Both the position numbers and the translations under genes were made by a program. Below the pieces are notes generated by a model. That model saw nothing but the letters and a program-made list of their open reading frames with translations, ran no database searches and was not told the origin of the DNA. A stretch of DNA of 54,488 bases, from the NCBI GenBank assembly GCA_021796895.1, contig JAKABN010000001.1, forward strand, positions 1-54,488. The letters are read 5' to 3'. Every line of letters starts with the position of its first letter. Position 1 is the first letter of the stretch. This stretch comes from Thermoplasmata archaeon (GTDB taxonomy: Archaea; Thermoplasmatota; Thermoplasmata; Sysuiplasmatales; Sysuiplasmataceae). Of the stretch, positions 1-54,488 are shown piece by piece.

Positions 1-127
1 TCTCGAATTCTGCGCCGCACGCCTTGCACCTGAAGTGTTCATGTTCGTGCTGCTTCGCAGGATGCGCCGAACGCCCGTGCGCCATAAGCGCCTCCTGGGA
101 GGGAAAGGACATGCCGCAGGCGGGACA
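1..127. repeat. Exact copy of 2137-2263 (zinc-finger coding segment)
   Basis: A base-by-base comparison by eye shows 1-127 is identical to 2137-2263. Identity ends at 128 versus 2264. It may continue to the left of the window. Confidence 0.95.
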
Positions 128-163
128 AGTTTTTCCTTCTGCCAATGAATCGCCCGACGGCAT
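1..163 (-). CDS. Small C2H2 zinc-finger protein, partial (3' end lies beyond the left window edge)
   Basis: A minus-strand ATG at 163-161 opens MPSGDSLAEGKT-CPACGMSFPSQEALMAHGRSAH-PAKQHEHEHF-RCKACGAEFE..., which runs off the edge. It contains two C-X2-C-X12-H-X4-H fingers. A TATA-like GTTTAAAG (193-200) lies about 30 nt upstream. The in-window part is too short for the ORF track. Confidence 0.55.
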   Translation of the reverse strand, partial: MPSGDSLAEGKTCPACGMSFPSQEALMAHGRSAHPAKQHEHEHFRCKACGAEFE

Positions 164-268
164 GTAGCCTGGAGGCTGTTTATCATGACTTTGTTTAAAG
201 GTTAAAACATCGTTTGGTATGTTAAGTATCTAATTTAAGGGCAGTATACCGGGAGTGGAATGGCGCTT

Positions 269-1705
269 TCAGTCCAGCATGGGAGGGGTGAAATTCTCAC
301 GTAAAATCCTGTGATAATCGTCCAAGGAGTGAACCGACTGCACCGCGCGCTGTACAACCTCACTGAGCGCGGGATGTATGTGCATCGCCCGAGTGATTAT
401 ATTGCCGCTCCTGTCCGGTGTGTACATGATATTGATTATCTCCTGAATCAGCACGGAAGCCTGCGGCCCTATTATGTGCGCACCGAGTAATGTCGCGTCG
501 CCGGCCAGCATAATCACCTTGACGAAGCAGTCGCTCACGTTCATAGCCTCGCCCTTTGCGGTATCCTGGTACCTGTGGAAACCGATGACAATGTTCTCCT
601 TTCCATACTGTGCGATGGCCTCCCCTTCTGTCATCCCCACGCCTGCGATCTCGGGCACGGTGAATACAGCATGAGGCACAGCGTGATAATCCACCGCAAC
701 CTTCTGCCCGAGGATAGCGTTGTAGTAGACGACGATGGACTCGTAGTTGGCCACATGCTTGAACAGATGTTTACCGTTAGCGTCTCCGAACGCCCAGACG
801 TTGTGTTGCGACGTTTCAAGATAATCGTCGACTCGAATCCAGCCATCCGGCGTGAGGCCAATGCCTGCGCGTTCAGCATGCAGCATGTGGGAAGTCGGTC
901 CCCTCCCTGAAGCGACCATGATCTCATGAACGTTCGTACTTCCCAGTGTTCCGTCCGACCGGTTGCGAAATACTATCTTCTTCAAGCCGTCTTCCACGGA
1001 CACAGACAGCGCCTCGCAGTCTGTGAGGATTTTCATCCTCTTGGAAAGTTCTCTTCTGGCCAGTTCAGATATCTCCGGCTCCTCCCTCGGGAGAAGCCTT
1101 CTGTTCCTTCCTATGATCGTGACATCCGATCCCATGGAGGAGAAGAAATGCCCGTATTCTGCGGCTATATAACCGCCGCCGATGATGCAAACAGACGGAG
1201 GGAGTTTCTTCAGGAACAGCACGGAATCACTCGTGAGATAGCCCGACTCCGAAAGGCCTTTGATTGCAGGAATGGTTATTTCGGAACCCGTACAGAGCAG
1301 AATTGTCCTTGCGGTGATTTTCTTGCCGCCGACCTTCAGCGTATACGGCCCGGTGAATTCCGCAACGTCGTGGTAATAATCCACTTCCGCAGATGAGGAT
1401 AGGCCCTTTCTTATGCCCTCTATCTCCTCGTCTATGATGCTTCGCATGCGTTTCATTACCCTCTCGAAATCGATCTGCTGGATGGACGCGGATATTCCGA
1501 ATGCGCCTGCCTCCCGTATCGTGGTGGCGACTTCGGCCGGATAGAGAAGAAGCTTCGAGGGGATGCATCCGCGCGTGAGGCATATACCGCCTGGTTCATC
1601 CTTATCTATTACCGCGACGCGCGCACTCCTGTTGCGTTCGAGATAAGCGGTAACGATGTTCATTGCAGAACCGGTTCCGACTGCGATAAGATCATATTCC
1701 TTCAT
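269..1705 (-). CDS. Class I pyridine nucleotide-disulfide oxidoreductase (dihydrolipoyl dehydrogenase / mycothione-reductase-like flavoprotein)
   Basis: The internal Met at 1705 gives MKEYDLIAVGTGSAMN (FAD GxGxxG). The redox-active disulfide is present in GGICLTRGCIPSK. A second Rossmann motif is IIGGGYIAAEYG. The C-terminal HIHPALSEV is the His-Glu dimer-interface motif. The 100-codon upstream extension in the ORF track does not look like protein. Confidence 0.9.
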   Translation of the reverse strand: MKEYDLIAVGTGSAMNIVTAYLERNRSARVAVIDKDEPGGICLTRGCIPSKLLLYPAEVATTIREAGAFGISASIQQIDFERVMKRMRSIIDEEIEGIRKGLSSSAEVDYYHDVAEFTGPYTLKVGGKKITARTILLCTGSEITIPAIKGLSESGYLTSDSVLFLKKLPPSVCIIGGGYIAAEYGHFFSSMGSDVTIIGRNRRLLPREEPEISELARRELSKRMKILTDCEALSVSVEDGLKKIVFRNRSDGTLGSTNVHEIMVASGRGPTSHMLHAERAGIGLTPDGWIRVDDYLETSQHNVWAFGDANGKHLFKHVANYESIVVYYNAILGQKVAVDYHAVPHAVFTVPEIAGVGMTEGEAIAQYGKENIVIGFHRYQDTAKGEAMNVSDCFVKVIMLAGDATLLGAHIIGPQASVLIQEIINIMYTPDRSGNIITRAMHIHPALSEVVQRAVQSVHSLDDYHRILRENFTPPMLD

Positions 1706-1906
1706 GCTGCAATGAAGGCCGTTCTTGATTAAATAACCGCGATATGACCCTGCACCATTCCCGTCCCTTTTCGCTGCCGTTCCCGCATCTGCAGAATTGT
1801 TCCGGCGGTGCAGGAGAGCCGGATGGTTGCCTGTACTCGTGTTGGGGCACTTCCCGTCCTGGCCATGCGCTCCGAGGCGCTGTGCAGACTGGACGTTGTC
1901 GGTTCC

Positions 1907-1922
1907 CGTCAAAAAAAACGGA
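1907..1922 (-). terminator. Oligo-T (T8) run with a small flanking stem, a candidate archaeal terminator downstream of the 2090-2998 gene
   Basis: The plus strand reads CGTCAAAAAAAACGGA, so the minus strand reads TCCGTTTTTTTTGACG. It lies about 170 nt downstream of the stop at 2090. Confidence 0.3.
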
Positions 1923-2089
1923 GGTACAACAATCCGGCATACGATTGGAGGTCGATATCGGACATTACCGGGAACGGCGATCAATAGACACAGAGTGTCC
2001 GACATGCGCGACGCGCAATCTGTCGCAAACCGGTTTCGTTTAAGAACAGTTTCCGATGGTAAAGGGTTTGTAAGAGGTTTCTCCGTGAA

Positions 2090-2998
2090 CTACATGGAAT
2101 GCGAGCTCTTTCCGTGCTTCATCAGTTCATCCTGCGTCTCGAATTCTGCGCCGCACGCCTTGCACCTGAAGTGTTCATGTTCGTGCTGCTTCGCAGGATG
2201 CGCCGAACGCCCGTGCGCCATAAGCGCCTCCTGGGAGGGAAAGGACATGCCGCAGGCGGGACACTTGAGACCGGCAGGCTCCTCCTTCTTCTGCTGGTGC
2301 GCGGTTCTTCCGTGCTGCATCAGTGCCTGTTCTGTGGGGAAGGACATGCCGCATACGGGACATGCCCGGTCCTGCTTGACACGGGCGGTGCCGGAAACAA
2401 ACAGCGTTGCACCTGCACCCAGAATGATGCCCCATGTGAGTCCGAGCAGCAGATGGACGAAGAAGAATGCTCCCATGATGGAGGGAAGCGCAGCCATGAG
2501 CTTCTGCTGCACCATAGGCATGACTGCCGTTATCGGCATGCCGGATGAGCTTGCTACGTAGTAGGAGACCGCAAGCACCATCGCCTTCTCGAGGCTGAGC
2601 ACCATTACCGGGAGGCCAAAAACAACGAAGAGCACGACACCGGCAAGCAGACCCACAAGAATGCCCTTCTTAGCGCTGTCGACGAAAAACCACCTCTTCA
2701 GCCCTATTGTGACACCTGCGCCTATCAGACCCAGAAATGCACCGTCGAAAAGGTGTATCGCAAGCCCTCCCATGACGGTGGAGATGCCGCCGGAGACCGG
2801 CAGTCCGATCGTCAAGCCAAGCGCCATCATCATAGCCAGCGCCGGCATACCCATGGCTGCCAGTATACCGGTCATCACCAGACCCATCACGAGTGCGCCT
2901 ATCAATCCGGCGATCACAGACAGGCCGACATACTTCCTGTAATTCACCGTGCGCCCATTACTGTTCTTTTTTGCATTAGCCTCTGACAATTGAATCAC
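2090..2998 (-). CDS. Polytopic Gly/Met-rich membrane protein with three C-terminal C2H2 zinc fingers
   Basis: The start is GTG. About six hydrophobic helices are visible (for example GLSVIAGLIGALVMGLVMTGILAAMGMPALAMMMALGL). They are followed by CPVCGMSFPTEQALMQHGRTAH, CPACGMSFPSQEALMAHGRSAH and CKACGAEFETQDELMKHGKSSH. Confidence 0.8.
   Translation of the reverse strand: MIQLSEANAKKNSNGRTVNYRKYVGLSVIAGLIGALVMGLVMTGILAAMGMPALAMMMALGLTIGLPVSGGISTVMGGLAIHLFDGAFLGLIGAGVTIGLKRWFFVDSAKKGILVGLLAGVVLFVVFGLPVMVLSLEKAMVLAVSYYVASSSGMPITAVMPMVQQKLMAALPSIMGAFFFVHLLLGLTWGIILGAGATLFVSGTARVKQDRACPVCGMSFPTEQALMQHGRTAHQQKKEEPAGLKCPACGMSFPSQEALMAHGRSAHPAKQHEHEHFRCKACGAEFETQDELMKHGKSSHSM
2137..2263. repeat. Exact copy of 1-127
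   Basis: Identical to 1-127. It covers fingers 2 and 3 of the 2090-2998 protein. Confidence 0.95.
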
Positions 2999-3158
2999 TG
3001 AACTTTTTAGATGCGGCCCATTTGAATATGGTTCCGTTTAACGGTTAAAATTCAGATAGCACGGTTAAAGCTAGCATTGAAGCTCACTTGGAGATGATGC
3101 GTTTCAAACACCGGGAAGGGCAACCCACAACCAGCGCCGGCATGGGGAAGGTGGTCTC

Positions 3159-3536
3159 TCACCGGTGCATGAATTTCATTATTATGCAATCCTTTTCGCT
3201 CGCGTTCTCTATTGCCCACCATATTATCGGCAGAACCGCATTCCTGAGCCTGACACCAGCCCCGGTCAGGCTGTACTCGACCCTCGGCGGTATCTCGTTG
3301 TATGCCCTTCTCTCCAGTATGCCGGCACGGCTGAGATAGTCCAGCGAATCGGATAGGCTCTTAGGGCTTATTCCTGTCAGGCTCGCCATGATTTCCTTGT
3401 AACGCATCGAGTCCCTGCTCCCCACTACTGCAACCAGCAGCAGCGACCATTTGCGGGAAATCACATCTGCTATCCCCTGAACCGGGCAGTTGAAAAGCAC
3501 GTTTCCTTTACTTTCTTTGGCCATATCTGCTATCAT
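3159..3536 (-). CDS. HxlR-family winged-helix transcriptional regulator
   Basis: CPVQGIADVISRKWSLLLVAVVG...MRYKEIMASLTGISPKSLSDSLDYLSRAGILERRAYNEIPPRVEYSLTGAG matches the HxlR/DUF24 pattern. The start could instead be the second Met at 3524. Confidence 0.85.
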   Translation of the reverse strand: MIADMAKESKGNVLFNCPVQGIADVISRKWSLLLVAVVGSRDSMRYKEIMASLTGISPKSLSDSLDYLSRAGILERRAYNEIPPRVEYSLTGAGVRLRNAVLPIIWWAIENASEKDCIIMKFMHR

Positions 3537-3550
3537 ACTATAATCTGAAT

Positions 3551-3572
3551 ACTATTAATACTTTATTTTCTA
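3551..3572. promoter_or_regulatory. AT-rich shared TATA region between divergent hxlR-like and copZ genes
   Basis: The intergenic spacer is only 54 bp (3537-3590) and reads ACTATTAATACTTTATTTTCTA at its centre. That centre lies about 27 nt from each start codon, which implies leaderless or near-leaderless transcripts. Confidence 0.35.
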
Positions 3573-3590
3573 TACTAATTATGAAGACGG

Positions 3591-3812
3591 GTGAAAATAG
3601 TGCAAGACAGGATACTTGTGGTGAAAATAAGCGGAATGCACTGCCAGGGTTGCGCAGATTCGATTGCCAAGGAGCTGAATTCATCCAATGGTATCGGTAA
3701 GGCAACGGTAGAGTTCAGCACAGGAAAGGCGAAGATAGTGTTCGACCCTGAGAAGACAGATGAGGAAAGGATCGGCAAGAAGATAATGGACACCGGGTTC
3801 GGCGTACTATGA
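3591..3812 (+). CDS. copZ: Heavy-metal-associated (HMA) metallochaperone, CopZ-like
   Basis: The start is GTG. The GMHCQGC metal-binding loop is followed by a beta-alpha-beta-beta-alpha-beta length and pattern (VEFSTGKAKIVFDPEKT). It sits immediately upstream of the P1B ATPase. Confidence 0.85.
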   Translation: MKIVQDRILVVKISGMHCQGCADSIAKELNSSNGIGKATVEFSTGKAKIVFDPEKTDEERIGKKIMDTGFGVL

Positions 3813-3842
3813 ATAGTCGCGTGTCTCGTTTCGGGGGCATAA

Positions 3843-6323
3843 TTGTTGAGTGAAAATGGAGCCGGAAAGGAAGCGCCCCCCGCGACCGGTCCGAAGACGC
3901 TCAGACATCGGGTGAAGATTGGCGGCGTTCACTGTTCCTTCTGCTCAAGCACGATTACCAAGGGCGTTTCTGCGATTCCGGGCATCAGGGACGTCGCCGT
4001 GAATCTTGCACACGAAGAAGCGCTATTCCATTATGACCCTGCCAAGGTGCAGCCATGGCAGATAGAGGAAGTGCTGCGACAGCTGGGATACACCGTAAGG
4101 GATCCCGAAAAAGTCAGGACGTTCGAGGAGGAAGAAGCGGAACTCAGGAGAGAGCGGAACAGGCTGATATACAGCGCCGCGCTGACCTTTTCAGCCATTG
4201 CAATCATGGGACTGCTGAGCCTCGGGGTGGTAGGAAAATATGTGGCCGCGTACATCGTACTGTCGTTTGCACTGGCAAATGTCTTCTGGTTCGGAAGGTC
4301 GATTCTGAAGAGTGCCGCACACTCCCTCCGGAGAAGGATACTCAACCAGCATGTACTCATGGAGTTTGCTGCGTTTGGAGGCATTGCCGGAGGCCTGATC
4401 GGGCTATTCATCTACAGCGGATTCCCTGTGGTGGAATTTTTCGCCATTGCAGTCTTCATAACGTCCTACCACATACTGGGGGGTTATGCCTCGCTTAGAG
4501 TCAGAACGCGATCGTCTCAAGCGGTGCGTAGGCTGCTCTCCCTTCAGCCCGACGTCGCACGGCTTGTAGCGGAGGATGGTGCCGAGACGATTGTTCCGAC
4601 AGAGAGCATTGTTGTAGGAAATCTCGTGCGGATAAAGCCCGGCGAATCCATACCGATAGACGGAAAGGTTGTGGAAGGACTGTCAACCGTTGACGAGAGC
4701 CTGGTTACCGGGGAATCGGTTCCGTCCGAGAAATACGCCGGAAGCGAGGTGATTGGCGGCACATTGAACGGGACAGGCACCATACTGGTCCGTGTGACGC
4801 GGGTTGGAGGGGAAAGCTTTCTGCAGCAGGTGGCCGCGTACATCGAAGATGCCAGATCGCTCAAGCCCGGCATTTTGCAGTTGCTGGATGTTGTCCTGCG
4901 ATACTTTGTCCCGGGCGTTTTGCTTGCAGCTGCTTCCGGATTTCTGATATGGAGTCTCGGTGACTGGCTGCTGACCGGTGTTCCGGATTTCCCTCGGGCC
5001 GTTTTTGCCTCGCTCGCAGTCCTCGTAATGGGTTATCCTTGTGCGCTCGGCATGTCTACACCGCTTGCGATGATAAGAGGAAGCACGGCGGCTGCAGAGA
5101 AGGGCATACTGTTCAGGAGCGCGGATGCGTTCCATGTCTTTCGCCACATCGACACTGTTGTCATCGACAAGACAGGCACACTTACGGAGGGTAAGCCCGA
5201 AGTTGTCCGGGTAATGTACGACGAAGGGTACGACGAGGGCAGAGTGCTGCTCGCTGCGGCATCGCTGGAAAGATATTCCGAGCATCCTTATGCCAGAGCG
5301 ATTGTGAGCAAATCGAGGAAGGAGTTCGGGGAGACAGACCCTGTTGTAAACTTCACCGCAGTGCCGGGAAAGGGTGTGACAGGCGATGTCGGCGGACGGC
5401 TGACTGCCGTCGGAGCGGTTGATTTTCTGCTCGAAACCGGGAACAGAATGCCCGAGGCGCTCAAGCGTGAGTACTCGAGATCGAAGAAGGGTGGCGAAAC
5501 TGTTGTGGGCGTGGCGGAGGGCGGCGACATCATCGGGCTGATCACACTGTCCGATAAGATTAAAGATGATGGCGCGCTGACGGTGGCGACCCTCAGGGAG
5601 AAGTTTGGCCCCAGGATAGTGATGATCACTGGTGACGGCTCCGGTCCTGCCTCATATGTGGCGGAGAAAACAGGTGTGGACGCGTTCTTCGCTTCAGTAC
5701 TGCCAAACGGAAAAGCGGAAAAGATCAGGGAACTCCAGTCACAGGGACACAGAGTGCTTATGGTCGGGGATGGCATCAACGACGCACCCTCGCTGATGCA
5801 GGCGGATATTGGCGTCGCGCTCGGCAGCGGCACAGACATCGCCATAGAATCAGCAGACGTCGTGATCGTGGGCAAAAAGCTTGGAGCGGTGGTTGATGCA
5901 TACAATGTCGGACTCAACAGCTACAGAAAGACGAAACAGAATCTTGCGATTGCCTTTTCGTTCAACGGTGTCGGCATCCCGATCGCCGCGACGGGGCTAA
6001 TAGACCCGATCTGGGCCATGATCGCCATGGCGCTCAGCGTGACAGCGGTGCTCGCCAATTCGTTTGCAGGACGGCTGTTTGCAAGGAAGAAGGCAGAGGC
6101 TGAGCCGACGGATACCGTTCGGACAGTGTCGCTGAATCTGCCGTGGCTGGACTCGGAATCCGATCTTGAGAATGCAGTGGACCATGTTTCGGACATCGAT
6201 GGTGTGGTTTCCGTAAGCGGCAGCGTTGAGAGAAGGGAGCTTGTCGTAAAGTACAGAGGCAGTGTGGAGACCGCAATTGAACGGCGTATCCGGAGGATTT
6301 CCCGCACATCCCACGAGGCATGA
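3843..6323 (+). CDS. copA: P1B-type heavy-metal translocating ATPase (CopA-like) with non-canonical transmembrane metal-site residues
   Basis: The N-terminal HMA domain has GGVHCSFCSS. Other P-type motifs are TGES (LVTGESVP), DKTGT (VIDKTGTLT), the SEHP nucleotide-domain motif and GDGINDAP. The expected CPC position reads GYPCALGMSTP. Confidence 0.9.
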   Translation: MLSENGAGKEAPPATGPKTLRHRVKIGGVHCSFCSSTITKGVSAIPGIRDVAVNLAHEEALFHYDPAKVQPWQIEEVLRQLGYTVRDPEKVRTFEEEEAELRRERNRLIYSAALTFSAIAIMGLLSLGVVGKYVAAYIVLSFALANVFWFGRSILKSAAHSLRRRILNQHVLMEFAAFGGIAGGLIGLFIYSGFPVVEFFAIAVFITSYHILGGYASLRVRTRSSQAVRRLLSLQPDVARLVAEDGAETIVPTESIVVGNLVRIKPGESIPIDGKVVEGLSTVDESLVTGESVPSEKYAGSEVIGGTLNGTGTILVRVTRVGGESFLQQVAAYIEDARSLKPGILQLLDVVLRYFVPGVLLAAASGFLIWSLGDWLLTGVPDFPRAVFASLAVLVMGYPCALGMSTPLAMIRGSTAAAEKGILFRSADAFHVFRHIDTVVIDKTGTLTEGKPEVVRVMYDEGYDEGRVLLAAASLERYSEHPYARAIVSKSRKEFGETDPVVNFTAVPGKGVTGDVGGRLTAVGAVDFLLETGNRMPEALKREYSRSKKGGETVVGVAEGGDIIGLITLSDKIKDDGALTVATLREKFGPRIVMITGDGSGPASYVAEKTGVDAFFASVLPNGKAEKIRELQSQGHRVLMVGDGINDAPSLMQADIGVALGSGTDIAIESADVVIVGKKLGAVVDAYNVGLNSYRKTKQNLAIAFSFNGVGIPIAATGLIDPIWAMIAMALSVTAVLANSFAGRLFARKKAEAEPTDTVRTVSLNLPWLDSESDLENAVDHVSDIDGVVSVSGSVERRELVVKYRGSVETAIERRIRRISRTSHEA

Positions 6324-6417
6324 TCAACCGTCCGGTTGCCGGCATGCGGTCCTGTGACCGTTCGTTGCTCAGAAATGCCGCGAAGGAAGGGGGGCGACGG
6401 GTAAAATGCATATCGCT

Positions 6418-7172
6418 CTAACGCCCGGGAAGCAGGAAACCATACGCACCGCACTGGCATATCTCATGCACAGTGTACCGGCATGCCGCTGCAATGGATG
6501 TCTCACCGGAACCAGTTCGGAAGAGCGAATAGGGCACCATGCAGTCAGGGTCTGTCAGCGATATTTCATGCTCCCCGGTGCCTGCCATTTCATCGAGCAA
6601 CTTTGAATAGTGTTCCTTCTGCTCCTTCAGCTGCTTAATCTTGTCCCGGAGACTCCTTCCATCCTTGCCTTTCCCCCTTCTCTGCAACAGTTTTTGTGAT
6701 GTTATTCTCGAAGGAGTTGACAGCCCTGAGCTTCGTGCTGTCAACGCCTATGAGCTCTCCGCCAAACAGGTCCAGTTCCCTGCATAAGAATACAAACTGT
6801 CTGAACACTTCCCTGAGCGCACCGGCATTGTCCTTCCTGAAGTCTGCTATTGTCTTGTGGTCGGGTCTGAGCTTCTTCATGAGCCACATGACCTCGACAT
6901 TCCTGGCTCACTCCCTCTCGAGTTTTCTGCTCGACCTCATATGATTGAGATAGCCGTAGATGTACAGCTTGAGCAAATCGGCTGGATTGTATGGCGGTCT
7001 CCCCGCCTCGCATGGCTCGGAGTGCGTGAAACCGATTGAAATCAGATCGAGCGTATCCACAAACGCGTCAATGAAACGCACAGGGTTCCCGGACGCGATG
7101 TAGTCGTCAATCGCATCAGGGAACAGGACAAGCTGTTTCCTGTCAGTGCCCTCAATGTACCCTCTTTCCGCA
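6418..7172 (-). pseudogene. IS1182-family transposase remnant (N-terminal half, disrupted)
   Basis: The minus-strand translation reads GYIEGTDRKQLVLFPDAIDDYIASGNPVRFIDAFVDTLDLISIGFTHSEPCEAGRPPYNPADLLKLYIYGYLNHMRSSRKLERE*ARNVEVMWLMKKLRPDHKTIADFRKDNAGALREVF...GELIGVDSTKLRAVNS. The lesions are an in-frame TGA, a frameshift near the start codon, a second frameshift near 6740, and truncation next to the copA stop. Confidence 0.75.
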
Positions 7173-7274
7173 TGAGCACAATATATTCGAAACTAGATAT
7201 ATATGTTGCTATAAAACTCGAGAATCGTGCTCACACGTGATGAGGGGGTTTTCACACAGTCTCCTGATCGGTAC

Positions 7275-7777
7275 TTACATGGTGTGGAGTCCGGGGGAGA
7301 GGGGACGGACTGATCTGCATCTCTGTGCCTGCTCCGGCGTCATACCTGCATACGCGGTCGAGTGCTTGCAGGAAGGCATCTCTGCGAATGCATCCGCATC
7401 CATGCCTGCGAGTTCAGGCAGTTCGGTTGCAGGCACCCTCTCTCTAGCTTCGTGGCGCTCATGGGATCGAGCACCCTGTTTATCGCCCACACGGTGAGTA
7501 TGTTGCCTGGAGAGGATACATCACCATGATCTGCGCCCGAAATTTTGTCTATTGTCTCTGCAAAATGAAGATCCTCGGCTATTGACCACAGCAGACGCAC
7601 GGCGTCGCTGTGAACTGCGTCGCCGTGCTCCATCCTGTCGATGGGTGCGGCCCGGCGTTCGCATCCCTCCGGCCCTATGTACCGGACGAAGGTGCTCACA
7701 ACCTTCCTGTTGCGCCTAGTGCTCTTTCATTCCTAGAGATACACCTTGCTGCCGCGCTTGCGCCGCTTTATTGCCAT
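7275..7777 (-). pseudogene. Second transposase remnant (IS1634/IS4-like N-terminus) with in-frame stops and frameshifts
   Basis: A minus-strand ATG at 7777 gives MAIKRRKRGSKVYL*E*KSTRRNRKVVSTFVRYIGPEG...GNILTVWAINRVLDPMSATKLE. Frame changes then lead into ...TELPELAGMDADAF / RDAFLQALDRV. The family assignment is tentative. Confidence 0.5.
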
Positions 7778-8055
7778 GCTGCAGTAGGGAGTAATTCCAC
7801 CTACATATCTAACGTTGACGGTCTGAACAGGAAGACTGCCCCTTGTGAGTGTATCACGAAGAAAATGACCATCAGAAATCTGTTTACGCTATCCAAAATC
7901 TGCTGATGTAGGTGATAATCTTATGCTCTAAACAGGTACACAGAGGCGAAGCAGGATTGAGAGCGTCACGCCACTATGATATTACGTGCATCCATCACTC
8001 GGTATCCAACAATCTCGTACACAGACATAAAATAATAATCAAGTGATAATGTCCT

Positions 8056-9498
8056 ATGGCTGGCCGATTGCAAATCGACGATAAGCTGCTTACAATAAAA
8101 CCTGACGGATCAAACGTTGGAACTGCCCGTAAAATGGCAGAGGACATTGTTGACGCCATTATAGAACACTTCTCAACGCTCAGAACCAAGGACGTCTATA
8201 GCGGACTGGAGATCAAAGCTCCCCTGTCACCCTCTCTCAACTGGGAAGAAACAGTTGAGTATCTGAAGAAGGTGATATCAAGTTCAATGCAAGTCAGTCA
8301 TCCAAAATTCTTTGGGCACATGGACTCTGGGCCTCTGTTTGTTTCAATGCTTTCAGATTGGGTCGCATCTGCCATGAACCAGAACATGCTTAATCCCGAG
8401 CTATCTCCGTTAGCGTCTGGGATAGAGGAGTTGTTGATTCAATGGTTGTTGGAACTAGTTAGTTTTAACGAGGGAGATGGCGCCCTTGTAAGTGGAGGGA
8501 CAGTGTCGAATCTAACAGCTGTTTTGCTGGCTCTCCATCATGTCACAAAAGGCCGTTTCAGGCAAGAGGGTGTTTCGTCACTTCCAAAGAAACCTGTTAT
8601 TTTTGCATCAGACCAAGCACATTACTCGGTTTCCAAAGTAGCTTCATCAACGGGATTGGGTGAGCAAAGCTTGGTAGAAATTCCCTCTGACAGTCATTTT
8701 CGTATGAAAACTGGTATTCTTGAGCAGGAGATACTCAACGCTGAATTAGCCGGAAAACTTCCACTCATGGTTGTTGCGACAGCAGGGACAACCAGCACGG
8801 GAAGCGTCGATCCCATTGCAGAAATTTCTGTAATTTGCCAGAAACATAATTTATGGCTACATGTCGATGCGGCGCATGGGGGAGGAGCCTTGTTCAGTCA
8901 TAGCAAGAAGGATTTGCTATATGGTATCGAACGAGCAGATAGTGTTACAATTGATCCACACAAGTGGCTGATGCAGCCCAAAAGCATGGGGGTGATACTT
9001 ACACGCTACAATGGAATGCTCGAAAGTCTATTCGGTCATAAGGCGCCCTATCTTACTGAAAAGTCTTCAGAACATGTTACAGATTGGGGGAACAAGGGAC
9101 TTCAGGGATCAAGACGTTTCGACGCTTTGAGATTCTGGATAACGAAACTGTATTTGGGAGACGACGGGCTGTCAAAACTTATAGAAAAGGGCTTTGAAAA
9201 TGTTTCCAAATGGGATAGTATGCTACGGGAAAAAGAGAACTTCGAGATCGCACACAGATCGGATTTGAACATTCTATGTTTCAGATATAGGCCGGAAAAC
9301 ATGGATGAAAACGAGGCAGACTTACTGAATGACAGTATACAGAGAGAATTAATGAAGTCTGGAAAAGGTTATTTATCGTCAACAACACTGAGAAACCACA
9401 GATGGCTAAGGAGCGTTTTCTTGAATCCAACGATTACAGTCGATGATATGATAGAAGTTCTGGAAGAAGTCGATGATCTGGGTGATGCTCTGAAATAA
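8056..9498 (+). CDS. Group II pyridoxal-phosphate-dependent amino-acid decarboxylase
   Basis: The PLP lysine motif is SVTIDPHKWL. Other supporting motifs are GGTVSNLTAVLLA, HVDAAHGG and the ATAGTTSTGSVDP loop. The 480 aa length is typical of the diaminobutyrate/aspartate/tyrosine decarboxylase group. Substrate cannot be called from sequence alone. Confidence 0.9.
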   Translation: MAGRLQIDDKLLTIKPDGSNVGTARKMAEDIVDAIIEHFSTLRTKDVYSGLEIKAPLSPSLNWEETVEYLKKVISSSMQVSHPKFFGHMDSGPLFVSMLSDWVASAMNQNMLNPELSPLASGIEELLIQWLLELVSFNEGDGALVSGGTVSNLTAVLLALHHVTKGRFRQEGVSSLPKKPVIFASDQAHYSVSKVASSTGLGEQSLVEIPSDSHFRMKTGILEQEILNAELAGKLPLMVVATAGTTSTGSVDPIAEISVICQKHNLWLHVDAAHGGGALFSHSKKDLLYGIERADSVTIDPHKWLMQPKSMGVILTRYNGMLESLFGHKAPYLTEKSSEHVTDWGNKGLQGSRRFDALRFWITKLYLGDDGLSKLIEKGFENVSKWDSMLREKENFEIAHRSDLNILCFRYRPENMDENEADLLNDSIQRELMKSGKGYLSSTTLRNHRWLRSVFLNPTITVDDMIEVLEEVDDLGDALK

Positions 9499-10334
9499 AC
9501 GTATTTGACCATCTTTACTCGGACAGAATACCAGCCCCCCTTCCAGTGTTACGAAGACAGCGGGATACCAAGGACAGACAAGTGCCCGGAGATAACAATA
9601 AGGAGGCACAAGACGTGGTACAGGAGGACGGGGCGGCAGGAAGTCGTAGGACAGCTTCATGGCGCAGTACGGGAGGAGCGTATTCATGATACCACTGGAT
9701 TTGTCGAGGAGCACACTCCCCGGCATGGTCGAATCGGCAGACAGGGAGAAGTCCGGCATGAGATGGAAGGAGTTCAATTCAAGGCGCTTAGAACGGTCGC
9801 TCATGAGGAGTGTCGCAAATGATTGCGATGCGGCACTGAGGGAGCTGGAAGAGCACTGGGCGGCAGTGCAGCATCGTCCGGCATACACGATGTTTTTTGT
9901 TCCCGGAACATGCAGCCGGGGCTCAGCGCGATGGCGCGGCTGCAGGCTGTGATGAGGCAAACACCAGAGTGCGTGAACGTCTGCGGGTCGTCTCAGGTAG
10001 TTCCTGTAAAGATATCATGCTCCTGCAGGGAGGTGTTGAATTCGATCGGTAAATCACTGTACGTTGCATCTGCAGTCATAGTTTTTTTTTTAAATCCCTC
10101 CGAATCCGGTATCCTTTTTCCAACCACTCACTGGCGCATTGGTCCTGGTGCACTCCTTTTCTGCCTTCTTGCAGTTGAAGGCCGCGAAACCCGAATTACT
10201 TCTCTCATTCGGCGGGCGATGAGTCAATCAATGATATTCGAATATCGGGCTGAGTATAGGATTGAGCGGGATGTTTTTAATGTGTGAGGGCAGTTTAGAG
10301 GTGCAAATGAACAGCATCCGCGTGAGGTGAATAA

Positions 10335-11468
10335 GTGTCGGTTAAATTCATTCATACTTCGGACTGGCATATGGGATTGAAATCTTCACATATTGGAGAA
10401 AAATCAAGGGACGCCAGACATAAACGACTTCAGGCCGTGTCATTAATAGCAGATATGGCAAAGGACGAAAGAGTCGACTTTGTCATCATCGCGGGTGACA
10501 TGTTCGACAGCCACAACATTGACGATCGTGCCGTCAGATCAACGGTTGAGGTTCTGAACAGATTTGCACCTGTCAACGTTTTTGTTCTTCCGGGCAATCA
10601 CGACCCTCTCCTCACTGGAGGCATCTGGGACAGAATTGCCTGGAAGGAAGCCGGCAGCCATATCAGGCTGATTACAGAGTCAAAGGAAATTCAGGTTACA
10701 AACAGTGCAGTGCTGTTTCCCTGCCCTGTCACACAGAAATTAAGCAGAACGGATCCGACCGCCTGGATATCCGGGAGAACTGCAGATGACAGGCGAATCA
10801 GGATAGGCCTTGCGCATGGTGCACTGGATGTACTCCCATCTCCAGGCAATTTTCCAATACCATCCGACAGGCAAAATCGTTCCGGCCTGGACTACCTTGC
10901 GCTTGGAGACTGGCATAGCTTCAGGAGGCATGACAGATCTGTTTATCCGGGAACACCTGAACAGACAAGATTTGATGAGGCCGAGCCGGGCAATGTGGTT
11001 ATCGTGCGGATTGATGAAGCTCAAAAAGAACCGGTTCTGACAAAGAGACATGTTGGACAGCTCACATGGCGCGAATATTCAACGCCGGTAAACGACGAAA
11101 CAGATGTTCGTGCTCTGCGTTCCTCGATATACGGCAACCGCGCAGTTTCTGAACAGCTGCTGCGAATCAGAACAGCTCTCGTCCCCGGCATACCTCAAAA
11201 TGCTGTCGATTCTGTGAAATCGCTTCGGGAGGAACTTGCTGAAAACGCATTCTACCTCGACTGGCCTGTGGAGACGGTTGAGTCTCCCATAAACATTTCA
11301 TCTGAATTGCCTGACGGCATCGTGTCGGAAATCGACGGTGTTCTTCAGTCCATCCTTGACGGAAACCATCAGGAAATGCCCGGGAGTTTACCGGTGAACA
11401 TTGACAGTTCTGTTGTGCCAGAAGCGAGAGTCCTCCTCAGGCGATTATACACGGAGGGAAAATCCTGA
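10335..11468 (+). CDS. Calcineurin-like metallophosphoesterase, SbcD/Mre11/YhaO-type nuclease subunit
   Basis: The start is GTG, preceded by GAGGTGA. The phosphoesterase motifs occur in order: HTSDWHMG, IIAGDMFD, LPGNHD, GLAHG, LGDWH. Confidence 0.85.
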   Translation: MSVKFIHTSDWHMGLKSSHIGEKSRDARHKRLQAVSLIADMAKDERVDFVIIAGDMFDSHNIDDRAVRSTVEVLNRFAPVNVFVLPGNHDPLLTGGIWDRIAWKEAGSHIRLITESKEIQVTNSAVLFPCPVTQKLSRTDPTAWISGRTADDRRIRIGLAHGALDVLPSPGNFPIPSDRQNRSGLDYLALGDWHSFRRHDRSVYPGTPEQTRFDEAEPGNVVIVRIDEAQKEPVLTKRHVGQLTWREYSTPVNDETDVRALRSSIYGNRAVSEQLLRIRTALVPGIPQNAVDSVKSLREELAENAFYLDWPVETVESPINISSELPDGIVSEIDGVLQSILDGNHQEMPGSLPVNIDSSVVPEARVLLRRLYTEGKS

Positions 11469-11479
11469 TTCTTGAAGAA

Positions 11480-14155
11480 TTGACAGTTTGTAACTGGCGC
11501 GGATACAGGGAGACTCACAAATTCGGGTTCAGCAGCGGAATAAATCTGCTTGTTGGCAGGAATGAGGCAGGAAAATCAACTCTCTTCGAAGTCCTCACAA
11601 GGTTGCTGTTCGACCGGCACAACTCCAGAACGGAGGAAATCAGGTCTATTCAGCCTATTGGAAGTTCTCTTGGCCCTGAGGCATGGATGGTTTTCAGTGC
11701 CGGCAGCACCAGGTACAGGATTCATAAGCGTTTTCTGCAGGATCCGATGAGTGAACTGCATGTTGAGAGAAACGGTCACTGGGAACTTGATCACAAAGAC
11801 GATCAGGCCGATTCAAGTGTCAGAAGCATCCTCGGCGGTGAATCATCACTCAGGACTGCCGCCAGAGCTGAAAATCGCGGCATTGCCCAGGCACTCTGGT
11901 ATCTGCAGTCAGACGGCGCCATTCCCCAGGGGACATGGAATGAGAGTGTGAGGCAGGGCATTCAGGGTCTCGTGCGCATTGCCGTCAGGTCCGATGCCGA
12001 AGAGAATTTTCTGGATAAACTGGAAACCGAATACAGGAAGTACTGGACGCCAACAGGACTGGAGTTGCAGAAAGGCGAACTCGGTGAAATTAAGGCCGCA
12101 GTATCACGGCTGACGGAGGAATTTTCCGGCATTCAGGCTATTGACAGAAAAATTGCTGTTTACCGCCAGGATCTGGAATATTTGCAGGGACGAAAAAGTG
12201 AAAAGAGCAGGGAGCGGGAAACCGCCTGTGCCGAAATGAAGTCACTTTCCGGAAAGATTGAGGCTGCTGAATCCTTTGAAAAGTCGAAGAGTCAGCTCGA
12301 GAGGGATGTTGAAGGCACAAAGAGAAATCTGGACGAGCTGCGAAGAAATATTTCACTGGTTTCAGGCTACCAGAAGGAAATACGTGAATTCACAAGGGAA
12401 ATGAATTCCCTCGAAAAATCCATTTCCCTGCTGCGGAGTGAAATGGAAACGGCACACGAATCCTCCGAGCGCCATGAGTTTCAGATTCAAAATGAGCTTC
12501 TGCCCGCGCTCAAAAAAGTTGAGCAGGAGCTCAGGGCACTTCAATCCGCAAAGAATTTGAGAACACTTGAAAAGCAGAGGGAACAGCTTGAGAATCATAT
12601 CAAAAAACTGAAGGCGAAGGAGGCGGAGATTGAGCATCTGAAAACCGAACGGTTAAGTCGCCTGTTTCCCACAAACGCCGAGCTGTCCAGGCTCAATAAA
12701 ATTCATGACAAACTTCTGTCCACTGACTCCAAGATTGAGGCCACCGCCATACGTGTTCTCTTCAGATGGCAGTCTAAAGAGAAGAAGATTGTGACCGTCC
12801 CGCCGGCTAAAAATCTGAAGAGTAATGAATTTCTGGTCAGGGAACCCACTGAATTCATGGTGCAGGGAATCGGCACGATTGTTATACGTAGTGATGCAGA
12901 GGAACTCAGGGAACTCACTAAACAATCAAAAACTCTACATAATGACCTTAGTGAGCTGCTCTTAAAACTCGGTGTCAGCAGCAGGGAAGATTTTCTGTCT
13001 CTACATGAGAAAGGCAGGGAGATGGAAAAGAGCATTGAGGCTGCACAAAACAGCCTCGAAGAGCTGACCAGCTCAAATCCTGAAGCGGAAGCGGAGCTTG
13101 CAAGAGTAATCAGGGGTATTGAAGAGGAAAGGCTGGCGGCATCGCATTTTCCTCTTCAGCCTGAAGAGAGGAAGGGCACGCTGATAAGGGAACTGATAGA
13201 GCAGAAAGGAAGAGAGAAGGACAGACTGATTTCTGAAATCGGCATTAAACAGGGCGCCGAAAAGAAGGAGACAAGGAGATTCGAGGAGAGTCAGGGCAAA
13301 CTGATGTCTCTTACAAACAGGCAATCAGAACTCATGGCGGGTAGACAGAGGGATGAGAACGACCTCGATTCCATTTTAGAGATTTATGGCACAGCGGACA
13401 ATCTCTCCAGACTCGTCTCGGAAGCAGAATCGAGGTTTGCAGAAAAGAGCGCGGAACTCGCAAATCTGCTCGGCGGCTACGAGGAAAATGTGGTCAGGCC
13501 GAGAAAGATGTACAGCGAGCTGGAATCTCTCATTGAAAAGCTCAGGGAGCAGATGAACCTCATCGACAATGAAATCAGCGCAAAATCCGCACTTATAGAT
13601 GAGGCCGTAAACAGCGGCAACTATGACCGCGCTGAAATAGTGGAAACCGGGCTGGAAGAGGCAAAGAGCAGACAGCAGGTGCTGCAGAGACGCGCCGAAG
13701 CAGTCAAACTGCTCAAGTCTCTTGCCGACGAGTCCGAGAGGCGCAGATCGCAGGCACTTTCTGCCCCTATCGGGAAGATTGTAAACCCGTGGATAGCCTT
13801 TCTCACAGACGGCGGTTACAACTCGCTCGTGCTTGACGATACGCTGAAGCCTTCGTCTGTTTCAGTGCCTGTGTATGGTTCAGAGATGCCTGTAAACAGC
13901 CTCAGTTACGGCATGCAGGAACAGGTGATTGTTCTGCTTCGCCTCGCAATAGGTGTTGTTGTAAGCAGCGAGAACAGAAATCTGGTGGTGATTGACGACA
14001 GGCTTGTAAATGCCGACACTGTCAGGATGAGGCGTCTTTGCGGAATTCTTGAGGAGGCCGCGAATCACTGCCAGATTGTGATTGCAACCTGCAATGACAC
14101 TCCCTATGCCTCGCTTGGTGCGAAAATCATCCGGGTGCCGTCAGACGGCATGTAG
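11480..14155 (+). CDS. SMC-like AAA ATPase, SbcC/Rad50/YhaN-type, with no zinc hook
   Basis: Walker A is LLVGRNEAGKSTLFEVL. A charged heptad-rich coiled coil of about 650 aa follows. The C-terminal head has LSYGMQEQVIVLLRLAI (signature-like), LVVIDDRLVNAD (Walker B with DD) and QIVIATCNDT. The whole protein has no CxxC. The true start may lie about 5 codons upstream (LILEELTVCNWRGY), which overlaps the sbcD-like stop, but no canonical start codon is present there. Confidence 0.85.
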   Translation: MTVCNWRGYRETHKFGFSSGINLLVGRNEAGKSTLFEVLTRLLFDRHNSRTEEIRSIQPIGSSLGPEAWMVFSAGSTRYRIHKRFLQDPMSELHVERNGHWELDHKDDQADSSVRSILGGESSLRTAARAENRGIAQALWYLQSDGAIPQGTWNESVRQGIQGLVRIAVRSDAEENFLDKLETEYRKYWTPTGLELQKGELGEIKAAVSRLTEEFSGIQAIDRKIAVYRQDLEYLQGRKSEKSRERETACAEMKSLSGKIEAAESFEKSKSQLERDVEGTKRNLDELRRNISLVSGYQKEIREFTREMNSLEKSISLLRSEMETAHESSERHEFQIQNELLPALKKVEQELRALQSAKNLRTLEKQREQLENHIKKLKAKEAEIEHLKTERLSRLFPTNAELSRLNKIHDKLLSTDSKIEATAIRVLFRWQSKEKKIVTVPPAKNLKSNEFLVREPTEFMVQGIGTIVIRSDAEELRELTKQSKTLHNDLSELLLKLGVSSREDFLSLHEKGREMEKSIEAAQNSLEELTSSNPEAEAELARVIRGIEEERLAASHFPLQPEERKGTLIRELIEQKGREKDRLISEIGIKQGAEKKETRRFEESQGKLMSLTNRQSELMAGRQRDENDLDSILEIYGTADNLSRLVSEAESRFAEKSAELANLLGGYEENVVRPRKMYSELESLIEKLREQMNLIDNEISAKSALIDEAVNSGNYDRAEIVETGLEEAKSRQQVLQRRAEAVKLLKSLADESERRRSQALSAPIGKIVNPWIAFLTDGGYNSLVLDDTLKPSSVSVPVYGSEMPVNSLSYGMQEQVIVLLRLAIGVVVSSENRNLVVIDDRLVNADTVRMRRLCGILEEAANHCQIVIATCNDTPYASLGAKIIRVPSDGM

Positions 14156-14348
14156 TTGTGTCATCGCATCAGCTGCCCTGCAGCGCAAAAATCCGCATGG
14201 GCCGCAGAGGCCGGTCAGGGACCACAACCGATCACAAATGACGCAGTCATTTCACGCTTTCTGTATTCCTGTACGAAGATGAAACTGGCAACAGATTATT
14301 ATGGTCTTTGCGGGTTGGCTTGAACAATTACATCCGGAGGGCAGGCAA

Positions 14349-15254
14349 GTGATTGAATGCGCGCAATTGACAAAGAGATATGGCCGCCGGGAGAGGAGAG
14401 CGCTCGATTCGGTAACTTTTTCAGTCCGGAGCAGAGGCATCTTTGTCCTCATCGGCAGAAACGGTTCAGGCAAGACAACCATGGTCAGAATACTTTCGAC
14501 CGAACTCGAGCCCACATCGGGCTCCGCTTCAATTGACGGCGTGGACGTCGTCACAAGCCCTACCGATGTGAGGGAGAGAATAGCCATAGTTCCGCAGGAG
14601 GCAAAGACTGTCAGCTGGATGACGCCGATGCAGACCGCGTCTTCCTATCTCTTATGGCGCGGATTCAGCCGCGCTGAGGCTAAAGCGCGCTCACTGGCAT
14701 CTCTTGAAAAACTGGGAATGGGAAATTCCGCCGACAGTCTCAACAGGACACTGTCGGGAGGCATGAAGAGGAAAGTGCTGGTGGCGACTGTTCTTGCCTC
14801 CGAGGCCGATGTTCTTTTCCTCGACGAGCCCACCACCGGCCTCGATCCCATTTCCAGAAGGGAGTTCTGGAGTATTCTCAGGGAGACTGCAAAGGAACGT
14901 TTTGTTTTTCTGACCACCCACTATCTCGAAGAGGCGGAAGCACTTGCAGACGACATAGGCATTCTGGACAGGGGCAGACTCATACGTATCGGAACACTGC
15001 AGAGCCTCAGGAAGAGCATCGATTACGATTTCAGTCTCAGGATACCGAAGGATCAGGCTGTCTCTCTGCCCCGCCTCAGAAACGGCGAGCTGTTTGACGG
15101 AAGCGAAGACACGCACATCCTGACGGTCGAGGACGAAGCATATGAAATATCCAGGGCACTTGCAAAGGAGGGAAGGCGGTTCACAATAAATCCGGTTTCA
15201 CTCGAGGACATATTTTTCTATCTCATAGTAAAGGAAGGTGAGCAGACTGGTTGA
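14349..15254 (+). CDS. ABC transporter ATP-binding protein (ABC-2 / drug-exporter type)
   Basis: Walker A is GRNGSGKTT, the signature is LSGGMKRK and Walker B is LFLDEPTTGLD. The GTG at 14349 is preceded by GGAGG at 14336-14340. The longer ORF-track start at 14301 is possible. Confidence 0.88.
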   Translation: MIECAQLTKRYGRRERRALDSVTFSVRSRGIFVLIGRNGSGKTTMVRILSTELEPTSGSASIDGVDVVTSPTDVRERIAIVPQEAKTVSWMTPMQTASSYLLWRGFSRAEAKARSLASLEKLGMGNSADSLNRTLSGGMKRKVLVATVLASEADVLFLDEPTTGLDPISRREFWSILRETAKERFVFLTTHYLEEAEALADDIGILDRGRLIRIGTLQSLRKSIDYDFSLRIPKDQAVSLPRLRNGELFDGSEDTHILTVEDEAYEISRALAKEGRRFTINPVSLEDIFFYLIVKEGEQTG

Positions 15255-16026
15255 CGGAAGTGTGGTGACGGACGTCGCGCCGATGAAGAGGAACAGGCTC
15301 AATCAGATACTCGCGTCCCTGTATGTCAACGCTCTGTATGAAATGAAGAACTATCCCGTCGTTCTGCTTAACACGATGCTCTCTCCGCTCTCATTTCTCA
15401 TACTGATTGTGTTCGTCAGCCATGGCAGGCTGATAGGCGAGGCCATTGAGGGCGGTCTGATAATGTCAATGTTCGGAGCCGGGACCTCTCTGCTCACGGA
15501 CATGTCGCACCTGAAGAACGACTTCAAGCTTCAGGACATGGTTGTGAGTTCTCCGGCCACCTGGCAGACATACGTCGCAGGAATGGCCCTTTCAGAAATT
15601 GTCTACTCGCTGCCCGCTCTTGTTGTGCTCGGTACTCTGGCTGCATATTTCATACACACCACGCCCGCAGGCTTTCTCACCATGATAGGTGTGTTTTTCA
15701 CCGTATTCGTCACATCCATTGTAATCGGATACACATTTGCGACATTTTCAAGCGATATCGTCCAGAGCTTTGCCTTCTCGAGGCTGATATCCACCCTGTT
15801 TGCCACCATCCCTCCGGTATACTATCCGATAACCTATGTGCCCCTTCCCTACCGTTACCTTGCCTACCTGTCGCCCACGACATACGCCGCGGAACTGGCA
15901 CAGAATGCTGGAGGATATCTTTCTCTTTCACCGCAGACATATCTCGTCGACTGGCTCGTGCTGATATCCGTCACCGCAATACTATTTGCGGTTGCGAGAA
16001 GGAAGGCAAAATGGAGGGAAACCTGA
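15238..16026 (+). CDS. ABC-2 type transporter permease
   Basis: Six predicted TM helices. It overlaps the end of the ATPase gene by 17 nt and has the size typical of ABC-2 permeases. The start could instead be the Met at 15283. Confidence 0.8.
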   Translation: MSRLVDGSVVTDVAPMKRNRLNQILASLYVNALYEMKNYPVVLLNTMLSPLSFLILIVFVSHGRLIGEAIEGGLIMSMFGAGTSLLTDMSHLKNDFKLQDMVVSSPATWQTYVAGMALSEIVYSLPALVVLGTLAAYFIHTTPAGFLTMIGVFFTVFVTSIVIGYTFATFSSDIVQSFAFSRLISTLFATIPPVYYPITYVPLPYRYLAYLSPTTYAAELAQNAGGYLSLSPQTYLVDWLVLISVTAILFAVARRKAKWRET

Positions 16027-16037
16027 CTCTTATGCAG

Positions 16038-17936
16038 TCATTTCAGGTGCGCGTCAAACCATTCCACAATCGCTCTCAGTCTTTCCACCCTGTGCTGCGG
16101 TTTACCGCTTCTTGACAGTTCATGGTTTTCGCCCGGAAAGAGTCTCATCTCCACTTCCCTGCTGAAATATTTCAGGGCAGAATAGAGCTGATACGCCTGC
16201 TCGACGGGGCACCTGTAATCCTCCTCGGAGTGTATGATCAGCAGGGGAGTTCGCATGTCACGTGCGAATTTGAGCGGCGACTTCTCCCAGTATGTTTCCG
16301 GATTCTCCCACGGCGTGCCCCCTATCTGGTCGCCGTTGAACCAGGGACCTATGTCTGATGTGCCGAAGAACGACAGCTGGTTGCTTATCGATCTCTGTGT
16401 TACCGCCGCCCTGAATCTGTCCGTATGGCCCACAATCCAGTTGGTCATGAACCCTCCGTACGAACCGCCGGTCACTCCCAGCCTTCTGCCGTCGATGTTC
16501 CGCGCTTTGCGCAGAAAGAAATCCGTGCAGGCCATCAGGTCTCCGTAGTCCCCCTCCCCGAAGTGCTGCCTCACTTTCAGGGAAAAATTATCTGAATATC
16601 CGTCGCTTCCTCTCGGATTGGAGTAGAAGACCGCATAGCCCCGGCTTGCAAGGAGCTGGAACTCAAACATGAATGCGTCGCCGTAAGCAGTCTTGGGTCC
16701 GCCGTGAATTTCCAGTATACCCGGACTTTTCTTTGCGCTTGAGTAGGAGAGGAGCCATCCGTCGATTTCAGTTCCGTCGGGAGCCTTGAAACTGTGATGT
16801 TCCGGTTTCCTGAGTTTTCTGGATGAAATGGCGCTGTTAAAATTACTCCTCCTCACCGTTCTGCCGGAGGACAGAGTGTGAAGTTCTGTGGGCCTTGAGG
16901 CATCCTGCGCTATGAATGCATAATCCTCCCCGTAAATGTCGAATGCCTCTACGCTGCCCTGAAAGTCAACGGCTTTCGACCACTTCCCATTTTCCACATC
17001 GGTGAGATAAACACCGCTTCTCTCTCCGTCTGTGGCAATGTACGACAGCGTTCTGCCGTCGCCGGACCAGCGAATCGTGAGCTCTCCTGCAACCCTGCTG
17101 TCCGAATTCACCGAATTGCCCGGATTCCTGTCCGGGGAGGCAAGCTCTTCCGGCTTCCCTCCGGACGTCTGCACCGCGGCTATTCTGCTGTGCTGAAAAA
17201 TAGTCTTTCCGGGTGCCCGGTATGTAAACGCTATTCTTCCGCCATCCTGCGAGAATGAAGGCGAGCCGTATCCGGCAGGAGTGCCGGTCACGCTCCTGAC
17301 ATGTTTGCCGTGCGTGTCGCAGACAAACAGATCAGAAGTGTAAACGTCCCATTCATCCTTCCTTGCTGTGAATGCAATGTGCTTTCCTGCAGGCGATACA
17401 TCGAACTGACCCACAGTCACCGGTCCACTGGTCAGCTGATGTATTCTGCCCTTCAGTGAAGTACTGTAAAGGTGCGTCTCCCTGCCGTCGAGAAAGCCCT
17501 TGGCGTTAAAATAGAAAGGAAATTTTCTTATTACTTTCACATCGCTTTTCTGCCCGCCCTTTTTTTCCGCCGTCGCCGTGAAAAATATCGCCCTTCCGTC
17601 GTGCGCCCATGAAACCGACGCAATCTTACCCCTGAATGCACAGACCTGTTCCGCTTCCCCTCCTGAAGGACTGATTGTGAAAATTCCCGTATCACCCTCC
17701 TTTCCTCTTTCTGAAACAAACGCCAGCCGTTTCCCGTCCGCCGACCATCTCGGGCATCTGTCCCTGGGGCCGGAAGTGAATTTTTTGAGTTTGCCGTCGT
17801 ACATCCATATCGCGCTGCGGTAATCATTTTTCTTCCTGTCCAGTCCGGTCACGACGAATGCCGCTCTCCGGCCGGATACATTCAGGTCGGACAGAAACCT
17901 GAGCCTGAATATGTCTTCGGGTTTCAGCTGCTTCAT
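16038..17936 (-). CDS. S9-family serine peptidase (acylaminoacyl-peptidase / prolyl oligopeptidase-like) with an N-terminal beta-propeller
   Basis: The nucleophile motif is GGSYGGFM, the Asp is in LLIIHSEEDYRCP and the His is in PGENHELSR. The N-terminal half has TolB-like repeats (KRLAFVSERG, KHIAFTARKD, GRIAFTYRAP). An internal Met (MKQLKPEDIF) is chosen as the start because it avoids overlap with the divergent gene. Confidence 0.9.
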   Translation of the reverse strand: MKQLKPEDIFRLRFLSDLNVSGRRAAFVVTGLDRKKNDYRSAIWMYDGKLKKFTSGPRDRCPRWSADGKRLAFVSERGKEGDTGIFTISPSGGEAEQVCAFRGKIASVSWAHDGRAIFFTATAEKKGGQKSDVKVIRKFPFYFNAKGFLDGRETHLYSTSLKGRIHQLTSGPVTVGQFDVSPAGKHIAFTARKDEWDVYTSDLFVCDTHGKHVRSVTGTPAGYGSPSFSQDGGRIAFTYRAPGKTIFQHSRIAAVQTSGGKPEELASPDRNPGNSVNSDSRVAGELTIRWSGDGRTLSYIATDGERSGVYLTDVENGKWSKAVDFQGSVEAFDIYGEDYAFIAQDASRPTELHTLSSGRTVRRSNFNSAISSRKLRKPEHHSFKAPDGTEIDGWLLSYSSAKKSPGILEIHGGPKTAYGDAFMFEFQLLASRGYAVFYSNPRGSDGYSDNFSLKVRQHFGEGDYGDLMACTDFFLRKARNIDGRRLGVTGGSYGGFMTNWIVGHTDRFRAAVTQRSISNQLSFFGTSDIGPWFNGDQIGGTPWENPETYWEKSPLKFARDMRTPLLIIHSEEDYRCPVEQAYQLYSALKYFSREVEMRLFPGENHELSRSGKPQHRVERLRAIVEWFDAHLK

Positions 17937-18046
17937 GAGGAGACAGATGACATCGCGCCGGATATGTTTTTGCAATCCGCATGGCGGTGGCATCGGCAAT
18001 CGGAATTGCAATATGTTTAAGTCTGATGCATTCATCGCATATTCCG

Positions 18047-18796
18047 ATGAAAAGACTGCCGCTCATCGGCGTAACCATGTCTCATTCTGTGCGCAAAGGA
18101 TCGCCTTATGATTATGTCAATCGCAGTTATCTCAATGCAGTGAAGATGGCCGGCGGCATTCCGGTTCCCATCCCCAATGTCGACACGTCCATCGCGCTCG
18201 TCGGAATGTGCGACGGCATGCTCTTTACCGGGGGCGGTGATGTTCATCCCAAAAACTACGGTGAAGAGGTGGAAGGCACGGACGTGGAATCCATTGAGGA
18301 AGCCAGGGACGATACGGAGAGGGGCATATTCAATCACGCCATCGAAGAGGGAATGCCAGTGCTTGGAATCTGCAGGGGAATACAATCGATAAACGTGTTT
18401 GCCGGCGGCACACTGATACAGGACATCGGTATTCATTCCCGTAAAACTAATGGCGGGGCCGCAGGCTTAAACCACAGACAGGCAGAGGACAGGCACAAGC
18501 CTTCCCATTCCATCAGAATAAAAGAGGGGACAGTGCTCCACAGTATTCAGCGGAAAGGGGAGAGACGAGTGAACTCTCTGCATCATCAGGCCATAGGGCG
18601 TGTTCCTGACGGATGGACTGTTTCCGCCGTTGCTGAAGACGGGATTATAGAAGCAATTGAGAGGCCCGGGCCGTCATTCATGATGGCAGTTCAGTGGCAT
18701 CCGGAAGAGCTGGCAGCCGAAAGCGAGGACGACCTCAGGCTCTTCGAGGCTCTTGTGTCCAGGTCATCGGAACATTCTGCTGCCGGGAAGAGCTGA
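18047..18796 (+). CDS. Class I glutamine amidotransferase / peptidase C26 (gamma-glutamyl-GABA hydrolase PuuD-like)
   Basis: The Cys nucleophile is in GICRGIQSINVFAGGTL. NSLHHQAI and VQWHPE are also present. The start is at MKRLPLIGVT. Confidence 0.88.
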   Translation: MKRLPLIGVTMSHSVRKGSPYDYVNRSYLNAVKMAGGIPVPIPNVDTSIALVGMCDGMLFTGGGDVHPKNYGEEVEGTDVESIEEARDDTERGIFNHAIEEGMPVLGICRGIQSINVFAGGTLIQDIGIHSRKTNGGAAGLNHRQAEDRHKPSHSIRIKEGTVLHSIQRKGERRVNSLHHQAIGRVPDGWTVSAVAEDGIIEAIERPGPSFMMAVQWHPEELAAESEDDLRLFEALVSRSSEHSAAGKS

Positions 18797-18888
18797 GAGT
18801 TCGCGTTCAGCACGATAACAAGCAGTCGGAATCGGATTGCATTTTGCGCGCCGATTGAACCTTCGGCAGGGAAGCGCGATGCAAACGC

Positions 18889-19386
18889 TCACAATCCGAC
18901 ATTTTTGGCCAGAGTTTCAAGCTCCCCCTCGTCGATCCAGTCGACCTTCAGGTACTCCTTTATCTCCTCTCTTGGCAATCCGATTCTCAATGCCTCGTCG
19001 ACGGTCGCTTTGTATGCCTCTATTTCGATTGGGCTGTCCACATAGTGGTAGCGACTGTCGAAGAGCACTCTTCCGTCCATGAACTGTTTCACATGGAAGA
19101 GCTCGTGTATCACATCCAGGTAAACAACTTCGAATTTACCTTTCTTCAGATGGTGCGAACTGATGATCAGGTGACCGTCAACGTCGCTGGTACTCATGTA
19201 CCCCCAGCGGGATGAAAAGAACTCAACCTTCAGTTCAGCAAGAACCTTTTCCGCTTCGCCTCCGAAAATCTTCCTGACGGCATCCAGTTTCTCGAATCCT
19301 TTGAAATAGTCGGTGAATGGGAACAGCGTCGGTTCAGCGTCTCTGGTTATTGTCACGTTCAGCTTGTGTTCATGATTGGGCTTCAT
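18889..19386 (-). CDS. Hypothetical small HExxH protein (possible minimal zinc metallopeptidase fold)
   Basis: IHELFH (HExxH) is followed by a possible third-ligand Glu in SPIEIEAYK. No signal peptide or TM helix is visible. Confidence 0.6.
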   Translation of the reverse strand: MKPNHEHKLNVTITRDAEPTLFPFTDYFKGFEKLDAVRKIFGGEAEKVLAELKVEFFSSRWGYMSTSDVDGHLIISSHHLKKGKFEVVYLDVIHELFHVKQFMDGRVLFDSRYHYVDSPIEIEAYKATVDEALRIGLPREEIKEYLKVDWIDEGELETLAKNVGL

Positions 19387-19874
19387 ATGCCCCGGACATT
19401 ACTGTCTTGATAAATCCGTTTTTGCAAATGCCGTAACTGGTCACTGTTCTGAAAACAGCCTGACAGAATAAGGGTTTAAGGCCGTTCGACCGAAAGGTTT
19501 TTCGGGCAGGATCGCATTATACCGCTCAGATGCAGCAGATTGTAAATAAGAACTTCGAAGGCAGGATCGAGTTCCTCCTCTCCGCCGGTGAGCAGAAGGT
19601 GAGACTCTCCCAGGACGCGAGACAGGAACTTCTCAGGAAGTTCCGTGAAATGATTGAGGGATTCCCTGACAATGGATTCCCACAAGTGCTATATTGATGG
19701 TTGGAGCCTCGGATAGTTGATTACAACGAAGCCGGAACATTCAGAGAAGCCGATAAGCAGGGCTTAAGTCTTAAGCCCAACTGTAGCGGGAGCTCCTTCA
19801 CATAGTTGAATAGTTGTAAAGTGCAGCAATGCTTATATGTATTTCATGCTGGATTCAATGAGCCAGCTGATTAC

Positions 19875-21560
19875 TTGATTCAATTACATGGAGCCAAATC
19901 CAGATGGGGCAATGACAACACTTCTCACAACGGAGACGGAATCGATTCAAATCTTCATATTACGCGACGGAGGATCATAGCCATAATACTTTCACTGATT
20001 GTTGTTTCTGCCGCTGTCATCGTGATACAGTCATCACGCAGGAGTGTGATTCGCCAGAATGGCATTCCCGTATCATTTTCCGTTGCTCCTTCCGTGATGC
20101 CTGTGGCGCACAGTTATCTGTCATATGTCACGACAACTCCCTCAAATCTGACGCTGCTGGGTGAGGAGATACAGCTGTGGTCACTACCCGCACCTGAGAT
20201 TAGTAAGACTGTAGTGACGCGCAATTTCAATGTCACGCCACTCATTCAGTCATGGGCAAACTCGACAGGGAATTTGACCGCAATGCTCCCACTGTATTCG
20301 CTTGTCAACATGAACAACTGGACAGCGTTCTACAGATCACAGGACGAAATAGGCTCTCAGACGTCGCTGCAGCTGATGGTCACGTACGTTTTCAGATACA
20401 ACAGCACCATGGAAGAGATATTCCAGTATTCCCACAGCGTGCCTTATGATCCGGCCGTAATGGGTCCCAAGTCCGTGTTCGCGATTTCAGTGCATCCGAA
20501 TCTGAATGCCGTGCCTTCGTTTCTGAGCACTTCGGTCGATCTTGGAGCACAGTCTACTGCTCTCGGGGTTTTACCGAACAGGCTGCCAGGCTGCGACCCT
20601 TACAATCCATACCAGTATGTGTGGGTCCAGATAAATCAGACGGTCTTTAACAATTACAATATCCCCATGGCTTGGGGTAATGACAGCAACGGAACTTCTC
20701 AAATGATCGTAGCGATTACAATCGGCAGTACTGGTGCATCGACCAATTTCAATGCAGGGACGGGATACAACGAAGCAGGCACAAACTCATTTTATGTTGG
20801 CAACAGCGCCTACTCCTCTATTGATGTAGGTGGTACAGCGAGTCTTTCCCTGTGGCCGCCCTCAGTCAGCAAGCCCCAGCAGTCTGGATACATCTGGTTT
20901 CAGGGCACAGTTGTAGTCACTGGCTACAGGGAAAAGAAAGTGGACACGTGCACAAAACAATGGTGGTGGCTCAATAATTACATGACTATTCCGGGTATTT
21001 CTTCGCTTGATTCGAATAACAGTGCGCTCATTGACGGCTACACATACGATGCTTACAATGCGAGTTCTCCTTACACAAGTCCACAGGCGCTCTCAACACT
21101 GAAATGGACGGCGGCGTTCGTTCACAAGTATTATGCAAACCTCAGCGTAGGCTCGGAACTGCAATGGGCGTCGATGTACTCCAGCGTGACTGGAAATTAC
21201 AACAACATTCAAGGTAAAATCAGTGGTGTCATCGGCCTCGGACTGTCTATAATCGGTCTGATTACGACGGTCGCAGCAGGGGACGGATGGTCTCCAGGCA
21301 GCGGATGGGCGAACATTCCTCTGGATATACTGGCGATCACCGGATTCGTCAGCAGCGTGGCCGGCCTTCTTCTGAGCGGCACTGTGAGTGCAAGTGGTTC
21401 TTCCACCATATTCAGCGGTGATTTTCAAAATTCCGGCAATCCGTACACAGGCGGCAACACTCTTGAGCTTACCGATTACCAGCTGAACGCTACTGCAGGT
21501 TTCAACGGTAATCAGTACGTGTTTCCTATCATGGACGGCCTATGTACTTTACCATCGTAA
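19875..21560 (+). CDS. Membrane-anchored Ser/Thr/Asn-rich envelope protein (hypothetical)
   Basis: The N-terminal anchor is RRRIIAIILSLIVVSAAVIVIQ. There are many N-x-S/T sequons and two C-terminal hydrophobic helices (VIGLGLSIIGLITTVAAG, ILAITGFVSSVAGLLLSG). The in-frame TTG at 19875 lies about 35 nt downstream of the TATA-like CTTATATGT (19832-19840). The ORF-track start at 19806 would place that element inside the gene. Confidence 0.65.
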   Translation: MIQLHGAKSRWGNDNTSHNGDGIDSNLHITRRRIIAIILSLIVVSAAVIVIQSSRRSVIRQNGIPVSFSVAPSVMPVAHSYLSYVTTTPSNLTLLGEEIQLWSLPAPEISKTVVTRNFNVTPLIQSWANSTGNLTAMLPLYSLVNMNNWTAFYRSQDEIGSQTSLQLMVTYVFRYNSTMEEIFQYSHSVPYDPAVMGPKSVFAISVHPNLNAVPSFLSTSVDLGAQSTALGVLPNRLPGCDPYNPYQYVWVQINQTVFNNYNIPMAWGNDSNGTSQMIVAITIGSTGASTNFNAGTGYNEAGTNSFYVGNSAYSSIDVGGTASLSLWPPSVSKPQQSGYIWFQGTVVVTGYREKKVDTCTKQWWWLNNYMTIPGISSLDSNNSALIDGYTYDAYNASSPYTSPQALSTLKWTAAFVHKYYANLSVGSELQWASMYSSVTGNYNNIQGKISGVIGLGLSIIGLITTVAAGDGWSPGSGWANIPLDILAITGFVSSVAGLLLSGTVSASGSSTIFSGDFQNSGNPYTGGNTLELTDYQLNATAGFNGNQYVFPIMDGLCTLPS

Positions 21561-21806
21561 CTCATAATGGCGATTATGCGATGCTCCCTCCAAGATGTAA
21601 CGTATCGCTTCAACCGCGAGTCTGCATGCTCTGTGTATGTGTGAATAGATTCCAAACGCCGTGCCGGCTGTCGGACGCGTATACGCATTGAAAGTAGAAA
21701 CCGTCAATTACGCTGCTGTATGCGATTCACAGCGGTGGTAGAGTGTTGCCGACAAAATATAGAACAAAGCATTTTAAATATACCCATCAATCGGTCTAAG
21801 CAAACG

Positions 21807-24248
21807 ATGCTCCGAGGTCAAAAAACAGCCGTGGTATTTGTTGCTGCTTTAATGATACTCAGCGCAGCCCATGATTATGGCAGCCGGACCTCAAATCAGG
21901 CAATTAGCAGTCCACCCGCTGCATCATTCAGTTCTCCGGGCGTAAACAGCTCACTGACCGGCTCGGTCTATCTCACATCGAATAATTCGACCATGTTTCC
22001 GACGCCCGTATGGGCATTTTCAAAGACTCCTTCAAAGAATATCAATAATAACTCAACAAAGATATCACTCAGCCTTTCGAGTGCCACATCCGGCTTTGTT
22101 TTATTCCACCCCGGGGAGACCGAAACAAACCAACAGACTGCGTCGATACCTCCGCCCACAAGCAGTTCAGCCCACGGCTGGATTACTCCCTTTACACTGA
22201 ACAAAATTATCCCTGCCGGTAACTGGTCGTTGGGTGTCGGGATAAATCACACGGGCGGAATTCTTGGCACGGGCATCATCGCGCTCAACGCCAGTCTGTA
22301 TATTTGGAATTCTTCACTTTCGACGTTCACGTATGTTGCAGCATTTCAGAACTCCAGCGTGAATCTGGTGAACATGTCTATTTCCAACCAGGTGGTCAAC
22401 CTCAGCGGAAAAGTTCCAAGACTTTCGCTGGACACAAGTCAAGACATTTTCGTCGAATACTATCTCTCGCTGAATGGTTTTCTCTCCACCGCGACTTACA
22501 CATTCATTTTGGATTCCGGCGGCCCTTCCGATTCTTCGTATTTTGTCAGTTATCCTGATTTCGGATGGCTGAACGGTTCCGTGCATCCTGCCAACAGCAC
22601 TGTCAGTGTCAACAACAGCATCGTCGGATCCGTTCAAGGCGGTCTCTTCAATATCACGCTCGGCCCGGGGACATACTGGATCAATGTTTCTCTTGCAGGA
22701 TACCGTAATTATTCGGGTCAGATTGCTGTGGTTTCGGGCTATTCGGCATACCTCAACGTGACTCTTCAGAAAGAGTATGCCGTGGACGTGGCAGAGAATG
22801 GTCTGGCTGCGGGTACACAGTGGTCCGTGAATCTGTCCGGCATCGGCAGAGTGCTTTCAACTAACTCCACGCAATACAGTGCGGTCAACGGCACCTACAA
22901 TCTGAGCGTAGGAAGCGTTTCAGGCTACCACGTCGCTTCTTACCCGCGCAATGTGACTGTCAATGGCAGTCAGGTAAGCATACTGTTGACTTTCACTGTG
23001 GCGACATATGGCATCACTTTCAGCGAAAACGGGCTGCCCCTGCCGATGCTCTGGGGCATTTCAATAAACGGCGTGAACCACACGTCTGAGACATCGAGCA
23101 TTTATGTCAATCTGCCAAACGGTACCTACAGTTTCGCGGTGCTCCATGTGCCTCACTACGCAGTAACGCCCTCCTCCGGCAGCCTTAAAGTTTCCGGCAG
23201 CACCTATCCGATGACTCTGAATTTCTCTCTCCTCAACTATACCGTCTTCTTCAGGGAGAACGGTCTGCCTATTGGCACAGAATGGTCCGTTACACTACAT
23301 GGCCTGTCTCAGAAATCAAACAGAACTGTCATCACATTCAACGAACCGGAAGGAACATACAATTATTCAATTACCATCCAGAACGGTTACAGGATCATCA
23401 ACGGCACCGGAGCTGTTACAGTCGCAGGCGGAAACGTGACAATAAACGCAACATTTCTTACGCTGAAGAGAACCACCGGCAACGTATTGTCACAATCCCA
23501 GGGGCTATTCTATTTCCTCATTATCGTTATCGTTCTTGTTCAAATTGAGGTCATCGCATCCATGCTCTACTTCAGGAGGAACAGATCCAAAGGCGCTCGC
23601 GGAAACGCTGATTCCCCGGCAAAACCGGTTGGAGGCGAGCCCGGAACTTCTTCACGCCCGGTCTCCCAGATACTCGCCGGGTCCGCTGCTGCAGCGTCAT
23701 CCCCAGCCGCTTCAGATGCTCCGCATCCGGACGTAATGACTGCGGATAGAGCTTCTTCCGCGGCTTCCGCCGCGCGCGATTTCGCCCCGGAATCTATGTT
23801 CGAGTACGGCTGCACTTACGCTGTCTTTGAGGAAACGGCCGAGAAGTCCCTGTCATTGTTCGAAGTCGCGCTTAAGAAGGGACTCAAGGGAATATGTTTC
23901 ACGCGGGAATTCCCGGACAGGCTCTCAAAGAAGCACGACTTATCCGGTGCATTGGTCATATGGCTGTCTAACATCGGAAGCCAGAATTCAATTCGGCCTA
24001 AAGACCTTGAAAAAATTACTCTTCAATGCAACGAAGCACTGAACTCTTCGCAATGCATAATAATGATTGACGGACTGGAATATCTCATAACAAATAACGG
24101 TTTCATAAGCGTTCTGAAGCTGCTTCAGTTCCTCAGAGACGCTACGGCCGTTAACCGTTCCATACTGATAATATCGATAAACCAGCACGCAATAAAGGAC
24201 AGCGAAGTCAATCTGCTGAGAAGAGAAGTCGACAGGATAATAGAATAG
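21807..24248 (+). CDS. Receptor-like single-pass membrane protein: extracellular beta-repeats, a TM helix, a Pro/Ser/Ala linker and a cytoplasmic DUF835-like domain
   Basis: The signal/anchor is MLRGQKTAVVFVAALMILSAA. A PEGA/CarboxypepD_reg-like unit (GPGTYWINVSLAGYRNYSGQIAVV) and three 77-aa repeats follow. The TM helix is LFYFLIIVIVLVQIEVIASMLYF. The C-terminus carries ICFTREFPDRL, VIWLSNIGS and CIIMIDGLEYLITNNGFISVLKLLQFLRD. Confidence 0.8.
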   Translation: MLRGQKTAVVFVAALMILSAAHDYGSRTSNQAISSPPAASFSSPGVNSSLTGSVYLTSNNSTMFPTPVWAFSKTPSKNINNNSTKISLSLSSATSGFVLFHPGETETNQQTASIPPPTSSSAHGWITPFTLNKIIPAGNWSLGVGINHTGGILGTGIIALNASLYIWNSSLSTFTYVAAFQNSSVNLVNMSISNQVVNLSGKVPRLSLDTSQDIFVEYYLSLNGFLSTATYTFILDSGGPSDSSYFVSYPDFGWLNGSVHPANSTVSVNNSIVGSVQGGLFNITLGPGTYWINVSLAGYRNYSGQIAVVSGYSAYLNVTLQKEYAVDVAENGLAAGTQWSVNLSGIGRVLSTNSTQYSAVNGTYNLSVGSVSGYHVASYPRNVTVNGSQVSILLTFTVATYGITFSENGLPLPMLWGISINGVNHTSETSSIYVNLPNGTYSFAVLHVPHYAVTPSSGSLKVSGSTYPMTLNFSLLNYTVFFRENGLPIGTEWSVTLHGLSQKSNRTVITFNEPEGTYNYSITIQNGYRIINGTGAVTVAGGNVTINATFLTLKRTTGNVLSQSQGLFYFLIIVIVLVQIEVIASMLYFRRNRSKGARGNADSPAKPVGGEPGTSSRPVSQILAGSAAAASSPAASDAPHPDVMTADRASSAASAARDFAPESMFEYGCTYAVFEETAEKSLSLFEVALKKGLKGICFTREFPDRLSKKHDLSGALVIWLSNIGSQNSIRPKDLEKITLQCNEALNSSQCIIMIDGLEYLITNNGFISVLKLLQFLRDATAVNRSILIISINQHAIKDSEVNLLRREVDRIIE
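22776..23456 (+). repeat. Three tandem ~77-aa (231-nt) protein repeats, consensus Y.v.F.ENGLP.GT.WsV.l.G...NGTY.ys....GY
   Basis: The repeat units begin YAVDVAENGLAAGTQWSVNLSG..., YGITFSENGLPLPMLWGISINGV... and YTVFFRENGLPIGTEWSVTLHGL.... Each contains NGTYNLSV, NGTYSFAV or EGTYNYSI. Confidence 0.7.
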
Positions 24249-24405
24249 TATCACTTTTCACGGACCTGTCAAAGATAAATAGAGTGTACTCCTTTCTGCC
24301 TGTCAGGCAGGACAGGACCACGGAGGAATGTGATTGAGAATTGCAATCAAATCTTTATTCTCATTCTTCGCTCATAATAAAGCCGACGTTAAACAAGGTC
24401 AGGTC

Positions 24406-27400
24406 ATGGCTCATGAAGCTCGTTATCGGGTGTCCTGCGCGACTCCCCGGCCTGCAGACTCGACAAGCCACACTGTTAATGCTTTCCGTATGTGTGCGGC
24501 TGTCGCAGTCGCCGCAGCTCTGATACTGTCCGGCCTTTCCATTTATTTGATTCGGGCAAATACGGCATCCGGTCCAGTTGCCACCGTTTCCGGTCCAAGC
24601 ACAGCACAGCTCATTCACGGGCCTTATGCTTCATCGGGTCCGACGGAGCTGCCGATGCTGAAAGGAGCAACATCCATCGGTTTGGTTCCAGGCTCAATGC
24701 CAATGTACCTTACCGTAAGCTTCAAAATCAGAAATGAGCAGCAGCTTGTCACTCTCATAAGCGAACAGCAGACACCCGGATCCCCGTTGTATCATCATTT
24801 CCTTTCTCTCAGTCAGTTCCAGCAGTCGTTCGGTCCGACGTCTCAGGTATACAACGAAGCACTTTCCTATTTCACCGCAATGGGTTTTACACAGGTTCCG
24901 ACGGGAACAACAATGACGCTTGCCTTCCGGGCGAGCGCGGGGGACGTCGGCAGTGCTTTCAAAACACAGATAGGATTTTTCAGACTGCATAACGGTTCGA
25001 CTGTTTATTCAAACATACGTTCTCTGTCCCTGCCTGTACCAATTTCATCGTCGATTTCCTCGGTGAACGGCATGACCGATATTGTCAAAATACACACGGG
25101 ACTGGTTCATTCCCCGTTCTTCGAATACGGCGGCTACCTTCCGTTGGCGGCTTCATCTTCCGGAACGTCACAGTATTCGAACATGAGCAGGGCCGTGAAT
25201 TTTACGAAACCCGGTTTCCTTTATACCGGCAAATCCTTCCCATATGGTCAGTGGCAATTCCTGAACCCATCGGTCCTGGGAACGGCCTACAACGCAACAC
25301 CTCTTTACGCGTTGGGCGACAGAGGACAGGGGACCACTATCGCTGTTGTCATGGCCGGCGGCTACAACCCGTCTGACCTCGCCACTTATTCAAAAATGGT
25401 GTTCAACAGCTCCAGCCAGATACTGAACAGACTTACGCCATATCCAGTTAACGGCGGCACTGCCAACGCCACGCTTCCAGGCGCGGTTCTCCAGACCGGA
25501 GGCGACGCATTTGAATTCACGCTGGATATAGAATATTCCGGCACGATGGCTCCCGGGGCCCACATCGATGCGGTATACGGTCCGAGTCTCAGTACGGCGT
25601 CTCTTGTCAGTGCATACGCGAAACTCACCACAATTTCTCCCCTGCCAAACGTCATAACAAACAGCTGGGGAGGGTCTGAGGACACGTGGTGGAATCTCTA
25701 TGGTCCCTCCTGGCAGAGCGCCGGCGCCCTGGAGAATTATTTCATGGAACTCACCAGCATGGGCTCAACCATACTTGCATCGTCCGGTGATCAGGGCGGA
25801 TACGATTCATTTTCCGGCCTGCTGTCAACATCCATTCCAGCCTCCTCTCCATATGTGGTTGCTGTTGGAGGTGTTCGCACGACAGTGTCAAATGCCACCG
25901 GTGTCCAGTTCCCGTCCCCCTCTCAATATTCAGTCAATGCGACTGTTGCGCCGTTCGGTTTCAGCGAAACTTCCTCCTATCCGGCATGGTTCCCGAATTA
26001 CACACTGAATGCCAGCAGTCCTCGAAATGTGACTTCCAACTCCTACTGGTACACACCGGGATTTACCCCGTCTTCCCCCGATTTCGCATCCGGCGGAATC
26101 GGTCTGAGCTACTGGTTTGAGCAGCCCTGGTGGCAGCACGGAAAGTCAGTGCCGTATACAGGACGCAGGATGGTGCCGGACGTATCGGCGGAAGCAGATT
26201 TCAATCAGACCGTTTATTTCGGCGGCGCCTGGAATTTCTTCTGGGGCGGCACCAGTTTTGCATGTCCTACAATCGCCGGTGAATTCGCCCTGCTCGATAC
26301 GTATCTCAACTCTACTGCCGGCAATTCATCGAACCGGTCTGGTTATTACCTCGGACTCGCCCAGCCTCTGCTCTATAATCTGGGCAACGATCCTCATCTG
26401 CCGCTTGTTCCGTACTCTCAGATAAGTTCGGGTGGAAACCCGTGGGACAATTACGCGAGCGCGGGCGGGCTCGGATGGCCAGGCGGCCAGAACTGGCCCT
26501 ATGCGTACGCTGCGCCCCTGCGAGGCTGGAATCTTCTGACGGGCTGGGGCGTTCCGAACGTTGCCGGCATGGTGCTTGATGCTGCAGCGCTGCTCTCAAA
26601 AAGTTCAAGCTACAACCAGTTCTTCGTCGAATTGAACGGCTCAACTCCTGCTGCTCTTCCGGGCGACGCAACATACACCTTTACACTGGTGAACTCTACA
26701 GGAGCACCTGTTTCCGGCGCCAATGTAAGCATGGCATTCACATCCGCAGACGGCGTGACAAACTACAGTGCCGCTACGACTAACGCGACCGGGCGTTTCT
26801 CTTTTGCCGCCGGCGGCCTGCACGGCTATCTGTCTCTTTACAGTTCCCGCCTGCCGTCCCTGTCTTCCGGCTTTGCGTCCATATGGATATCGCTGCCCAA
26901 CCTCTCTTCAGGGATTGTTTCAGTCACTGTGCTTGGAGCCGGTCATTCGGTAATGGGCGGATTTGATTTCTTCAACGGATTCCTGAGCCCGAACTATCCC
27001 GCGCTCGGCAGCCTGATGCCCAATACGGTCAGGGTACTTGTAACATACAAGGCGACTCCGACTTCCGTCGCCGTGCCTGTATACAATGCGATGTTGCTCG
27101 CTTCTACTCCCAGCGAACCCTACTTTTCCTCTCCTCCTGCATACACCAATCCTTACTATACCGCCCTTTCCTCCCTCAATTATACTCCCGCGAGATCTCT
27201 CAGCTTCACCAACCTTTCCGGAATAGCATATGTGGAAACATGGAATGTGCAGCATCCTGAGAATTACACCATATTCGCATCATATCGCGGCCTCACCAAC
27301 GCGACTCACCTCGCTGTCACACCACGCTTCAATATACAGTCGCTCAACACATTCTCCTCCACAGAAGGCACCAGGGCGGGCGGCAGTCCCGGCTACATAG

Positions 27401-28800
27401 GCAGCGGCGCCAACAGCACGATAATAGCGCCGGCAGTTGCCGGCGTTGGAGATCAGTATACCATGTACATTCGCGTCACCTACTGGAACGGTGCCCCCGC
27501 CGCTTTTGTTCCGGTGGATTTGGCATCGCCAAACCTTGTGTCCCCGCCGTTCTCCCCTGTTCCGATTCAGGGCACGAGCACAGTCACCAACGCTTCAGGC
27601 ATCGCCGCACTTACGATTGACTATGGTGTATCGATAGCCTCGCAGTCTTCCCAGGGTATGCTTCTGATACAGGCGTTCAACGACACCTATCCGTCGGAAT
27701 CCATGCTCACTCCTTCCACAAATCTTACCGTGCTGACCAATGACAGCACTTCCGTTGTGCTGTTTCTGGGCCAGGCATTCGGCACGGCCTACACAACAAT
27801 ACTGCTCAGCTCCGGCTCAGTTCTGTACACGCCGTTCATAGGCACAAGCGGCGCCTACGGCAATTTTTTCATTGAAAGTCCGACTTTCGCACCTCTCAGC
27901 TCATACAACAACATAACCTCTATATCATATTCAGTCGACGGAGTAACTCCGGTCAAAGTTCCCCTGCCGTCGGCAGGTCAGAACAGTTTCCTGTGGTCCT
28001 TCCCCCTGTCCGGTCTCTCTCCGGGCCAGCACACTCTCGCCGTAATGTTCAATGACTCGCACGGTTTTGCCTATTCCGTCGACTACGTGTTTTATGTGAT
28101 AGGCAGCGGTACCAATCCGGGACCCGCAGTTTCGTTCACATCTCCATCGCAGGGTTCATACGTTTCGGGCCCGACAACGGTTTCTTTCACATCAACGCAG
28201 TCCCAGTATCTGCTTTCGGAAACACTCAGGATCAATCAGATATCGTACAACGTCCGCGGCCTGACGTCATTCACATTCAACGCTTCCACATTCGGCTACG
28301 GTGTGATGACGATCACGCTGACCTCTGTCAATTACAACGGCGTCTCGGCATCGACCTCCCTGCTGCTGTATGCCGCTCCGCAGCTCAGGCCCGTTGCGGC
28401 GATAACTTCGCCCACTCCCGGCAGGGTCTTCAATTCAACAGACAGCGTTACAGTCGGCTTCTATTATTCAGGCGACTACATATCATCTGCGACTCTTCAT
28501 GTTACGGGCCCCTCAACAAACGCATCCTACAATGTCAATGGAATGTCGTCCTACACTCTCAGCAGGCTGGCAAAAGGAACTTATCATCTCACGTACACTG
28601 TGACAAGCGCTGACGGATCATCAGGCACGGCCTCAGGCAACTTCACTATACTTTCGACTCCGGCCCAGACTGCCGGCGCGGCGTTCACTGACATCTCCCC
28701 GCTGGCAGGCGGTCTTATGGCTGCCCTGTTCCTCGCCGGCATACTGATCGGACTGTTCATCGACCGCGTGAGAAAGAGACCGCCTCCGAAAGTGCCGTGA
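24406..28800 (+). CDS. Giant membrane-anchored S53 (sedolisin/kumamolisin-type) serine-carboxyl peptidase with a long Ser/Thr-rich C-terminal extension
   Basis: A pro-kumamolisin-like activation domain is present (SFKIRNEQQLVTLISEQQTPGSPLYHHFLSLSQFQQSFGP). The Glu/Asp pair is in EFTLDIEYSG. ITNSWGG and ASSGDQGG are present. The Ser nucleophile is in GGTSFACPTIAGEF. About 850 aa of beta-rich extension follow. The C-terminal anchor is LMAALFLAGILIGLFIDRVRKRPPPKVP. The start is uncertain between 24334 and 24406. Confidence 0.85.
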   Translation: MAHEARYRVSCATPRPADSTSHTVNAFRMCAAVAVAAALILSGLSIYLIRANTASGPVATVSGPSTAQLIHGPYASSGPTELPMLKGATSIGLVPGSMPMYLTVSFKIRNEQQLVTLISEQQTPGSPLYHHFLSLSQFQQSFGPTSQVYNEALSYFTAMGFTQVPTGTTMTLAFRASAGDVGSAFKTQIGFFRLHNGSTVYSNIRSLSLPVPISSSISSVNGMTDIVKIHTGLVHSPFFEYGGYLPLAASSSGTSQYSNMSRAVNFTKPGFLYTGKSFPYGQWQFLNPSVLGTAYNATPLYALGDRGQGTTIAVVMAGGYNPSDLATYSKMVFNSSSQILNRLTPYPVNGGTANATLPGAVLQTGGDAFEFTLDIEYSGTMAPGAHIDAVYGPSLSTASLVSAYAKLTTISPLPNVITNSWGGSEDTWWNLYGPSWQSAGALENYFMELTSMGSTILASSGDQGGYDSFSGLLSTSIPASSPYVVAVGGVRTTVSNATGVQFPSPSQYSVNATVAPFGFSETSSYPAWFPNYTLNASSPRNVTSNSYWYTPGFTPSSPDFASGGIGLSYWFEQPWWQHGKSVPYTGRRMVPDVSAEADFNQTVYFGGAWNFFWGGTSFACPTIAGEFALLDTYLNSTAGNSSNRSGYYLGLAQPLLYNLGNDPHLPLVPYSQISSGGNPWDNYASAGGLGWPGGQNWPYAYAAPLRGWNLLTGWGVPNVAGMVLDAAALLSKSSSYNQFFVELNGSTPAALPGDATYTFTLVNSTGAPVSGANVSMAFTSADGVTNYSAATTNATGRFSFAAGGLHGYLSLYSSRLPSLSSGFASIWISLPNLSSGIVSVTVLGAGHSVMGGFDFFNGFLSPNYPALGSLMPNTVRVLVTYKATPTSVAVPVYNAMLLASTPSEPYFSSPPAYTNPYYTALSSLNYTPARSLSFTNLSGIAYVETWNVQHPENYTIFASYRGLTNATHLAVTPRFNIQSLNTFSSTEGTRAGGSPGYIGSGANSTIIAPAVAGVGDQYTMYIRVTYWNGAPAAFVPVDLASPNLVSPPFSPVPIQGTSTVTNASGIAALTIDYGVSIASQSSQGMLLIQAFNDTYPSESMLTPSTNLTVLTNDSTSVVLFLGQAFGTAYTTILLSSGSVLYTPFIGTSGAYGNFFIESPTFAPLSSYNNITSISYSVDGVTPVKVPLPSAGQNSFLWSFPLSGLSPGQHTLAVMFNDSHGFAYSVDYVFYVIGSGTNPGPAVSFTSPSQGSYVSGPTTVSFTSTQSQYLLSETLRINQISYNVRGLTSFTFNASTFGYGVMTITLTSVNYNGVSASTSLLLYAAPQLRPVAAITSPTPGRVFNSTDSVTVGFYYSGDYISSATLHVTGPSTNASYNVNGMSSYTLSRLAKGTYHLTYTVTSADGSSGTASGNFTILSTPAQTAGAAFTDISPLAGGLMAALFLAGILIGLFIDRVRKRPPPKVP

Positions 28801-28905
28801 TTTGCTGTTGCATGATGCAGACGCCGGCGCACAGGTGTGCGTGACCGCCGCAGACCGTAACATATTACTTGTTGTCGCGTTTAGCGTGAATCGGAGATAT
28901 TGTGC

Positions 28906-29562
28906 ATGGAATGCAACGGCTGCCTGTTTCCGGACGACCTGCTGTACGCCGATGATGCAGAACTCTGGTTAAGACCGGACGGGTCTGACTACGTGGTTGG
29001 AATGACGTCCGCGGTTCTCTGGACTGCGGGAAAGGGTGCGAAACTTTCGCTGAAGGCCAGAGGCAGTCTGGTCAGAAGCGGCAAGAGTCTGGCCACAATA
29101 GAGAGTGTGAAATATTTCGGCTCTCTCAGGACACCGTTCGACTGCCTGATTGTGGATGTCAACGCCTCTCTTTCCAGTGAGCCACTGACCACTTCCTCCA
29201 TTTACGGCAGGGACTGGCTTGCCGTCGTCCGTGCAGTCGATCCGGACGGCGCCAGAGCAAGGCTCGTCAGCGGTGCAAGTGCGCACGTTCTCTTTGAGAG
29301 GAAAATATCTTCTCTTCACCTGAACTGTTTCGCCGCGCTTCCTGATGTGGAAATGCTGGAGATAGGTACGGAATGCAACGCCGTGCTCACCCGCCTCAAC
29401 GAGGCGTTTTCCGGGAAGGGTGCCAATTACGTGGTGCATCTGGTGACTGACGACCCGACTTCACCCATCGAGATGATACGGTGGTCAGACGAGACCGGAA
29501 ATAAAATAAAGGAGAGGAAAAAAATTGATAATCTGTTCCACTTCACGCTCGTCAGGGCGTGA
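28906..29562 (+). CDS. Fusion protein: GcvH/LbpA-like lipoyl-carrier domain plus a TusA/SirA-like sulfur-carrier domain
   Basis: The N-terminus is MECNGC (CxxC). The GcvH pattern is VVGMTSAVLWTAGKGAKLSLKARGSLVRSGKSLATIESVKYFGSLRTPFDCLIVDVN...GRDWLAVV, with the ESVK lysine. The C-terminal LEIGTECNAVLTRLNEAF...VVHLVTDDPTSPIEMIRWSDETGNKI follows the TusA pattern with the Cys retained. GGAGA lies 8 nt upstream of the ATG at 28906. Confidence 0.8.
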   Translation: MECNGCLFPDDLLYADDAELWLRPDGSDYVVGMTSAVLWTAGKGAKLSLKARGSLVRSGKSLATIESVKYFGSLRTPFDCLIVDVNASLSSEPLTTSSIYGRDWLAVVRAVDPDGARARLVSGASAHVLFERKISSLHLNCFAALPDVEMLEIGTECNAVLTRLNEAFSGKGANYVVHLVTDDPTSPIEMIRWSDETGNKIKERKKIDNLFHFTLVRA

Positions 29563-29569
29563 GTCCGGA

Positions 29570-30412
29570 TTATTTCTCTATCGGTATGCCCACGGAGTTT
29601 CCCCACTCAGACCATGAGCCGTCGTAATTCCAGACATTGCCGTAGCCGAGGAGAAAGCGAAGCACGAACCACGTGTGCGATGACCTTTCTCCTATCCTGC
29701 AGTAGGTTATGATGTTCCTGTCAGGCGTGATGCCCCTGGACTCGTACAGCTTTTTCAGCTCGTCGGCGCTCTTGAATGTGCCGTCCTCGTTGACTGCCTG
29801 CGACCACGGTATGTTGGCCGCTCCCGGAATGTGACCTCCCCTCTGAGCGCCCTCGTTCGGATACTCCGGCGGTGCAAGTATCTGACCCGTGTACTCCGCC
29901 GGACTCCTTACGTCGACAAGCGCCCAGTTCTGCTGTCCTGTTGCCTTTTTCACATCACCTGCAAAGGCCCTTATTTTCGGATCGGGTTCGCGGGCACTGT
30001 AAGATGTCCGGGGATACGACGGCACATCCTTAGTAACGGGGCTGTCTTCAGCCAGCCACTTCTTCCTGCCTCCGTTCATCAGCTTTACGTGTTCCACACC
30101 GTAATATTTGAAGTCCCAGAATGCGTATGCGGCAAACCAGTTGTTGTAATCCCCGTACAGCACAATGGTCGTGCCGTTGCTTATTCCCGCTCCTGCAAAA
30201 AGTTCCTCCAGCTGCTTCCTGCCAAGTATGTCCCTGGTTATCTGATTATTCAGATCCTTTCGCCAGTCAAAGAGCACAGCTCCGGGAATGTGTCCCTGAT
30301 TGTAGTTAGGGGCCGGATCGTAATCCACTTCAACGATCCTGACGCCTTCTCTGTTGAGGTTCTCCCGAACCCATTCCGTGCTGACAAGTACATCGCTGTT
30401 TGCATATTCCAT
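29570..30412 (-). CDS. Two-domain rhodanese (thiosulfate / 3-mercaptopyruvate sulfurtransferase)
   Basis: The active-site loop is ITYCRIGERSSHTW, in the second of two rhodanese domains. An internal Met (MEYANSDVLVSTEWV) is chosen as the start because a TATA-like TAAATAAAC lies at about 30455-30465. Confidence 0.9.
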   Translation of the reverse strand: MEYANSDVLVSTEWVRENLNREGVRIVEVDYDPAPNYNQGHIPGAVLFDWRKDLNNQITRDILGRKQLEELFAGAGISNGTTIVLYGDYNNWFAAYAFWDFKYYGVEHVKLMNGGRKKWLAEDSPVTKDVPSYPRTSYSAREPDPKIRAFAGDVKKATGQQNWALVDVRSPAEYTGQILAPPEYPNEGAQRGGHIPGAANIPWSQAVNEDGTFKSADELKKLYESRGITPDRNIITYCRIGERSSHTWFVLRFLLGYGNVWNYDGSWSEWGNSVGIPIEK

Positions 30413-30613
30413 GTTATTACCTTCCGTTCCTATAACGGCGTAATATTTCAAGTTTATTTAGCCGGGTTCGAGACTGTTGCATAATGATTCAATCGTCCTG
30501 AGTCATGTCCTGAGCCTGCAGCCCCGGAATATGGGCAAAAGTGCAGAAAGACATAATTATCAGGGGAGCATAGTTGCGGGATGGTGTAGAAATTGGCAGA
30601 CAACAAGCACGTG

Positions 30614-30754
30614 ATGCACTGTTCCTACTGCGAACTGAGGATTGGTTTCAATCCGGAAGCGGAAAACGTGGATGTGCCGCTATTCTGTGATGACGACTGT
30701 TACGCGCATTATAAGGAAAAATATCCGGACAAGGTCAGGGAAGGCTGGCCCTGA
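30614..30754 (+). CDS. Small (46 aa) Cys-rich TRASH/zinc-ribbon-like protein, absent from the ORF track
   Basis: The translation is MHCSYCELRIGFNPEAENVDVPLFCDDDCYAHYKEKYPDKVREGWP, with the spacing C-x2-C...FC-x3-C. A TATA-like ATAATTAT lies about 55 nt upstream. An alternative TTG start is at 30593. Confidence 0.4.
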   Translation: MHCSYCELRIGFNPEAENVDVPLFCDDDCYAHYKEKYPDKVREGWP

Positions 30755-30861
30755 TCGGGCACCATGTTTATCGCGCCCCTTTTAAGTGTGTATGCGCCGA
30801 CAGGCGCGCTGCCATGCAGCAGCCTTTTATTTGAACCGCTCTTTTAACCACCTGTGGTAAA

Positions 30862-32001
30862 ATGAATTTTGACCTCAACGAAGAGCAGAACCTTATCCAG
30901 TCGACAGTCAGAAATTTTGCTGAAAACGAGGTGCTGCCCATTGCCTCCTCGATTGAGGAAGAAATGCGCTTTCCGACAGAGCTGATTCCAAGGATGGCAT
31001 CTCTGGGTCTGATGGGGATGCAGGTCCCGGAAGAGTTTGGCGGAAGCAGCCTGGACACTGTAAGCTACTCCATTGCCGTGGAAGAGCTTGCCAGAGTCAG
31101 CGCTTCTGTTGCGATCATAGTATCTGTTCACAATTCGCTCGTCATCTATCCTTTTTACAGGTACGGGAATGACGTTCAGAGGAGAAAATATGTTTCGGCG
31201 CTCGCATCCGGAGGAAAACTGGGCGCCTACTGCATAACCGAAGCAGGCGCAGGTTCCGATGTCTCCAATGAGAGAACGGTCGCGAAGAGGAAGGGGGACA
31301 GCTACCTCCTGAACGGGGAAAAACTGTTCATTACAAACGGGGAGAAGGCAGACCTGTTTTTTGTAATGGCCAGGACGGGCGCAACGGACAGGACGAAAAA
31401 CCTCAGCGTATTCATAGTCGAAAGGGAGACGCGCGGTCTCGTAGTGTCGCCGCCGGAAAAGAAGATGGGCCTCAACGCTTCCGGTACTGTTTCCGTCACA
31501 TTCGAAAATGCCGAGGTTCCGGCCGAGAACCTCCTTGGAGAGGAGGGAATGGGAATGAAGATTGCGCTGTCCACCCTGGACGCCGGAAGAATCGGCGTTG
31601 CCGCCCAGAGCGTGGGCATTGCACAGGGTGCACTGGAAGCTGCCGTGAACTATTCCAGACAGAGAGAACAGTTCGGAAAGAAGATATCAGAGTTTCAGGC
31701 TATTCAGTGGATGATAGCCGACATGGCAACCTGGGTGGAGACCGGAAGGCTGCTGCTGCACAAAGCCGCATGCCTCAAGGATCAGGGAAAGGATTATTCG
31801 CTGCTCGCTTCGATGGCCAAGCTCTATGCATCTGAGGCTGCAAACAGAGTTGCTGACAGGGCGGTGCAGATACACGGAGGCATCGGTTATATCCGCGGAA
31901 CTCCGGTGGAACGGTTCTACAGGGATGCGCGTGTGACCGAGATTTACGAAGGGACGAGCGAAATACAGCGCATGGTTATATCCAGAAAGATGCTGCAGTG
32001 A
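30862..32001 (+). CDS. Acyl-CoA dehydrogenase (short/medium-chain type)
   Basis: The start is MNFDLNEEQ. Supporting motifs are CITEAGAGSDV and GGIGYIRGTPVERFYRDARVTEIYEGTSEIQ, which contains the catalytic Glu region. A TATA-like CTTTTATTTGA lies about 30 nt upstream, so the transcript may be leaderless. Confidence 0.92.
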   Translation: MNFDLNEEQNLIQSTVRNFAENEVLPIASSIEEEMRFPTELIPRMASLGLMGMQVPEEFGGSSLDTVSYSIAVEELARVSASVAIIVSVHNSLVIYPFYRYGNDVQRRKYVSALASGGKLGAYCITEAGAGSDVSNERTVAKRKGDSYLLNGEKLFITNGEKADLFFVMARTGATDRTKNLSVFIVERETRGLVVSPPEKKMGLNASGTVSVTFENAEVPAENLLGEEGMGMKIALSTLDAGRIGVAAQSVGIAQGALEAAVNYSRQREQFGKKISEFQAIQWMIADMATWVETGRLLLHKAACLKDQGKDYSLLASMAKLYASEAANRVADRAVQIHGGIGYIRGTPVERFYRDARVTEIYEGTSEIQRMVISRKMLQ

Positions 32002-32022
32002 CAGAAGGAGACGCGGAACGCT

Positions 32023-33360
32023 TCACCGGCTGCCGCTTTCGACGGCGCCTATTGCCCTGTCGAGTATCTCCACGGCAACATCTATCTGTTCCCGGCTGAC
32101 ATTGAGCGAAGGAATCAGCCTTATGCCGGATTTTCCACATCCGAGCAATATGAGTCCCATCCTGCTTGCTTCCGCCACAATCTTCTCACGTTCGTCGTGA
32201 GCGTAGGCTTTAGTCTTTCTGTCCTTCACCAGCTCGATCGCCAGCATGAGACCCAGCCCTCTGACATCCCCGATGAGTCTGTGTTTTTCCTGAAGTTCGA
32301 CGAGTCTCTTCCTGAAATACTCGCCCATTTTCCCCGCGTTCTCAACCAGTCTCTCTTCATTGATGATTTCCAGAGTTGCGAGCGAAGCCGCACAGCCAAC
32401 AAGGTTGCCGCCGAACGTGTTTGAGTGAGCACCTTCAACACCGAAATCCAGGTCGCTCCTGAACACAGTGGCGGCAATGGGTATGCCGGAGCCGAGGGAC
32501 TTCGAAGTGGTCATTATGTCCGGTTCTATTCCCCAGTGTTCGATACCCCACAGTTTTCCGGTCCTTCCCAGCCCCGCCTGCACTTCGTCGTCAGCAAACA
32601 GTATCCCGTGCTTTTTGATTATTTTGTGTATGGTGGGATAGAATTCCTTCGGAGGAACTATGTAGCCTCCCTCTCCCTGCACAGGTTCGCCAAAGAGCAC
32701 CGCCACCTCTTCGGGAGGAACAAACGTGCTGAAATACGTCTCTTCGAGTGTCTTGGCGCACCAGAGATCGCATGACGGATATTCGAGATGATACGGGCAT
32801 CTGTAGCAGTTGGCAAAAGGTATGTGAGTGACGCCGTCCAGCGAGGGAAAGAAACGCTCCTTCTGCACAGGCTTGCTTGCAGTCAGCGACAGAGAACCCA
32901 TCGTCCTGCCGTGAAACGCGCCTATGAACGCTATCATCCTTTTTCTGCCGGTCGACCATCTGCCCACTTTTATCGCAGCCTCTATCGCCTCCGTCCCGCT
33001 GTTGCTGAAAAATACCTTCTTCGAAAACGAGCCGGGCGTGATCTCCACGAGCTTCTGCGCAAGCGACGCCTGTATGTCATAGTAGAAGTCTGTGCCGGCA
33101 AAATGCATCAGTTCCTTCGATTGCCTGATCACAGCTTCGACGACCTTCGGATGACAGTGGCCCACATTCAGGACGCTTATTCCGCTTGAGAAATCCAGAA
33201 GTTTGTTGCCGTCAACATCCTCCACTACCAGTCCCTTTGCCCTTCGGGCAACGATCGGAAGGGCTTTGGTAGTCGTCGCAATGTATGAATTGTCCTTGGC
33301 TATGATCTCGCTGGCGGCAGGGCCTGGTGGAGTTACCTTAATGTCCGGTACATCTGGCAT
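32023..33360 (-). CDS. Class III PLP aminotransferase (4-aminobutyrate / ornithine-family)
   Basis: Supporting motifs are SNSGTEAIEAAIK and FADDEVQAGLGRTGKLW. The PLP lysine is in TTSKSLGSG. Confidence 0.92.
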   Translation of the reverse strand: MPDVPDIKVTPPGPAASEIIAKDNSYIATTTKALPIVARRAKGLVVEDVDGNKLLDFSSGISVLNVGHCHPKVVEAVIRQSKELMHFAGTDFYYDIQASLAQKLVEITPGSFSKKVFFSNSGTEAIEAAIKVGRWSTGRKRMIAFIGAFHGRTMGSLSLTASKPVQKERFFPSLDGVTHIPFANCYRCPYHLEYPSCDLWCAKTLEETYFSTFVPPEEVAVLFGEPVQGEGGYIVPPKEFYPTIHKIIKKHGILFADDEVQAGLGRTGKLWGIEHWGIEPDIMTTSKSLGSGIPIAATVFRSDLDFGVEGAHSNTFGGNLVGCAASLATLEIINEERLVENAGKMGEYFRKRLVELQEKHRLIGDVRGLGLMLAIELVKDRKTKAYAHDEREKIVAEASRMGLILLGCGKSGIRLIPSLNVSREQIDVAVEILDRAIGAVESGSR

Positions 33361-33646
33361 TCGGATTCACCCGTATTCCTGCCAATCATTACCGGTGGTA
33401 TTTTAACATGCGAGTCACGTGCTGTCAGCAAATTGCGGCACGAAACCATCCTATTTTCGATAAAAATACACACAAAGTGCACAATGTCATGTTCGAACTG
33501 TTAACACTGTTTCGTATATCCGATACACATGCTTAATAAATAAAAATGTCCGAATATCGCAATCATTTGCAAAAAACGGTTCATCGCAGCCTGTCAGTTT
33601 GTGTCAATGTTCCCGGAGCTCTGCTGCACATTTCTGTACCCGAAAT

Positions 33647-33656
33647 ACTTATAAAA
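33647..33656 (+). promoter_or_regulatory. BRE/TATA-like element upstream of rpoK
   Basis: CGAAATACTTATAAAAGG is centred about 45 nt upstream of the ATG at 33697. Confidence 0.4.
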
Positions 33657-33696
33657 GGAACGTGTAATCGGGTCATCCCCTTCCGGGAGAGTCGCT

Positions 33697-33888
33697 ATGA
33701 ATACTTCAGTTTACACGAGGTTTGAGAGAGCACGCATTATCGGTGCCAGGGCCCTTCAGATATCCATGGGCGCGCCGATTCTCGTCGATGTGCCAAGAAC
33801 GATGATTGATCCAGTCGAAATATCCCTGCTCGAATTCAGCAAAGACTTAATACCGATGACTGTTAGACGCAAAAAGCAGAATACATAG
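33697..33888 (+). CDS. rpoK: DNA-directed RNA polymerase subunit K (Rpo6)
   Basis: [21 protein letters not shown] is the conserved RpoK/Rpb6 core. The 63 aa length fits. Confidence 0.9.
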
Positions 33889-33899
33889 GCAGTGTAACC

Positions 33900-34517
33900 A
33901 TGATTGGAGAACAGACTCAGGCGGCCGATCTTCTGATACCGGAAGACACTTACCTGACATCGGGAGTGCATATCGGAACGCAGCAGAAAAGCGCCGACAT
34001 GAAGTCATTCATATTCAAGGTCAGGAGCGATGGCCTCTACGTTCTGGACGTAAAGCAGACAGACGCAAGGATCAGGGTTGCCGCGAAATTCCTGTCGAGA
34101 TTCGAACCTTCCGGCGTCCTCGTTGTTTCGGCCCGTCAGTACGGGCAGAAGCCTTCGAAACTGTTTGCGGACAGGATCGGAGCAAGGACATTCCCCGGCA
34201 GGTTTGTGCCCGGAACCATGACGAATCCAAATCTGCCCGAGTTCACTGAGCCCGACGTGCTGTTTGTCACAGACCCATCGGCAGATCAGCAGGCTCTCCA
34301 CGAGGCGCTGAATGTGAACATTCCAATCATCGGACTCTGTGACGCCAACAACGAGACAAGAAACGTTGATATGGTGATACCCACAAACAACAAGGGGAGA
34401 AGAGCACTTGCATGCATATACTGGCTTCTCACGCGCGAGGTTCTCAAAGCGCGCGGTGTGATAAAGACAGACGAGGAATTCACATCCACGATCGACGACT
34501 ACGAAGCTACGATTTAA
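33900..34517 (+). CDS. rps2: 30S ribosomal protein uS2 (archaeal type)
   Basis: Supporting motifs are [60 protein letters not shown] and [18 protein letters not shown]. Confidence 0.95.
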
Positions 34518-34630
34518 TGGTGTGAGGAGGGGCTGCGGGTGCAGCCGCCTTTCTGTCTCCTGAATGCATCTTGCCGCAGATGTTTGACTGCATGTCTGCG
34601 AAACAGTTAATTCCCCACCGTGCGATCTGC

Positions 34631-35455
34631 ATGCCGATGAGGCAGCCTGCGGTTTCCGGGGCATTCTATGATGAGGACCCTGACATCCTGCGCTCAAGCA
34701 TAGCCCGGTGCTTCCTGTCCGCACGCGGACCGGGCGAGCTGCCTTCACAATCCAACATGGGCAGCTCCAGGCGCATCAGGGGTGTGGTGGTTCCGCATGC
34801 TGGCTATATCTTTTCGGGAGAAATTGCCGCCCACGCCTATCTCGGCCTGTGGAAGGATGGTCTGCCGGACACTCTGGTTGTCATCGGACCCAATCACTAC
34901 GGCACTTCGCCGCATGTGTCGTTATCGGATGAGGACTTTGTGACGCCGCTGGGCGTTGCAAAGGTGGATGTCGCTCTGTCGCAGGAGCTGGCCGGCGGCA
35001 TGGTGCGCTTCAGCAGCATCTCCCAGGCCTCAGAACATTCAATAGAGGTTCAGCTGCCCTTCCTCCAGTTTCTGAGGAAGGACATCACATTTGTCCCTGT
35101 GTGTATGGGCCGGCAGGATCCGGAACATGCTCTGACGCTCGGAAAGAGGCTCTCCGCCGCCCTTGCCGGACGCGATGCTGTAATTGTGGCCTCATCAGAC
35201 TTCTCCCATTACGTGCCGCCGGAAATCGCAAGGAAGAAGGACGCTCTTGCCATCGACAGGATTGTGAAGCTCGATTCCGCAGGCCTGTACGAAACAGTCA
35301 TATCGGAAGATGTGACGATGTGCGGATACGGGCCGGTTATGACCATGCTGCATGCGTGCGGCGGCAATGCGGGAACTGTCCTCGCCTACGGACACTCCGG
35401 AGAAGTCCGGCAAATGGATGATGTTGTAGGCTACTGTTCAATAAAAATCGAGTGA
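34631..35455 (+). CDS. MEMO1 / AmmeMemoRadiSam system protein B family
   Basis: Supporting motifs are RQPAVSGAFYDEDP, VVPHAGYIFSGEIAAHAY, SEHSIEVQLPFLQF and SSDFSHY. The position after rpoK-rps2 is the usual archaeal context. The start is either 34631 or 34637. Confidence 0.88.
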   Translation: MPMRQPAVSGAFYDEDPDILRSSIARCFLSARGPGELPSQSNMGSSRRIRGVVVPHAGYIFSGEIAAHAYLGLWKDGLPDTLVVIGPNHYGTSPHVSLSDEDFVTPLGVAKVDVALSQELAGGMVRFSSISQASEHSIEVQLPFLQFLRKDITFVPVCMGRQDPEHALTLGKRLSAALAGRDAVIVASSDFSHYVPPEIARKKDALAIDRIVKLDSAGLYETVISEDVTMCGYGPVMTMLHACGGNAGTVLAYGHSGEVRQMDDVVGYCSIKIE

Positions 35456-35486
35456 ACCCGTATAACCGGGCCCACCTTGCTCTGAG

Positions 35487-38264
35487 TTATTTCTTCTCTT
35501 CTTCCTTGACGCCTGCTTCGGGTGCCTTCTCCGTGCTGTCTGCTTTCTTCTCTCCGCTCGTCTCTCCGCCCTTCAGATGCAGCCTGTGACCCGTGTATGC
35601 CATGAATGCGATGGCGACGGCTAAGAGCGTTATCAGTCCCCACAGCAGTGAACCCAGGCTCACTCCGCCCACAACGTTGTAATTCCATACGGGTTCGGAG
35701 TTGGACACAGCGAAGTTCTGAAGCGCGCTGCTGTAGCCGCCGTTGCCGTCAACGGCAGAGACGCCAAGTATGTAGTTGCCGTTGCCGAGATTCGAAGGCA
35801 CAGTGTACTGAAGTGATCCGCTCGTTGAGGTGACGGTGTATGTGACTGTGGAAGTGGATAGGCCAAGCACCTGAATCCCTATCGTATAGACGGGAGAGCC
35901 GGAGGACATCTGGTAGGTCGAGATGTGGTAGTATATCGTTATGTGCTGACCCGCCACGTAGGTTCCGGTCACATAGCTGGAACTGGACATTGTGACGAAG
36001 AGCTGGAAGCCGGTCTGCAGATATATTGAACTGTAGGCATTGACCGTTCTTCCGGAAGTGCTGTTGGCAGCGATGACTTCAATGGTGTAGCTGAACGAAG
36101 GCACTTTGGGCACGGTGAAAACAAACGACGTCTTCAGCGTGCTGCCGCTCATTATCGTGTTTCCCGCGTTGTCGGTTATTGTGTAGTAGTATGTCGGAGA
36201 TGAGAAGCCCTGGCCCATAACATAGTACGAGACCTTCACATTCTGGGACGGCACATAGTTGTTTACACCGGTGCTGAGCACCAGCATTGCCTCGGCAACC
36301 TGCACGTAAACAGTGGTGGAAGCCTGGTTTCCGGCGGCATCAGCTGCATTTACACTGAGGCGCATTTGGCCCCACAGTCCCTGAGGCAGCTGGAACGTGA
36401 TTGTTCCTGTGGAACTCGTTCCTGCTGTTATCGCTCCACCGTTGATGGCCGCGGAATAGGAGGCTGTTGCTCCTGTGACTGCACTGCCGTTCGTTACCAG
36501 CTGCCAGGCTGCGCTGAACTGGCTGCCGCTCACATACACTACCTGAGACGGCACAACCACCAGCGTGTACTGCGCTGTCTGCTTTATGAGGTCGAACGAT
36601 GTCGTTGATATGCTGTTCCAGCTGAATGCCGATGTGCTGGCGTTGACCGTGTATGTGCCCAGGGATGCATTGGACGGAAAGACAACGACGAAGGATGCCT
36701 GTCCCTGGCCGTCGGTGGAAAGTCCCTTCTGGCTGTAGGCAGAGAGCTGTTTGTCCATGAATGATATGTTTGCGTAAACCGTAGCACCGGCCACAGGTGA
36801 AGTCTGGAATCCCCTGAATCCGTTGACATATGCATTGACGGTGACAAGCACCGGCTCGCCGGGTGTGTACGATATGGATGATGTTGCCACGTCGCTGACG
36901 AGTTCGTTCACGCCGACATCAACTGTCGTCTGGGCACTGTGACCGTACTGGTCCGTAGCCTTCAGTGTGATGCTCACAACGGATCTGAAATTCGTTGAAG
37001 CGGGTATCTGTATGTTCAGGGCGCCTCCGGATACAACTCCGCTCTCAGTCTGCTTGCCTCCGCTGTTAGTGTAGTTGAGCGTGTATGTTACGCTTGCACC
37101 ATTAACCGGTGCGTCATTGGAAGTGTTAGTCACAGTGTAAAATATGGAGGCCGGTTCGCCCGGAACGTACGTGTATTCATTCGAATAGGCATGAATCGCG
37201 ATCGCCTGGAATGATATCACCGTCGAATAAAACTGGTAGCCGTTGGACGCTTCTGAAACATTGAATACGTAATAACCGTCCGGAACACTGTAGTTGACGT
37301 AATACGATGCATTCCAGTTGCCGGAATTCACGGGGCTGTTTGTCAGGTTGAAGTACGTTGTGCCTGTGCTGAGACTGACAATTGTGGCGTTGACATTACC
37401 GTCAAACGGCTGGAACTGTCCGTTGAATGTCAGCAGCAGTCCCTGACCGTACACGTTATTCGAGGACGGCGGAGATATGGTCACCTGGTTGTTTATGATG
37501 TAGTAAATACCATTGCCTGTCTGCGGATAACTCGCTGAGGAACCGGCCGGTGTTCCTGCAAAGTAAGCAGTAAGGTTGTACTTCGCCGGACCTATGTAGA
37601 CATTCGCTGCCGGGAAATTGACAAGGCTCACACCGAAATCATTCGGCGAATAGTATCCCACAAATTGCCGATAGCCGTTGGGGTAGCCGGCAGGTGTTGT
37701 CAGCAGATATATCTCAAGACCAGCGCTAGTGTTTCCGCTCATGGGATTGCCGAACTGATCGGTTGTTTTCGTGTACGCATAGACATCGCTTGTGCTGAGA
37801 ACATACATGTTGGGCGTGTTGTAGTTCGGGAGCGTCATCTCTATGGATGTCGAGTACACCGGATATAAGATTTTCAGGCTGGTATTCGCAATCTGCGTGC
37901 CAGCAATCGATGCTTCCAGCAGGTAGTTGCCGATAGGCATTCCTGTCAGATCAAAGAATTGAAAATTGGAAGAAACCCAGGACTGGTATGTTCCGGAGGA
38001 GGACGTTATCACATTCTGCGTGCTGACCGTCTGTCCGCCGGTGCTGTTCACGAGTGAAACCGTCACCAGCGTACTTGGCGCTGCGTTGTAAATACCGTAG
38101 AAGAGCGCTCCGTCAACTGTGAATTTCGACTGTACTGTTCCATAGGCGTTGTTCGCCGTCAGAGATGCCGATGTGGCGGCCGATGCGTTTCCCGTCGGAA
38201 CCACTATAAGCAGCGCTGAAACAATCACGAACATAGCGATCATGCATGCTGTTAATTTATTCAT
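35487..38264 (-). CDS. Large secreted, C-terminally anchored Ser/Thr/Asn/Tyr-rich surface protein (S-layer-like candidate)
   Basis: The signal peptide is MNKLTACMIAMFVIVSALLIVVPTGNASA. About 850 aa of beta-rich sequence with many sequons follow. The C-terminal TM helix is LLWGLITLLAVAIAFMAY, followed by a Lys/Glu-rich tail. Confidence 0.8.
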   Translation of the reverse strand: MNKLTACMIAMFVIVSALLIVVPTGNASAATSASLTANNAYGTVQSKFTVDGALFYGIYNAAPSTLVTVSLVNSTGGQTVSTQNVITSSSGTYQSWVSSNFQFFDLTGMPIGNYLLEASIAGTQIANTSLKILYPVYSTSIEMTLPNYNTPNMYVLSTSDVYAYTKTTDQFGNPMSGNTSAGLEIYLLTTPAGYPNGYRQFVGYYSPNDFGVSLVNFPAANVYIGPAKYNLTAYFAGTPAGSSASYPQTGNGIYYIINNQVTISPPSSNNVYGQGLLLTFNGQFQPFDGNVNATIVSLSTGTTYFNLTNSPVNSGNWNASYYVNYSVPDGYYVFNVSEASNGYQFYSTVISFQAIAIHAYSNEYTYVPGEPASIFYTVTNTSNDAPVNGASVTYTLNYTNSGGKQTESGVVSGGALNIQIPASTNFRSVVSITLKATDQYGHSAQTTVDVGVNELVSDVATSSISYTPGEPVLVTVNAYVNGFRGFQTSPVAGATVYANISFMDKQLSAYSQKGLSTDGQGQASFVVVFPSNASLGTYTVNASTSAFSWNSISTTSFDLIKQTAQYTLVVVPSQVVYVSGSQFSAAWQLVTNGSAVTGATASYSAAINGGAITAGTSSTGTITFQLPQGLWGQMRLSVNAADAAGNQASTTVYVQVAEAMLVLSTGVNNYVPSQNVKVSYYVMGQGFSSPTYYYTITDNAGNTIMSGSTLKTSFVFTVPKVPSFSYTIEVIAANSTSGRTVNAYSSIYLQTGFQLFVTMSSSSYVTGTYVAGQHITIYYHISTYQMSSGSPVYTIGIQVLGLSTSTVTYTVTSTSGSLQYTVPSNLGNGNYILGVSAVDGNGGYSSALQNFAVSNSEPVWNYNVVGGVSLGSLLWGLITLLAVAIAFMAYTGHRLHLKGGETSGEKKADSTEKAPEAGVKEEEKK

Positions 38265-38464
38265 ATAGGCACACCATGAGCATTTTCTCGGTTTTCATCG
38301 GTAGTTTCTGCTTTTAACTACCTTTCTAGACAAAAATCGAATAAGGATTCTCAGAACGTGTCTGAGGCCGATGATGCGGCAGACTCGTGACTGGCATACC
38401 GGGAAGCGGCAGTCAGGAACCGGGTTTTCCCCCGTTCCGGAAAACGGCGACGAGGGTCTCCGGC

Positions 38465-38920
38465 TCAGAAGGGAAGGATGTATGTCTCCTTCACCGTATT
38501 CAGGACCACCTGTGTCATCGTCCTCTCAATATACTCCATTGTCGCCACCTTCTTGATGAACGCATTTAGATCATTCCTGCTTGCAAATCTGGCAATAATT
38601 ATGGAATCCCACTCGCCTGTCACGTCATACACAGCGGAGATGTGCTTGTCGGCTGCAATTTTTCTCTGGACATCCATCAGCTTGCCTTTCGATATCTGGA
38701 CGCCGATGATGGCTGTCATGTCGTATCCCGTCTTCGAAGGATCAACAAGCGTGGAGTACCCCGTGATTACACCCTCGCCTTCCATCTTCTTGACCCTCGA
38801 GGAAACGGTGTTGAGAGACATGCCAAGCTCTCTCGCAATGTCTCTGTAACTCTTCCTGGCGTTCTCCTGCAAAACTCGCAGTATCGACAGATCCGTTCTG
38901 TCGAGCTCAAACTCGGACAT
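38465..38920 (-). CDS. Lrp/AsnC-family transcriptional regulator
   Basis: The sequence is LDRTDLSILRVLQENARKSYRDIARELGMSLNTVSSRVKKMEGEGVITGYSTLVDP followed by a RAM domain. The start is at MSEFELD. Confidence 0.9.
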   Translation of the reverse strand: MSEFELDRTDLSILRVLQENARKSYRDIARELGMSLNTVSSRVKKMEGEGVITGYSTLVDPSKTGYDMTAIIGVQISKGKLMDVQRKIAADKHISAVYDVTGEWDSIIIARFASRNDLNAFIKKVATMEYIERTMTQVVLNTVKETYILPF

Positions 38921-38992
38921 TTCTGGGGCTCCTTGAGACCTATATGCAACGGTGAATTTCAAACCTGCTGCCGTTCCTCGCACACGGCCGCC

Positions 38993-39514
38993 TCATATCT
39001 GCAGCCAGGTGTCGATGAAACTGTCCACGACATTGTCCAGAAATGTGGATCTGTATGTGATTATTACCCTGACAACCTCGTCGACGTCTGTGACCTCATA
39101 TGTCGTTCTGCTGCTCGATCTGTTCTCTTTCACTATGCCTGTCATGAGCAGTTTCCTGAGATGAAATGAAAGCGCGCTTTTTGTAAATTCAAACTGGGAC
39201 AGTATACCATCGAATGTGCTGTTTCCGTTCTGAACGAGGTATATTGCTATTCTCCTCGGTGTCTTCAGTTTCAGGACGGAAAGCATCTCCCTGTCAAATC
39301 TGCTTACCTTCTGCTGAACATAATACCTCTTTCTGAAACCGTCGTCAGCAGATGTGAGGAGTTTCAAATCCTCAAGTACTCCGAGATGATACTGCACGAG
39401 TCCGAATTGCATCGACAGTTCCCTCTCTATCTCCCTGGCATAGGTTCCAGGCCGTTCGCTGATGAACTGGAAGATCCTTCGTCTTGTTTCGAGGGATAAG
39501 GGGTCTTTTTCCAT
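38993..39514 (-). CDS. Transcriptional regulator with two ArsR-like winged-helix domains
   Basis: Domain 1 is RRRIFQFISERPGTYAREIERELSMQFGLVQYHLGVLEDLKLL. Domain 2 is RRIAIYLVQNGNSTFDGILSQFEFTKSALSFHLRKLLMTGIV. Confidence 0.8.
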   Translation of the reverse strand: MEKDPLSLETRRRIFQFISERPGTYAREIERELSMQFGLVQYHLGVLEDLKLLTSADDGFRKRYYVQQKVSRFDREMLSVLKLKTPRRIAIYLVQNGNSTFDGILSQFEFTKSALSFHLRKLLMTGIVKENRSSSRTTYEVTDVDEVVRVIITYRSTFLDNVVDSFIDTWLQI

Positions 39515-39526
39515 CCACTTCCCACA

Positions 39527-39790
39527 TTATTTGAACACTGATGCGTAGAAGAAGAACAGAACGGCAAGGTCAAGGATGCTCATCAGCGCAAGCAAATCCG
39601 CGTAAGCCGCGCTCCCTGTCAGCGCAATATAGAGAATGAACACCTCCTTGATGAAGTAGAAACCAAACGCGACAGAAAGCAGAGTCGTCTTCACGCTCTT
39701 CACTCTCAGCGAGCTGATGAGCGACACTACGAGCAGCAGCAGTGAGAAGCCCAGCACCAGGAATATCAGAAACAGCACAATTTCATTCAA
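39527..39790 (-). CDS. Small three-helix membrane protein (hypothetical), first gene of the regulator operon
   Basis: The 87 aa are almost entirely hydrophobic helices. The start is TTG. It lies 12 nt upstream of the double-wHTH gene. Confidence 0.55.
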   Translation of the reverse strand: MNEIVLFLIFLVLGFSLLLLVVSLISSLRVKSVKTTLLSVAFGFYFIKEVFILYIALTGSAAYADLLALMSILDLAVLFFFYASVFK

Positions 39791-40060
39791 CGGACCATCA
39801 TCCTTCGGTACAGGCGGGTCATTTACTTTAAACCTAAAGTAATATACTGTGAGGCACGGATAATCCTCAAATCCGGTTCACTTTCGAGTTGCCGCTTTAC
39901 GCCGATCGTGCCCCGCATGGGTGAGCCTGAGATGCCAACTCTCCCGCAGTGCCACTTTCCTCTGCTCAATTGCCCGGATTTTTGTAGCCAAAACGGTTTT
40001 CTAAACAATTATATAGTGTTATCACGAAATGAAACGACCGCACGGACAGATGTGATTAAA

Positions 40061-41380
40061 ATGGGCGCAAGGAAAAGGATGCTGCTTCTGGGGATTGCAA
40101 TTTCATGCATGCTGGCCGCGAGCATCGTTCAGGTTCAGTTACAGGTACATTCACAGGCTGCGGCTGCGACGGATGTCGCGCCACACACGCTTGTCACGTA
40201 TCCGAATTTCCGATTCCAGTCCATTCTCAACGGGTCTTTTTACGGCTCAAATTCCTCAACAACTCTTTTTTCACCGTTCGTTGTATCTAACGGCTCTTTT
40301 GTGCACGGAAGATATGTTAATTTTGTTATGGGCTATGGAAGCGAAGTATTGCCAAACTCTGTGAGCGTGAACGGACCTGAAATTTTCAATTTTCATCTTA
40401 ACCAGAGCCCGATATCCGGCTCCTCTTCCCAGTTATTCAGTTCCATGCTCTTTCTCTCCACATCTTCTTCATCTTTCACTCAGGGCGTCAAGGGGCCGAT
40501 TTTTTATCTCTATTCAAATTCCATGCTGATCATAATCCACGACGACCCTCAGGGAATAATGCAGTTTTACACCAACAATGAAACAGTATTCGTCTCCGTG
40601 TCTCTGTCCATCGGTCTGACACTTTCGAGCAGTCTCCAGTCAGGCATGCCTGTCCAGAAGAGTTTCAGCACGTTGACATATTCAAATGCGAACATGACCG
40701 GTTACATCATGACAGGCGGCCCCAACATGAGCTCCAACTCGACTGCGATCAATCAGATTTCCAGCTATTATGAGGTGCAGACAACTTTGGCCGCCTACTC
40801 GTTTCTCTCCACCTTCCAGGTGCCAAACACAGTCAGCACCTTCAACTCGGCCCTGACCTACCTGGCGCAGGGAATGGCAAAAGGGGTAGTGTCGTACCTC
40901 GCATCGGCGACCATGTCCGGCGGCGCTTTCTCTTACGAGTCTTCGTATGCTCTTCCGTCAGTATCTGTCACGTCGGTCAGCGCGCCGAAGGACGGCATCA
41001 GGCTGTCGGTGGACAGCAGCGGCATCGCCGGCGGGACGACAATGGTGTTCCTTTTCGGTGGAGGTCTTTACAATCTGACCGGAAGTCAGGCGTATGTTTA
41101 TGTCAACGGTGAAAGAGTTACACAGCAGTCACGGCTGACATCACTTATTCTTTCCGGTCCCGGTAATTCAACATCATATAATGTGAGCCGTATCGGCGGC
41201 TACACCATGGTTGCAGTCAGCTCTCCAAATCAGGTATCAGCCATTCTGCTTTCATCCTCCTCACCTTCATCAACAGGCATTTCTGTCTCAAATGCGGTTT
41301 CGGGACTGATTCCCCTTGTTGCGGCGCTGTCTGTGATTTCAATTGCATCTGTGGCGCTTTATAGAAGAAAATCAGCGTAG
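40061..41380 (+). CDS. Secreted, C-terminally anchored Ser-rich surface protein (hypothetical)
   Basis: The signal is MGARKRMLLLGIAISCMLAASIVQVQ. The body is Ser/Thr/Asn-rich. The C-terminal anchor is LIPLVAALSVISIASVALYRRKSA. Confidence 0.7.
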   Translation: MGARKRMLLLGIAISCMLAASIVQVQLQVHSQAAAATDVAPHTLVTYPNFRFQSILNGSFYGSNSSTTLFSPFVVSNGSFVHGRYVNFVMGYGSEVLPNSVSVNGPEIFNFHLNQSPISGSSSQLFSSMLFLSTSSSSFTQGVKGPIFYLYSNSMLIIIHDDPQGIMQFYTNNETVFVSVSLSIGLTLSSSLQSGMPVQKSFSTLTYSNANMTGYIMTGGPNMSSNSTAINQISSYYEVQTTLAAYSFLSTFQVPNTVSTFNSALTYLAQGMAKGVVSYLASATMSGGAFSYESSYALPSVSVTSVSAPKDGIRLSVDSSGIAGGTTMVFLFGGGLYNLTGSQAYVYVNGERVTQQSRLTSLILSGPGNSTSYNVSRIGGYTMVAVSSPNQVSAILLSSSSPSSTGISVSNAVSGLIPLVAALSVISIASVALYRRKSA

Positions 41381-41398
41381 CGTCATGCGTTTCCGCAG

Positions 41399-41983
41399 TC
41401 ACAGTTTGGAATTCGGCGTCTTCATTATCTTTATGGCGCCGGACTCCAGCGCAAGAACTGCTCCCGGCCTGCCGTTTGGAACACCGGAAATAATGTTCAT
41501 GCTTCTCTCGAGGAGAGCAAGTTCCCTCTTTTCCAGTGTGTGTGTATCCAGTGAAACCAGAAGAACAGAATCCCTGATTATCAGCAAATCCCTCACATGG
41601 TTAAGGAAACCCATGACAAGATCAAAACTGTTCTGATTTATCAGGTATTCAACTCCGTCGAGCATGACTATGCATGGCGAATTGTCCTTTGTGAACGAGA
41701 CGATTTTCTTCAGTATCAGGCTTGTCTGGGTCGGCTCCACACACTCCCTCCCGACAACATGCGTCAGCCATACGACGTTGGCCCCGTCGCCGTCATAGAT
41801 GGATTTTATCCTTTCAGGATATTCCCGTGTGATGAGCAGTGTCTTAAAACCCTGAACCGAGGTTTCGGCATAAATGTCAAAGAAGAAGGACGGCTTTGGT
41901 TCTTCAATAATATAAACTTCACCGGAGACAATGCGGTGCGAGTCAATTTCCAGCAAGATCCCCTTGGTTTGAGGCTGATCCAT
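41399..41983 (-). CDS. Stand-alone cytoplasmic DUF835-like protein
   Basis: It carries LLITREYPERI, VVWLTHVVGRECVEPTQTSLI and CIVMLDGVEYLINQNSFDLVMGFLNHVRD. These are collinear with the other two DUF835-like domains in the window. No P-loop and no TM helix are present. Confidence 0.8.
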   Translation of the reverse strand: MDQPQTKGILLEIDSHRIVSGEVYIIEEPKPSFFFDIYAETSVQGFKTLLITREYPERIKSIYDGDGANVVWLTHVVGRECVEPTQTSLILKKIVSFTKDNSPCIVMLDGVEYLINQNSFDLVMGFLNHVRDLLIIRDSVLLVSLDTHTLEKRELALLERSMNIISGVPNGRPGAVLALESGAIKIMKTPNSKL

Positions 41984-42144
41984 CGGTCAGTGGTTGCTGA
42001 CATCACCTTTAATACATGAAGTGCTCATTATCAACGCTGATTTTCACGAAGGAATCACCTTATTTGTGAGCCGGAAGAGAATACTGCACTGAAGTTTGAT
42101 GATTCCTGTTGCGAATTTCGTTCAGTTGCTGGAGTATAAAACGA

Positions 42145-44028
42145 ATGTCACTGAAAATCTGTCTCCTTCTCGCCATGGCCGCACTGCTGATTTTTCAGAT
42201 GCCGGTCCCGACAACGATGGTCTACGGACATGGCACTCAATTTCGCCAGTCTGCCGCTGTTTTCAGCGCGGCGTCGCCGTTTTCACCTGAAGGGACGCAT
42301 GAGACGCCGGTAACCTCCGCCTTTTCCGGCAGCTCGTCATCTCCGTCAGTGAGCGGCGCCTCTGTCACTCAGCTGAATTCTTCATTCATTGTTTCCACCG
42401 CCGGCACGTATGGCACAACGGTGGTATTCGCGCCGATCAGCGGAATGCCGTCCAATTTCACGATAAACAACAACTCCGCCGAATTGATTGACAGTCACGG
42501 CAGCACAGTTGCCGTTACAAACGGAATGTTTAACTCAGGCTTCTCCGGAATCCTTGCAAACTTCTCCGTGACGCTGCTGGGAAACGTCAGCGGAGGCCCC
42601 TTCGCGCTCTCAATCTCCTCCGGGAGCAGTGATTTCGAGCTGATGCCGGCCGGCATATCTTCGATACCGTCTGCGAATCCCGCCCTCTACGTGTTTCCTG
42701 TGAAACAGTACAGCGGCGGCCATGTCACGATAATGGTTTCGGGGCTTCCCGCGAACTATAACGCGGGTTATCCTGTCATAGACAACACTTCCATACCTTC
42801 TTCCCGCATAGGCACAGATGCAAACGGCGCAGGTTATGCAGGTATCACCCTGCCCGGAATTCCCGGCGGCAATTACACAGTCAGGATGCGTAATTATATG
42901 GCGGTGGAGGGAACAGGAACTGTTGTGCCGTTCATGTCGCTCATTCCATCATCTGGTCATGTCGGTCAGGACGTTCTTGCGCTTTTGACTGGCTTCCACC
43001 CTGACGGCACTGTGCACATCACATGGGCCGGAGCCAGATTCAACGTCAGCGGAAGGATGAACGGTTTCGGAAAAGGTGTCGTCGCATTTGCCGTGCCAGT
43101 TTCGGAGCACGGGTCCCACGAGATTTATGCAACCTCCTCCGGACAGAATGTGTCGTCTGTTTTCTCAATAAATCAGACTCTGATATCCCTGTCGGCGAGC
43201 AGTGGTTCTCCCGGAATGCCTCTTTCAATTACCGGAACAGGCTTCGTTCAGGGTGACACTGTAAGGCTGCTTGTTAACGGCCACGTGTACGGAGCAGTTT
43301 CGGCTTCCGTGGCTGCAAACGGCTCTTCCTTTATGTCACTGCGTGTGCCTGCTCTCACGGCAGGACTGTACGGCTTCGGGCTCGAGTCCGCATCCGGCCT
43401 TGTTTCAAACAGCACTTATTTCACCATCAGACCGCTGCTGGTTTCGACCGCCGTGAAGATCCGCCCAGGGCAAACAGTCCAGATCAGCGGATACTATTTT
43501 TCTCCCAATTCCGGTGTAGACTTATTCTGGTATTCCGGCAGGTCTTCAGCATCAGTGTCCAGTGGCAGCAACGGCTCATTCTCCTTCTCCGTCATCGTGC
43601 CGTCAATACCAGGGGGCCCTGAGCTCATCGGCGCCGTTGATGCGAGGGGTAACAATGCAACACCCATGATGATATTCATATCGCCGCTGATTTCATCCTC
43701 CGTCAGAAGCGGTTTCGCCGGACAGACCGTAGTTATATCCGGATCTGGTTTTTCGCCAGGGAGCCACATTTCGTTTCTCTGGGACGGCAACAGCACCGGC
43801 CGCACAGCGAAGACAAACGCCTCGGGCTCGTTCAGCTTCCCTTTCGTCGTGCCTGCCTCTGTTCCGGGAACTTACATTCTGTCGGTCAACAACACCAGCG
43901 CAGGTCAGATAATCTTCACTGTTCTTCAGACAGTTCCATGGACAGATTATCTTCCGGCAATTGTCATTCCGCTGATAACCGGCATTGGTGCATCGGTATA
44001 TCTCTGGCGCAGGAAGCACCGGAACTAA
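42145..44028 (+). CDS. Secreted, C-terminally anchored surface protein with four IPT/TIG-like Ig-fold repeats
   Basis: The signal is MSLKICLLLAMAALLIFQMP. The repeats resemble SGSPGMPLSITGTGFVQGDTVRLLVNG and GFAGQTVVISGSGFSPGSHISFLWDG. The anchor is LPAIVIPLITGIGASVYLWRRKHRN. Confidence 0.75.
   Translation: MSLKICLLLAMAALLIFQMPVPTTMVYGHGTQFRQSAAVFSAASPFSPEGTHETPVTSAFSGSSSSPSVSGASVTQLNSSFIVSTAGTYGTTVVFAPISGMPSNFTINNNSAELIDSHGSTVAVTNGMFNSGFSGILANFSVTLLGNVSGGPFALSISSGSSDFELMPAGISSIPSANPALYVFPVKQYSGGHVTIMVSGLPANYNAGYPVIDNTSIPSSRIGTDANGAGYAGITLPGIPGGNYTVRMRNYMAVEGTGTVVPFMSLIPSSGHVGQDVLALLTGFHPDGTVHITWAGARFNVSGRMNGFGKGVVAFAVPVSEHGSHEIYATSSGQNVSSVFSINQTLISLSASSGSPGMPLSITGTGFVQGDTVRLLVNGHVYGAVSASVAANGSSFMSLRVPALTAGLYGFGLESASGLVSNSTYFTIRPLLVSTAVKIRPGQTVQISGYYFSPNSGVDLFWYSGRSSASVSSGSNGSFSFSVIVPSIPGGPELIGAVDARGNNATPMMIFISPLISSSVRSGFAGQTVVISGSGFSPGSHISFLWDGNSTGRTAKTNASGSFSFPFVVPASVPGTYILSVNNTSAGQIIFTVLQTVPWTDYLPAIVIPLITGIGASVYLWRRKHRN
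42940..43925 (+). repeat. Four tandem ~75-aa Ig-like (IPT/TIG-type) protein repeats
   Basis: The recurring pattern is G..v.i.G.GF.p...v.l...g......v...G.F.f...VP....G.y. It appears in PSSGHVGQDVLALLTGFHPDGTVHITW, SGSPGMPLSITGTGFVQGDTVRLLV, RPGQTVQISGYYFSPNSGVDLFW and FAGQTVVISGSGFSPGSHISFLW. Confidence 0.55.
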
Positions 44029-45620
44029 GCCGAGTTCTCTTCCTCGACCCCGGGAATTTTTTTCAGCCGGCCGGTTTCGTTTCTCACTTTTTCCGTTGAA
44101 AGACGTTCGGCAAGCAGAACTGCCTTCAGCAGCAGGCCGGAATTCTCTCTCAACTGCTGTTCCATCTCGTTCAGGGCGCGCTGTTTACCTTCGGGCTCAG
44201 TGAGCTCCCTGAGCCTGTCGTCAATTGTTCTCAGGAGTTCCGTCTCCCGGTTACGCATATTCTCCTCCACTGTCCTGATCTCCTCCTTGATGATCTCGCG
44301 GGCGCCCTCCAGCTCGTTCAGACGCACGATCTGCCTGTCCTGTCCCTGGATGTTTCCGGACTTCACTGCAACTATGGCATTCTCGATTCTCGAAAGATAA
44401 CTGTCGAGTCTGTCCTCCAGCTGCTGTCTCCGGACAGCCTCCTCTTTCAGCCTTTCCTCGATTTCGGCACTCAGCGAATCCGTTTCCTCTGCGCTGTTGT
44501 CGCTGTACACTGTCTCGGATCCTCGCTCAATGAGCGCCAGATGCTGTGCGTCAAGTGTTCTTGGATCTACAGAGACAACGACGGTGGTTCCGGTCGTAAT
44601 TATCATGTCTTCTATCCTGTTGATGAATTTGAGGACCGCGTCAAAGCCGTTGTTGGCTATCAGATATTCCAGACCGTCTATCAGCACTATGCCCCTGCGG
44701 TTGGAGTCAATAAATTTTGTAAGAGAATTCTGAACGCTTCCGAGATGTGTCGGATTGACGCATCTTCTTCCGACCAGTGTGGTCAGCCATATGACATCAT
44801 CCTCGTTTATGTGTATGAACCTCACCGACTGCACTCTTTCCGGTGGTTCACGGCCGATTATCATGCACTTCATCCCCTCGTTTGAGAGTCTGCGTATCAG
44901 CGCGTATGACAGGTATGTCTTCTTTTCCTGTATGATGACAACAGAGCCGGGCTGTATCTTTCCATTGCTGATGAGCACGTCGACTTCATCGGCGATATCC
45001 GGCAGCTCGCCCACACTTCCCGATTCCTTCAACCGTGCTACCGGTCTGAGATGCTTGAATATATGCTCGGGCGGATTGTTTCCCCTGTAGACCGATCCCT
45101 GAATGCTGACTTCTCCTAGAATCGTCGAGTCATCCTTGAAATTTGCAGAACCTCCGACTCTGGCAGATCCGCTGATCTTCGAATTCTTTTCCATGATAAG
45201 ATCGCCGTCCACGCTGACGTCCCCCTCAATAACCGTGTCCGCACCGATCCACATGTCTGCCTTCGACGTTACGCCTGACTTTATTACGGAGGAAGCGAAG
45301 ATGCTGACGTTCCCTTCCCTGTCAGTGAAAATTCTGTCCGCGGGATAATTCTCAGTCTGCTTATCTGCAGCATTACGTCCGGGTCCTGTCAGGGCGAGAA
45401 TGCCAAAGAGAGGCGTCACTTTTTGTTTACGTCTGATTTTCGCTATATTGCGCGACATGCCAGCACCCGCGCAGTGAACATTGACTATGCTGTCAATAAA
45501 GCTTCCGACAGAGCCAGTCTCTGCATTTTTGCACTCCGCGTCGAGGTAGTTTATGCCTTGCCGGGCAGCACCCTTCTGCTGGTACAGCCTCACATTTCTT
45601 TTCCATTTAGATGTAATCAT
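44025..45620 (-). CDS. Cytoplasmic fusion protein: bactofilin-like beta-helix, DUF835-like domain and a C-terminal coiled coil
   Basis: The beta-helix repeats are ADMWIGADTVIEGDVSVDGDLIMEKNSKISGSARVGGSANFKDDSTILGEVSIQGSV. The DUF835-like motifs are MIIGREPPERV, VIWLTTLVGRRCVNPTHLGSV and GIVLIDGLEYLIANNGFDAVLKFINRIED. The last ~150 aa are charged heptads (EERLKEEAVRRQQLEDRLDSYLSRIE...). The start may be the Met at 45458. The stop overlaps the convergent gene by 4 nt. Confidence 0.8.
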   Translation of the reverse strand: MITSKWKRNVRLYQQKGAARQGINYLDAECKNAETGSVGSFIDSIVNVHCAGAGMSRNIAKIRRKQKVTPLFGILALTGPGRNAADKQTENYPADRIFTDREGNVSIFASSVIKSGVTSKADMWIGADTVIEGDVSVDGDLIMEKNSKISGSARVGGSANFKDDSTILGEVSIQGSVYRGNNPPEHIFKHLRPVARLKESGSVGELPDIADEVDVLISNGKIQPGSVVIIQEKKTYLSYALIRRLSNEGMKCMIIGREPPERVQSVRFIHINEDDVIWLTTLVGRRCVNPTHLGSVQNSLTKFIDSNRRGIVLIDGLEYLIANNGFDAVLKFINRIEDMIITTGTTVVVSVDPRTLDAQHLALIERGSETVYSDNSAEETDSLSAEIEERLKEEAVRRQQLEDRLDSYLSRIENAIVAVKSGNIQGQDRQIVRLNELEGAREIIKEEIRTVEENMRNRETELLRTIDDRLRELTEPEGKQRALNEMEQQLRENSGLLLKAVLLAERLSTEKVRNETGRLKKIPGVEEENSA

Positions 45621-45780
45621 AAGTACGCTTTTTCGCTTTCCCGATCATTACCATAGAGCGACGGAATCCGTCCAGCCGCGAAATGAGTTTATTTATCCCT
45701 CCTCTCTTTAGTGGGGGAAAGGGGAGACCACGGAAATCTACAATGCCGTTGCGATCGCTATACTGCTGCCATTCACCGTA

Positions 45781-48279
45781 TTGTACGCCCTGTATCGCAT
45801 AGATCCAAGATACCTCATAGGTCTCGGACTGATTTTACTGATATGCTCTGCCGTGGAATCTTCGCTTGGCAATTCCGTCATTTCCAACGATATAGCGATA
45901 GTCTTCTTCTACTGCCTGGTCGTGGGTGTCCTGCTTCTGATAGTCGATGATTACAGGGATTCGCACAAACACAGCAAGAAAACACTCGTTTCGCCCATGT
46001 CTGAATATGCAATCCTGCTGACCGACTGGATAAAGAGACACTATGTGCTCATATCCCGTATACTAATTCCCGCGGCCTTCTTTTCAGCAATTTCGCTGAT
46101 TATAACATGGACTTTCCTTCCCCCGGGGTATGTTCTCGTCACGGACATGGTGTTTGGTCCACGCGTACCGCTTTCAGGTGTTTATGCGCTTTCTCCATCC
46201 CTGGGAGGTGGAAACACCCTTGCAGTTTTTGAGTATGTGGCTTACCTGATGATTCCGGGATGGCTTGTCGAAAAGATATTCCTGTTCCTGATATTTTTCC
46301 TTTCCTGCTGCACAATGTATCTGTTCTCCGGCCATTTTCGCCTTAACGGGCCATCAAGATATTTTTCTTCAATACTATACGCTGTCAATCCGTTCGTCTA
46401 CGCCAGGATCCTTGCGGGTGCATGGGGCCTTCTGTTTGCATATTCATTGTGCCCGCTGGCATTCCTCTCTTTTGTTTCTCTGATGTCGGCCGCGAACCGC
46501 AGAGATATGCTGACACGTGCTGCCCGCACGGCTCTCGTGTTTTCCGTGCTGGCAGTCTTTGACATTCACACCTTTGTGTTAATGATCGGTCTTTCTGCTC
46601 TGTATTTTGTCGTCCTCTTTGTTTACGAGGGAAGAGGCAAACCGGCCTCGCATCTTTACAGAACCGGTACTTCAGTTCTGCTGCTCGCATCGATGCTGTA
46701 CCTTCTCAACTTCTACTGGCTCTATTCGGCCGGTCCGTCCACGCAGCAGATTCTCGGCAATTTCACGTTCCTCGACGCGATTGCATTCGCATCCACTCCC
46801 ACCATTTTCGGCAATACGATGTTCAGCATTGCTGCCATGTACGGTTTCTTCCGGACGGGCTACATCTATCCGGTAAACGTGTTTCCGCCGCTGATTGCGA
46901 TATTCTTCCTGTTCTTCTTCCTGTCCGTCTTCGGCCTGGTCAGCTATTACGGCACTGCCAAGAAGCCGGCGGCCGTCACCATGGCTGTTGCGGCCGTATT
47001 CTCTGTTCTATTTGCGACTGGAATTGCCTCGCCCCTCACATCCGGCCTGTACACTTTCATGTACGACAGCTTTCCGCTGTTCAACGGTTTCAGAGAGCCG
47101 CAGAAATTCGTAGCGCTTCTCGTCTTCGCATACAGTTTCCTAGGCGGCCTGGGAATATTGCATCTCCAGTCTTTCCTGACGGGCAAGGGCAGGGACATGC
47201 TGCCGGAGGGCAGCAGAAGATATGTCGTGGCTGCAATTGCCGTCATCATCGCCGTCTCCCTGCTTTCCCCGTTCGTCTACTCGTACATGGAAATAAACTC
47301 GTTCGACGGGCAGCTGACAAATGTCCATTACCCTTCGGCCTGGTACAGGGCGGAGAGCATCATGAACAACAACACATCGGATTATTCGGTACTCGTATTC
47401 CCCTGGCACGGATACATGTATTATAACTGGAGCGGCACCAAGTTCGCTTCTCCCTTCAATTCGTTCTTCAAACAGGATCTCATATATGGCGGGCGCAACA
47501 CTTACGTCGGCGGAGAGGGTTCACAGCAGCTGTTCTCTCCACTGATACTGTCGATCCTGAATGAACGGAATAACATATCACACCTTGGCAACATACTTTC
47601 GGTTATGGCCGTGAAATACGTTTTCCTCAGCAAGAGCGCTGATTACTGGAACTATTCCTTTCTGTATCACCAGAGCGATATGCGGCTCGTGGAGAACAGC
47701 ACGACCTGTGCACTGTTTCTCAATCTTCATCCTGTTTCAAGGGCGTACATCGTGCACGAAGTCGTTTCTGTGTCATCATACAGGCAGCTGATCGCTCTTT
47801 CGGTCAATTTGAGTCTGAATGAATATGCCTGGACTCTTTCCGGTGGCGGAACATCCGGTGGCGCAACACCTTCTGCCGGGGGAGGCTATTACATTCCTCT
47901 GGTCAGCAGCAAGATTAACGACGCAAGATACACCGTGTCCCTGCCTGGTCTGATCGGCATGAATTCAAGCAACTATCTCGTGTTTGCAACTCCAGGAGGT
48001 CTGCCTTCTGAATGGGCGACAGAACCCGGGCTGATATCTTATTTTTCACAGACTGGTTTATCCATTTCCAGCTCGACAGGCGATATGATATTCCAGGTCA
48101 GGGGCGGTCCGGCACATATTGCATTCAATTATCTTCCTTTCCGGTCGGCCGAAATATCATATGGAATCTCGGTAGCATCCTTTGCAGCCATACTCACGCT
48201 GTTTGTTGCGCTGCCGTTGCTGGAGGAGCGATTTGATTTGCACATCCTTCCCCCGCTACCCCGGAAACGCAACTCCTGA
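45781..48279 (+). CDS. Large polytopic membrane protein with GT-C / STT3(AglB)-like architecture (putative glycosyltransferase)
   Basis: About 13 or more TM helices are followed by a soluble domain of roughly 300 aa. That domain begins AWYRAESIMNNNTSDYSVLVFPWHGYMYYNWSG. A final C-terminal helix is present. The hydrophobic reading frame is open from 45712, but the first canonical start codon is the TTG at 45781. Confidence 0.7.
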   Translation: MYALYRIDPRYLIGLGLILLICSAVESSLGNSVISNDIAIVFFYCLVVGVLLLIVDDYRDSHKHSKKTLVSPMSEYAILLTDWIKRHYVLISRILIPAAFFSAISLIITWTFLPPGYVLVTDMVFGPRVPLSGVYALSPSLGGGNTLAVFEYVAYLMIPGWLVEKIFLFLIFFLSCCTMYLFSGHFRLNGPSRYFSSILYAVNPFVYARILAGAWGLLFAYSLCPLAFLSFVSLMSAANRRDMLTRAARTALVFSVLAVFDIHTFVLMIGLSALYFVVLFVYEGRGKPASHLYRTGTSVLLLASMLYLLNFYWLYSAGPSTQQILGNFTFLDAIAFASTPTIFGNTMFSIAAMYGFFRTGYIYPVNVFPPLIAIFFLFFFLSVFGLVSYYGTAKKPAAVTMAVAAVFSVLFATGIASPLTSGLYTFMYDSFPLFNGFREPQKFVALLVFAYSFLGGLGILHLQSFLTGKGRDMLPEGSRRYVVAAIAVIIAVSLLSPFVYSYMEINSFDGQLTNVHYPSAWYRAESIMNNNTSDYSVLVFPWHGYMYYNWSGTKFASPFNSFFKQDLIYGGRNTYVGGEGSQQLFSPLILSILNERNNISHLGNILSVMAVKYVFLSKSADYWNYSFLYHQSDMRLVENSTTCALFLNLHPVSRAYIVHEVVSVSSYRQLIALSVNLSLNEYAWTLSGGGTSGGATPSAGGGYYIPLVSSKINDARYTVSLPGLIGMNSSNYLVFATPGGLPSEWATEPGLISYFSQTGLSISSSTGDMIFQVRGGPAHIAFNYLPFRSAEISYGISVASFAAILTLFVALPLLEERFDLHILPPLPRKRNS

Positions 48280-48492
48280 CACAACGCGCTCATGACCCCC
48301 ATAATGCTGTTCTGTAACTGTGAAATACGCATCATGAATCATATGCGTTCGCCTGCGCTTTCTGCACTCTGCTCCAGGCGGATACGAAATTGTTTCAAGC
48401 CGTCAGGAGTTATGTGGTCAGGCTCGTTCAGGCGATACAGTGTGACGAAAGCCTGAACTGCAGCAGGCGCAATCCACCGGCAGGTGAACGAA

Positions 48493-48861
48493 ATGACCGT
48501 ACCATCCGACGGGAAGCATGATACGCACAGTCAAGTCTACCAGGAACTCCCAATCGAAGAGCAGAAGAAGATGGCTGCGGAGCATCCCGGCAAATCATGG
48601 CATGACTGGTTCCTGGAAGACTTTCTGCGTTATTCATTCTGGCCCATTGTTCTGTTCGAGTCTCTGTTTGTCGCTTCCATCATCTCTTATCTGACAGGCG
48701 TTTCCCAGTTTGATCCCTTGCTGCTGGGCTCCACGACTGCACTCATGCTCGCAGTCGAATACTATTACATTTACAGGAGAATCTGGGGCAGCATCAGAAA
48801 AAAGCACAATGATGATGAATCCGACATCGCACAGGGCGACATATTCGACAGAATAAAGTGA
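48493..48861 (+). CDS. Small two-helix membrane protein (hypothetical)
   Basis: The hydrophobic helices are FWPIVLFESLFVASIISYLTG and LLLGSTTALMLAVEYYYIY. No family was recognised. Confidence 0.5.
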   Translation: MTVPSDGKHDTHSQVYQELPIEEQKKMAAEHPGKSWHDWFLEDFLRYSFWPIVLFESLFVASIISYLTGVSQFDPLLLGSTTALMLAVEYYYIYRRIWGSIRKKHNDDESDIAQGDIFDRIK

Positions 48862-48981
48862 CACCGTGCGAAGCGCAGGTGTTCGTGAAAATGGTTGCTT
48901 AAGATGTTTAAAGTGCAGCTCTGCAGCATGATGTTCAGTCTTTTAACAGGGGATCGCAGCAGAGCGCCGCCCGCTGAGCAG

Positions 48982-49614
48982 TCATTCATTCCAGATGTTG
49001 TGCATTTTCTGGCACTTTTCATATCTCTTCGAAACCCGGTCCCAGTTGAGATTCTTGAAAAACGCCTCTATGTATCCCTTCCTGCCGGTGCCGTAATCGA
49101 TGTAGTATGCGTGTTCGTAAACATCCATCAGGACCAGCGGAACAACGGTCGCCGGAAAACCGGCGTTCTGGGCGTCGAGCACAACATTGTGCAGTTTTCC
49201 GTCGTCCAGACCGTAGCACAGCATTCCCCAGCCGCGAGCGGCCATCCCTGATGCCACAAAATCCTCCTTCCACTTGTCGAAGGAGCCGAAATCCTCAGTC
49301 ATGGCTCTCTGCAGATGCTCTGAGGGCCCGGTGCCTTTACCGTCTTCGAAATCACCGAAGTAGAGCTTGTGATTCCACATCCCGCCGAGATTGAAGGAGA
49401 GCTGTCTCTTCGCCTCTCCGTACTCGCTGTACGTTCCTGCAGATTTGGAAGGATCTGCAAAACTGTTCGCGATCTTTTCGTATATTTCGTTGGTCTTGTT
49501 GACGTAACCCTCGTAGAGTTTGAAGTGTTCGGCGAACGTCTTCGCTGAAATGCCTTCCACTTCCTTGTACTTGAGCGGATTAGCCGCATATTTCTGTCTT
49601 GACAATTGATTCAC
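48982..49614 (-). CDS. sod: Fe/Mn superoxide dismutase
   Basis: Metal-ligand contexts are FAEHFKLYEGYVNKTN, GGMWNHKLYF and LMDVYEHAYYIDYG, followed by NLNWDRV. The GTG at 49614 lies 28 nt downstream of the centre of a TATA element. The longer ATG start at 49683 would place that element inside the gene. Confidence 0.9.
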   Translation of the reverse strand: MNQLSRQKYAANPLKYKEVEGISAKTFAEHFKLYEGYVNKTNEIYEKIANSFADPSKSAGTYSEYGEAKRQLSFNLGGMWNHKLYFGDFEDGKGTGPSEHLQRAMTEDFGSFDKWKEDFVASGMAARGWGMLCYGLDDGKLHNVVLDAQNAGFPATVVPLVLMDVYEHAYYIDYGTGRKGYIEAFFKNLNWDRVSKRYEKCQKMHNIWNE

Positions 49615-49637
49615 CCTGAATGCCCATTTTGTTAATG

Positions 49638-49646
49638 AAATATAAG
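49638..49646. promoter_or_regulatory. Single central TATA element (AAATATAAG / CTTATATTT) between two divergent start codons
   Basis: Its centre at 49642 is 28 nt from the GTG at 49614 (sod, minus strand). It is also 28 nt from the ATG at 49670 (163-aa ORF, plus strand). Confidence 0.4.
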
Positions 49647-49669
49647 TTTTAGGTTTATTAATTTGCTTA

Positions 49670-50161
49670 ATGGCCCCCTGCATAACATATAATGGTCAGC
49701 GCCTATCCGCTTTTATGGGCAGCACGACAGACGCCAGTGCAATGATGCGGAGAATGTCCTTCCTTGAGGGAGAATGGAAGGGTGGCATACGAAACAGGGA
49801 TTCCAGAAGCAGATATGAGGACATTCTCGTCTGTCGGATGGAAGGGGAGAAGATACACTGCGAGTCGACAATGTACCACAACGGGGAAGCTATAGTGAGC
49901 AGGGTGTTCGACATATGGCTCGATGGCAGCAGTGTTTTGGGAAAATGGAACGTGGACGGCGAAGACAGCGGTATCTACGAATGCGAATATGAGGAGGAAA
50001 AGGATGAATTTCTCTTCAACCTGAGAGATTATCCCACATCCGTTGATTACAGAACAATCAGGCGCATCGATATGATGCATTTCATCACAATGGAACAGCT
50101 TCCACGCGAGGGAACTTCTTCAGTGGAGACGCTTGAGGTCGAATATTCCAGAACGCTATAG
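49670..50161 (+). CDS. Hypothetical soluble protein (beta-rich, no recognised family)
   Basis: The 163-aa ORF has protein-like composition (FLEGEWKG...WNVDGEDSGIYECEYEEEKDEFLFNL). An alternative start is the Met at 49715. Confidence 0.6.
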   Translation: MAPCITYNGQRLSAFMGSTTDASAMMRRMSFLEGEWKGGIRNRDSRSRYEDILVCRMEGEKIHCESTMYHNGEAIVSRVFDIWLDGSSVLGKWNVDGEDSGIYECEYEEEKDEFLFNLRDYPTSVDYRTIRRIDMMHFITMEQLPREGTSSVETLEVEYSRTL

Positions 50162-50911
50162 ATTGCGTTTCTCCTTCGAAATAATCCGTTCGAAGCCCGA
50201 ACCGTATTGCATCGCCTTCTTCGCTCTTGTGCCTGCCGAAAGGCCCATTTGCAACGCCAGTTTCCTCAGCAAGAACTTGTTCTGGCCGTCCATGAACCTG
50301 TCGCTGTCATCGAGGGCGCGGGAGAAGTGTGTTATGCCTTCACTCAGATACGGCGTGGATAGTTTCTTTCCAAACCGCATTGCGATCGCTCTGTCCCTGC
50401 CAATGCCGTTTGTCAGCAGTGCTGAAAGGTCATCTCTCATTGCCGCACTCCTTTCATGCACGCTCATTTTCCGGTATCTGTCATATCCGCCGAACACTTC
50501 GTCGGCTCCCTGTCCTGTGAACACAAGCTCCTCCCTGACATGCTTCATTGCCAGCGTCATAGGCGAATATATCGAAAGTTCGAGTCTGTCCGGCTTCCTT
50601 TCCAGCGCATCCTCAAATATGGCGCAGAGCTGTCCGCATGCTTCGACAACATCAGCGGAAGAAGCGGTAATTTTAACTAGAGGTATTCTCAGCTCCAGGG
50701 CGCCCTCCTCTGCCGCCTTCAGATCATGGCTGCCCTCGATTCCCACGGCATATGCTCTTGCGGCCATGACGCGTGAGGCCATGAACGCCACAATGCTGCT
50801 GTCGAGTCCTCCGGAATACAGTACTGCGCACTCCGCGTAATTGTTTCTGAATTCCTCGAAATAATCACGCATGAGTGCGTGCAGTTCTTCCACCTTGCTC
50901 CCGTTCAACAC
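50156..50911 (-). CDS. PP-loop ATP pyrophosphatase, asparagine-synthase C-terminal-domain-like
   Basis: The SGGxDS PP-loop is in AVLYSGGLDSSIVAF. GQGADEVFGGYDRY and FLLRKLALQMGL are typical of AsnB-like domains. No glutaminase domain is present. Confidence 0.85.
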   Translation of the reverse strand: MLNGSKVEELHALMRDYFEEFRNNYAECAVLYSGGLDSSIVAFMASRVMAARAYAVGIEGSHDLKAAEEGALELRIPLVKITASSADVVEACGQLCAIFEDALERKPDRLELSIYSPMTLAMKHVREELVFTGQGADEVFGGYDRYRKMSVHERSAAMRDDLSALLTNGIGRDRAIAMRFGKKLSTPYLSEGITHFSRALDDSDRFMDGQNKFLLRKLALQMGLSAGTRAKKAMQYGSGFERIISKEKRNL

Positions 50912-51021
50912 GGCTGCAATGTGTCCGGATTAGAATAGTTGTCGCAGTTGACCGGTTGCTGCATAATCGCCACTCCCCGGAACGACTGCTGGAAACTGCT
51001 GCAAGAAATAATATAAGGCAG

Positions 51022-51630
51022 ATGCATGAAAGCACGGCGGTGACTCCAATTAGCGCTGACGGGCATTCCGGGCATGACGGCAATGACGGTGCCGTGAGGA
51101 TAAGGCCGCTGCAATGGGCCGATTTCGATGACCTGGTGAAAAACTATTACTCTTTCCACGACGAGCTGGAAAGCTACCCGGACATAGGCCTGACAATAGA
51201 TGAACAGAAGCCTTCCATGGAGGAGGAGGCGATATGGTTTGGCGCTCTGTATGCGGACTTTCTCACAAAGAAGGCAGTGGTGTTCGTTGCGGAAACCGTC
51301 GGTCGCGTAGTGGGTATCTGCGAAGTCAGAAGAGGAGCCAGGCGGCCGGTGAGCCATGTGGGCACACTGGGCATCGCCGTATTGAAAGACTACAGGCGTA
51401 TGGGTATAGGTGAGAAGCTGATGACCCATACAATCTCAGCAGCCCGGGAGTTGTTCGAAGTCATAGTGCTGGACGTCTTCTCCGTTAATGCCGGCGCGAG
51501 TCATCTCTATTCAAAGCTGGGCTTCAGGAGTATGGGAGTGCTTCCCATGGCGGTTAAGAGGCGGGGACGCTATTTCGATGAGGAGCGCATGTACCTGCTG
51601 TGCAGGAAACCCGGGTATCCTGACAAGTAG
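51022..51630 (+). CDS. GNAT-family N-acetyltransferase
   Basis: The acetyl-CoA binding motif is LGIAVLKDYRRMGIGEKLM. SHLYSKLGFRSMG is also present. An internal Met is chosen as the start because it avoids overlap with the divergent PP-loop gene. Confidence 0.85.
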   Translation: MHESTAVTPISADGHSGHDGNDGAVRIRPLQWADFDDLVKNYYSFHDELESYPDIGLTIDEQKPSMEEEAIWFGALYADFLTKKAVVFVAETVGRVVGICEVRRGARRPVSHVGTLGIAVLKDYRRMGIGEKLMTHTISAARELFEVIVLDVFSVNAGASHLYSKLGFRSMGVLPMAVKRRGRYFDEERMYLLCRKPGYPDK

Positions 51631-51737
51631 AGGTGTTCACACCTTTCTTCTGACTGCATCGTCGGTCATAGGAACCATTTTATCCACTCGGTCAATATAT
51701 TCTTTCGAACTGCAACTGAAATATGGAAAGTGGCAAA

Positions 51738-52406
51738 ATGTCGAAGATAAAATTCGAGCGAGGTCTCATTCTTGCACTGGATGAAACGGATTACAGAAAG
51801 GCAATGAATATAGTGAACCAGGTCGGCAAGTATGTCGACGCTATCAAACTTAACTGGCCAATAGTTCTTTCAAACGGGCCACAGATAATCACCGAAATTT
51901 CAAATCACTTCAAAGTGATATGTGATTTCAAAGTATCAGATGTTCCTCACATAAATTCCATGATCACCTCGACCGCCGTGAAGCTCGGCGCATCAGGCAT
52001 CATCGTTCACGGCTTCCCCGGAGAGGATTCCGTAGAGGCATGCATGAACAGCGCCCACGGAGCATCTATTTTTCTAGTAGTAGAAATGTCAAATCCGGGC
52101 TCAGCGGAATTTGGAAAGAAATTTTCCGATGAGCTGGCAAGAATGGCGGTTAAGCTGAAAGTCGATGGCATAGTGGCGCCGGCCACGAGGCAGGAGCGGA
52201 TCAGGCATTTCAGGGGAATCGTCGGTGGCCTGCAGATTGTGACACCGGGCGTCGGAGCGCAGGGCGGCGACGCAGGGAAGGCAATCGCGAACGGAGCAGA
52301 TGCTCTGATAGTCGGGCGCAGCATTTATGAATCAAAAGAGCCGATGGAAGTAGTTAACAATTTTCTGTCAGAGGTGCAATCCGCAAGAGAGCGCAATATT
52401 CAGTGA
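51738..52406 (+). CDS. pyrF: Orotidine 5'-phosphate decarboxylase
   Basis: Supporting motifs are LILALD, DAIKLNWP, ICDFKVSDVPHIN, VTPGVGAQGG and LIVGRSIY. The start is either 51723 or 51738. Confidence 0.88.
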   Translation: MSKIKFERGLILALDETDYRKAMNIVNQVGKYVDAIKLNWPIVLSNGPQIITEISNHFKVICDFKVSDVPHINSMITSTAVKLGASGIIVHGFPGEDSVEACMNSAHGASIFLVVEMSNPGSAEFGKKFSDELARMAVKLKVDGIVAPATRQERIRHFRGIVGGLQIVTPGVGAQGGDAGKAIANGADALIVGRSIYESKEPMEVVNNFLSEVQSARERNIQ

Positions 52407-52430
52407 CTGACCGGTCGACCGGTCAGTCAC
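52403..52430. repeat. Perfect 28-bp palindrome overlapping the pyrF stop codon
   Basis: GTGACTGACCGGTC|GACCGGTCAGTCAC has two 14-nt arms, no mismatch and no loop. The stop codon TGA is at 52404-52406. Confidence 0.95.
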
Positions 52431-52870
52431 ACTGTTTACTGTTCGCTCAATATCCGGGATTTTGTGCGGATTTAATGGATATGACTGTCCAGCCGCATAT
52501 CCACACCGCTCCTTTTTGTGTGGGCACTTATCCCGCATCTTCGTGTTTGCAATCAGGACCGTAGACTCTGGTGAATTCGGACTCAAAGTCCCAGGGCACT
52601 ACCGTTCAGGAGTTCGACCGCCAGAAAACCCTGCTTCTGGAAGCATGCTCTCTGTCTCTCATGCCCATCCTCCCGGCAAGGGCTGTCTATCGGAGACAAC
52701 GGATCGTTATGCCGGCCCGGAAGAACACTGTTCCTCAGAGGAGATCGATTCCATTGCCCCGGCAATGTGCCGGAAAGACCATACAGGTGAGGCTGGTGTG
52801 CCATAGATGGTATTACTCCTTGATACTGTTGTGCTCTGTTTAATGAATGGTTTGGGTAAAAAAGAACTGG

Positions 52871-53271
52871 TCAGTTTCCGTCTTTATTCCCATGATGGAA
52901 TACACGGGCATCGTGTGTTGAGCTTCCGTACAGGATCCACGGAACACTTTTTATCGTGAAAATACACGAGATACCGCTTCGCCGGCCGGCTAAGCATAGA
53001 TATGTTCGTGCCTTGCGGCTGTTGAGCGGTCTCATAAAGATGCGGCTGTATCGGTGTCTCACTGTGTTATGCATGTCAGGCAGCCAAGATGATCGAATAC
53101 ACTGTGCTGCACCCTGCCTCCCCTCTTTCCTTCATTCAATCCGGCGAGTTCTCCATTCCACTTACCAGCGAACTCGAAGTCGAGGTAGAACTCTCCACGT
53201 ACTCCGAGCCGTTCATTGTACTCCGGCCAGTCCCTGCTGTCTCTGAATTCCTTACCCCATCTCTTCTGCAT
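52871..53271 (-). pseudogene. IS5-like transposase N-terminal remnant
   Basis: MQKRWGKEFRDSRDWPEYNERLGVRGEFYLDFEFAGKWNGELAGLNEGKRGGR matches the W..YN..L..RGE...D......W..EL..MN.GKRG pattern seen in archaeal IS5-type transposases. The frame then breaks, with a stop at 53059 and continuation only in other frames. No DDE domain follows. Confidence 0.5.
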
Positions 53272-53812
53272 GTGACGGTGTTATCACACCGTAATGTTGG
53301 ACCTATTATCGGTCCGTCATATTCTGTCGCATGGAAGGCACGCTGAAAGTGTCCTCCCTGCCGCTGAAGGAGAAAGGGATGGAGAGAAAGGATGCTGTCA
53401 AAGTGTACAAGGCTCTCTATTGGTACGACAGCCATTCCCGCTACGGAAGATAACACAACAGGATAGTCGGCCTGCTTGACAGGGCGAAACACATACGGTA
53501 TTTTGGGACCCTGTCAATTCTACAACAGTTACTTGAGCGCAGTTGGGAATGGTTCGTATTCTTCTTTTGCAACAAATCATCCATATGATGCAGGAAATTG
53601 GGTAACTGACTTCATGGTTCAGATTTCTTGGTTCGGTGAACCCGATCCCTTTGTTCAGGGAAATATTGGAGAATATTATGGGACCCAAACTCTTTCGTAC
53701 ACTTATGCTTACGAGAGTGGATACAGCTGGAACGGCTGGATAAACAGCAATTATAACCTATGCTGAGGTACTTATGTATTGAACAAAATAACTAACTAAG
53801 GTGGAGCAAAGA

Positions 53813-54094
53813 ATGAAGAGCGTAGTCAAATTTCCGAAAGTGCATGTATTCGGATGGGGCGTTTTGTCTCTCTCAGGGGCTATCCTGGCTCTATTTGGGT
53901 TGTACATATTTGATAACGTATTCTCATATATTATGAGCCCGGGACCAGAAATCAGATTCATTCCAGGTAGTCAATGGTATAATTCGGCCACTGCGGTTGA
54001 AGTATTCGGCATTCTCCTTATGATCTTGGGCTCCATGGCGGTTTTGGTCTCAATCTGGCGATTGTCAAAACTATTGCCCCCAATTGAAGCTTGA
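53813..54094 (+). CDS. Small two-helix membrane protein (hypothetical) in an AT-rich tail
   Basis: The ATG at 53813 is preceded by GGTGGAG. The helices are VFGWGVLSLSGAILALFGLYIF and AVEVFGILLMILGSMAVLVSIW. Confidence 0.45.
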   Translation: MKSVVKFPKVHVFGWGVLSLSGAILALFGLYIFDNVFSYIMSPGPEIRFIPGSQWYNSATAVEVFGILLMILGSMAVLVSIWRLSKLLPPIEA

Positions 54095-54488
54095 TGACTC
54101 GTCGAGATCGGGCAAATATGTCTACAGATCTAACTCTGGAACTCAAATACTGAGTAGGAACGGTATTATTTGCCAGTATGCCCGAGGTAGTGTACAGCGT
54201 TTTCTGTAAATTCATTTAGACCTTGTGTCTTCCTGCAAAACATTAGTAGTGTTAAACATGAAAACACAAGGCATGGAAACAACTGACCTGAAGGATACAA
54301 TGATTGGGTCAGTATCTCCGAAGCCAATTTTCTGTAGATGATCTTCCTTATACCGCTCATTTGCACTAAGGAGCGGTGCAGCAGGCACCCGCTTCAGAAT
54401 CTGTGTGCCTGAGCGTTTCCGTCCTGTAAGTGCGATGTGCTCAGGACGTGTGCCTCGATGCCCTCTCCTCTGCCCGATTCAGTCTCTC

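Follow-up and report, generated by a model that had tools for sequence, protein, structure and literature searches.

A translationally coupled SbcD-like nuclease and hookless Rad50/SbcC-like ATPase with a predicted beta-stranded apex in Candidatus Sysuiplasma

The 54,488-nucleotide stretch of DNA analysed here (the window) carries a pair of genes for an SbcD/Mre11-type nuclease and a hookless Rad50/SbcC-like ATPase, which are real, coupled and conserved, and we propose, with a probability of roughly 0.62, that they encode a translationally coupled Mre11-Rad50/SbcCD-like complex processing DNA double-strand-break and hairpin ends. Both open reading frames lie where the initial annotation had placed them, the ATPase frame ending at 14155. 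The nuclease gene (10335..11468, plus strand, 377 aa) starts with GTG, 5 nt ahead of which an SD-like GAGGTG of presumed function can be read (10324..10329, plus strand). Its product is assigned to the metallophosphoesterases by a Pfam profile match to PF00149 (50.7 bits) and by the full calcineurin-type motif set I-V that had been reported for it (DWH10, GD54, GNHD87, H161 within AHG, and GDWH191), while the nearest solved structures are Thermotoga maritima Mre11 and Escherichia coli SbcD. The nuclease reached 64.8 bits on TIGR00619 (sbcd) against a cut-off of 77.65, remained far under the cut-offs of all Mre11 equivalog models, and shared 25% identity with Bacillus YhaO (BLASTP, E 2e-11).

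The two genes meet in a coupling junction (11453..11468, plus strand), in which GGAGGG (11453-11458) is followed by a CTG (11465-11467) overlapping the nuclease stop codon TGA (11466-11468). The ATPase start had been left open between two sites, and the sequence favours CTG 11465 as the likely start over TTG 11480, considering the overlap with the stop codon and the homologue consensus MILEEITV, which aligns with the CTG codon followed by ILEELTV. The CTGAT junction is kept in 4/4 genomes of the genus Sysuiplasma, other lineages of the pair family have ATGA, GTGA or TTGA at the same place, and the 4-nt start/stop overlap between the nuclease and ATPase genes is conserved across the family. Besides, dN/dS against a congener (nuclease, 0.125; ATPase, 0.131) indicates that both genes are under purifying selection.

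The ATPase (11465..14155, plus strand, 896 aa from CTG) resembles canonical Mre11-Rad50/SbcCD systems in its ABC head, its antiparallel coiled coil and the adjacent gene for a calcineurin-type nuclease. Pfam matches comprised AAA_15, AAA_23, AAA_29 and SMC_N, and the AlphaFold model (overall pLDDT 83.4) predicts a Rad50-like head, coiled coil and beta apex, the two parts of the head being separated by a long antiparallel coiled coil whose arms exceed 200 residues each; a Foldseek search with this model returned Rad50 of the Mre11-Rad50-Nbs1 complex first, followed by SMC-type chains. The ascending arm (12077..12745, plus strand) corresponds to model helices 200-393 and 399-422 with a break at the invariant P397, and the descending arm (12899..13804, plus strand) to helices 474-775 with short breaks, where the numbering of model helices and strands, of P397 and of the Walker B and D-loop aspartates given below is that of protein P0001, to which 5 should be added for the CTG start.

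Across 46 sequences, the catalytic motifs show strict conservation at the level of their alignment. These are the Walker A motif GRNEAGKST (11555..11581, plus strand; G31, K32 and S33 invariant), a putative Q-loop region LWYLQ assigned from its position (11894..11908, plus strand; Gln invariant), the signature motif LSYGMQEQ (13901..13924, plus strand; family consensus LSxGxxEQ with S, G, E and Q invariant), the Walker B and D-loop segment VVIDDRLVNAD, with Asp-Asp and without Glu (13985..14017, plus strand; D839, D840 and D846 invariant), and the H-loop position IATCND, without His (14081..14098, plus strand; Cys invariant). The signature, the Asp-Asp Walker B and the IATCN reading had all been described in the initial annotation and recur throughout the family. 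The segment VVIDDRLVNAD aligns with LLILDEPTPYLD of Pyrococcus furiosus Rad50 and with FMDDVLVNMD of Bacillus YhaN, and VVIDD and ATCND of the window ATPase stand against LILDE and VSHD of the P. furiosus protein. In general, canonical Rad50/SbcC proteins have DE in Walker B and SH or TH in the H-loop (ISH or ITH in canonical Rad50s), whereas the pair family has DD and TCN, and the sister and YhaN-like groups have TCH, TCF or TCR at the H-loop position. The absence of a CxxC zinc hook, also claimed beforehand, extends from the ATPase to all 28 relatives checked, in contrast to the CxxC near residue 410 in 11/11 Thermoplasmata Rad50s; the count of three Cys ahead of the C-terminal head had to be corrected to two (C9 and C255), and three more lie within the head (C859, C869 and C876).

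In place of the hook, structure prediction puts a six-strand beta module at the coiled-coil apex (12749..12886, plus strand; AlphaFold strands 424-469 in P0001 numbering), so that the beta-rich insert first noticed at this position proved both real and conserved. The apex had a pLDDT of 72-80, and modelling it as a stand-alone segment gave identical six strands with a pLDDT of 79.7. A profile of the module searched against 1.84 billion representatives retrieved essentially pair-family members only, and its occurrence in other protein families was rejected, since the non-member matches were short stretches of long repetitive proteins that we judged spurious. No significant fold match was found in the PDB (best Foldseek E 1.9).

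No herA or nurA gene lies near the pair, as had been remarked at the outset and unlike the canonical archaeal operon. The initial annotation had asked whether a herA-mre11-rad50-nurA set exists at another site of the genome. Searches for NurA detected none in the window genome and none in nine relatives within the Sysuiplasmataceae (0/10, vs 20/31 other Thermoplasmata genomes), hooked Rad50 was likewise not found in Sysuiplasmataceae (0/10 vs 17/31 other Thermoplasmata genomes), and PF04423 had no match in the window genome, for which completeness is 78.8%. A lone HerA-like ATPase gene occurs elsewhere in congeners. Moreover, the sole match to the sbcd model in each of five Sysuiplasmataceae genomes is the window-type nuclease, and the pair is the only set of SbcD-like and SbcC-like genes detected in these five genomes. 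In Sysuiplasma the pair seems to stand in for the usual archaeal repair genes, in a complementary pattern for which the Thermoplasmata supply no more than about two independent lineages. The idea that the pair and the canonical system strictly exclude each other was rejected, given that Methanoregula and Methanoculleus genomes have NurA together with the pair.

Additionally, relatives repeatedly show linkage of the pair to addAB, with addAB- or recBD-like genes beside it in at least 12 related loci: the pair is directly followed by addB-like (PDDEXK_1) and addA-like (UvrD) genes in L042, L043, L055-57, L065, L071, L073, L076, L079 and L081, and preceded by RecB- and RecD-like genes in L058. 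The basal Acidobacteriota clade of the pair-family tree is represented among these loci, and the proximity to addAB, seen in about a quarter of pair-family loci, has a parallel in Bacillus subtilis, in which sbcDC adjoins addBA. The window genome has its addB-addA operon on another contig (C171), unlinked to the pair; the notion that the Sysuiplasma AddAB genes split off from a four-gene operon gained no support, identity to the family-linked addAB-like genes elsewhere being only 21-29%. Reviews on recombination in archaea present a single end-resection kit (Mre11-Rad50-HerA-NurA), which they contrast with bacterial RecBCD/AddAB (e.g., PMC13748450). In the present case an entire archaeal family seems to rely on an end-processing kit of bacterial style. 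A bolder reading, which we hold tentatively and at somewhat less than even odds, is that the six-strand beta module represents a third kind of constitutive SMC-like dimer joint, in addition to zinc hook and SMC hinge, and that a bacterial-type set composed of the hookless pair and AddAB displaced archaeal Mre11-Rad50-NurA end resection in Sysuiplasmatales.

In the proposed mechanism, the complex would recognise and trim double-strand ends, hairpins and blocked ends ahead of recombination, with two ATPase heads binding ATP and then closing over the DNA, and an SbcD-like dimer making the cut. The tips of the antiparallel coiled coils would be joined by the six-strand beta module in lieu of a zinc hook, two such modules pairing to form a permanent joint of the dimer, while the Asp-Asp Walker B and the missing H-loop His suggest that ATP is hydrolysed slowly and that the clamp is long-lived. 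After trimming, the ends might be handed to the AddAB-type helicase-nuclease, whose genes lie at another locus of the genome. Complex formation, apex dimerisation, the DNA substrates and the hand-over to AddAB are features that we infer from the architecture of the family. Among the points against this reading are that, with Asp-Asp and without an H-loop His, the ATPase may turn over little ATP or none, and that the distribution is patchy in both domains, with some loci in defence-like islands.

The main rival explanation, which we regard as unlikely, sees the pair as a defence module directed against phages or plasmids, which would destroy invading linear or hairpin DNA and have spread horizontally, as have other SMC-like nuclease systems such as Lamassu, Wadjet and Gabija. 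The pair family is rare, comprising about 55 clusters at 50% identity; full-length homologues number more than 100, and all members come from metagenome-assembled genomes (MAGs) of uncultured archaea and bacteria. Its sparse, patchy spread (49 loci in ~186,000 species genomes, scattered over numerous archaeal and bacterial phyla) and a tree that interleaves archaea with bacteria are what a defence module might be expected to show. Some neighbourhoods agree with this expectation: OLD-type TOPRIM ATPases stand beside the pair in P0010/L012, L041 and L050, the first of these loci also being near HNH, BglII, SLFN-type helicase and MazG genes, an Eco57I-type restriction-modification gene lies ~4 kb upstream of the pair in S. 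jiujiangense, and a DNA methylase directly upstream in a second Sysuiplasmataceae genus. An association with defence genes, which the initial annotation had proposed to look for, is visible at some loci. No known system was matched, and the weak hits in PADLOC-DB v2 (to AriA, GajA and LmuB) were partial and reached barely beyond the P-loop or coiled coil (AriA, 41 bits; GajA, P-loop only). Against defence also stand the presence of the pair in 9/10 Sysuiplasmataceae genomes with synteny within the genus and dN/dS of 0.13, the recurrent operon with addAB, the position of the pair as the only Mre11/Rad50-type complex detected in these Sysuiplasmataceae genomes, and the finding of no pair-family member in plasmid and phage collections.

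Less probable still is a catalytically impaired ATPase, with the pair serving as an ATP-binding, non-hydrolysing DNA tether or scaffold and the nuclease acting alone. The Walker B Glu and the H-loop His are important for hydrolysis in well-studied ABC ATPases, and in the window protein Asp replaces the former and Cys-Asn the latter. However, all other residues of the nucleotide site are invariant in the 46 sequences, which suggests a modified but working ATP site, and Asp-Asp is itself invariant throughout the hookless superfamily, one member of which, B. subtilis SbcE, shows repair phenotypes (PMC2811018). With an apex domain that has no solved counterpart and an ATP site lacking two residues held central to ABC catalysis, the pair family offers a compact, soluble model of what an SMC-like apex must do and of how a site with DD and no His works.

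We consider it very improbable that the pair is simply an archaeal Rad50/Mre11 that was inherited vertically, diverged and lost the hook, because the best PDB match in profile searches (P. furiosus Rad50, E 3e-13) and the best NCBIfam match (archaeal Rad50 model NF003034, 57.8 bits vs a cut-off of 700, N-terminal 110 residues only) are limited to the N-terminal lobe, the head-domain tree groups the ATPase with hookless, bacterial-type DD/TC[H] proteins and apart from eleven hooked Thermoplasmata Rad50s, and identity is higher to bacterial relatives (44-46%) than to the sister genus within the Sysuiplasmataceae (33%). The initial judgement that this is not a canonical archaeal Rad50 is upheld by that tree, in which archaeal Rad50 is the sole canonical group, the bacterial SbcC fragment having been left out, and Bacillus YhaN takes only a provisional place on a long branch (AU test p = 0.32).

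The source organism is a Candidatus Sysuiplasma (Thermoplasmata) MAG, in which the sequence ahead of the pair is decayed and an ABC-2 exporter follows the pair. Horizontal acquisition, suggested earlier from the placement next to IS debris, holds in part: deep transfer of the pair between domains is likely, considering the patchy spread over both domains and the bacteria at the base of the pair-family tree, while a recent import with IS debris was rejected, since the pair and the downstream block are syntenic in three congeners, with a break only upstream of ~10261, and dN/dS is ~0.13. A link to the exporter, also raised at that stage, was rejected as well, given that congener G003 has the corresponding flanks but no exporter between them, and that outside the genus the exporter does not adjoin the pair.

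The pair family, which databases currently label merely as 'AAA family ATPase' and on which we found no paper, nor any on Sysuiplasma DNA repair, is a subfamily within the broad hookless superfamily to which B. subtilis SbcE/SbcF (YhaN/YhaO) also belongs; it has the head motifs of that group, and it is not YhaN proper. SbcE/SbcF acts in double-strand-break repair and transformation (PMC2811018). Both systems are two-gene units with a phosphoesterase upstream of an SMC-like ATPase of ~850-960 aa without CxxC, both have a conserved central domain with a conserved Pro between the coils, and LSxG, hhhhDD, LVNxD and TC[H/N] are common to their heads; the C-terminal head matched Bacillus YhaN in BLASTP with E 3e-6. 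The DD and TC[HN] substitutions that the initial annotation had ascribed to YhaN are present in a true YhaN from a Bacillus MAG (LSTGTREL, FMDDVLVNMD and FFTCHEH), and its assignment to the YhaO/YhaN type stands as far as the head motifs, the missing CxxC and the upstream nuclease are concerned. Strict membership was rejected, since the window ATPase matched AAA_27 (PF13514) at 21.7 bits against a cut-off of 22 and over the P-loop only (positions 25-54 of 206), whereas Bacillus YhaN covered positions 1-198 of 206 at 57.5 bits, and one Bacillus MAG holds both a genuine YhaN and a pair-family member. The apex differs too, the YhaN centre being hydrophobic and membrane-hairpin-like (it reads GKWFSTAAFAGALGAIILGEWAAGIFLLLFGTVLYMY) and that of the window ATPase a polar, soluble beta module according to the model; the central domain of YhaN/SbcE was insoluble on expression (PMC2811018).

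Similar in layout are hookless 'AAA family ATPase' proteins of ~880-910 aa from Marinobacter, Corynebacterium and a sister group (P0097-P0103), of which we found no characterisation. They are alike in length and in their DD/TCH head motifs, lack CxxC, have a beta-rich apex similarly laid out and fall together with the pair family in the head tree, but identity is only 20-25%, the apex profile misses them at E <= 0.001, and TC is followed by His or another residue in these proteins and by Asn in the pair family.

The region spanning positions 10335-14155 contains two open reading frames on the same strand, which represent an uncharacterised version of the Mre11-Rad50/SbcCD architecture that is both genuine and conserved; its distinctive points include a beta-sheet apex lacking a known fold match and an unusual ATP site. 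The nuclease (10335-11468, plus strand) is a calcineurin-type phosphoesterase of 377 amino acids that matched PF00149 with 50.7 bits, carried the DWH, GD, GNHD, H and GDWH motifs and had sbcd (TIGR00619) as its top NCBIfam model, at 64.8 bits and under the model cut-off; the closest solved structures were T. maritima Mre11 and E. coli SbcD. The second frame encodes an SMC-like ABC ATPase with Pfam matches to AAA_15, AAA_23, AAA_29 and SMC_N, and members of its cluster in Candidatus Sysuiplasma carry the NCBI label 'AAA family ATPase'. The N-terminus of its homologues (MILEEITV) corresponds to CTG-ATT-CTT-GAA-GAA-TTG from position 11465, and at the start/stop junction (11453-11468, plus strand) a GGAGGG is followed by this CTG, which overlaps the TGA of the nuclease (cCTGAt). 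The CTGAT junction was kept in 4/4 genomes of the genus Sysuiplasma (comparing the window with loci L088, L089, L090 and the L014 region), and the equivalent junction reads ATGA, GTGA or TTGA in other lineages. Translation of the ATPase apparently starts at this CTG, a conserved non-canonical codon, and the overlap, the GGAGGG and the conservation of the junction together indicate that the two genes are translationally coupled. Relative to the closest congener, the nuclease has a dN/dS of 0.125 and the ATPase one of 0.131.

The absence of a zinc hook proposed in the initial annotation was confirmed, since the ATPase holds five cysteines and not a single CxxC, and the motifs LSYGMQEQ, VVIDDRLVNAD and IATCND were present as described there. 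The family profile aligned these motifs with LSGGE, LILDEPTPYLD and VSHD of P. furiosus Rad50, indicating that the Walker B glutamate and the H-loop histidine have truly been replaced. Across the 46 aligned sequences, the Walker A motif, the Q-loop glutamine, the S, G and EQ of the signature, the DD, the D-loop aspartate and the cysteine of TCN were invariant.

An AlphaFold model of the ATPase built on a 46-sequence alignment (pLDDT 83.4) predicted an N-terminal lobe, a helix of ~220 residues interrupted at an invariant proline, six short strands forming the apex (residues 424-469), a descending arm of ~300 residues and a C-terminal lobe. In the Foldseek ranking, Rad50 from the Mre11-Rad50-Nbs1 complex took first place, ahead of Smc5/6, condensin, MukB, JetC and LmuB. 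Modelled alone, the apex yielded the same six strands (pLDDT 79.7), and no significant match to its fold was found in the PDB (best E-value 1.9). When the apex profile was searched against 1.84 billion representative proteins, it recovered ~55 proteins of ~900 amino acids, all at positions 417-486; the other matches were short stretches in long repetitive proteins and were taken as noise. By eye, a similar beta-rich apex was seen in the sister group (P0097-P0103, 20-25% identical) and in Marinobacter- and Corynebacterium-type proteins.

The assignment of the pair to the bacterial YhaO/YhaN type held at the level of the broad hookless superfamily, and the motifs attributed to that type were right, but the pair belongs to a distinct family rather than to YhaN proper. 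A Bacillus MAG carrying both a genuine yhaO-yhaN pair and a member of the family studied here offered a direct comparison. Its YhaN covered positions 1-198 of the AAA_27 profile, whereas in the window ATPase this profile matched only the P-loop, under threshold. The motifs of this YhaN read LSTGTREL, FMDDVLVNMD and FFTCHEH, and it aligned with the C-terminal head of the window ATPase (E 3e-6), as did the nucleases of the MAG and the window with each other (E 2e-11). The centre of the Bacillus protein (L087:2579-5119) is a run of ~40 hydrophobic residues, in agreement with the hydrophobic and insoluble central domain described for SbcE (PMC2811018) and unlike the beta apex of the window ATPase. 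A central domain of ~40 hydrophobic residues, with the look of a membrane hairpin, was likewise observed in the 795-residue protein P0116, so that at least two apex types exist in the hookless superfamily. The motifs LSxGxxEQ, hhhhDD and TC[H/N/F/R] were common to all hookless matches of 880-910 residues. In the head-domain tree, the family of the window ATPase (support 100/100) joined the hookless proteins, apart from 11 hooked Thermoplasmata Rad50s, and Bacillus YhaN sat on a very long branch of uncertain placement (AU p = 0.32). Besides, one protein of the sister group (P0104, 1277 amino acids) fuses an SbcD-like nuclease and a hookless ATPase in one polypeptide, which recalls the Mre11/Rad50 fusions of Mimivirus R555 (PMC3175470).

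Because of the gene context and the repair phenotypes reported for SbcE (PMC2811018), we read the pair as a putative DNA-end and hairpin processing complex, which in Sysuiplasma would be the only one of its type; this mechanism is what we infer from architecture and gene context. When the neighbours in 62 loci were compared all against all, no genes other than those of the nuclease and the ATPase proved universal. In 11 loci (archaeal L042 and L043; bacterial L055-57, L065, L071, L073, L076, L079 and L081), an AddB-like gene with a C-terminal PDDEXK_1 domain and an AddA-like UvrD helicase lay directly downstream of the pair, and in L058 RecB- and RecD-like genes lay upstream. Since the addAB-linked loci reach the basal clade of the family tree, an operon of four end-processing genes may represent the older arrangement. 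In the window's genome, addB-addA is unlinked to the pair and located on a different contig (C171, L112:2441-6623). Relatives also hold a bacterial-type operon of addB (~1000 amino acids, PD-(D/E)XK) and addA (UvrD helicase plus nuclease), for example on contig C7 of genome G001 (L111:1639-7787).

The initial annotation had remarked that the pair lacks the usual archaeal operon partners. In samples of related genomes, hooked Rad50 was found in 0/10 Sysuiplasmataceae and 17/31 other genomes of the class, NurA in 0/10 and 20/31, and the zinc-hook model (PF04423) in 0/10 and 9/31. As the window's genome is 78.8% complete, these genes are considered not found rather than absent. In five Sysuiplasmataceae genomes the nuclease of the pair was the sole match to the sbcd model. 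Congeners encode a lone HerA-like ATPase (L107:1081-2547, contig C12 of genome G003; 488 amino acids, with HAS-barrel, DUF87 and HerA_C), and none of that strength was detected in the incomplete genome of the window; the L107 gene adjoins a metallo-beta-lactamase-fold gene and has no NurA, Mre11 or Rad50 gene beside it. In this archaeal lineage, the pair and AddAB seem to take the place of the machinery that is standard in archaea. This complementarity does not hold generally, given that Methanoregula and Methanoculleus genomes with the pair also have NurA, just as SbcCD and SbcEF are both present in B. subtilis. In one such Methanoregula genome (G044), which carries a pair-addBA operon, contig C18 shows a NurA match and an SbcC_Walker_B match 6 kb apart at ~69-76 kb, probably a canonical rad50-nurA cluster.

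Alternatively, the pair could be a defence module, which we consider unlikely, at about one chance in five. Its distribution is patchy, and some pairs adjoin OLD-type nucleases and other defence-like genes, or restriction-modification or DNA methylase genes, but no PADLOC system matches the pair, it is stably inherited at a fixed position, and no members were found on mobile elements, including known plasmids and phages. The OLD-type TOPRIM ATPases (~650-676 amino acids) lie within 2.5 kb of the pair at L012:11036-13066, L041:9016-11043 and L050:2651-4600, and both L012 and L041 have a helicase of the SLFN type as well as a MazG-like gene. The second Sysuiplasmataceae genus has a same-strand gene for an N6/N4 DNA methylase immediately upstream of the nuclease (L072:3934-4743, L052:3947-4711, L053:3165-3917).

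More than 100 full-length homologues of ~900 amino acids were identified, and scanning a single genome from each species gave 49 loci, all from MAGs. Archaeal carriers include Sysuiplasmataceae, Methanomassiliicoccaceae, Methanoculleus, Methanoregula and Methanolinea, and bacterial carriers include Acidobacteriota, Planctomycetota, Hydrogenedentota, Gemmatimonadota, Eisenbacteria and Bacillota, among others. The class was sampled with 41 genomes, and the ATPase occurred in 9/10 Sysuiplasmataceae versus 1/31 others. With the sister group as root, the family tree had a bacterial base (a planctomycete and Acidobacteriota), the Sysuiplasma clade (support 100) was sister to a mixed bacterial-archaeal clade, and the second Sysuiplasmataceae genus branched elsewhere. 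This topology is most simply read as interdomain transfer, probably on more than one occasion, with a direction that depends on the root. The suggestion that the pair was acquired alongside the adjacent IS debris was not upheld, as the pair and its downstream block (S9 peptidase, glutamine amidotransferase and DUF835 protein) are syntenic in three congeners, with similarity beginning at ~10261; what the IS debris and the stretch without genes mark is therefore the edge of a rearrangement rather than the arrival of the pair, and the proposed interdomain transfer is old. Nor was a functional link seen with the ABC-2 exporter, since congener G003 lacks its two genes (14186-16033, compared with L088) at this position, with the pair directly adjoining the S9 peptidase gene there, and outside the genus they do not neighbour the pair. 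Additionally, genome G007, from a relative, holds two ATPase copies (contigs C51 and C13), and in an Eisenbacteria MAG (L062:5986-8679) the ATPase is split into three frames by frameshifts or assembly errors.

What the first reader, a model, noticed from the sequence alone, without database searches (positions are those of the whole stretch)
28906..30412. Natural fusion of a GcvH/LbpA-like lipoyl carrier with a TusA-like sulfur carrier, convergent with a rhodanese
The N-terminal 120 aa follow the glycine-cleavage H-protein pattern, including the lipoyl-lysine context IESVKY. The C-terminal 75 aa follow the TusA/SirA pattern (Cys in TECNAVL, then TDDPTSPIEMIRWSDETG). A CxxC (MECNGC) sits at the extreme N-terminus. 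A two-domain rhodanese with the CRIGERS active-site loop ends 7 bp away on the opposite strand.

Rhodanese, TusA and lipoate-binding GcvH-like proteins (LbpA) are separate components of cytoplasmic sulfur-trafficking and sHdr-type sulfur-oxidation pathways. A covalent LbpA-TusA fusion would be direct genomic evidence for hand-over between the persulfide relay and a lipoyl carrier. No hdr or dsrE genes are in this window.
Basis: partly seen in the sequence, partly recalled or inferred. Interest (0 to 1): 0.6.

Follow-up and report, generated by a model that had tools for sequence, protein, structure and literature searches.

The report
LbpA-like/TusA-like fusion paired with rhodanese
This is a real single gene that joins an LbpA-type (glycine-cleavage-H-like) domain to a TusA-type sulfur-carrier domain.

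Summary
ORF 28906-29562 (+) encodes a 218-aa two-domain protein. A two-domain CRIGERS rhodanese (29570-30412, -) ends 7 bp away on the opposite strand.

- **N-terminal half:** an H-protein fold that groups with sHdr-type LbpA rather than GcvH. It carries both LbpA-specific cysteines (C6, C141).
- **C-terminal half:** a TusA fold. Its invariant C157 aligns with the TusA active-site Cys19, but the CPxP prolines are missing.
- **Not an artefact:** the same single ORF occurs in at least 112 species genomes, nearly all Thermoplasmata MAGs. This TusA variant was found only inside this fusion.
- **Link to the rhodanese:** the rhodanese is the convergent neighbour in 60 of 80 loci, across at least 4 different flank contexts. 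In a 401-genome class sample both genes occur in the same four families. One genome carries two adjacent pairs.
- **Lipoylation:** the lipoyl-position residue is Arg in about two thirds of members. It flips between K and R within the window's own genus, with at least 4-7 changes on the tree.
- **Link to sHdr:** most carrier genomes lack a stand-alone LbpA. The window's genome has a complete shdr-lbpA-dsrE-lplA cluster on another contig.

Best reading: a lipoate-independent, cysteine-based sulfane-sulfur acceptor or relay partner of the rhodanese. I found no paper describing it. New variant of a known kind; moderate interest.

The parts
28906..29562 (+). Fusion gene (218 aa plus stop): LbpA-like H-fold domain joined to a TusA-fold domain
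   Evidence: It is a single ORF in 80 fetched loci and 112 species genomes.
28906..29340 (+). LbpA-like domain, residues 1-145 (GCV_H fold)
   Evidence: Pfam GCV_H 58.4 bits. Foldseek to T. thermophilus GcvH 1onl_A gives TM 0.87 and rmsd 1.9. It is 34% identical (82 bits) to the genome's own LbpA and 25% (44 bits) to its GcvH. On the tree, the split placing fusions and LbpA apart from GcvH has support 100/99.
28921..28923 (+). Cys6 codon: the LbpA-type N-terminal cysteine and second Cys of the apparent CxxC
   Evidence: Conserved in 187 of 188 ungapped sequences. The first Cys (C3) is conserved in only 4 of 200. C6 aligns with Cys7 of the own LbpA.
29110..29112 (+). Lys69 codon, at the lipoyl-lysine position on the hairpin between strands 61-66 and 71-75
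   Evidence: Family counts are R 131, K 65, T 4. It flips between K and R within genus and family. At least 4-7 changes are needed on the tree.
29326..29328 (+). Cys141 codon: the LbpA-type C-terminal cysteine, in the linker before the TusA domain
   Evidence: Invariant in 200 of 200. It aligns with Cys144 of the own LbpA.
29341..29559 (+). TusA-fold domain, residues 146-218 (beta-alpha-beta-alpha-beta-beta)
   Evidence: Secondary structure from the AF2 model. Foldseek to E. coli TusA 3lvj_C gives TM 0.87 and rmsd 1.4 over 73 aa, with further hits to SirA-like 3hz7 and YeeD. The family profile hits TusA/YhhP at E=7e-4 over the whole domain. This variant occurs only inside the fusion.
29374..29376 (+). 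Cys157 codon: equivalent of the TusA active-site Cys19, at the N-cap of helix 157-168
   Evidence: Invariant in 200 of 200. A gapless profile alignment places it on Cys19 of E. coli TusA.
29563..29569 (.). 7-bp spacer between the two convergent stop codons
29570..30412 (-). Two-domain thiosulfate-sulfurtransferase-type rhodanese (280 aa), with catalytic Cys238 in CRIGERS (codon 29699-29701)
   Evidence: Pfam Rhodanese 127.9 bits. PDB sequence hits: 1uar at 354 bits and M. tuberculosis CysA2/3 (3hwi, 3aax) at 328 bits. It is the convergent neighbour of the fusion in 60 of 80 loci. Its distribution across families matches that of the fusion.

Best explanation
The gene encodes one polypeptide with two domains. 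The first is an LbpA-derived H-fold domain that keeps the two LbpA-specific cysteines, C6 and C141. The second is a TusA-fold domain that keeps the active-site cysteine, C157.

The protein most likely works with the adjacent thiosulfate-sulfurtransferase-type rhodanese as its protein acceptor or relay for sulfane sulfur. The proposed route has three steps:
1. The rhodanese Cys238 forms a persulfide, for example from thiosulfate, releasing sulfite.
2. The sulfur passes to C157 of the TusA-like domain.
3. It is then handed to, or resolved by, the neighbouring C141/C6 thiol pair of the LbpA-like domain. The outcome would be either release as sulfide with formation of a C6-C141 disulfide, or onward delivery.

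Lipoate is not needed for the function conserved across the family. In this particular protein K69 is present, so lipoylation cannot be excluded.

**Shown here:** the fusion is real; the domain identities; the pattern of cysteine and lysine conservation; gene-pair adjacency, co-distribution and co-duplication; independence from sHdr.

**Inferred:** every sulfur-transfer step and its direction.
For: - **Architecture:**
- **LbpA affinity:** Cao et al. 2018 (PMC6067878) define LbpA by a strictly conserved Lys plus an N-terminal and a C-terminal Cys that GcvH lacks. C6 and C141 align with exactly these in the genome's own LbpA. The fusion clade sits with LbpA on the tree, apart from GcvH, with support 100/99. 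The N-domain pI of 6.1 is LbpA-like (6.1-7.7) rather than GcvH-like (4.05-5.2).
- **Cysteines:** C6 is conserved in 187/188, C141 in 200/200 and C157 in 200/200 sequences.
- **Lys not conserved:** family counts are R 131, K 65, T 4. In the window's own family five genomes have K and five have R, including flips within the genus. The tree needs at least 7 changes, 4 of them forced by strongly supported branches. Ten of 10 stand-alone LbpAs and 12 of 12 GcvHs keep K.
- **Rhodanese adjacency:** it is convergent within 400 bp in 60 of 80 loci, with at least 4 unrelated flank contexts. All 9 genomes of the window's family show it.
- **Co-distribution in 401 class genomes:** the fusion occurs in about 91 genomes (f1 10/10, f10 50/59, f25 about 29/33, f27 1-2/3). 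The rhodanese ortholog occurs in 91 (f1 10/10, f10 52/59, f25 27/33, f27 1/3, f22 1/11, none elsewhere). About 85 genomes have both.
- **Co-duplication:** genome G090 carries two adjacent fusion-rhodanese pairs.
- **Literature context:** LbpA's two Cys are modelled close enough for a disulfide, and their role is still open (preprint 10.64898/2026.10.01.755906). TusA co-purifies with LbpA in Aquifex (10.1101/2023.12.18.572138). Lutacidiplasmatales were predicted to use TST on thiosulfate (PMC9287336).
Against: - No biochemical data exist for any member.
- The two genes are convergent, so they are not co-transcribed.
- Most adjacent loci (46-49) share flanks. Much of the adjacency count therefore reflects shared ancestry, and the co-distribution may rest on very few gain events.
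- In one clade (family f25, mostly the K variant) the rhodanese usually lies 1.5-17 kb away rather than adjacent.
- I could not obtain model coordinates, so the distance of C157 to C141/C6 is unknown.
- In this specific protein K69 is intact, and the genome encodes an LbpA-type ligase, so a lipoate-dependent mode is not excluded.
- The TusA-like domain lacks the CPxP prolines, and P0001 itself scores below Pfam's TusA cut-off.
Confidence: 0.55

Rival explanations
1. One reading: the N-domain is a lipoylated LbpA-type carrier. The fusion hands persulfide sulfur from TusA to the lipoyl arm and feeds the sHdr sulfur-oxidation system.
For: - P0001 has K69 in an ESVK context.
- The same genome carries a complete shdrC1B1AHC2B2-lbpA-dsrE-lplA cluster on contig C140, plus further TusA and DsrE genes.
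- The N-domain has an LbpA-like charge.
- Of the 18-19 sampled genomes with a stand-alone LbpA, 17-18 also carry the fusion.
Against: - Lys is replaced by Arg or Thr in about two thirds of the family. It flips within the window's genus although all these genomes keep sHdr/LbpA.
- About 73 of about 91 fusion-bearing genomes have no stand-alone LbpA.
- The gene is not in or near the shdr cluster, which has its own LbpA.
- The conserved neighbour is a rhodanese, not hdr, dsrE or a ligase gene.
Confidence: 0.17
2. The fusion is a sulfur carrier for biosynthesis (molybdenum cofactor, tRNA thiolation or Fe-S assembly, as for E. coli TusA). It works independently of the rhodanese, and the adjacency is inherited synteny.
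For: - It is near-universal within four families regardless of sHdr, which looks like a housekeeping gene.
- It has the TusA fold with the active-site Cys.
- Most adjacent loci share flanks.
- In the K clade it lies near MOSC and RidA genes.
Against: - The pair persists in at least 4 otherwise unrelated contexts and is duplicated as a unit in G090.
- The distribution across families matches the rhodanese far more closely than it matches a molybdoenzyme marker.
- The K-clade neighbours are explained by close relatedness of those genomes.
Confidence: 0.15
3. It is a thiol-disulfide redox sensor or oxidoreductase that uses the C6-C141 pair and has no sulfur-carrier role.
For: The two LbpA-type cysteines are invariant. 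In LbpA they are modelled within disulfide distance.
Against: - The third invariant Cys sits exactly at the TusA persulfide site.
- The linked partner is a sulfurtransferase.
- There is no DNA-binding or thioredoxin-like element.
Confidence: 0.06
4. It is an artefact: two genes joined by a sequencing or assembly error.
For: None was found. P0001's own Pfam TusA score is sub-threshold.
Against: - The same uninterrupted ORF of 216-247 aa occurs in 146 database proteins and 112 species genomes from many independent studies.
- The model is confident across the junction, with pTM 0.86.
- No stand-alone version of the C-domain exists among 1.84 billion representative proteins.
Confidence: 0.01

Closest known systems
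LbpA, the lipoate-binding protein of the sHdr sulfur-oxidation system (Cao et al. 2018, PMC6067878)
   Same: It has the H-protein fold. It has the N-terminal GCxxPDD cysteine and the C-terminal cysteine that GcvH lacks. Its charge is LbpA-like. It is the sister group of Thermoplasmata LbpAs on the tree.
   Different: The lysine is not conserved (R in about 2/3). The gene is not encoded in or beside an shdr cluster. It is mostly found in genomes without sHdr/LbpA. It carries a covalently attached TusA-fold domain.
TusA (E. coli YhhP/SirA; PF01206)
   Same: It has the same beta-alpha-beta-alpha-beta-beta fold (TM 0.87). An invariant Cys sits at the position of the persulfide-carrying Cys19. The G-x-x-C spacing and the DDP motif are conserved.
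   Different: There are no CPxP prolines (consensus E-C-S/A/N/Q-A-V/I-L). P0001 is below Pfam's cut-off. This variant exists only fused behind the LbpA-like domain and has its own signature, TDDPTSPIEMxRWSD.
GcvH, the glycine cleavage system H protein
   Same: It shares the fold, the E-S-x-K hairpin context and a Pfam GCV_H hit.
   Different: NCBIfam GcvH models score 43-50 bits against cut-offs of 115-117. It is only 25% identical to the genome's true GcvH. It has extra cysteines, a non-conserved Lys and a less acidic charge.
Two-domain thiosulfate sulfurtransferases (T. thermophilus rhodanese 1UAR; M. tuberculosis CysA2/CysA3; SseA). This applies to the neighbouring gene.
   Same: It is 280 aa with two rhodanese domains and the active-site loop CRIGERS of the CRxGx[R/T] type.
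   Different: None was noted, other than its conserved pairing with the fusion gene.
Rhodanese/TusA/DsrE sulfur-transfer networks that feed sHdr or rDsr (Tanabe et al., 10.1101/2023.12.18.572138)
   Same: It uses the same kinds of modules (rhodanese, TusA, LbpA). TusA physically associates with LbpA in Aquifex.
   Different: Here TusA and LbpA are one polypeptide. No DsrE or Hdr is linked. The system occurs mostly without sHdr.

Membership tests
GcvH (glycine cleavage H protein) | H-protein (lipoyl-domain-like) fold; Pfam PF01597 above its gathering score | tested here: met
   58.4 bits against 22.2. Foldseek TM 0.87 to 1onl_A.
GcvH (glycine cleavage H protein) | Equivalog-level sequence match (NCBIfam TIGR00527 / NF002270) | tested here: not met
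   43.1 and 50 bits against cut-offs of 115.85 and 117. The genome has a separate true GcvH on C106.
GcvH / LbpA | Strictly conserved lipoyl-lysine at the hairpin tip | tested here: not met
   Lys is present in this protein (K69). Across the family the counts are R 131, K 65, T 4, with at least 4-7 switches. Whether K69 is actually lipoylated is not testable here.
LbpA (sHdr-associated) | [quoted passage not shown] | tested here: met
   C6 in 187/188 and C141 in 200/200 sequences. Both align with the Cys of the own LbpA. The criterion comes from PMC6067878.
LbpA (sHdr-associated) | Encoded in or immediately next to an shdr gene cluster | tested here: not met
   No hdr or dsrE genes lie in the window. 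The shdr cluster with its own LbpA is on contig C140. Most carrier genomes lack a stand-alone LbpA.
LbpA (sHdr-associated) | Groups with LbpA rather than GcvH in phylogeny | tested here: met
   The split separating fusion plus LbpA from GcvH plus GcvH-like has support 100/99. The fusion clade is a sister group of the LbpA clade, not nested inside it.
TusA (PF01206) | TusA two-layer alpha/beta fold | tested here: met
   Foldseek 3lvj_C TM 0.87 and rmsd 1.4 over 73 aa. Secondary-structure order from the model.
TusA (PF01206) | Pfam gathering score | tested here: not met
   P0001 scores 15.6 bits against 28.6, and only profile positions 25-68 align. Most homologues carry a precomputed PF01206 hit. 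The family profile reaches E. coli TusA at E=7e-4.
TusA (PF01206) | Active-site cysteine at the N-terminus of helix 1 | tested here: met
   C157 is invariant and aligns gaplessly with TusA Cys19.
TusA (PF01206) | CPxP motif around the active cysteine | tested here: not met
   The sequence is E-C-N-A-V in P0001 and E-C-[SAQN]-A-[VI] across the family, with no prolines.
Thiosulfate sulfurtransferase / rhodanese (neighbouring gene) | Tandem rhodanese domains with a catalytic Cys in a CRxGx[R/T] loop | tested here: met
   Two PF00581 stretches at 127.9 bits and the CRIGERS loop. PDB hit 1uar at 354 bits. Enzymatic activity was not tested.

The most novel reading that the evidence does not exclude
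The family is a natural 'lipoate-free LbpA'. The invariant C6/C141 pair, fed by a covalently tethered TusA cysteine, takes over the dithiol acceptor role that dihydrolipoamide plays for rhodanese. Rhodanese plus fusion would then form a self-contained two-protein system that splits thiosulfate into sulfite and protein-bound or released sulfide. By extension, TusA-to-cysteine-pair hand-over would be the unexplained job of the conserved cysteines in all sHdr LbpAs.
Probability: 0.3. Interest if true: 0.75.

Novelty: new variant of a known kind. Interest (0 to 1): 0.55.

Why it matters
LbpA is essential for sHdr-type sulfur oxidation, but how sulfur reaches it is unresolved. So is the role of its two conserved cysteines. 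A 2026 preprint shows only that they are dispensable for lipoylation.

This family offers a natural gene-fusion argument that TusA and LbpA act as direct partners. It also offers a natural experiment in which the lysine has been lost many times while the cysteines never change. Together these point to the cysteines as the site that receives sulfur.

The family also supplies a candidate physiological acceptor for the thiosulfate sulfurtransferase that genome studies of soil and acid-mine Thermoplasmata (Lutacidiplasmatales, Sysuiplasmatales) invoked without naming a partner. The proteins are small and soluble, so the idea is directly testable in vitro.

Tried and rejected
- **Sequencing-error join:** rejected, because the single ORF is conserved family-wide.
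- **N-terminal CxxC as a motif:** rejected. The first Cys is present in only 4 of 200 sequences.
- **NCBIfam 'GcvH_rel_desulf' and 'not_gcvH' membership:** rejected. Scores were 27.6 and 24.7 bits against cut-offs of 150 and 144.
- **Sulfite-oxidase (PF00174) co-distribution:** tested as a check on a thiosulfate-to-sulfite-to-sulfate module. The family is much broader (128/401 genomes, only 30/59 in family f10) and includes short YedY-like proteins, so the result is uninformative.
- **K-clade neighbours (Pirin, MOSC, RidA, GCV_T, cupredoxin):** conserved only among closely related genomes, so this is synteny rather than evidence.
- **Glyoxalase-like gene about 6 kb downstream in the R clade:** the same conclusion applies.
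- **Cys-rich mini-ORF at 30593-30754:** conserved only in the three nearest loci and not part of the system.
- **Cys-Cys distances:** the structure tool returns no coordinates, so the distance from C157 to C141/C6 could not be measured.
- **Literature:** searches for a GcvH/LbpA-TusA fusion returned nothing relevant.
Full report
**1. Observation**

The + strand ORF 28906-29562 translates to a 218-aa protein, P0001. The ATG at 28906 matches the N-termini of homologues, which begin M-x-x-x-G-C. Pfam finds GCV_H over residues 13-127 at 58.4 bits, against a cut-off of 22.2. It finds only a weak TusA hit over residues 172-215, at 15.6 bits (E=0.015) against a cut-off of 28.6.

On the opposite strand, 29570-30412 encodes a 280-aa two-domain rhodanese, P0002. 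It scores 127.9 bits and carries the loop CRIGERS with Cys238. The two stop codons are 7 bp apart.

**2. A real fusion, not an artefact**

A search of 5.8 billion proteins returned 146 full-length relatives of 216-247 aa. Most have precomputed GCV_H and TusA hits. A scan of one genome per prokaryotic species found 112 genomes encoding it. Nearly all are Thermoplasmata MAGs from acid soil, peat and mine drainage, including Ca. Sysuiplasmataceae and Ca. Lutacidiplasma.

An AlphaFold2 model built on 108 sequences has mean pLDDT 94.1 and pTM 0.86. Foldseek against the PDB matches the N-terminal half to H-proteins: T. thermophilus GcvH 1onl_A at TM 0.87 and rmsd 1.9 A. It matches the C-terminal half to E. 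coli TusA (3lvj_C, TM 0.87, rmsd 1.4 A over 73 aa), a SirA-like protein and YeeD. The family profile also reaches E. coli TusA by sequence, at E=7e-4 over the whole domain.

A profile alignment to E. coli TusA is gapless. It puts the invariant C157 on the persulfide-carrying Cys19, G154 on Gly16, and the DDP motif on DDP. C157 lies at the N-cap of helix 157-168 in the model.

Searching the C-terminal domain alone against 1.84 billion representative proteins gave only 49 hits. Nearly all were the same fusion or truncated pieces of it; the remaining four or five were long multi-domain proteins. So this TusA variant has no stand-alone form.

**3. The N-domain is LbpA-like, not GcvH**

The window's genome is a 2.07-Mb MAG, 79% complete, with three H-fold genes:
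- a canonical GcvH on contig C106;
- an LbpA on contig C140;
- this fusion.

P0001 is 34% identical (82 bits) to the LbpA across residues 4-142, and only 25% identical (44 bits) to the GcvH.

Cao et al. [quoted passage not shown] P0001's C6 and C141 align exactly with those cysteines.

I built a maximum-likelihood tree of 57 H-fold domains. The fusions are monophyletic (support 100/98). Thermoplasmata LbpAs are monophyletic (98/94). Both lie on one side of a 100/99 branch that separates them from GcvH and a third GcvH-like group. The N-domain pI of 6.1 falls in the range of the LbpAs (6.1-7.7) rather than the GcvHs (4.05-5.2). This is the property a 2026 preprint identifies as the ligase discriminator.

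**4. The lipoyl-lysine is not a conserved feature; three cysteines are**

In a 200-sequence alignment:

| Position | Residue counts |
|---|---|
| C6 | 187 of 188 ungapped |
| C141 | 200 of 200 |
| C157 | 200 of 200 |
| C3 (first Cys of the 'CxxC') | 4 of 200 |
| Lipoyl position 69 | Arg 131, Lys 65, Thr 4 |

Within the window's own family the residue is K in five genomes and R in five. This includes 2 K and 2 R within the same genus. On a tree of 85 fusions built without that column, the K/R/T label needs at least 7 changes, of which 4 are forced by strongly supported branches.

By contrast, all 10 stand-alone Thermoplasmata LbpAs and all 12 GcvHs examined keep the lysine, as did 95 of 95 LbpAs in Cao et al. 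The selective constraint expected for a lipoylation site is therefore absent. Whether K69 of this particular protein is modified cannot be decided here.

**5. Link to the rhodanese**

- An ortholog of P0002 (58-77% identity) lies convergent within 400 bp of the fusion in 60 of 80 fetched loci, or 60 of about 74 with enough downstream sequence.
- All 9 other genomes of the window's family show the same arrangement.
- Clustering the flanks shows that most adjacent loci share one context. The pair is nevertheless kept in at least four unrelated contexts.
- In a sample of 401 genomes of the class, the full-length fusion occurs in about 91, confined to four of 35 families: f1 10/10, f10 50/59, f25 about 29/33, f27 1-2/3.
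- The rhodanese ortholog occurs in 91 genomes in the same families: f1 10/10, f10 52/59, f25 27/33, f27 1/3, plus one f22 genome and none elsewhere. About 85 genomes have both.
- One genome, G090, carries two fusion-rhodanese pairs, both adjacent and convergent.

Three caveats apply. These genomes are related to each other, so independent events are few. The genes are convergent and so not co-transcribed. In family f25 the rhodanese usually lies 1.5-17 kb away.

The rhodanese is the only two-domain one found in the window's genome. Its closest solved relatives are T. thermophilus rhodanese and the M. tuberculosis CysA2/3 thiosulfate sulfurtransferases.

**6. Relation to sHdr**

The window has no hdr or dsrE genes. 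Contig C140 of the same genome carries a complete type-I cluster: shdrC1-B1-A-H-C2-B2, lbpA, dsrE, an LplA-type ligase, mrp, and dsrE/F/H-like genes. TusA and DsrE genes lie on two further contigs.

In the class sample only 19 genomes have a stand-alone LbpA. Of these, 17-18 also carry the fusion. About 73 fusion-bearing genomes lack a stand-alone LbpA. The fusion is therefore not a component of the sHdr system, although in sHdr-positive organisms like this one it could feed it.

**7. Mechanism proposed**

The conserved elements are:
- a TusA-site cysteine;
- the LbpA cysteine pair, 16 residues upstream and at the N-terminus;
- a linked thiosulfate sulfurtransferase.

LbpA's two cysteines are modelled within disulfide distance, and their role is still open. 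TusA co-purifies with LbpA in Aquifex. Rhodanese is long known to use dihydrolipoate as a sulfane acceptor, as cited in Cao et al..

I therefore propose this route: rhodanese Cys238-SSH, then C157-SSH, then C141/C6. The cysteine pair would act as a built-in dithiol acceptor, or as the next relay station, without needing lipoate. Sheridan et al. predicted TST-dependent thiosulfate use in Lutacidiplasmatales without naming an acceptor (PMC9287336). This fusion is a candidate. All transfer steps are inferred. I give the general model about 0.55.

**8. Rivals**

| Rival reading | Estimate |
|---|---|
| Lipoylated LbpA feeding sHdr | about 0.17. Possible for this K-bearing member in an sHdr-positive genome, but not as the family function |
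| Biosynthetic TusA-like carrier unrelated to the rhodanese | about 0.15 |
| Redox sensor | about 0.06 |
| Artefact | about 0.01 |

**9. Novelty**

The architecture is auto-annotated in databases. JGI calls it 'glycine cleavage system H lipoate-binding protein/TusA-related sulfurtransferase'. NCBI calls it 'sulfurtransferase TusA family protein' or hypothetical. Four full-text searches and targeted reading of the main sHdr/LbpA papers found no description of it. It is a new variant of known kinds of sulfur carriers. It is of moderate interest, because it makes the open question of the LbpA cysteines and the TusA-LbpA hand-over directly testable.

**10. Limits**

- The structure tool gave no coordinates, so I could not measure Cys-Cys distances.
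- NCBI organism labels for L063 (Nitrososphaerota) and L091 (Crenarchaeota) suggest occurrence outside Thermoplasmata. I did not verify this.

Noticed in passing
same genome, contig C140:3078-12767 (outside the window): A complete type-I sHdr sulfur-oxidation cluster: shdrC1-B1-A-H-C2-B2, a 149-aa LbpA (ATIESGKWAG, with N- and C-terminal Cys), a DsrE3-like gene, an LplA-type lipoate ligase, Mrp/ApbC, and three DsrE/F/H-like genes. This Thermoplasmata MAG is therefore a likely sHdr-type sulfur oxidiser.
   Followed up: partly
window 30593-30754 (+): A small Cys-rich ORF (46 aa from MHCSYCEL...; CxxC ... FCDDDC) lies between the rhodanese and the acyl-CoA dehydrogenase gene. It is conserved at 74-78% identity in the three nearest loci (L012-L014) and in a called 46-aa gene in L094, but not in more distant fusion loci. 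It looks like a real small gene but not part of the fusion-rhodanese pair.
   Followed up: partly
window 24334-28800 (+): A 1488-aa protein with a pro-kumamolisin activation domain, a subtilase/sedolisin-type peptidase domain, Ig-like and CopC-like repeats, and a C-terminal transmembrane anchor. It is probably a large cell-surface protease. An ortholog occupies the same position in L094.
   Followed up: no
G090:C14:21828-23372 and G090:C46:1862-3446: One genome of family f10 carries two separate fusion-rhodanese pairs, both convergent and adjacent. The pair has been duplicated or acquired as a unit.
   Followed up: partly
P0144 (742 aa, metagenomic protein): A protein with six tandem canonical TusA domains, each with a CPxP motif, separated by Pro/Ser-rich linkers. 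This is an unusual poly-TusA architecture, and it is unrelated to the fusion family.
   Followed up: no
L113, L114, L131-L137 (other Thermoplasmata families): A third group of about 140-aa GcvH-like proteins (motifs GTLSSGKWTGK or GKIQSAKWVGK). They have a lysine but none of the LbpA cysteines, and on the tree they are distinct from both LbpA and canonical GcvH. Their function was not examined.
   Followed up: no
L093:9273-10666: In the K-variant clade the fusion gene overlaps the stop of an upstream Pirin-family gene by 4 nt, so the two are probably co-transcribed. It lies near MOSC, RidA and GCV_T genes. These neighbours are conserved only among closely related genomes.
   Followed up: partly
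L063 and L091: Two fusion-rhodanese pairs come from MAGs labelled Nitrososphaerota and Crenarchaeota, with flanks unrelated to the Thermoplasmata loci. This could reflect joint horizontal transfer or mis-binning.
   Followed up: no

Follow-up and report, generated by a model that had tools for sequence, protein, structure and literature searches.

The KaiC-like ATPase ArlH/FlaH belongs to the archaellum motor, a membrane-associated machine for a surface structure, in which it is an accessory subunit. Makarova, Galperin and Koonin reportedly described further relatives of KaiC, the iKaiC domains of archaeal signal transduction including DUF835 and MEDS, in 2017 (mBio 8:e01959-17). In the literature, DUF835 is classed as an inactivated KaiC (iKaiC) signalling domain that is the output domain in REC-DUF835 response regulators (Galperin et al. 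2018, PMC5847659). Bactofilins polymerise via an open hydrophobic interface involving F130 in BacA and F105 in TtBac, and their membrane-targeting consensus is MFSKKKK (PMC12448750). The halofilins HalA and HalB, bactofilin-type proteins shaping archaeal envelopes, are reported mainly from Halobacteria and Methanomicrobia (PMC11459167). Finally, MmpA and AftD of Corynebacterineae are GT-C superfamily membrane proteins with a polytopic N-terminal module (PMC8698533; bioRxiv 10.1101/2019.12.22.885152).

Here, we analysed 54,488 nucleotides (the window) from an uncultured acid-loving archaeon of the Candidatus Sysuiplasma group (Thermoplasmata), in which surface-glycoprotein genes alternate with two iKaiC genes. 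The features are as follows.

35487..38264, minus strand: S-layer-like 925-aa surface protein (ORF; signal peptide, C-terminal TM helix, acidic/Lys-rich tail)
38465..38920, minus strand: Lrp/AsnC-family regulator (HTH_24, HTH_AsnC-type and AsnC_trans_reg above cut-offs)
38993..39514, minus strand: 173-aa regulator with two winged-helix domains (PF24266 and HTH_5)
39527..39790, minus strand: TM87, 87-aa membrane protein with 3 hydrophobic segments, first in the regulator operon
39791..40060, no strand: divergent promoter region, regulator operon / surfA (TATA-like elements)
40061..41380, plus strand: surfA, 439-aa secreted, C-terminally anchored, sequon-rich protein (fold without family assignment)
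41399..41983, minus strand: stand-alone 194-aa DUF835 (iKaiC) protein (PF05763)
41984..42144, no strand: divergent promoter region, DUF835 gene / surfB (conserved sequence block)
42145..44028, plus strand: surfB, 627-aa anchored surface protein with 4-5 Ig-like repeats (repeat alignment)
44025..45458, minus strand: beta-helix-DUF835-helical fusion, 477 aa (PF05763, AF2 models, Foldseek)
45459..45780, no strand: divergent promoter region, fusion gene / GT-C gene (TATA-like blocks)
45781..48279, plus strand: probable GT-C-superfamily membrane protein, 832 aa, about 11 TM (PF11847 and NCBIfam MmpA, both below cut-off)
21807..24248, plus strand: TM-DUF835, 813-aa single-pass membrane protein outside the main block (PF05763, PEGA)

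All genes placed by a preliminary description of the locus are present as ORFs, the fusion and Lrp starts having later been corrected, and the 18-bp gap (41381-41398), the 161-bp spacer (41984-42144) and the 4-bp overlap (44025-44028) that it gave hold. Six transcription units alternate strictly in strand, generating three divergent promoter regions, each of which joins one cytoplasmic regulator/adaptor gene with one envelope gene, i.e. the TM87-wHTH-Lrp operon with surfA, the 194-aa DUF835 gene with surfB, and the fusion gene with the GT-C gene. The cluster is possibly co-regulated via these regions. The locus had been described as a repeated architecture built from two pairs of a surface protein and a DUF835 protein. 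Gene class and orientation do recur; however, surfA and surfB share no homology beyond the anchor, so that the repetition is not that of a duplicated cassette, and the genes within each pair are convergent and therefore not co-transcribed.

The three DUF835 assignments in the window hold in profile searches. Against a PF05763 gathering cut-off of 33.1 bits, the 194-aa protein scores 112.6 bits (E = 1.5e-32), the fusion protein 109.9 bits and the 813-aa TM protein 114.3 bits; moreover, the collinear motifs said to be common to all three domains are seen in alignments. The 194-aa protein and the DUF835 domain of the fusion are 38% identical. In the AF2 model, in which pLDDT is only 64-86 over the DUF835 region, this domain has RecA, Rad51, KaiC and FlaH as its nearest Foldseek structures (E = 5e-4 to 2e-3), with a TM-score of 0.51 to FlaH (4yds), and NCBIfam ArlH/FlaH profiles match DUF835 weakly (E = 3e-5 to 4e-3). 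The Walker A pattern [AG]xxxxGK[ST] is absent from all three window proteins, the P-loop position being occupied by EEPKPSFF, QEKKTYLS or FEETAEKS. These observations agree with the KaiC/RecA-like fold without P-loop that had been predicted, and we conclude that the DUF835 proteins of the cluster, as modelled, represent the known iKaiC domain. Both are cytoplasmic. The earlier statement that DUF835 has no established function is true, but the domain had already been classified as an iKaiC signalling output domain (PMC5847659).

The window proteins resemble described iKaiC domains in Pfam family and high score, in predicted fold, in their occurrence in Thermoplasmata and in being either stand-alone or C-terminal on diverse input domains, with REC genes adjoining elsewhere. 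By contrast, the described architectures are REC-DUF835 and REC-PAS-PAS-DUF835 (PMC5847659), while here DUF835 is joined to a beta-helix and helices. ArlH/FlaH also contains one RecA/KaiC-type domain, about 230 residues long, with the weak sequence match and the 4yds structural match noted above; however, ArlH has retained Walker A and binds ATP, whereas this motif is missing from DUF835. The window has no archaellum genes, and the ORFs scanned there included none for a KaiC-family ATPase.

The fusion gene is real, but its start is most likely at 45458, giving 477 aa, and not at 45620 as first proposed, because its orthologs have 394-487 aa and the conserved promoter element CTTTATTGA falls within the 54-codon extension of the longer ORF. 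With this start, 322 bp and not 160 bp separate the fusion gene from the divergent GT-C gene. The protein is predicted to comprise a disordered basic N-terminus, a right-handed beta-helix (aa 43-125), the DUF835/iKaiC domain (aa ~160-320) and three long helices (aa 329-465), terminated by LLLKAVLLAEKLS, an invariant motif. While the full-length AF2 model is of moderate confidence (pLDDT 68.7, pTM 0.37), the beta-helix, with about 4.6 rungs of 18 residues, has a pLDDT of 95-98. It superposes best on the Thermus thermophilus bactofilin 6ria (TM-score 0.55, rmsd 2.7 A, 82 columns); the other top superpositions, on the MinC C-terminal domain and ice-binding proteins, are also on right-handed helices, and left-handed acyltransferases have a Foldseek probability of <=0.04.

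According to the preliminary description, this domain is a bactofilin, and a bactofilin-like polymer, with DUF835 binding the surfA and surfB tails, could couple the surface coat to a cytoplasmic scaffold. The bactofilin call finds support only at the level of the modelled fold, a predicted right-handed beta-helix with 18-residue rungs, and not at the level of the family. With 14.7-15.2 bits (E = 0.025-0.037), the fusion misses the PF04519 gathering cut-off of 27.9 bits, although sub-threshold matches (E <=1) occur in 12/12 orthologs (best E = 2e-5); the Hexapep profile matches 7/12. Foldseek E-values for the isolated beta-helix are all >=0.2 and thus not significant. We conclude that the long DUF835 protein, as modelled, carries a right-handed beta-helix of bactofilin-like type together with some 140 residues in long helices, the latter also being in line with a scaffold. 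Like bactofilins and halofilins, it has a disordered basic N-terminal flank and an envelope-related genomic context. However, its beta-helix is shorter than that of bactofilins, is joined to a RecA-fold domain and long helices, and is closed at both ends by polar/charged caps that are invariant in the orthologs (FxDREGN and YRGNNPPEH), which is a weak argument against open-ended stacking through a hydrophobic interface such as that of bactofilins (PMC12448750); halofilin architectures are also unlike that of the fusion (PMC11459167). About half of the orthologs start with a short hydrophobic/basic peptide (MSIFGRFRKGK, MRIFRKTGK, MSFRRTVFSRKR) that is only loosely similar to the bactofilin targeting consensus, but others start with MHAVGCLP or MNAAYHEM, and the peptide is not conserved family-wide.

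Among 1.84 billion representatives of 50%-identity clusters, only two have the fusion architecture. Neither a beta-helix-DUF835-helical-bundle fusion nor an interleaving of DUF835 with surface-glycoprotein genes is described in PMC5847659, the single paper found to mention DUF835. A protein that combines iKaiC with a bactofilin-like beta-helix and helical tail appears to be previously unreported.

SurfA and surfB are secreted and anchored, as had been claimed: each begins with a hydrophobic signal and ends in a TM helix followed by a short basic tail, and they contain 2.5-2.9 N-glycosylation sequons per 100 aa compared with 0.38 in TM-free window proteins. SurfA matched no Pfam or NCBIfam family, and its orthologs are only 28-65% identical. 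SurfB, with 18 sequons and orthologs of 30-65% identity, contains the four clear tandem repeats of ~84 aa that had been reported, plus one extra degenerate repeat; these are Ig-like (GxPGS/IPT-like), with a match to NCBIfam GxPGS_dom below cut-off (E = 2e-9). The tails proposed as specific contacts, ...LYRRKSA in surfA and LWRRKHRN in surfB, comprise 5-10 cytoplasmic residues that are conserved merely as a generic basic stop-transfer cluster. Specific contact via these tails is therefore not supported and, together with the beta-helix data, this makes a coat-to-scaffold coupling unlikely. The S-layer-like protein has 17 sequons, sub-threshold matches to MG2, Big_13 and DUF4352, and orthologs of 40-82% identity. 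Its linkage to the block is loose, because a ferredoxin gene and two aminotransferase genes intervene in loci L004, L008 and L092.

The 832-aa protein falls below the curated cut-offs for the GT-C families, with 23.1 bits against PF11847 GT-C_AftD (cut-off 26; E = 2.1e-5) and 99.2 bits against NCBIfam MmpA (cut-off 210; E = 2.1e-28). Still, its assignment to the GT-C superfamily is credible from sequence because it has 10-13 hydrophobic/TM segments and because its homologs (31-35% identity) adjoin genes for GT2, GT4, a sugar epimerase, a DegT aminotransferase and a flippase. It resembles MmpA/AftD in its polytopic N-terminal module and in having distant homologs in glycan-assembly clusters; by contrast, it is archaeal, and a divergent pairing of its gene with an iKaiC fusion gene is seen only in this clade.

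The locus has an envelope theme because of the sequon-rich anchored proteins, the GT-C homologs in glycan clusters, an STT3 gene five genes away in relatives, and TM-DUF835. We tentatively favour, at somewhat less than an even chance, that this is a lineage-specific envelope neighbourhood in which two iKaiC adaptor/signalling proteins control the surface glycoproteins with or via the GT-C protein. Both DUF835 proteins would be non-catalytic adaptor/signalling subunits of an archaeal KaiC-type network at the inner membrane face. The 477-aa protein might form an oligomeric membrane-proximal platform, with candidate contacts at the ends of its beta-helix, in the helical bundle, in the basic N-terminal peptide and in the strongly hydrophobic C-terminal helix, and the 194-aa protein may be its partner, joined via the RecA-fold interface. 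Their output would be to control, together with or by way of the GT-C protein, how the neighbouring surface glycoproteins are produced, glycosylated or placed; mechanical anchoring of these glycoproteins is not part of this proposal.

At least 10 Sysuiplasmatales-type assemblies retain an eight-gene block, with identity down to 44% (44-48% for the DUF835 proteins). The order GT-C / fusion / surfB / DUF835 / surfA / TM87-wHTH-Lrp is found in L001-L006, L008, L086 and L092. The block is intact wherever the contig suffices (L001-L005, L008 and L092); in L006, whose contig edge cuts the fusion gene down to its 3' end, and in L086 it is seen as far as the contigs reach, and the L007 contig is too short for the fusion or surfB. 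Both DUF835 genes are present in 9/9 assessable loci, the orthologs of the stand-alone protein being 48-92% identical.

The arrangement is thus conserved in relatives as to gene order, but this does not single out the module. The flanking genes for SOD, an Asn-synthase-like protein, OMP decarboxylase, STT3, Memo, S2, GcvH, rhodanese and ACAD are equally syntenic, and the whole region of about 50 kb, including the genes for TM-DUF835, an aminotransferase and Rpb6, is collinear in relatives. Because housekeeping flanks keep the same order, synteny is weak evidence of coupling and, with S2 86-94% identical across the clade, may reflect mere relatedness. It is accordingly a serious possibility, if one we would rate clearly short of even, that general iKaiC modules lie in a not-yet-scrambled region of a young clade, with synteny by descent and no mechanistic coupling. 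The convergent orientation, which rules out co-transcription of surface and DUF835 genes, fits this explanation. Against it, the clade's only rearrangements, an insertion between Lrp and the S-layer gene in L004, L008 and L092 and, in L001, a TnpB gene next to the GT-C gene, fall just outside the eight-gene block; the gene arrangement is unbroken even though surfA and surfB are down to about 30% identity; and the strictly alternating units pair an adaptor/regulator gene with an envelope gene each time.

TM-DUF835, 18 kb away, has a sequon-rich PEGA-type ectodomain (PEGA E = 1.6e-4; 37 sequons; orthologs 41-68% identical) and a cytoplasmic C-terminal DUF835 domain. This fusion to an ectodomain and TM helix indicates that at least one paralog works at the membrane. 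It had also been read as a Rosetta-stone hint, which does not extend to the cluster, as the ectodomain shares no homology with surfA or surfB (hhalign aligned the anchor only, at a probability of 13-34%). Moreover, all three DUF835 genes fall in a 25-kb span, and the immediate neighbours of each encode secreted, anchored or polytopic membrane proteins, which likewise speaks against descent alone. On the other hand, a sedolisin (protease) gene beside the TM-DUF835 gene is missing in L095 while the DUF835 gene stays.

Outside this clade, the suggested enrichment of DUF835 genes beside signal-peptide plus C-anchor proteins was not found: among 52 non-orthologous DUF835 loci called, 1/83 neighbours was of this type compared with 5/423 background genes. 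This background-level result argues for descent alone, and against both the favoured reading and a scaffold that depends on anchored partners. The comparison had been set in advance as one that could refute the association. DUF835 elsewhere is fused to IleRS or DnaA-type AAA ATPases and adjoins genes for REC (also beside stand-alone DUF835 genes), Orc1/Cdc6, PolB, FEN1 or an 8-TM protein. By its sequence contexts, DUF835 is a promiscuous domain with many unrelated fusion partners, again consistent with descent alone; the REC genes beside stand-alone DUF835 genes are in keeping with the signalling role proposed above. The sole tie of the cluster's two DUF835 proteins to the cell envelope is inherited gene order.

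Nine residues (R53, P56, W72, P84, D109, G110, E112, Y113 and D132 in the 194-aa protein) are (near-)invariant across these very different architectures, and the acidic hhhhDGxE motif sits where Walker B lies in the RecA fold. DUF835 could therefore be, rather than a passive adaptor, a ligand-gated switch that binds a nucleotide or small ligand via the Walker-B-like DG[LIV]EYL and the invariant Arg, Pro and Trp, with which the fusions to enzymes and ATPases are compatible. If so, the envelope location would mean that the supply of glycans to the GT-C protein is under metabolic or second-messenger control. However, Walker A is absent, the conserved residues could equally form an oligomer interface, and we know of no ligand for any DUF835 protein; we consider such a switch improbable.

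In the regulator operon, the Lrp and double-wHTH assignments were borne out, all domains being above threshold. Lrp scores 58.5 bits for its HTH (cut-off 27) and 49.8 for AsnC_trans_reg (cut-off 25); judged from its orthologs (147-157 aa, 71-94% identity), it probably starts at 38920, i.e. at M22 of the 172-aa ORF. The 173-aa regulator (orthologs 58-85% identical) matches PF24266 HTH_HVO_0163_N with 61 bits (cut-off 31) and HTH_5 with 46 bits, and NCBIfam places it in the ArsR/SmtB subfamily (58 bits). In a PADLOC search for anti-phage defence, the DUF835, surface and GT-C proteins gave no match, the matches being confined to the regulator as a generic wHTH (Csa3-like). TM87 matched no Pfam or NCBIfam family; an ortholog of 87-94 aa is found at the same place in L001-L005 and L092.

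No cis-motif common to the three spacers was found, which counts against the favoured reading; promoter blocks conserved among relatives, which count for it, are present in the spacers. In the operon/surfA spacer, the TATA-like CACTATATAA is kept in the window, L001, L003 and L004, and a second TATA-like element, GGTTTAAAG, is oriented toward the operon. Upstream of the DUF835 gene, the block TGATAATGAGC...T(T/A)AATATTAA...GCCAG is kept in the window, L001, L004, L005 and L086. Finally, the fusion/GT-C spacer contains about 200 bp of extra DNA that is missing in the closest relative and has no second copy in the window; it is bordered by the conserved TATA-like blocks GGATAAATAAACTCATTTCG and CTTTATTGAC...TAGTCAAT.

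The protein families encoded at this locus were already known; what is new is a beta-helix-iKaiC-helical architecture, built around the inactivated KaiC-like (iKaiC) domain DUF835, and the conserved way in which it alternates with envelope genes in Sysuiplasmatales. All genes listed in the preliminary description were recovered, and the 18-bp gap, 161-bp spacer and 4-bp overlap that it reported between them are exact. The genes are as follows.

35487-38264, minus strand: S-layer-like protein of 925 aa
38465-38983 as an ORF, start probably at 38920, in a co-directional trio: Lrp/AsnC regulator (Pfam match above threshold)
38993-39514, same trio: double winged-helix regulator (wHTH) of 173 aa (Pfam match above threshold)
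39527-39790, same trio: three-TM protein of 87 aa (TM87)
40061-41380, plus strand: surfA, a secreted, C-terminally anchored surface protein
41399-41983, minus strand: DUF835 protein of 194 aa
42145-44028, plus strand: surfB, a second secreted, C-terminally anchored surface protein
44025-45458, minus strand: DUF835 fusion protein of 477 aa, start corrected from a 531-aa ORF
45781-48279, plus strand: polytopic protein of 832 aa (GT-C)

The fusion gene had initially been described as the 531-aa ORF. Because the orthologs (394-487 aa) all begin at the position of M55, and because a promoter block kept in relatives, CTTTATTGAC...TAGTCAAT, falls within the 54-codon extension, we assign the gene to 44025-45458. 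The spacer between the fusion and GT-C genes is consequently 322 bp long and includes ~200 bp (45500-45690) that are absent from the closest relative, locus L001; this extra DNA gives rise to the spurious N-terminal extension, and no second copy of it was found elsewhere in the window.

The preliminary description had emphasized two pairs, each of a surface protein gene and a DUF835 gene. Since the members of these pairs are convergent, they cannot be co-transcribed. The eight genes from GT-C to Lrp form six transcription units in strictly alternating orientation, which creates three divergent promoter regions, i.e. regulator operon/surfA, DUF835/surfB and fusion/GT-C. The informative pattern is alternating units with divergent promoter regions rather than convergent pairs. 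Conserved promoter blocks occur in all three divergent spacers but differ from one to the next, and no cis-motif common to the three was evident by inspection. In a separate spacer, 5' of the S-layer-like gene (38265-38464), a block strongly conserved in the window, L001 and L003, TTCGATTTTTGTCTAGAAAGGTAATTAAAA, lies ~50-60 nt 5' of the start codon; it is probably a strong promoter, with a 5' leader of some 20-30 nt behind it.

The DUF835 assignments were confirmed, with PF05763 (Pfam) scores of 112.6 bits for the 194-aa protein, 109.9 bits for the fusion and 114.3 bits for an 813-aa protein encoded at 21807-24248 (TM-DUF835), against a cut-off of 33.1 bits. DUF835 had been described as lacking an established function; no function has indeed been established, but Galperin et al. 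2018 (PMC5847659) already classify it among KaiC-like ATPase domains that have been inactivated (iKaiC). They report that it provides the output of REC-DUF835 response regulators in Methanomicrobia and Thermoplasmata, and assign it to the KaiC-hub scheme put forward by Makarova et al. 2017. In the AF2 model of the fusion (mean pLDDT 68.7), the DUF835 part matches RecA, Rad51, KaiC and FlaH structures with E = 5e-4 to 2e-3 (TM-score to FlaH 0.51), and ArlH/FlaH families gave weak NCBIfam matches. A pattern search detected no Walker A motif, and an acidic DG[LIV]EYL motif occupies the Walker B position. These data, from a predicted fold and sequence motifs, agree with the iKaiC classification; a PDB sequence search with the 194-aa protein gave no match at E <= 10. 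The family comprises at least 1,440 clusters (50% identity, E <= 1e-10), mostly from Thermoplasmatota, and to our knowledge it has not been studied experimentally by anyone. With its new architecture and its concrete, conserved context, the locus gives a starting point for approaching DUF835 function, and is a reasonable entry point into this abundant, unstudied archaeal domain family.

In the fusion protein, residues 43-125 are modelled by AF2 as a beta-helix (pLDDT 95-98) with one strand per 18 residues and invariant polar motifs at its two ends, FxDREGN and YRGNNPPEH. This helix superposed best on Thermus thermophilus bactofilin (6ria; 82 columns at an rmsd of 2.7 A, TM-score 0.55), on the C-terminal domain of MinC and on ice-binding proteins, with E-values >= 0.2 throughout. 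A hexapeptide-acyltransferase identity, raised by weak PDB profile matches, was rejected on handedness in the fold search: the best structural matches are right-handed without exception, and left-handed hexapeptide acyltransferases had probabilities <= 0.04. The Bactofilin HMM gives sub-threshold matches to 12/12 orthologs (best E = 2e-5) and scores 15 bits on the fusion itself, far under the cut-off of 27.9. The earlier name "bactofilin" is thus supported at the level of fold only, and we refer to the predicted N-terminal domain as bactofilin-like in fold rather than as a demonstrated family member. Residues 329-465 are modelled as three long helices ending in an invariant, very hydrophobic motif, LLLKAVLLAEKLS. 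When 1.84 billion cluster representatives were searched with a profile, only 2 of the 3,393 DUF835 clusters found had the beta-helix-DUF835 architecture, and a metagenome scan returned no further fusion orthologs, only four short, distant DUF835 loci with no new contexts. Both the fusion and its association with envelope genes are lineage-specific inventions.

SurfA and surfB each combine a hydrophobic signal at the N-terminus with a TM helix at the C-terminus and a short basic tail, and carry 2.5-2.9 N-X-S/T sequons per 100 residues compared with 0.38 in the TM-free proteins of the window. The Ig-like repeats reported for surfB are present as four clear tandem copies of ~84 aa and one degenerate copy, visible in guided alignment only and not detected by self-BLAST of surfB. 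The idea of a duplicated cassette did not hold, as surfA and surfB are alike in the anchor only, with no homology beyond it by BLASTP or hhalign.

TM-DUF835 had been put forward as a Rosetta-stone-type hint that DUF835 works with envelope proteins. This single-pass, heavily sequon-decorated protein carries DUF835 at its cytoplasmic end, and so DUF835 can form the inner end of a surface protein; its ectodomain, however, has no homology to surfA or surfB (hhalign probability 13-34%, with alignment at the TM anchor only). In the window (24334-28800) and in L094 (11260-15546), the gene is followed by one for a secreted, C-anchored sedolisin/subtilase (1488 aa, Pro-kumamolisin activation domain and Peptidase_S8), which is absent from this position in L095 (GCA_027374475.1). 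The non-homologous ectodomain and the missing sedolisin gene weaken the Rosetta-stone argument.

For the 832-aa protein, ~11 TM segments, PF11847 (E = 2.1e-5), NCBIfam MmpA (E = 2.1e-28, under the cut-off) and homologs (31-35% identity) that sit within glycan-synthesis clusters provide weak but consistent evidence for a putative place in the GT-C superfamily. Five genes from the GT-C gene, three relatives (L003:1-3379, L005:1-4339 and L092:15982-22334) have the gene for an STT3/AglB oligosaccharyltransferase of giant size (~2200 aa), in which CarboxypepD_reg/NOMO-like Ig repeats are numerous; the window stops short of that position.

The order GT-C/fusion/surfB/DUF835/surfA/TM87-wHTH-Lrp is conserved in the relatives, which include Candidatus Sysuiplasma acidicola and Ca. 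S. superficiale of the order Ca. Sysuiplasmatales, at L001-L006 (in L006 the contig edge cuts the fusion gene down to its 3' end), L008, L086 and L092, while L007 is too short to include the fusion or surfB. Identity to the window is 44-80% for the fusion, 48-92% for the 194-aa DUF835 protein, 46-76% for GT-C and about 28-65% for surfA and surfB, compared with 86-94% for ribosomal protein S2. The convergent junctions are a few bases apart in most loci (surfA junction 56 bp in L005 and 110 bp in L086), and rearrangements were seen outside the eight-gene block only. In L004, L008 and L092, one ferredoxin gene and two aminotransferase genes are inserted between those for Lrp and the S-layer-like protein. 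In L001 (Ca. Sysuiplasma acidicola; positions 1-985), a TnpB/Cas12f-like gene (PF07282) lies beside GT-C where other relatives have SOD, a mobile-element insertion at the block edge.

The neighbourhood is thus conserved, but its unrelated flanks are likewise collinear (SOD, Asn-synthase-like, OMP decarboxylase, STT3, Memo and S2 and, further out, GcvH, rhodanese, ACAD and aminotransferase), and therefore order conservation alone singles out no module. This collinearity favours inherited adjacency without specific coupling, as does the context of DUF835 elsewhere. Using a 6-sequence DUF835 alignment, we scanned one genome per GTDB species, found 368 relatives and examined the best 80 loci, with neighbours classed by a simple ORF caller and hydrophobicity. 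By this class, anchored proteins flank DUF835 in every orthologous locus; at the 52 remaining loci with a called DUF835, they made up 1/83 immediate neighbours vs 5/423 background genes. The enrichment beside anchored surface proteins, set beforehand as the test of generality, therefore failed. We regard inherited adjacency as a real though somewhat doubtful possibility; were it correct, the lesson would be methodological, i.e. repeated adjacency within one young, highly syntenic clade does not make a module. The single such neighbour outside the orthologous loci, in L022 (921-aa protein, 180-aa DUF835 and convergent 459-aa anchored protein), looked like a distant counterpart of the surfA pair but was counted as chance because its proteins are not homologous to those of the window.

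The failed generality test also speaks against the polymer-and-tail-anchor model of the preliminary description, as do the cytoplasmic tails of surfA and surfB, which have 5-10 residues conserved only in the basic cluster that any type I membrane protein needs. We consider this model improbable and a ligand-gated switch variant very unlikely; the case for an envelope-to-cytoskeleton link is circumstantial.

The identities of the domains, the topology classes, the gene arrangement and its conservation across the clade are established. Beyond these, our preferred but tentative reading, held with less than even confidence, is that the two iKaiC proteins form an adaptor or signalling pair linked to envelope biogenesis. 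Lacking catalytic activity, they would serve as adaptors or signalling subunits on the inner side of the membrane, where the 477-aa protein would be an oligomeric platform and the 194-aa protein its partner. Together with GT-C, they may tune how the neighbouring glycoproteins are produced, glycosylated or placed, with co-regulation through the three bidirectional promoter regions. If true, the envelope link would give a first handle on the control and organisation of the glycoprotein coat in these archaea. There is a small chance that the 477-aa protein is a new kind of archaeal cortical element, in which beta-helix and helical bundle would form a membrane-associated lattice displaying inactivated-KaiC hubs that, with the 194-aa paralog, position the GT-C enzyme and anchored glycoproteins; in Sysuiplasma-type Thermoplasmata, such a lattice would give the glycoprotein coat its organisation.

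Other DUF835 contexts emerged from the genome scan. Many Thermoplasmata genomes encode a complete IleRS with C-terminal HhH repeats and DUF835 (1213-1538 aa), identified by Pfam scan in L043 (6284-10438) and by BLASTP match to L043 in L020, L024, L042, L044, L047, L048, L050, L056, L057, L060, L062, L067, L068, L073, L076, L081 and L083; in 14 loci the gene immediately upstream encodes FEN1. A fused signalling domain is unusual for an essential aminoacyl-tRNA synthetase. DnaA-type AAA+ ATPase-DUF835 fusions (~725-773 aa) occur in L027 (1342-3519), L040, L077 (8276-10474) and L078, two of them adjoining family B DNA polymerase (PolB), and a stand-alone DUF835 gene lies immediately downstream of Orc1/Cdc6 in L012-L014, L017 and L037. 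These AAA+ fusions and Orc1/Cdc6 neighbours suggest that some DUF835 paralogs act in connection with replication, and the IleRS and DnaA/Orc1 contexts may tell more about the role of DUF835 than the present cluster. In a further, recurrent triad, genes for a REC response regulator and a stand-alone DUF835 protein of 187 aa are accompanied by a convergent gene for a conserved 8-TM protein of ~625 aa with no Pfam family (L018:9545-12382 and 17 further loci, e.g. L030, L039, L049, L053, L074 and L079).

Within the window, no Rfam families or tRNAs were found and a screen for defence-system membership was negative. At 2090-2998 (minus strand), a 302-aa protein combines ~4 hydrophobic segments with a C-terminal C2H2-type zinc-finger array (zf-C2H2_6, E = 5e-18), an architecture uncommon in archaea.
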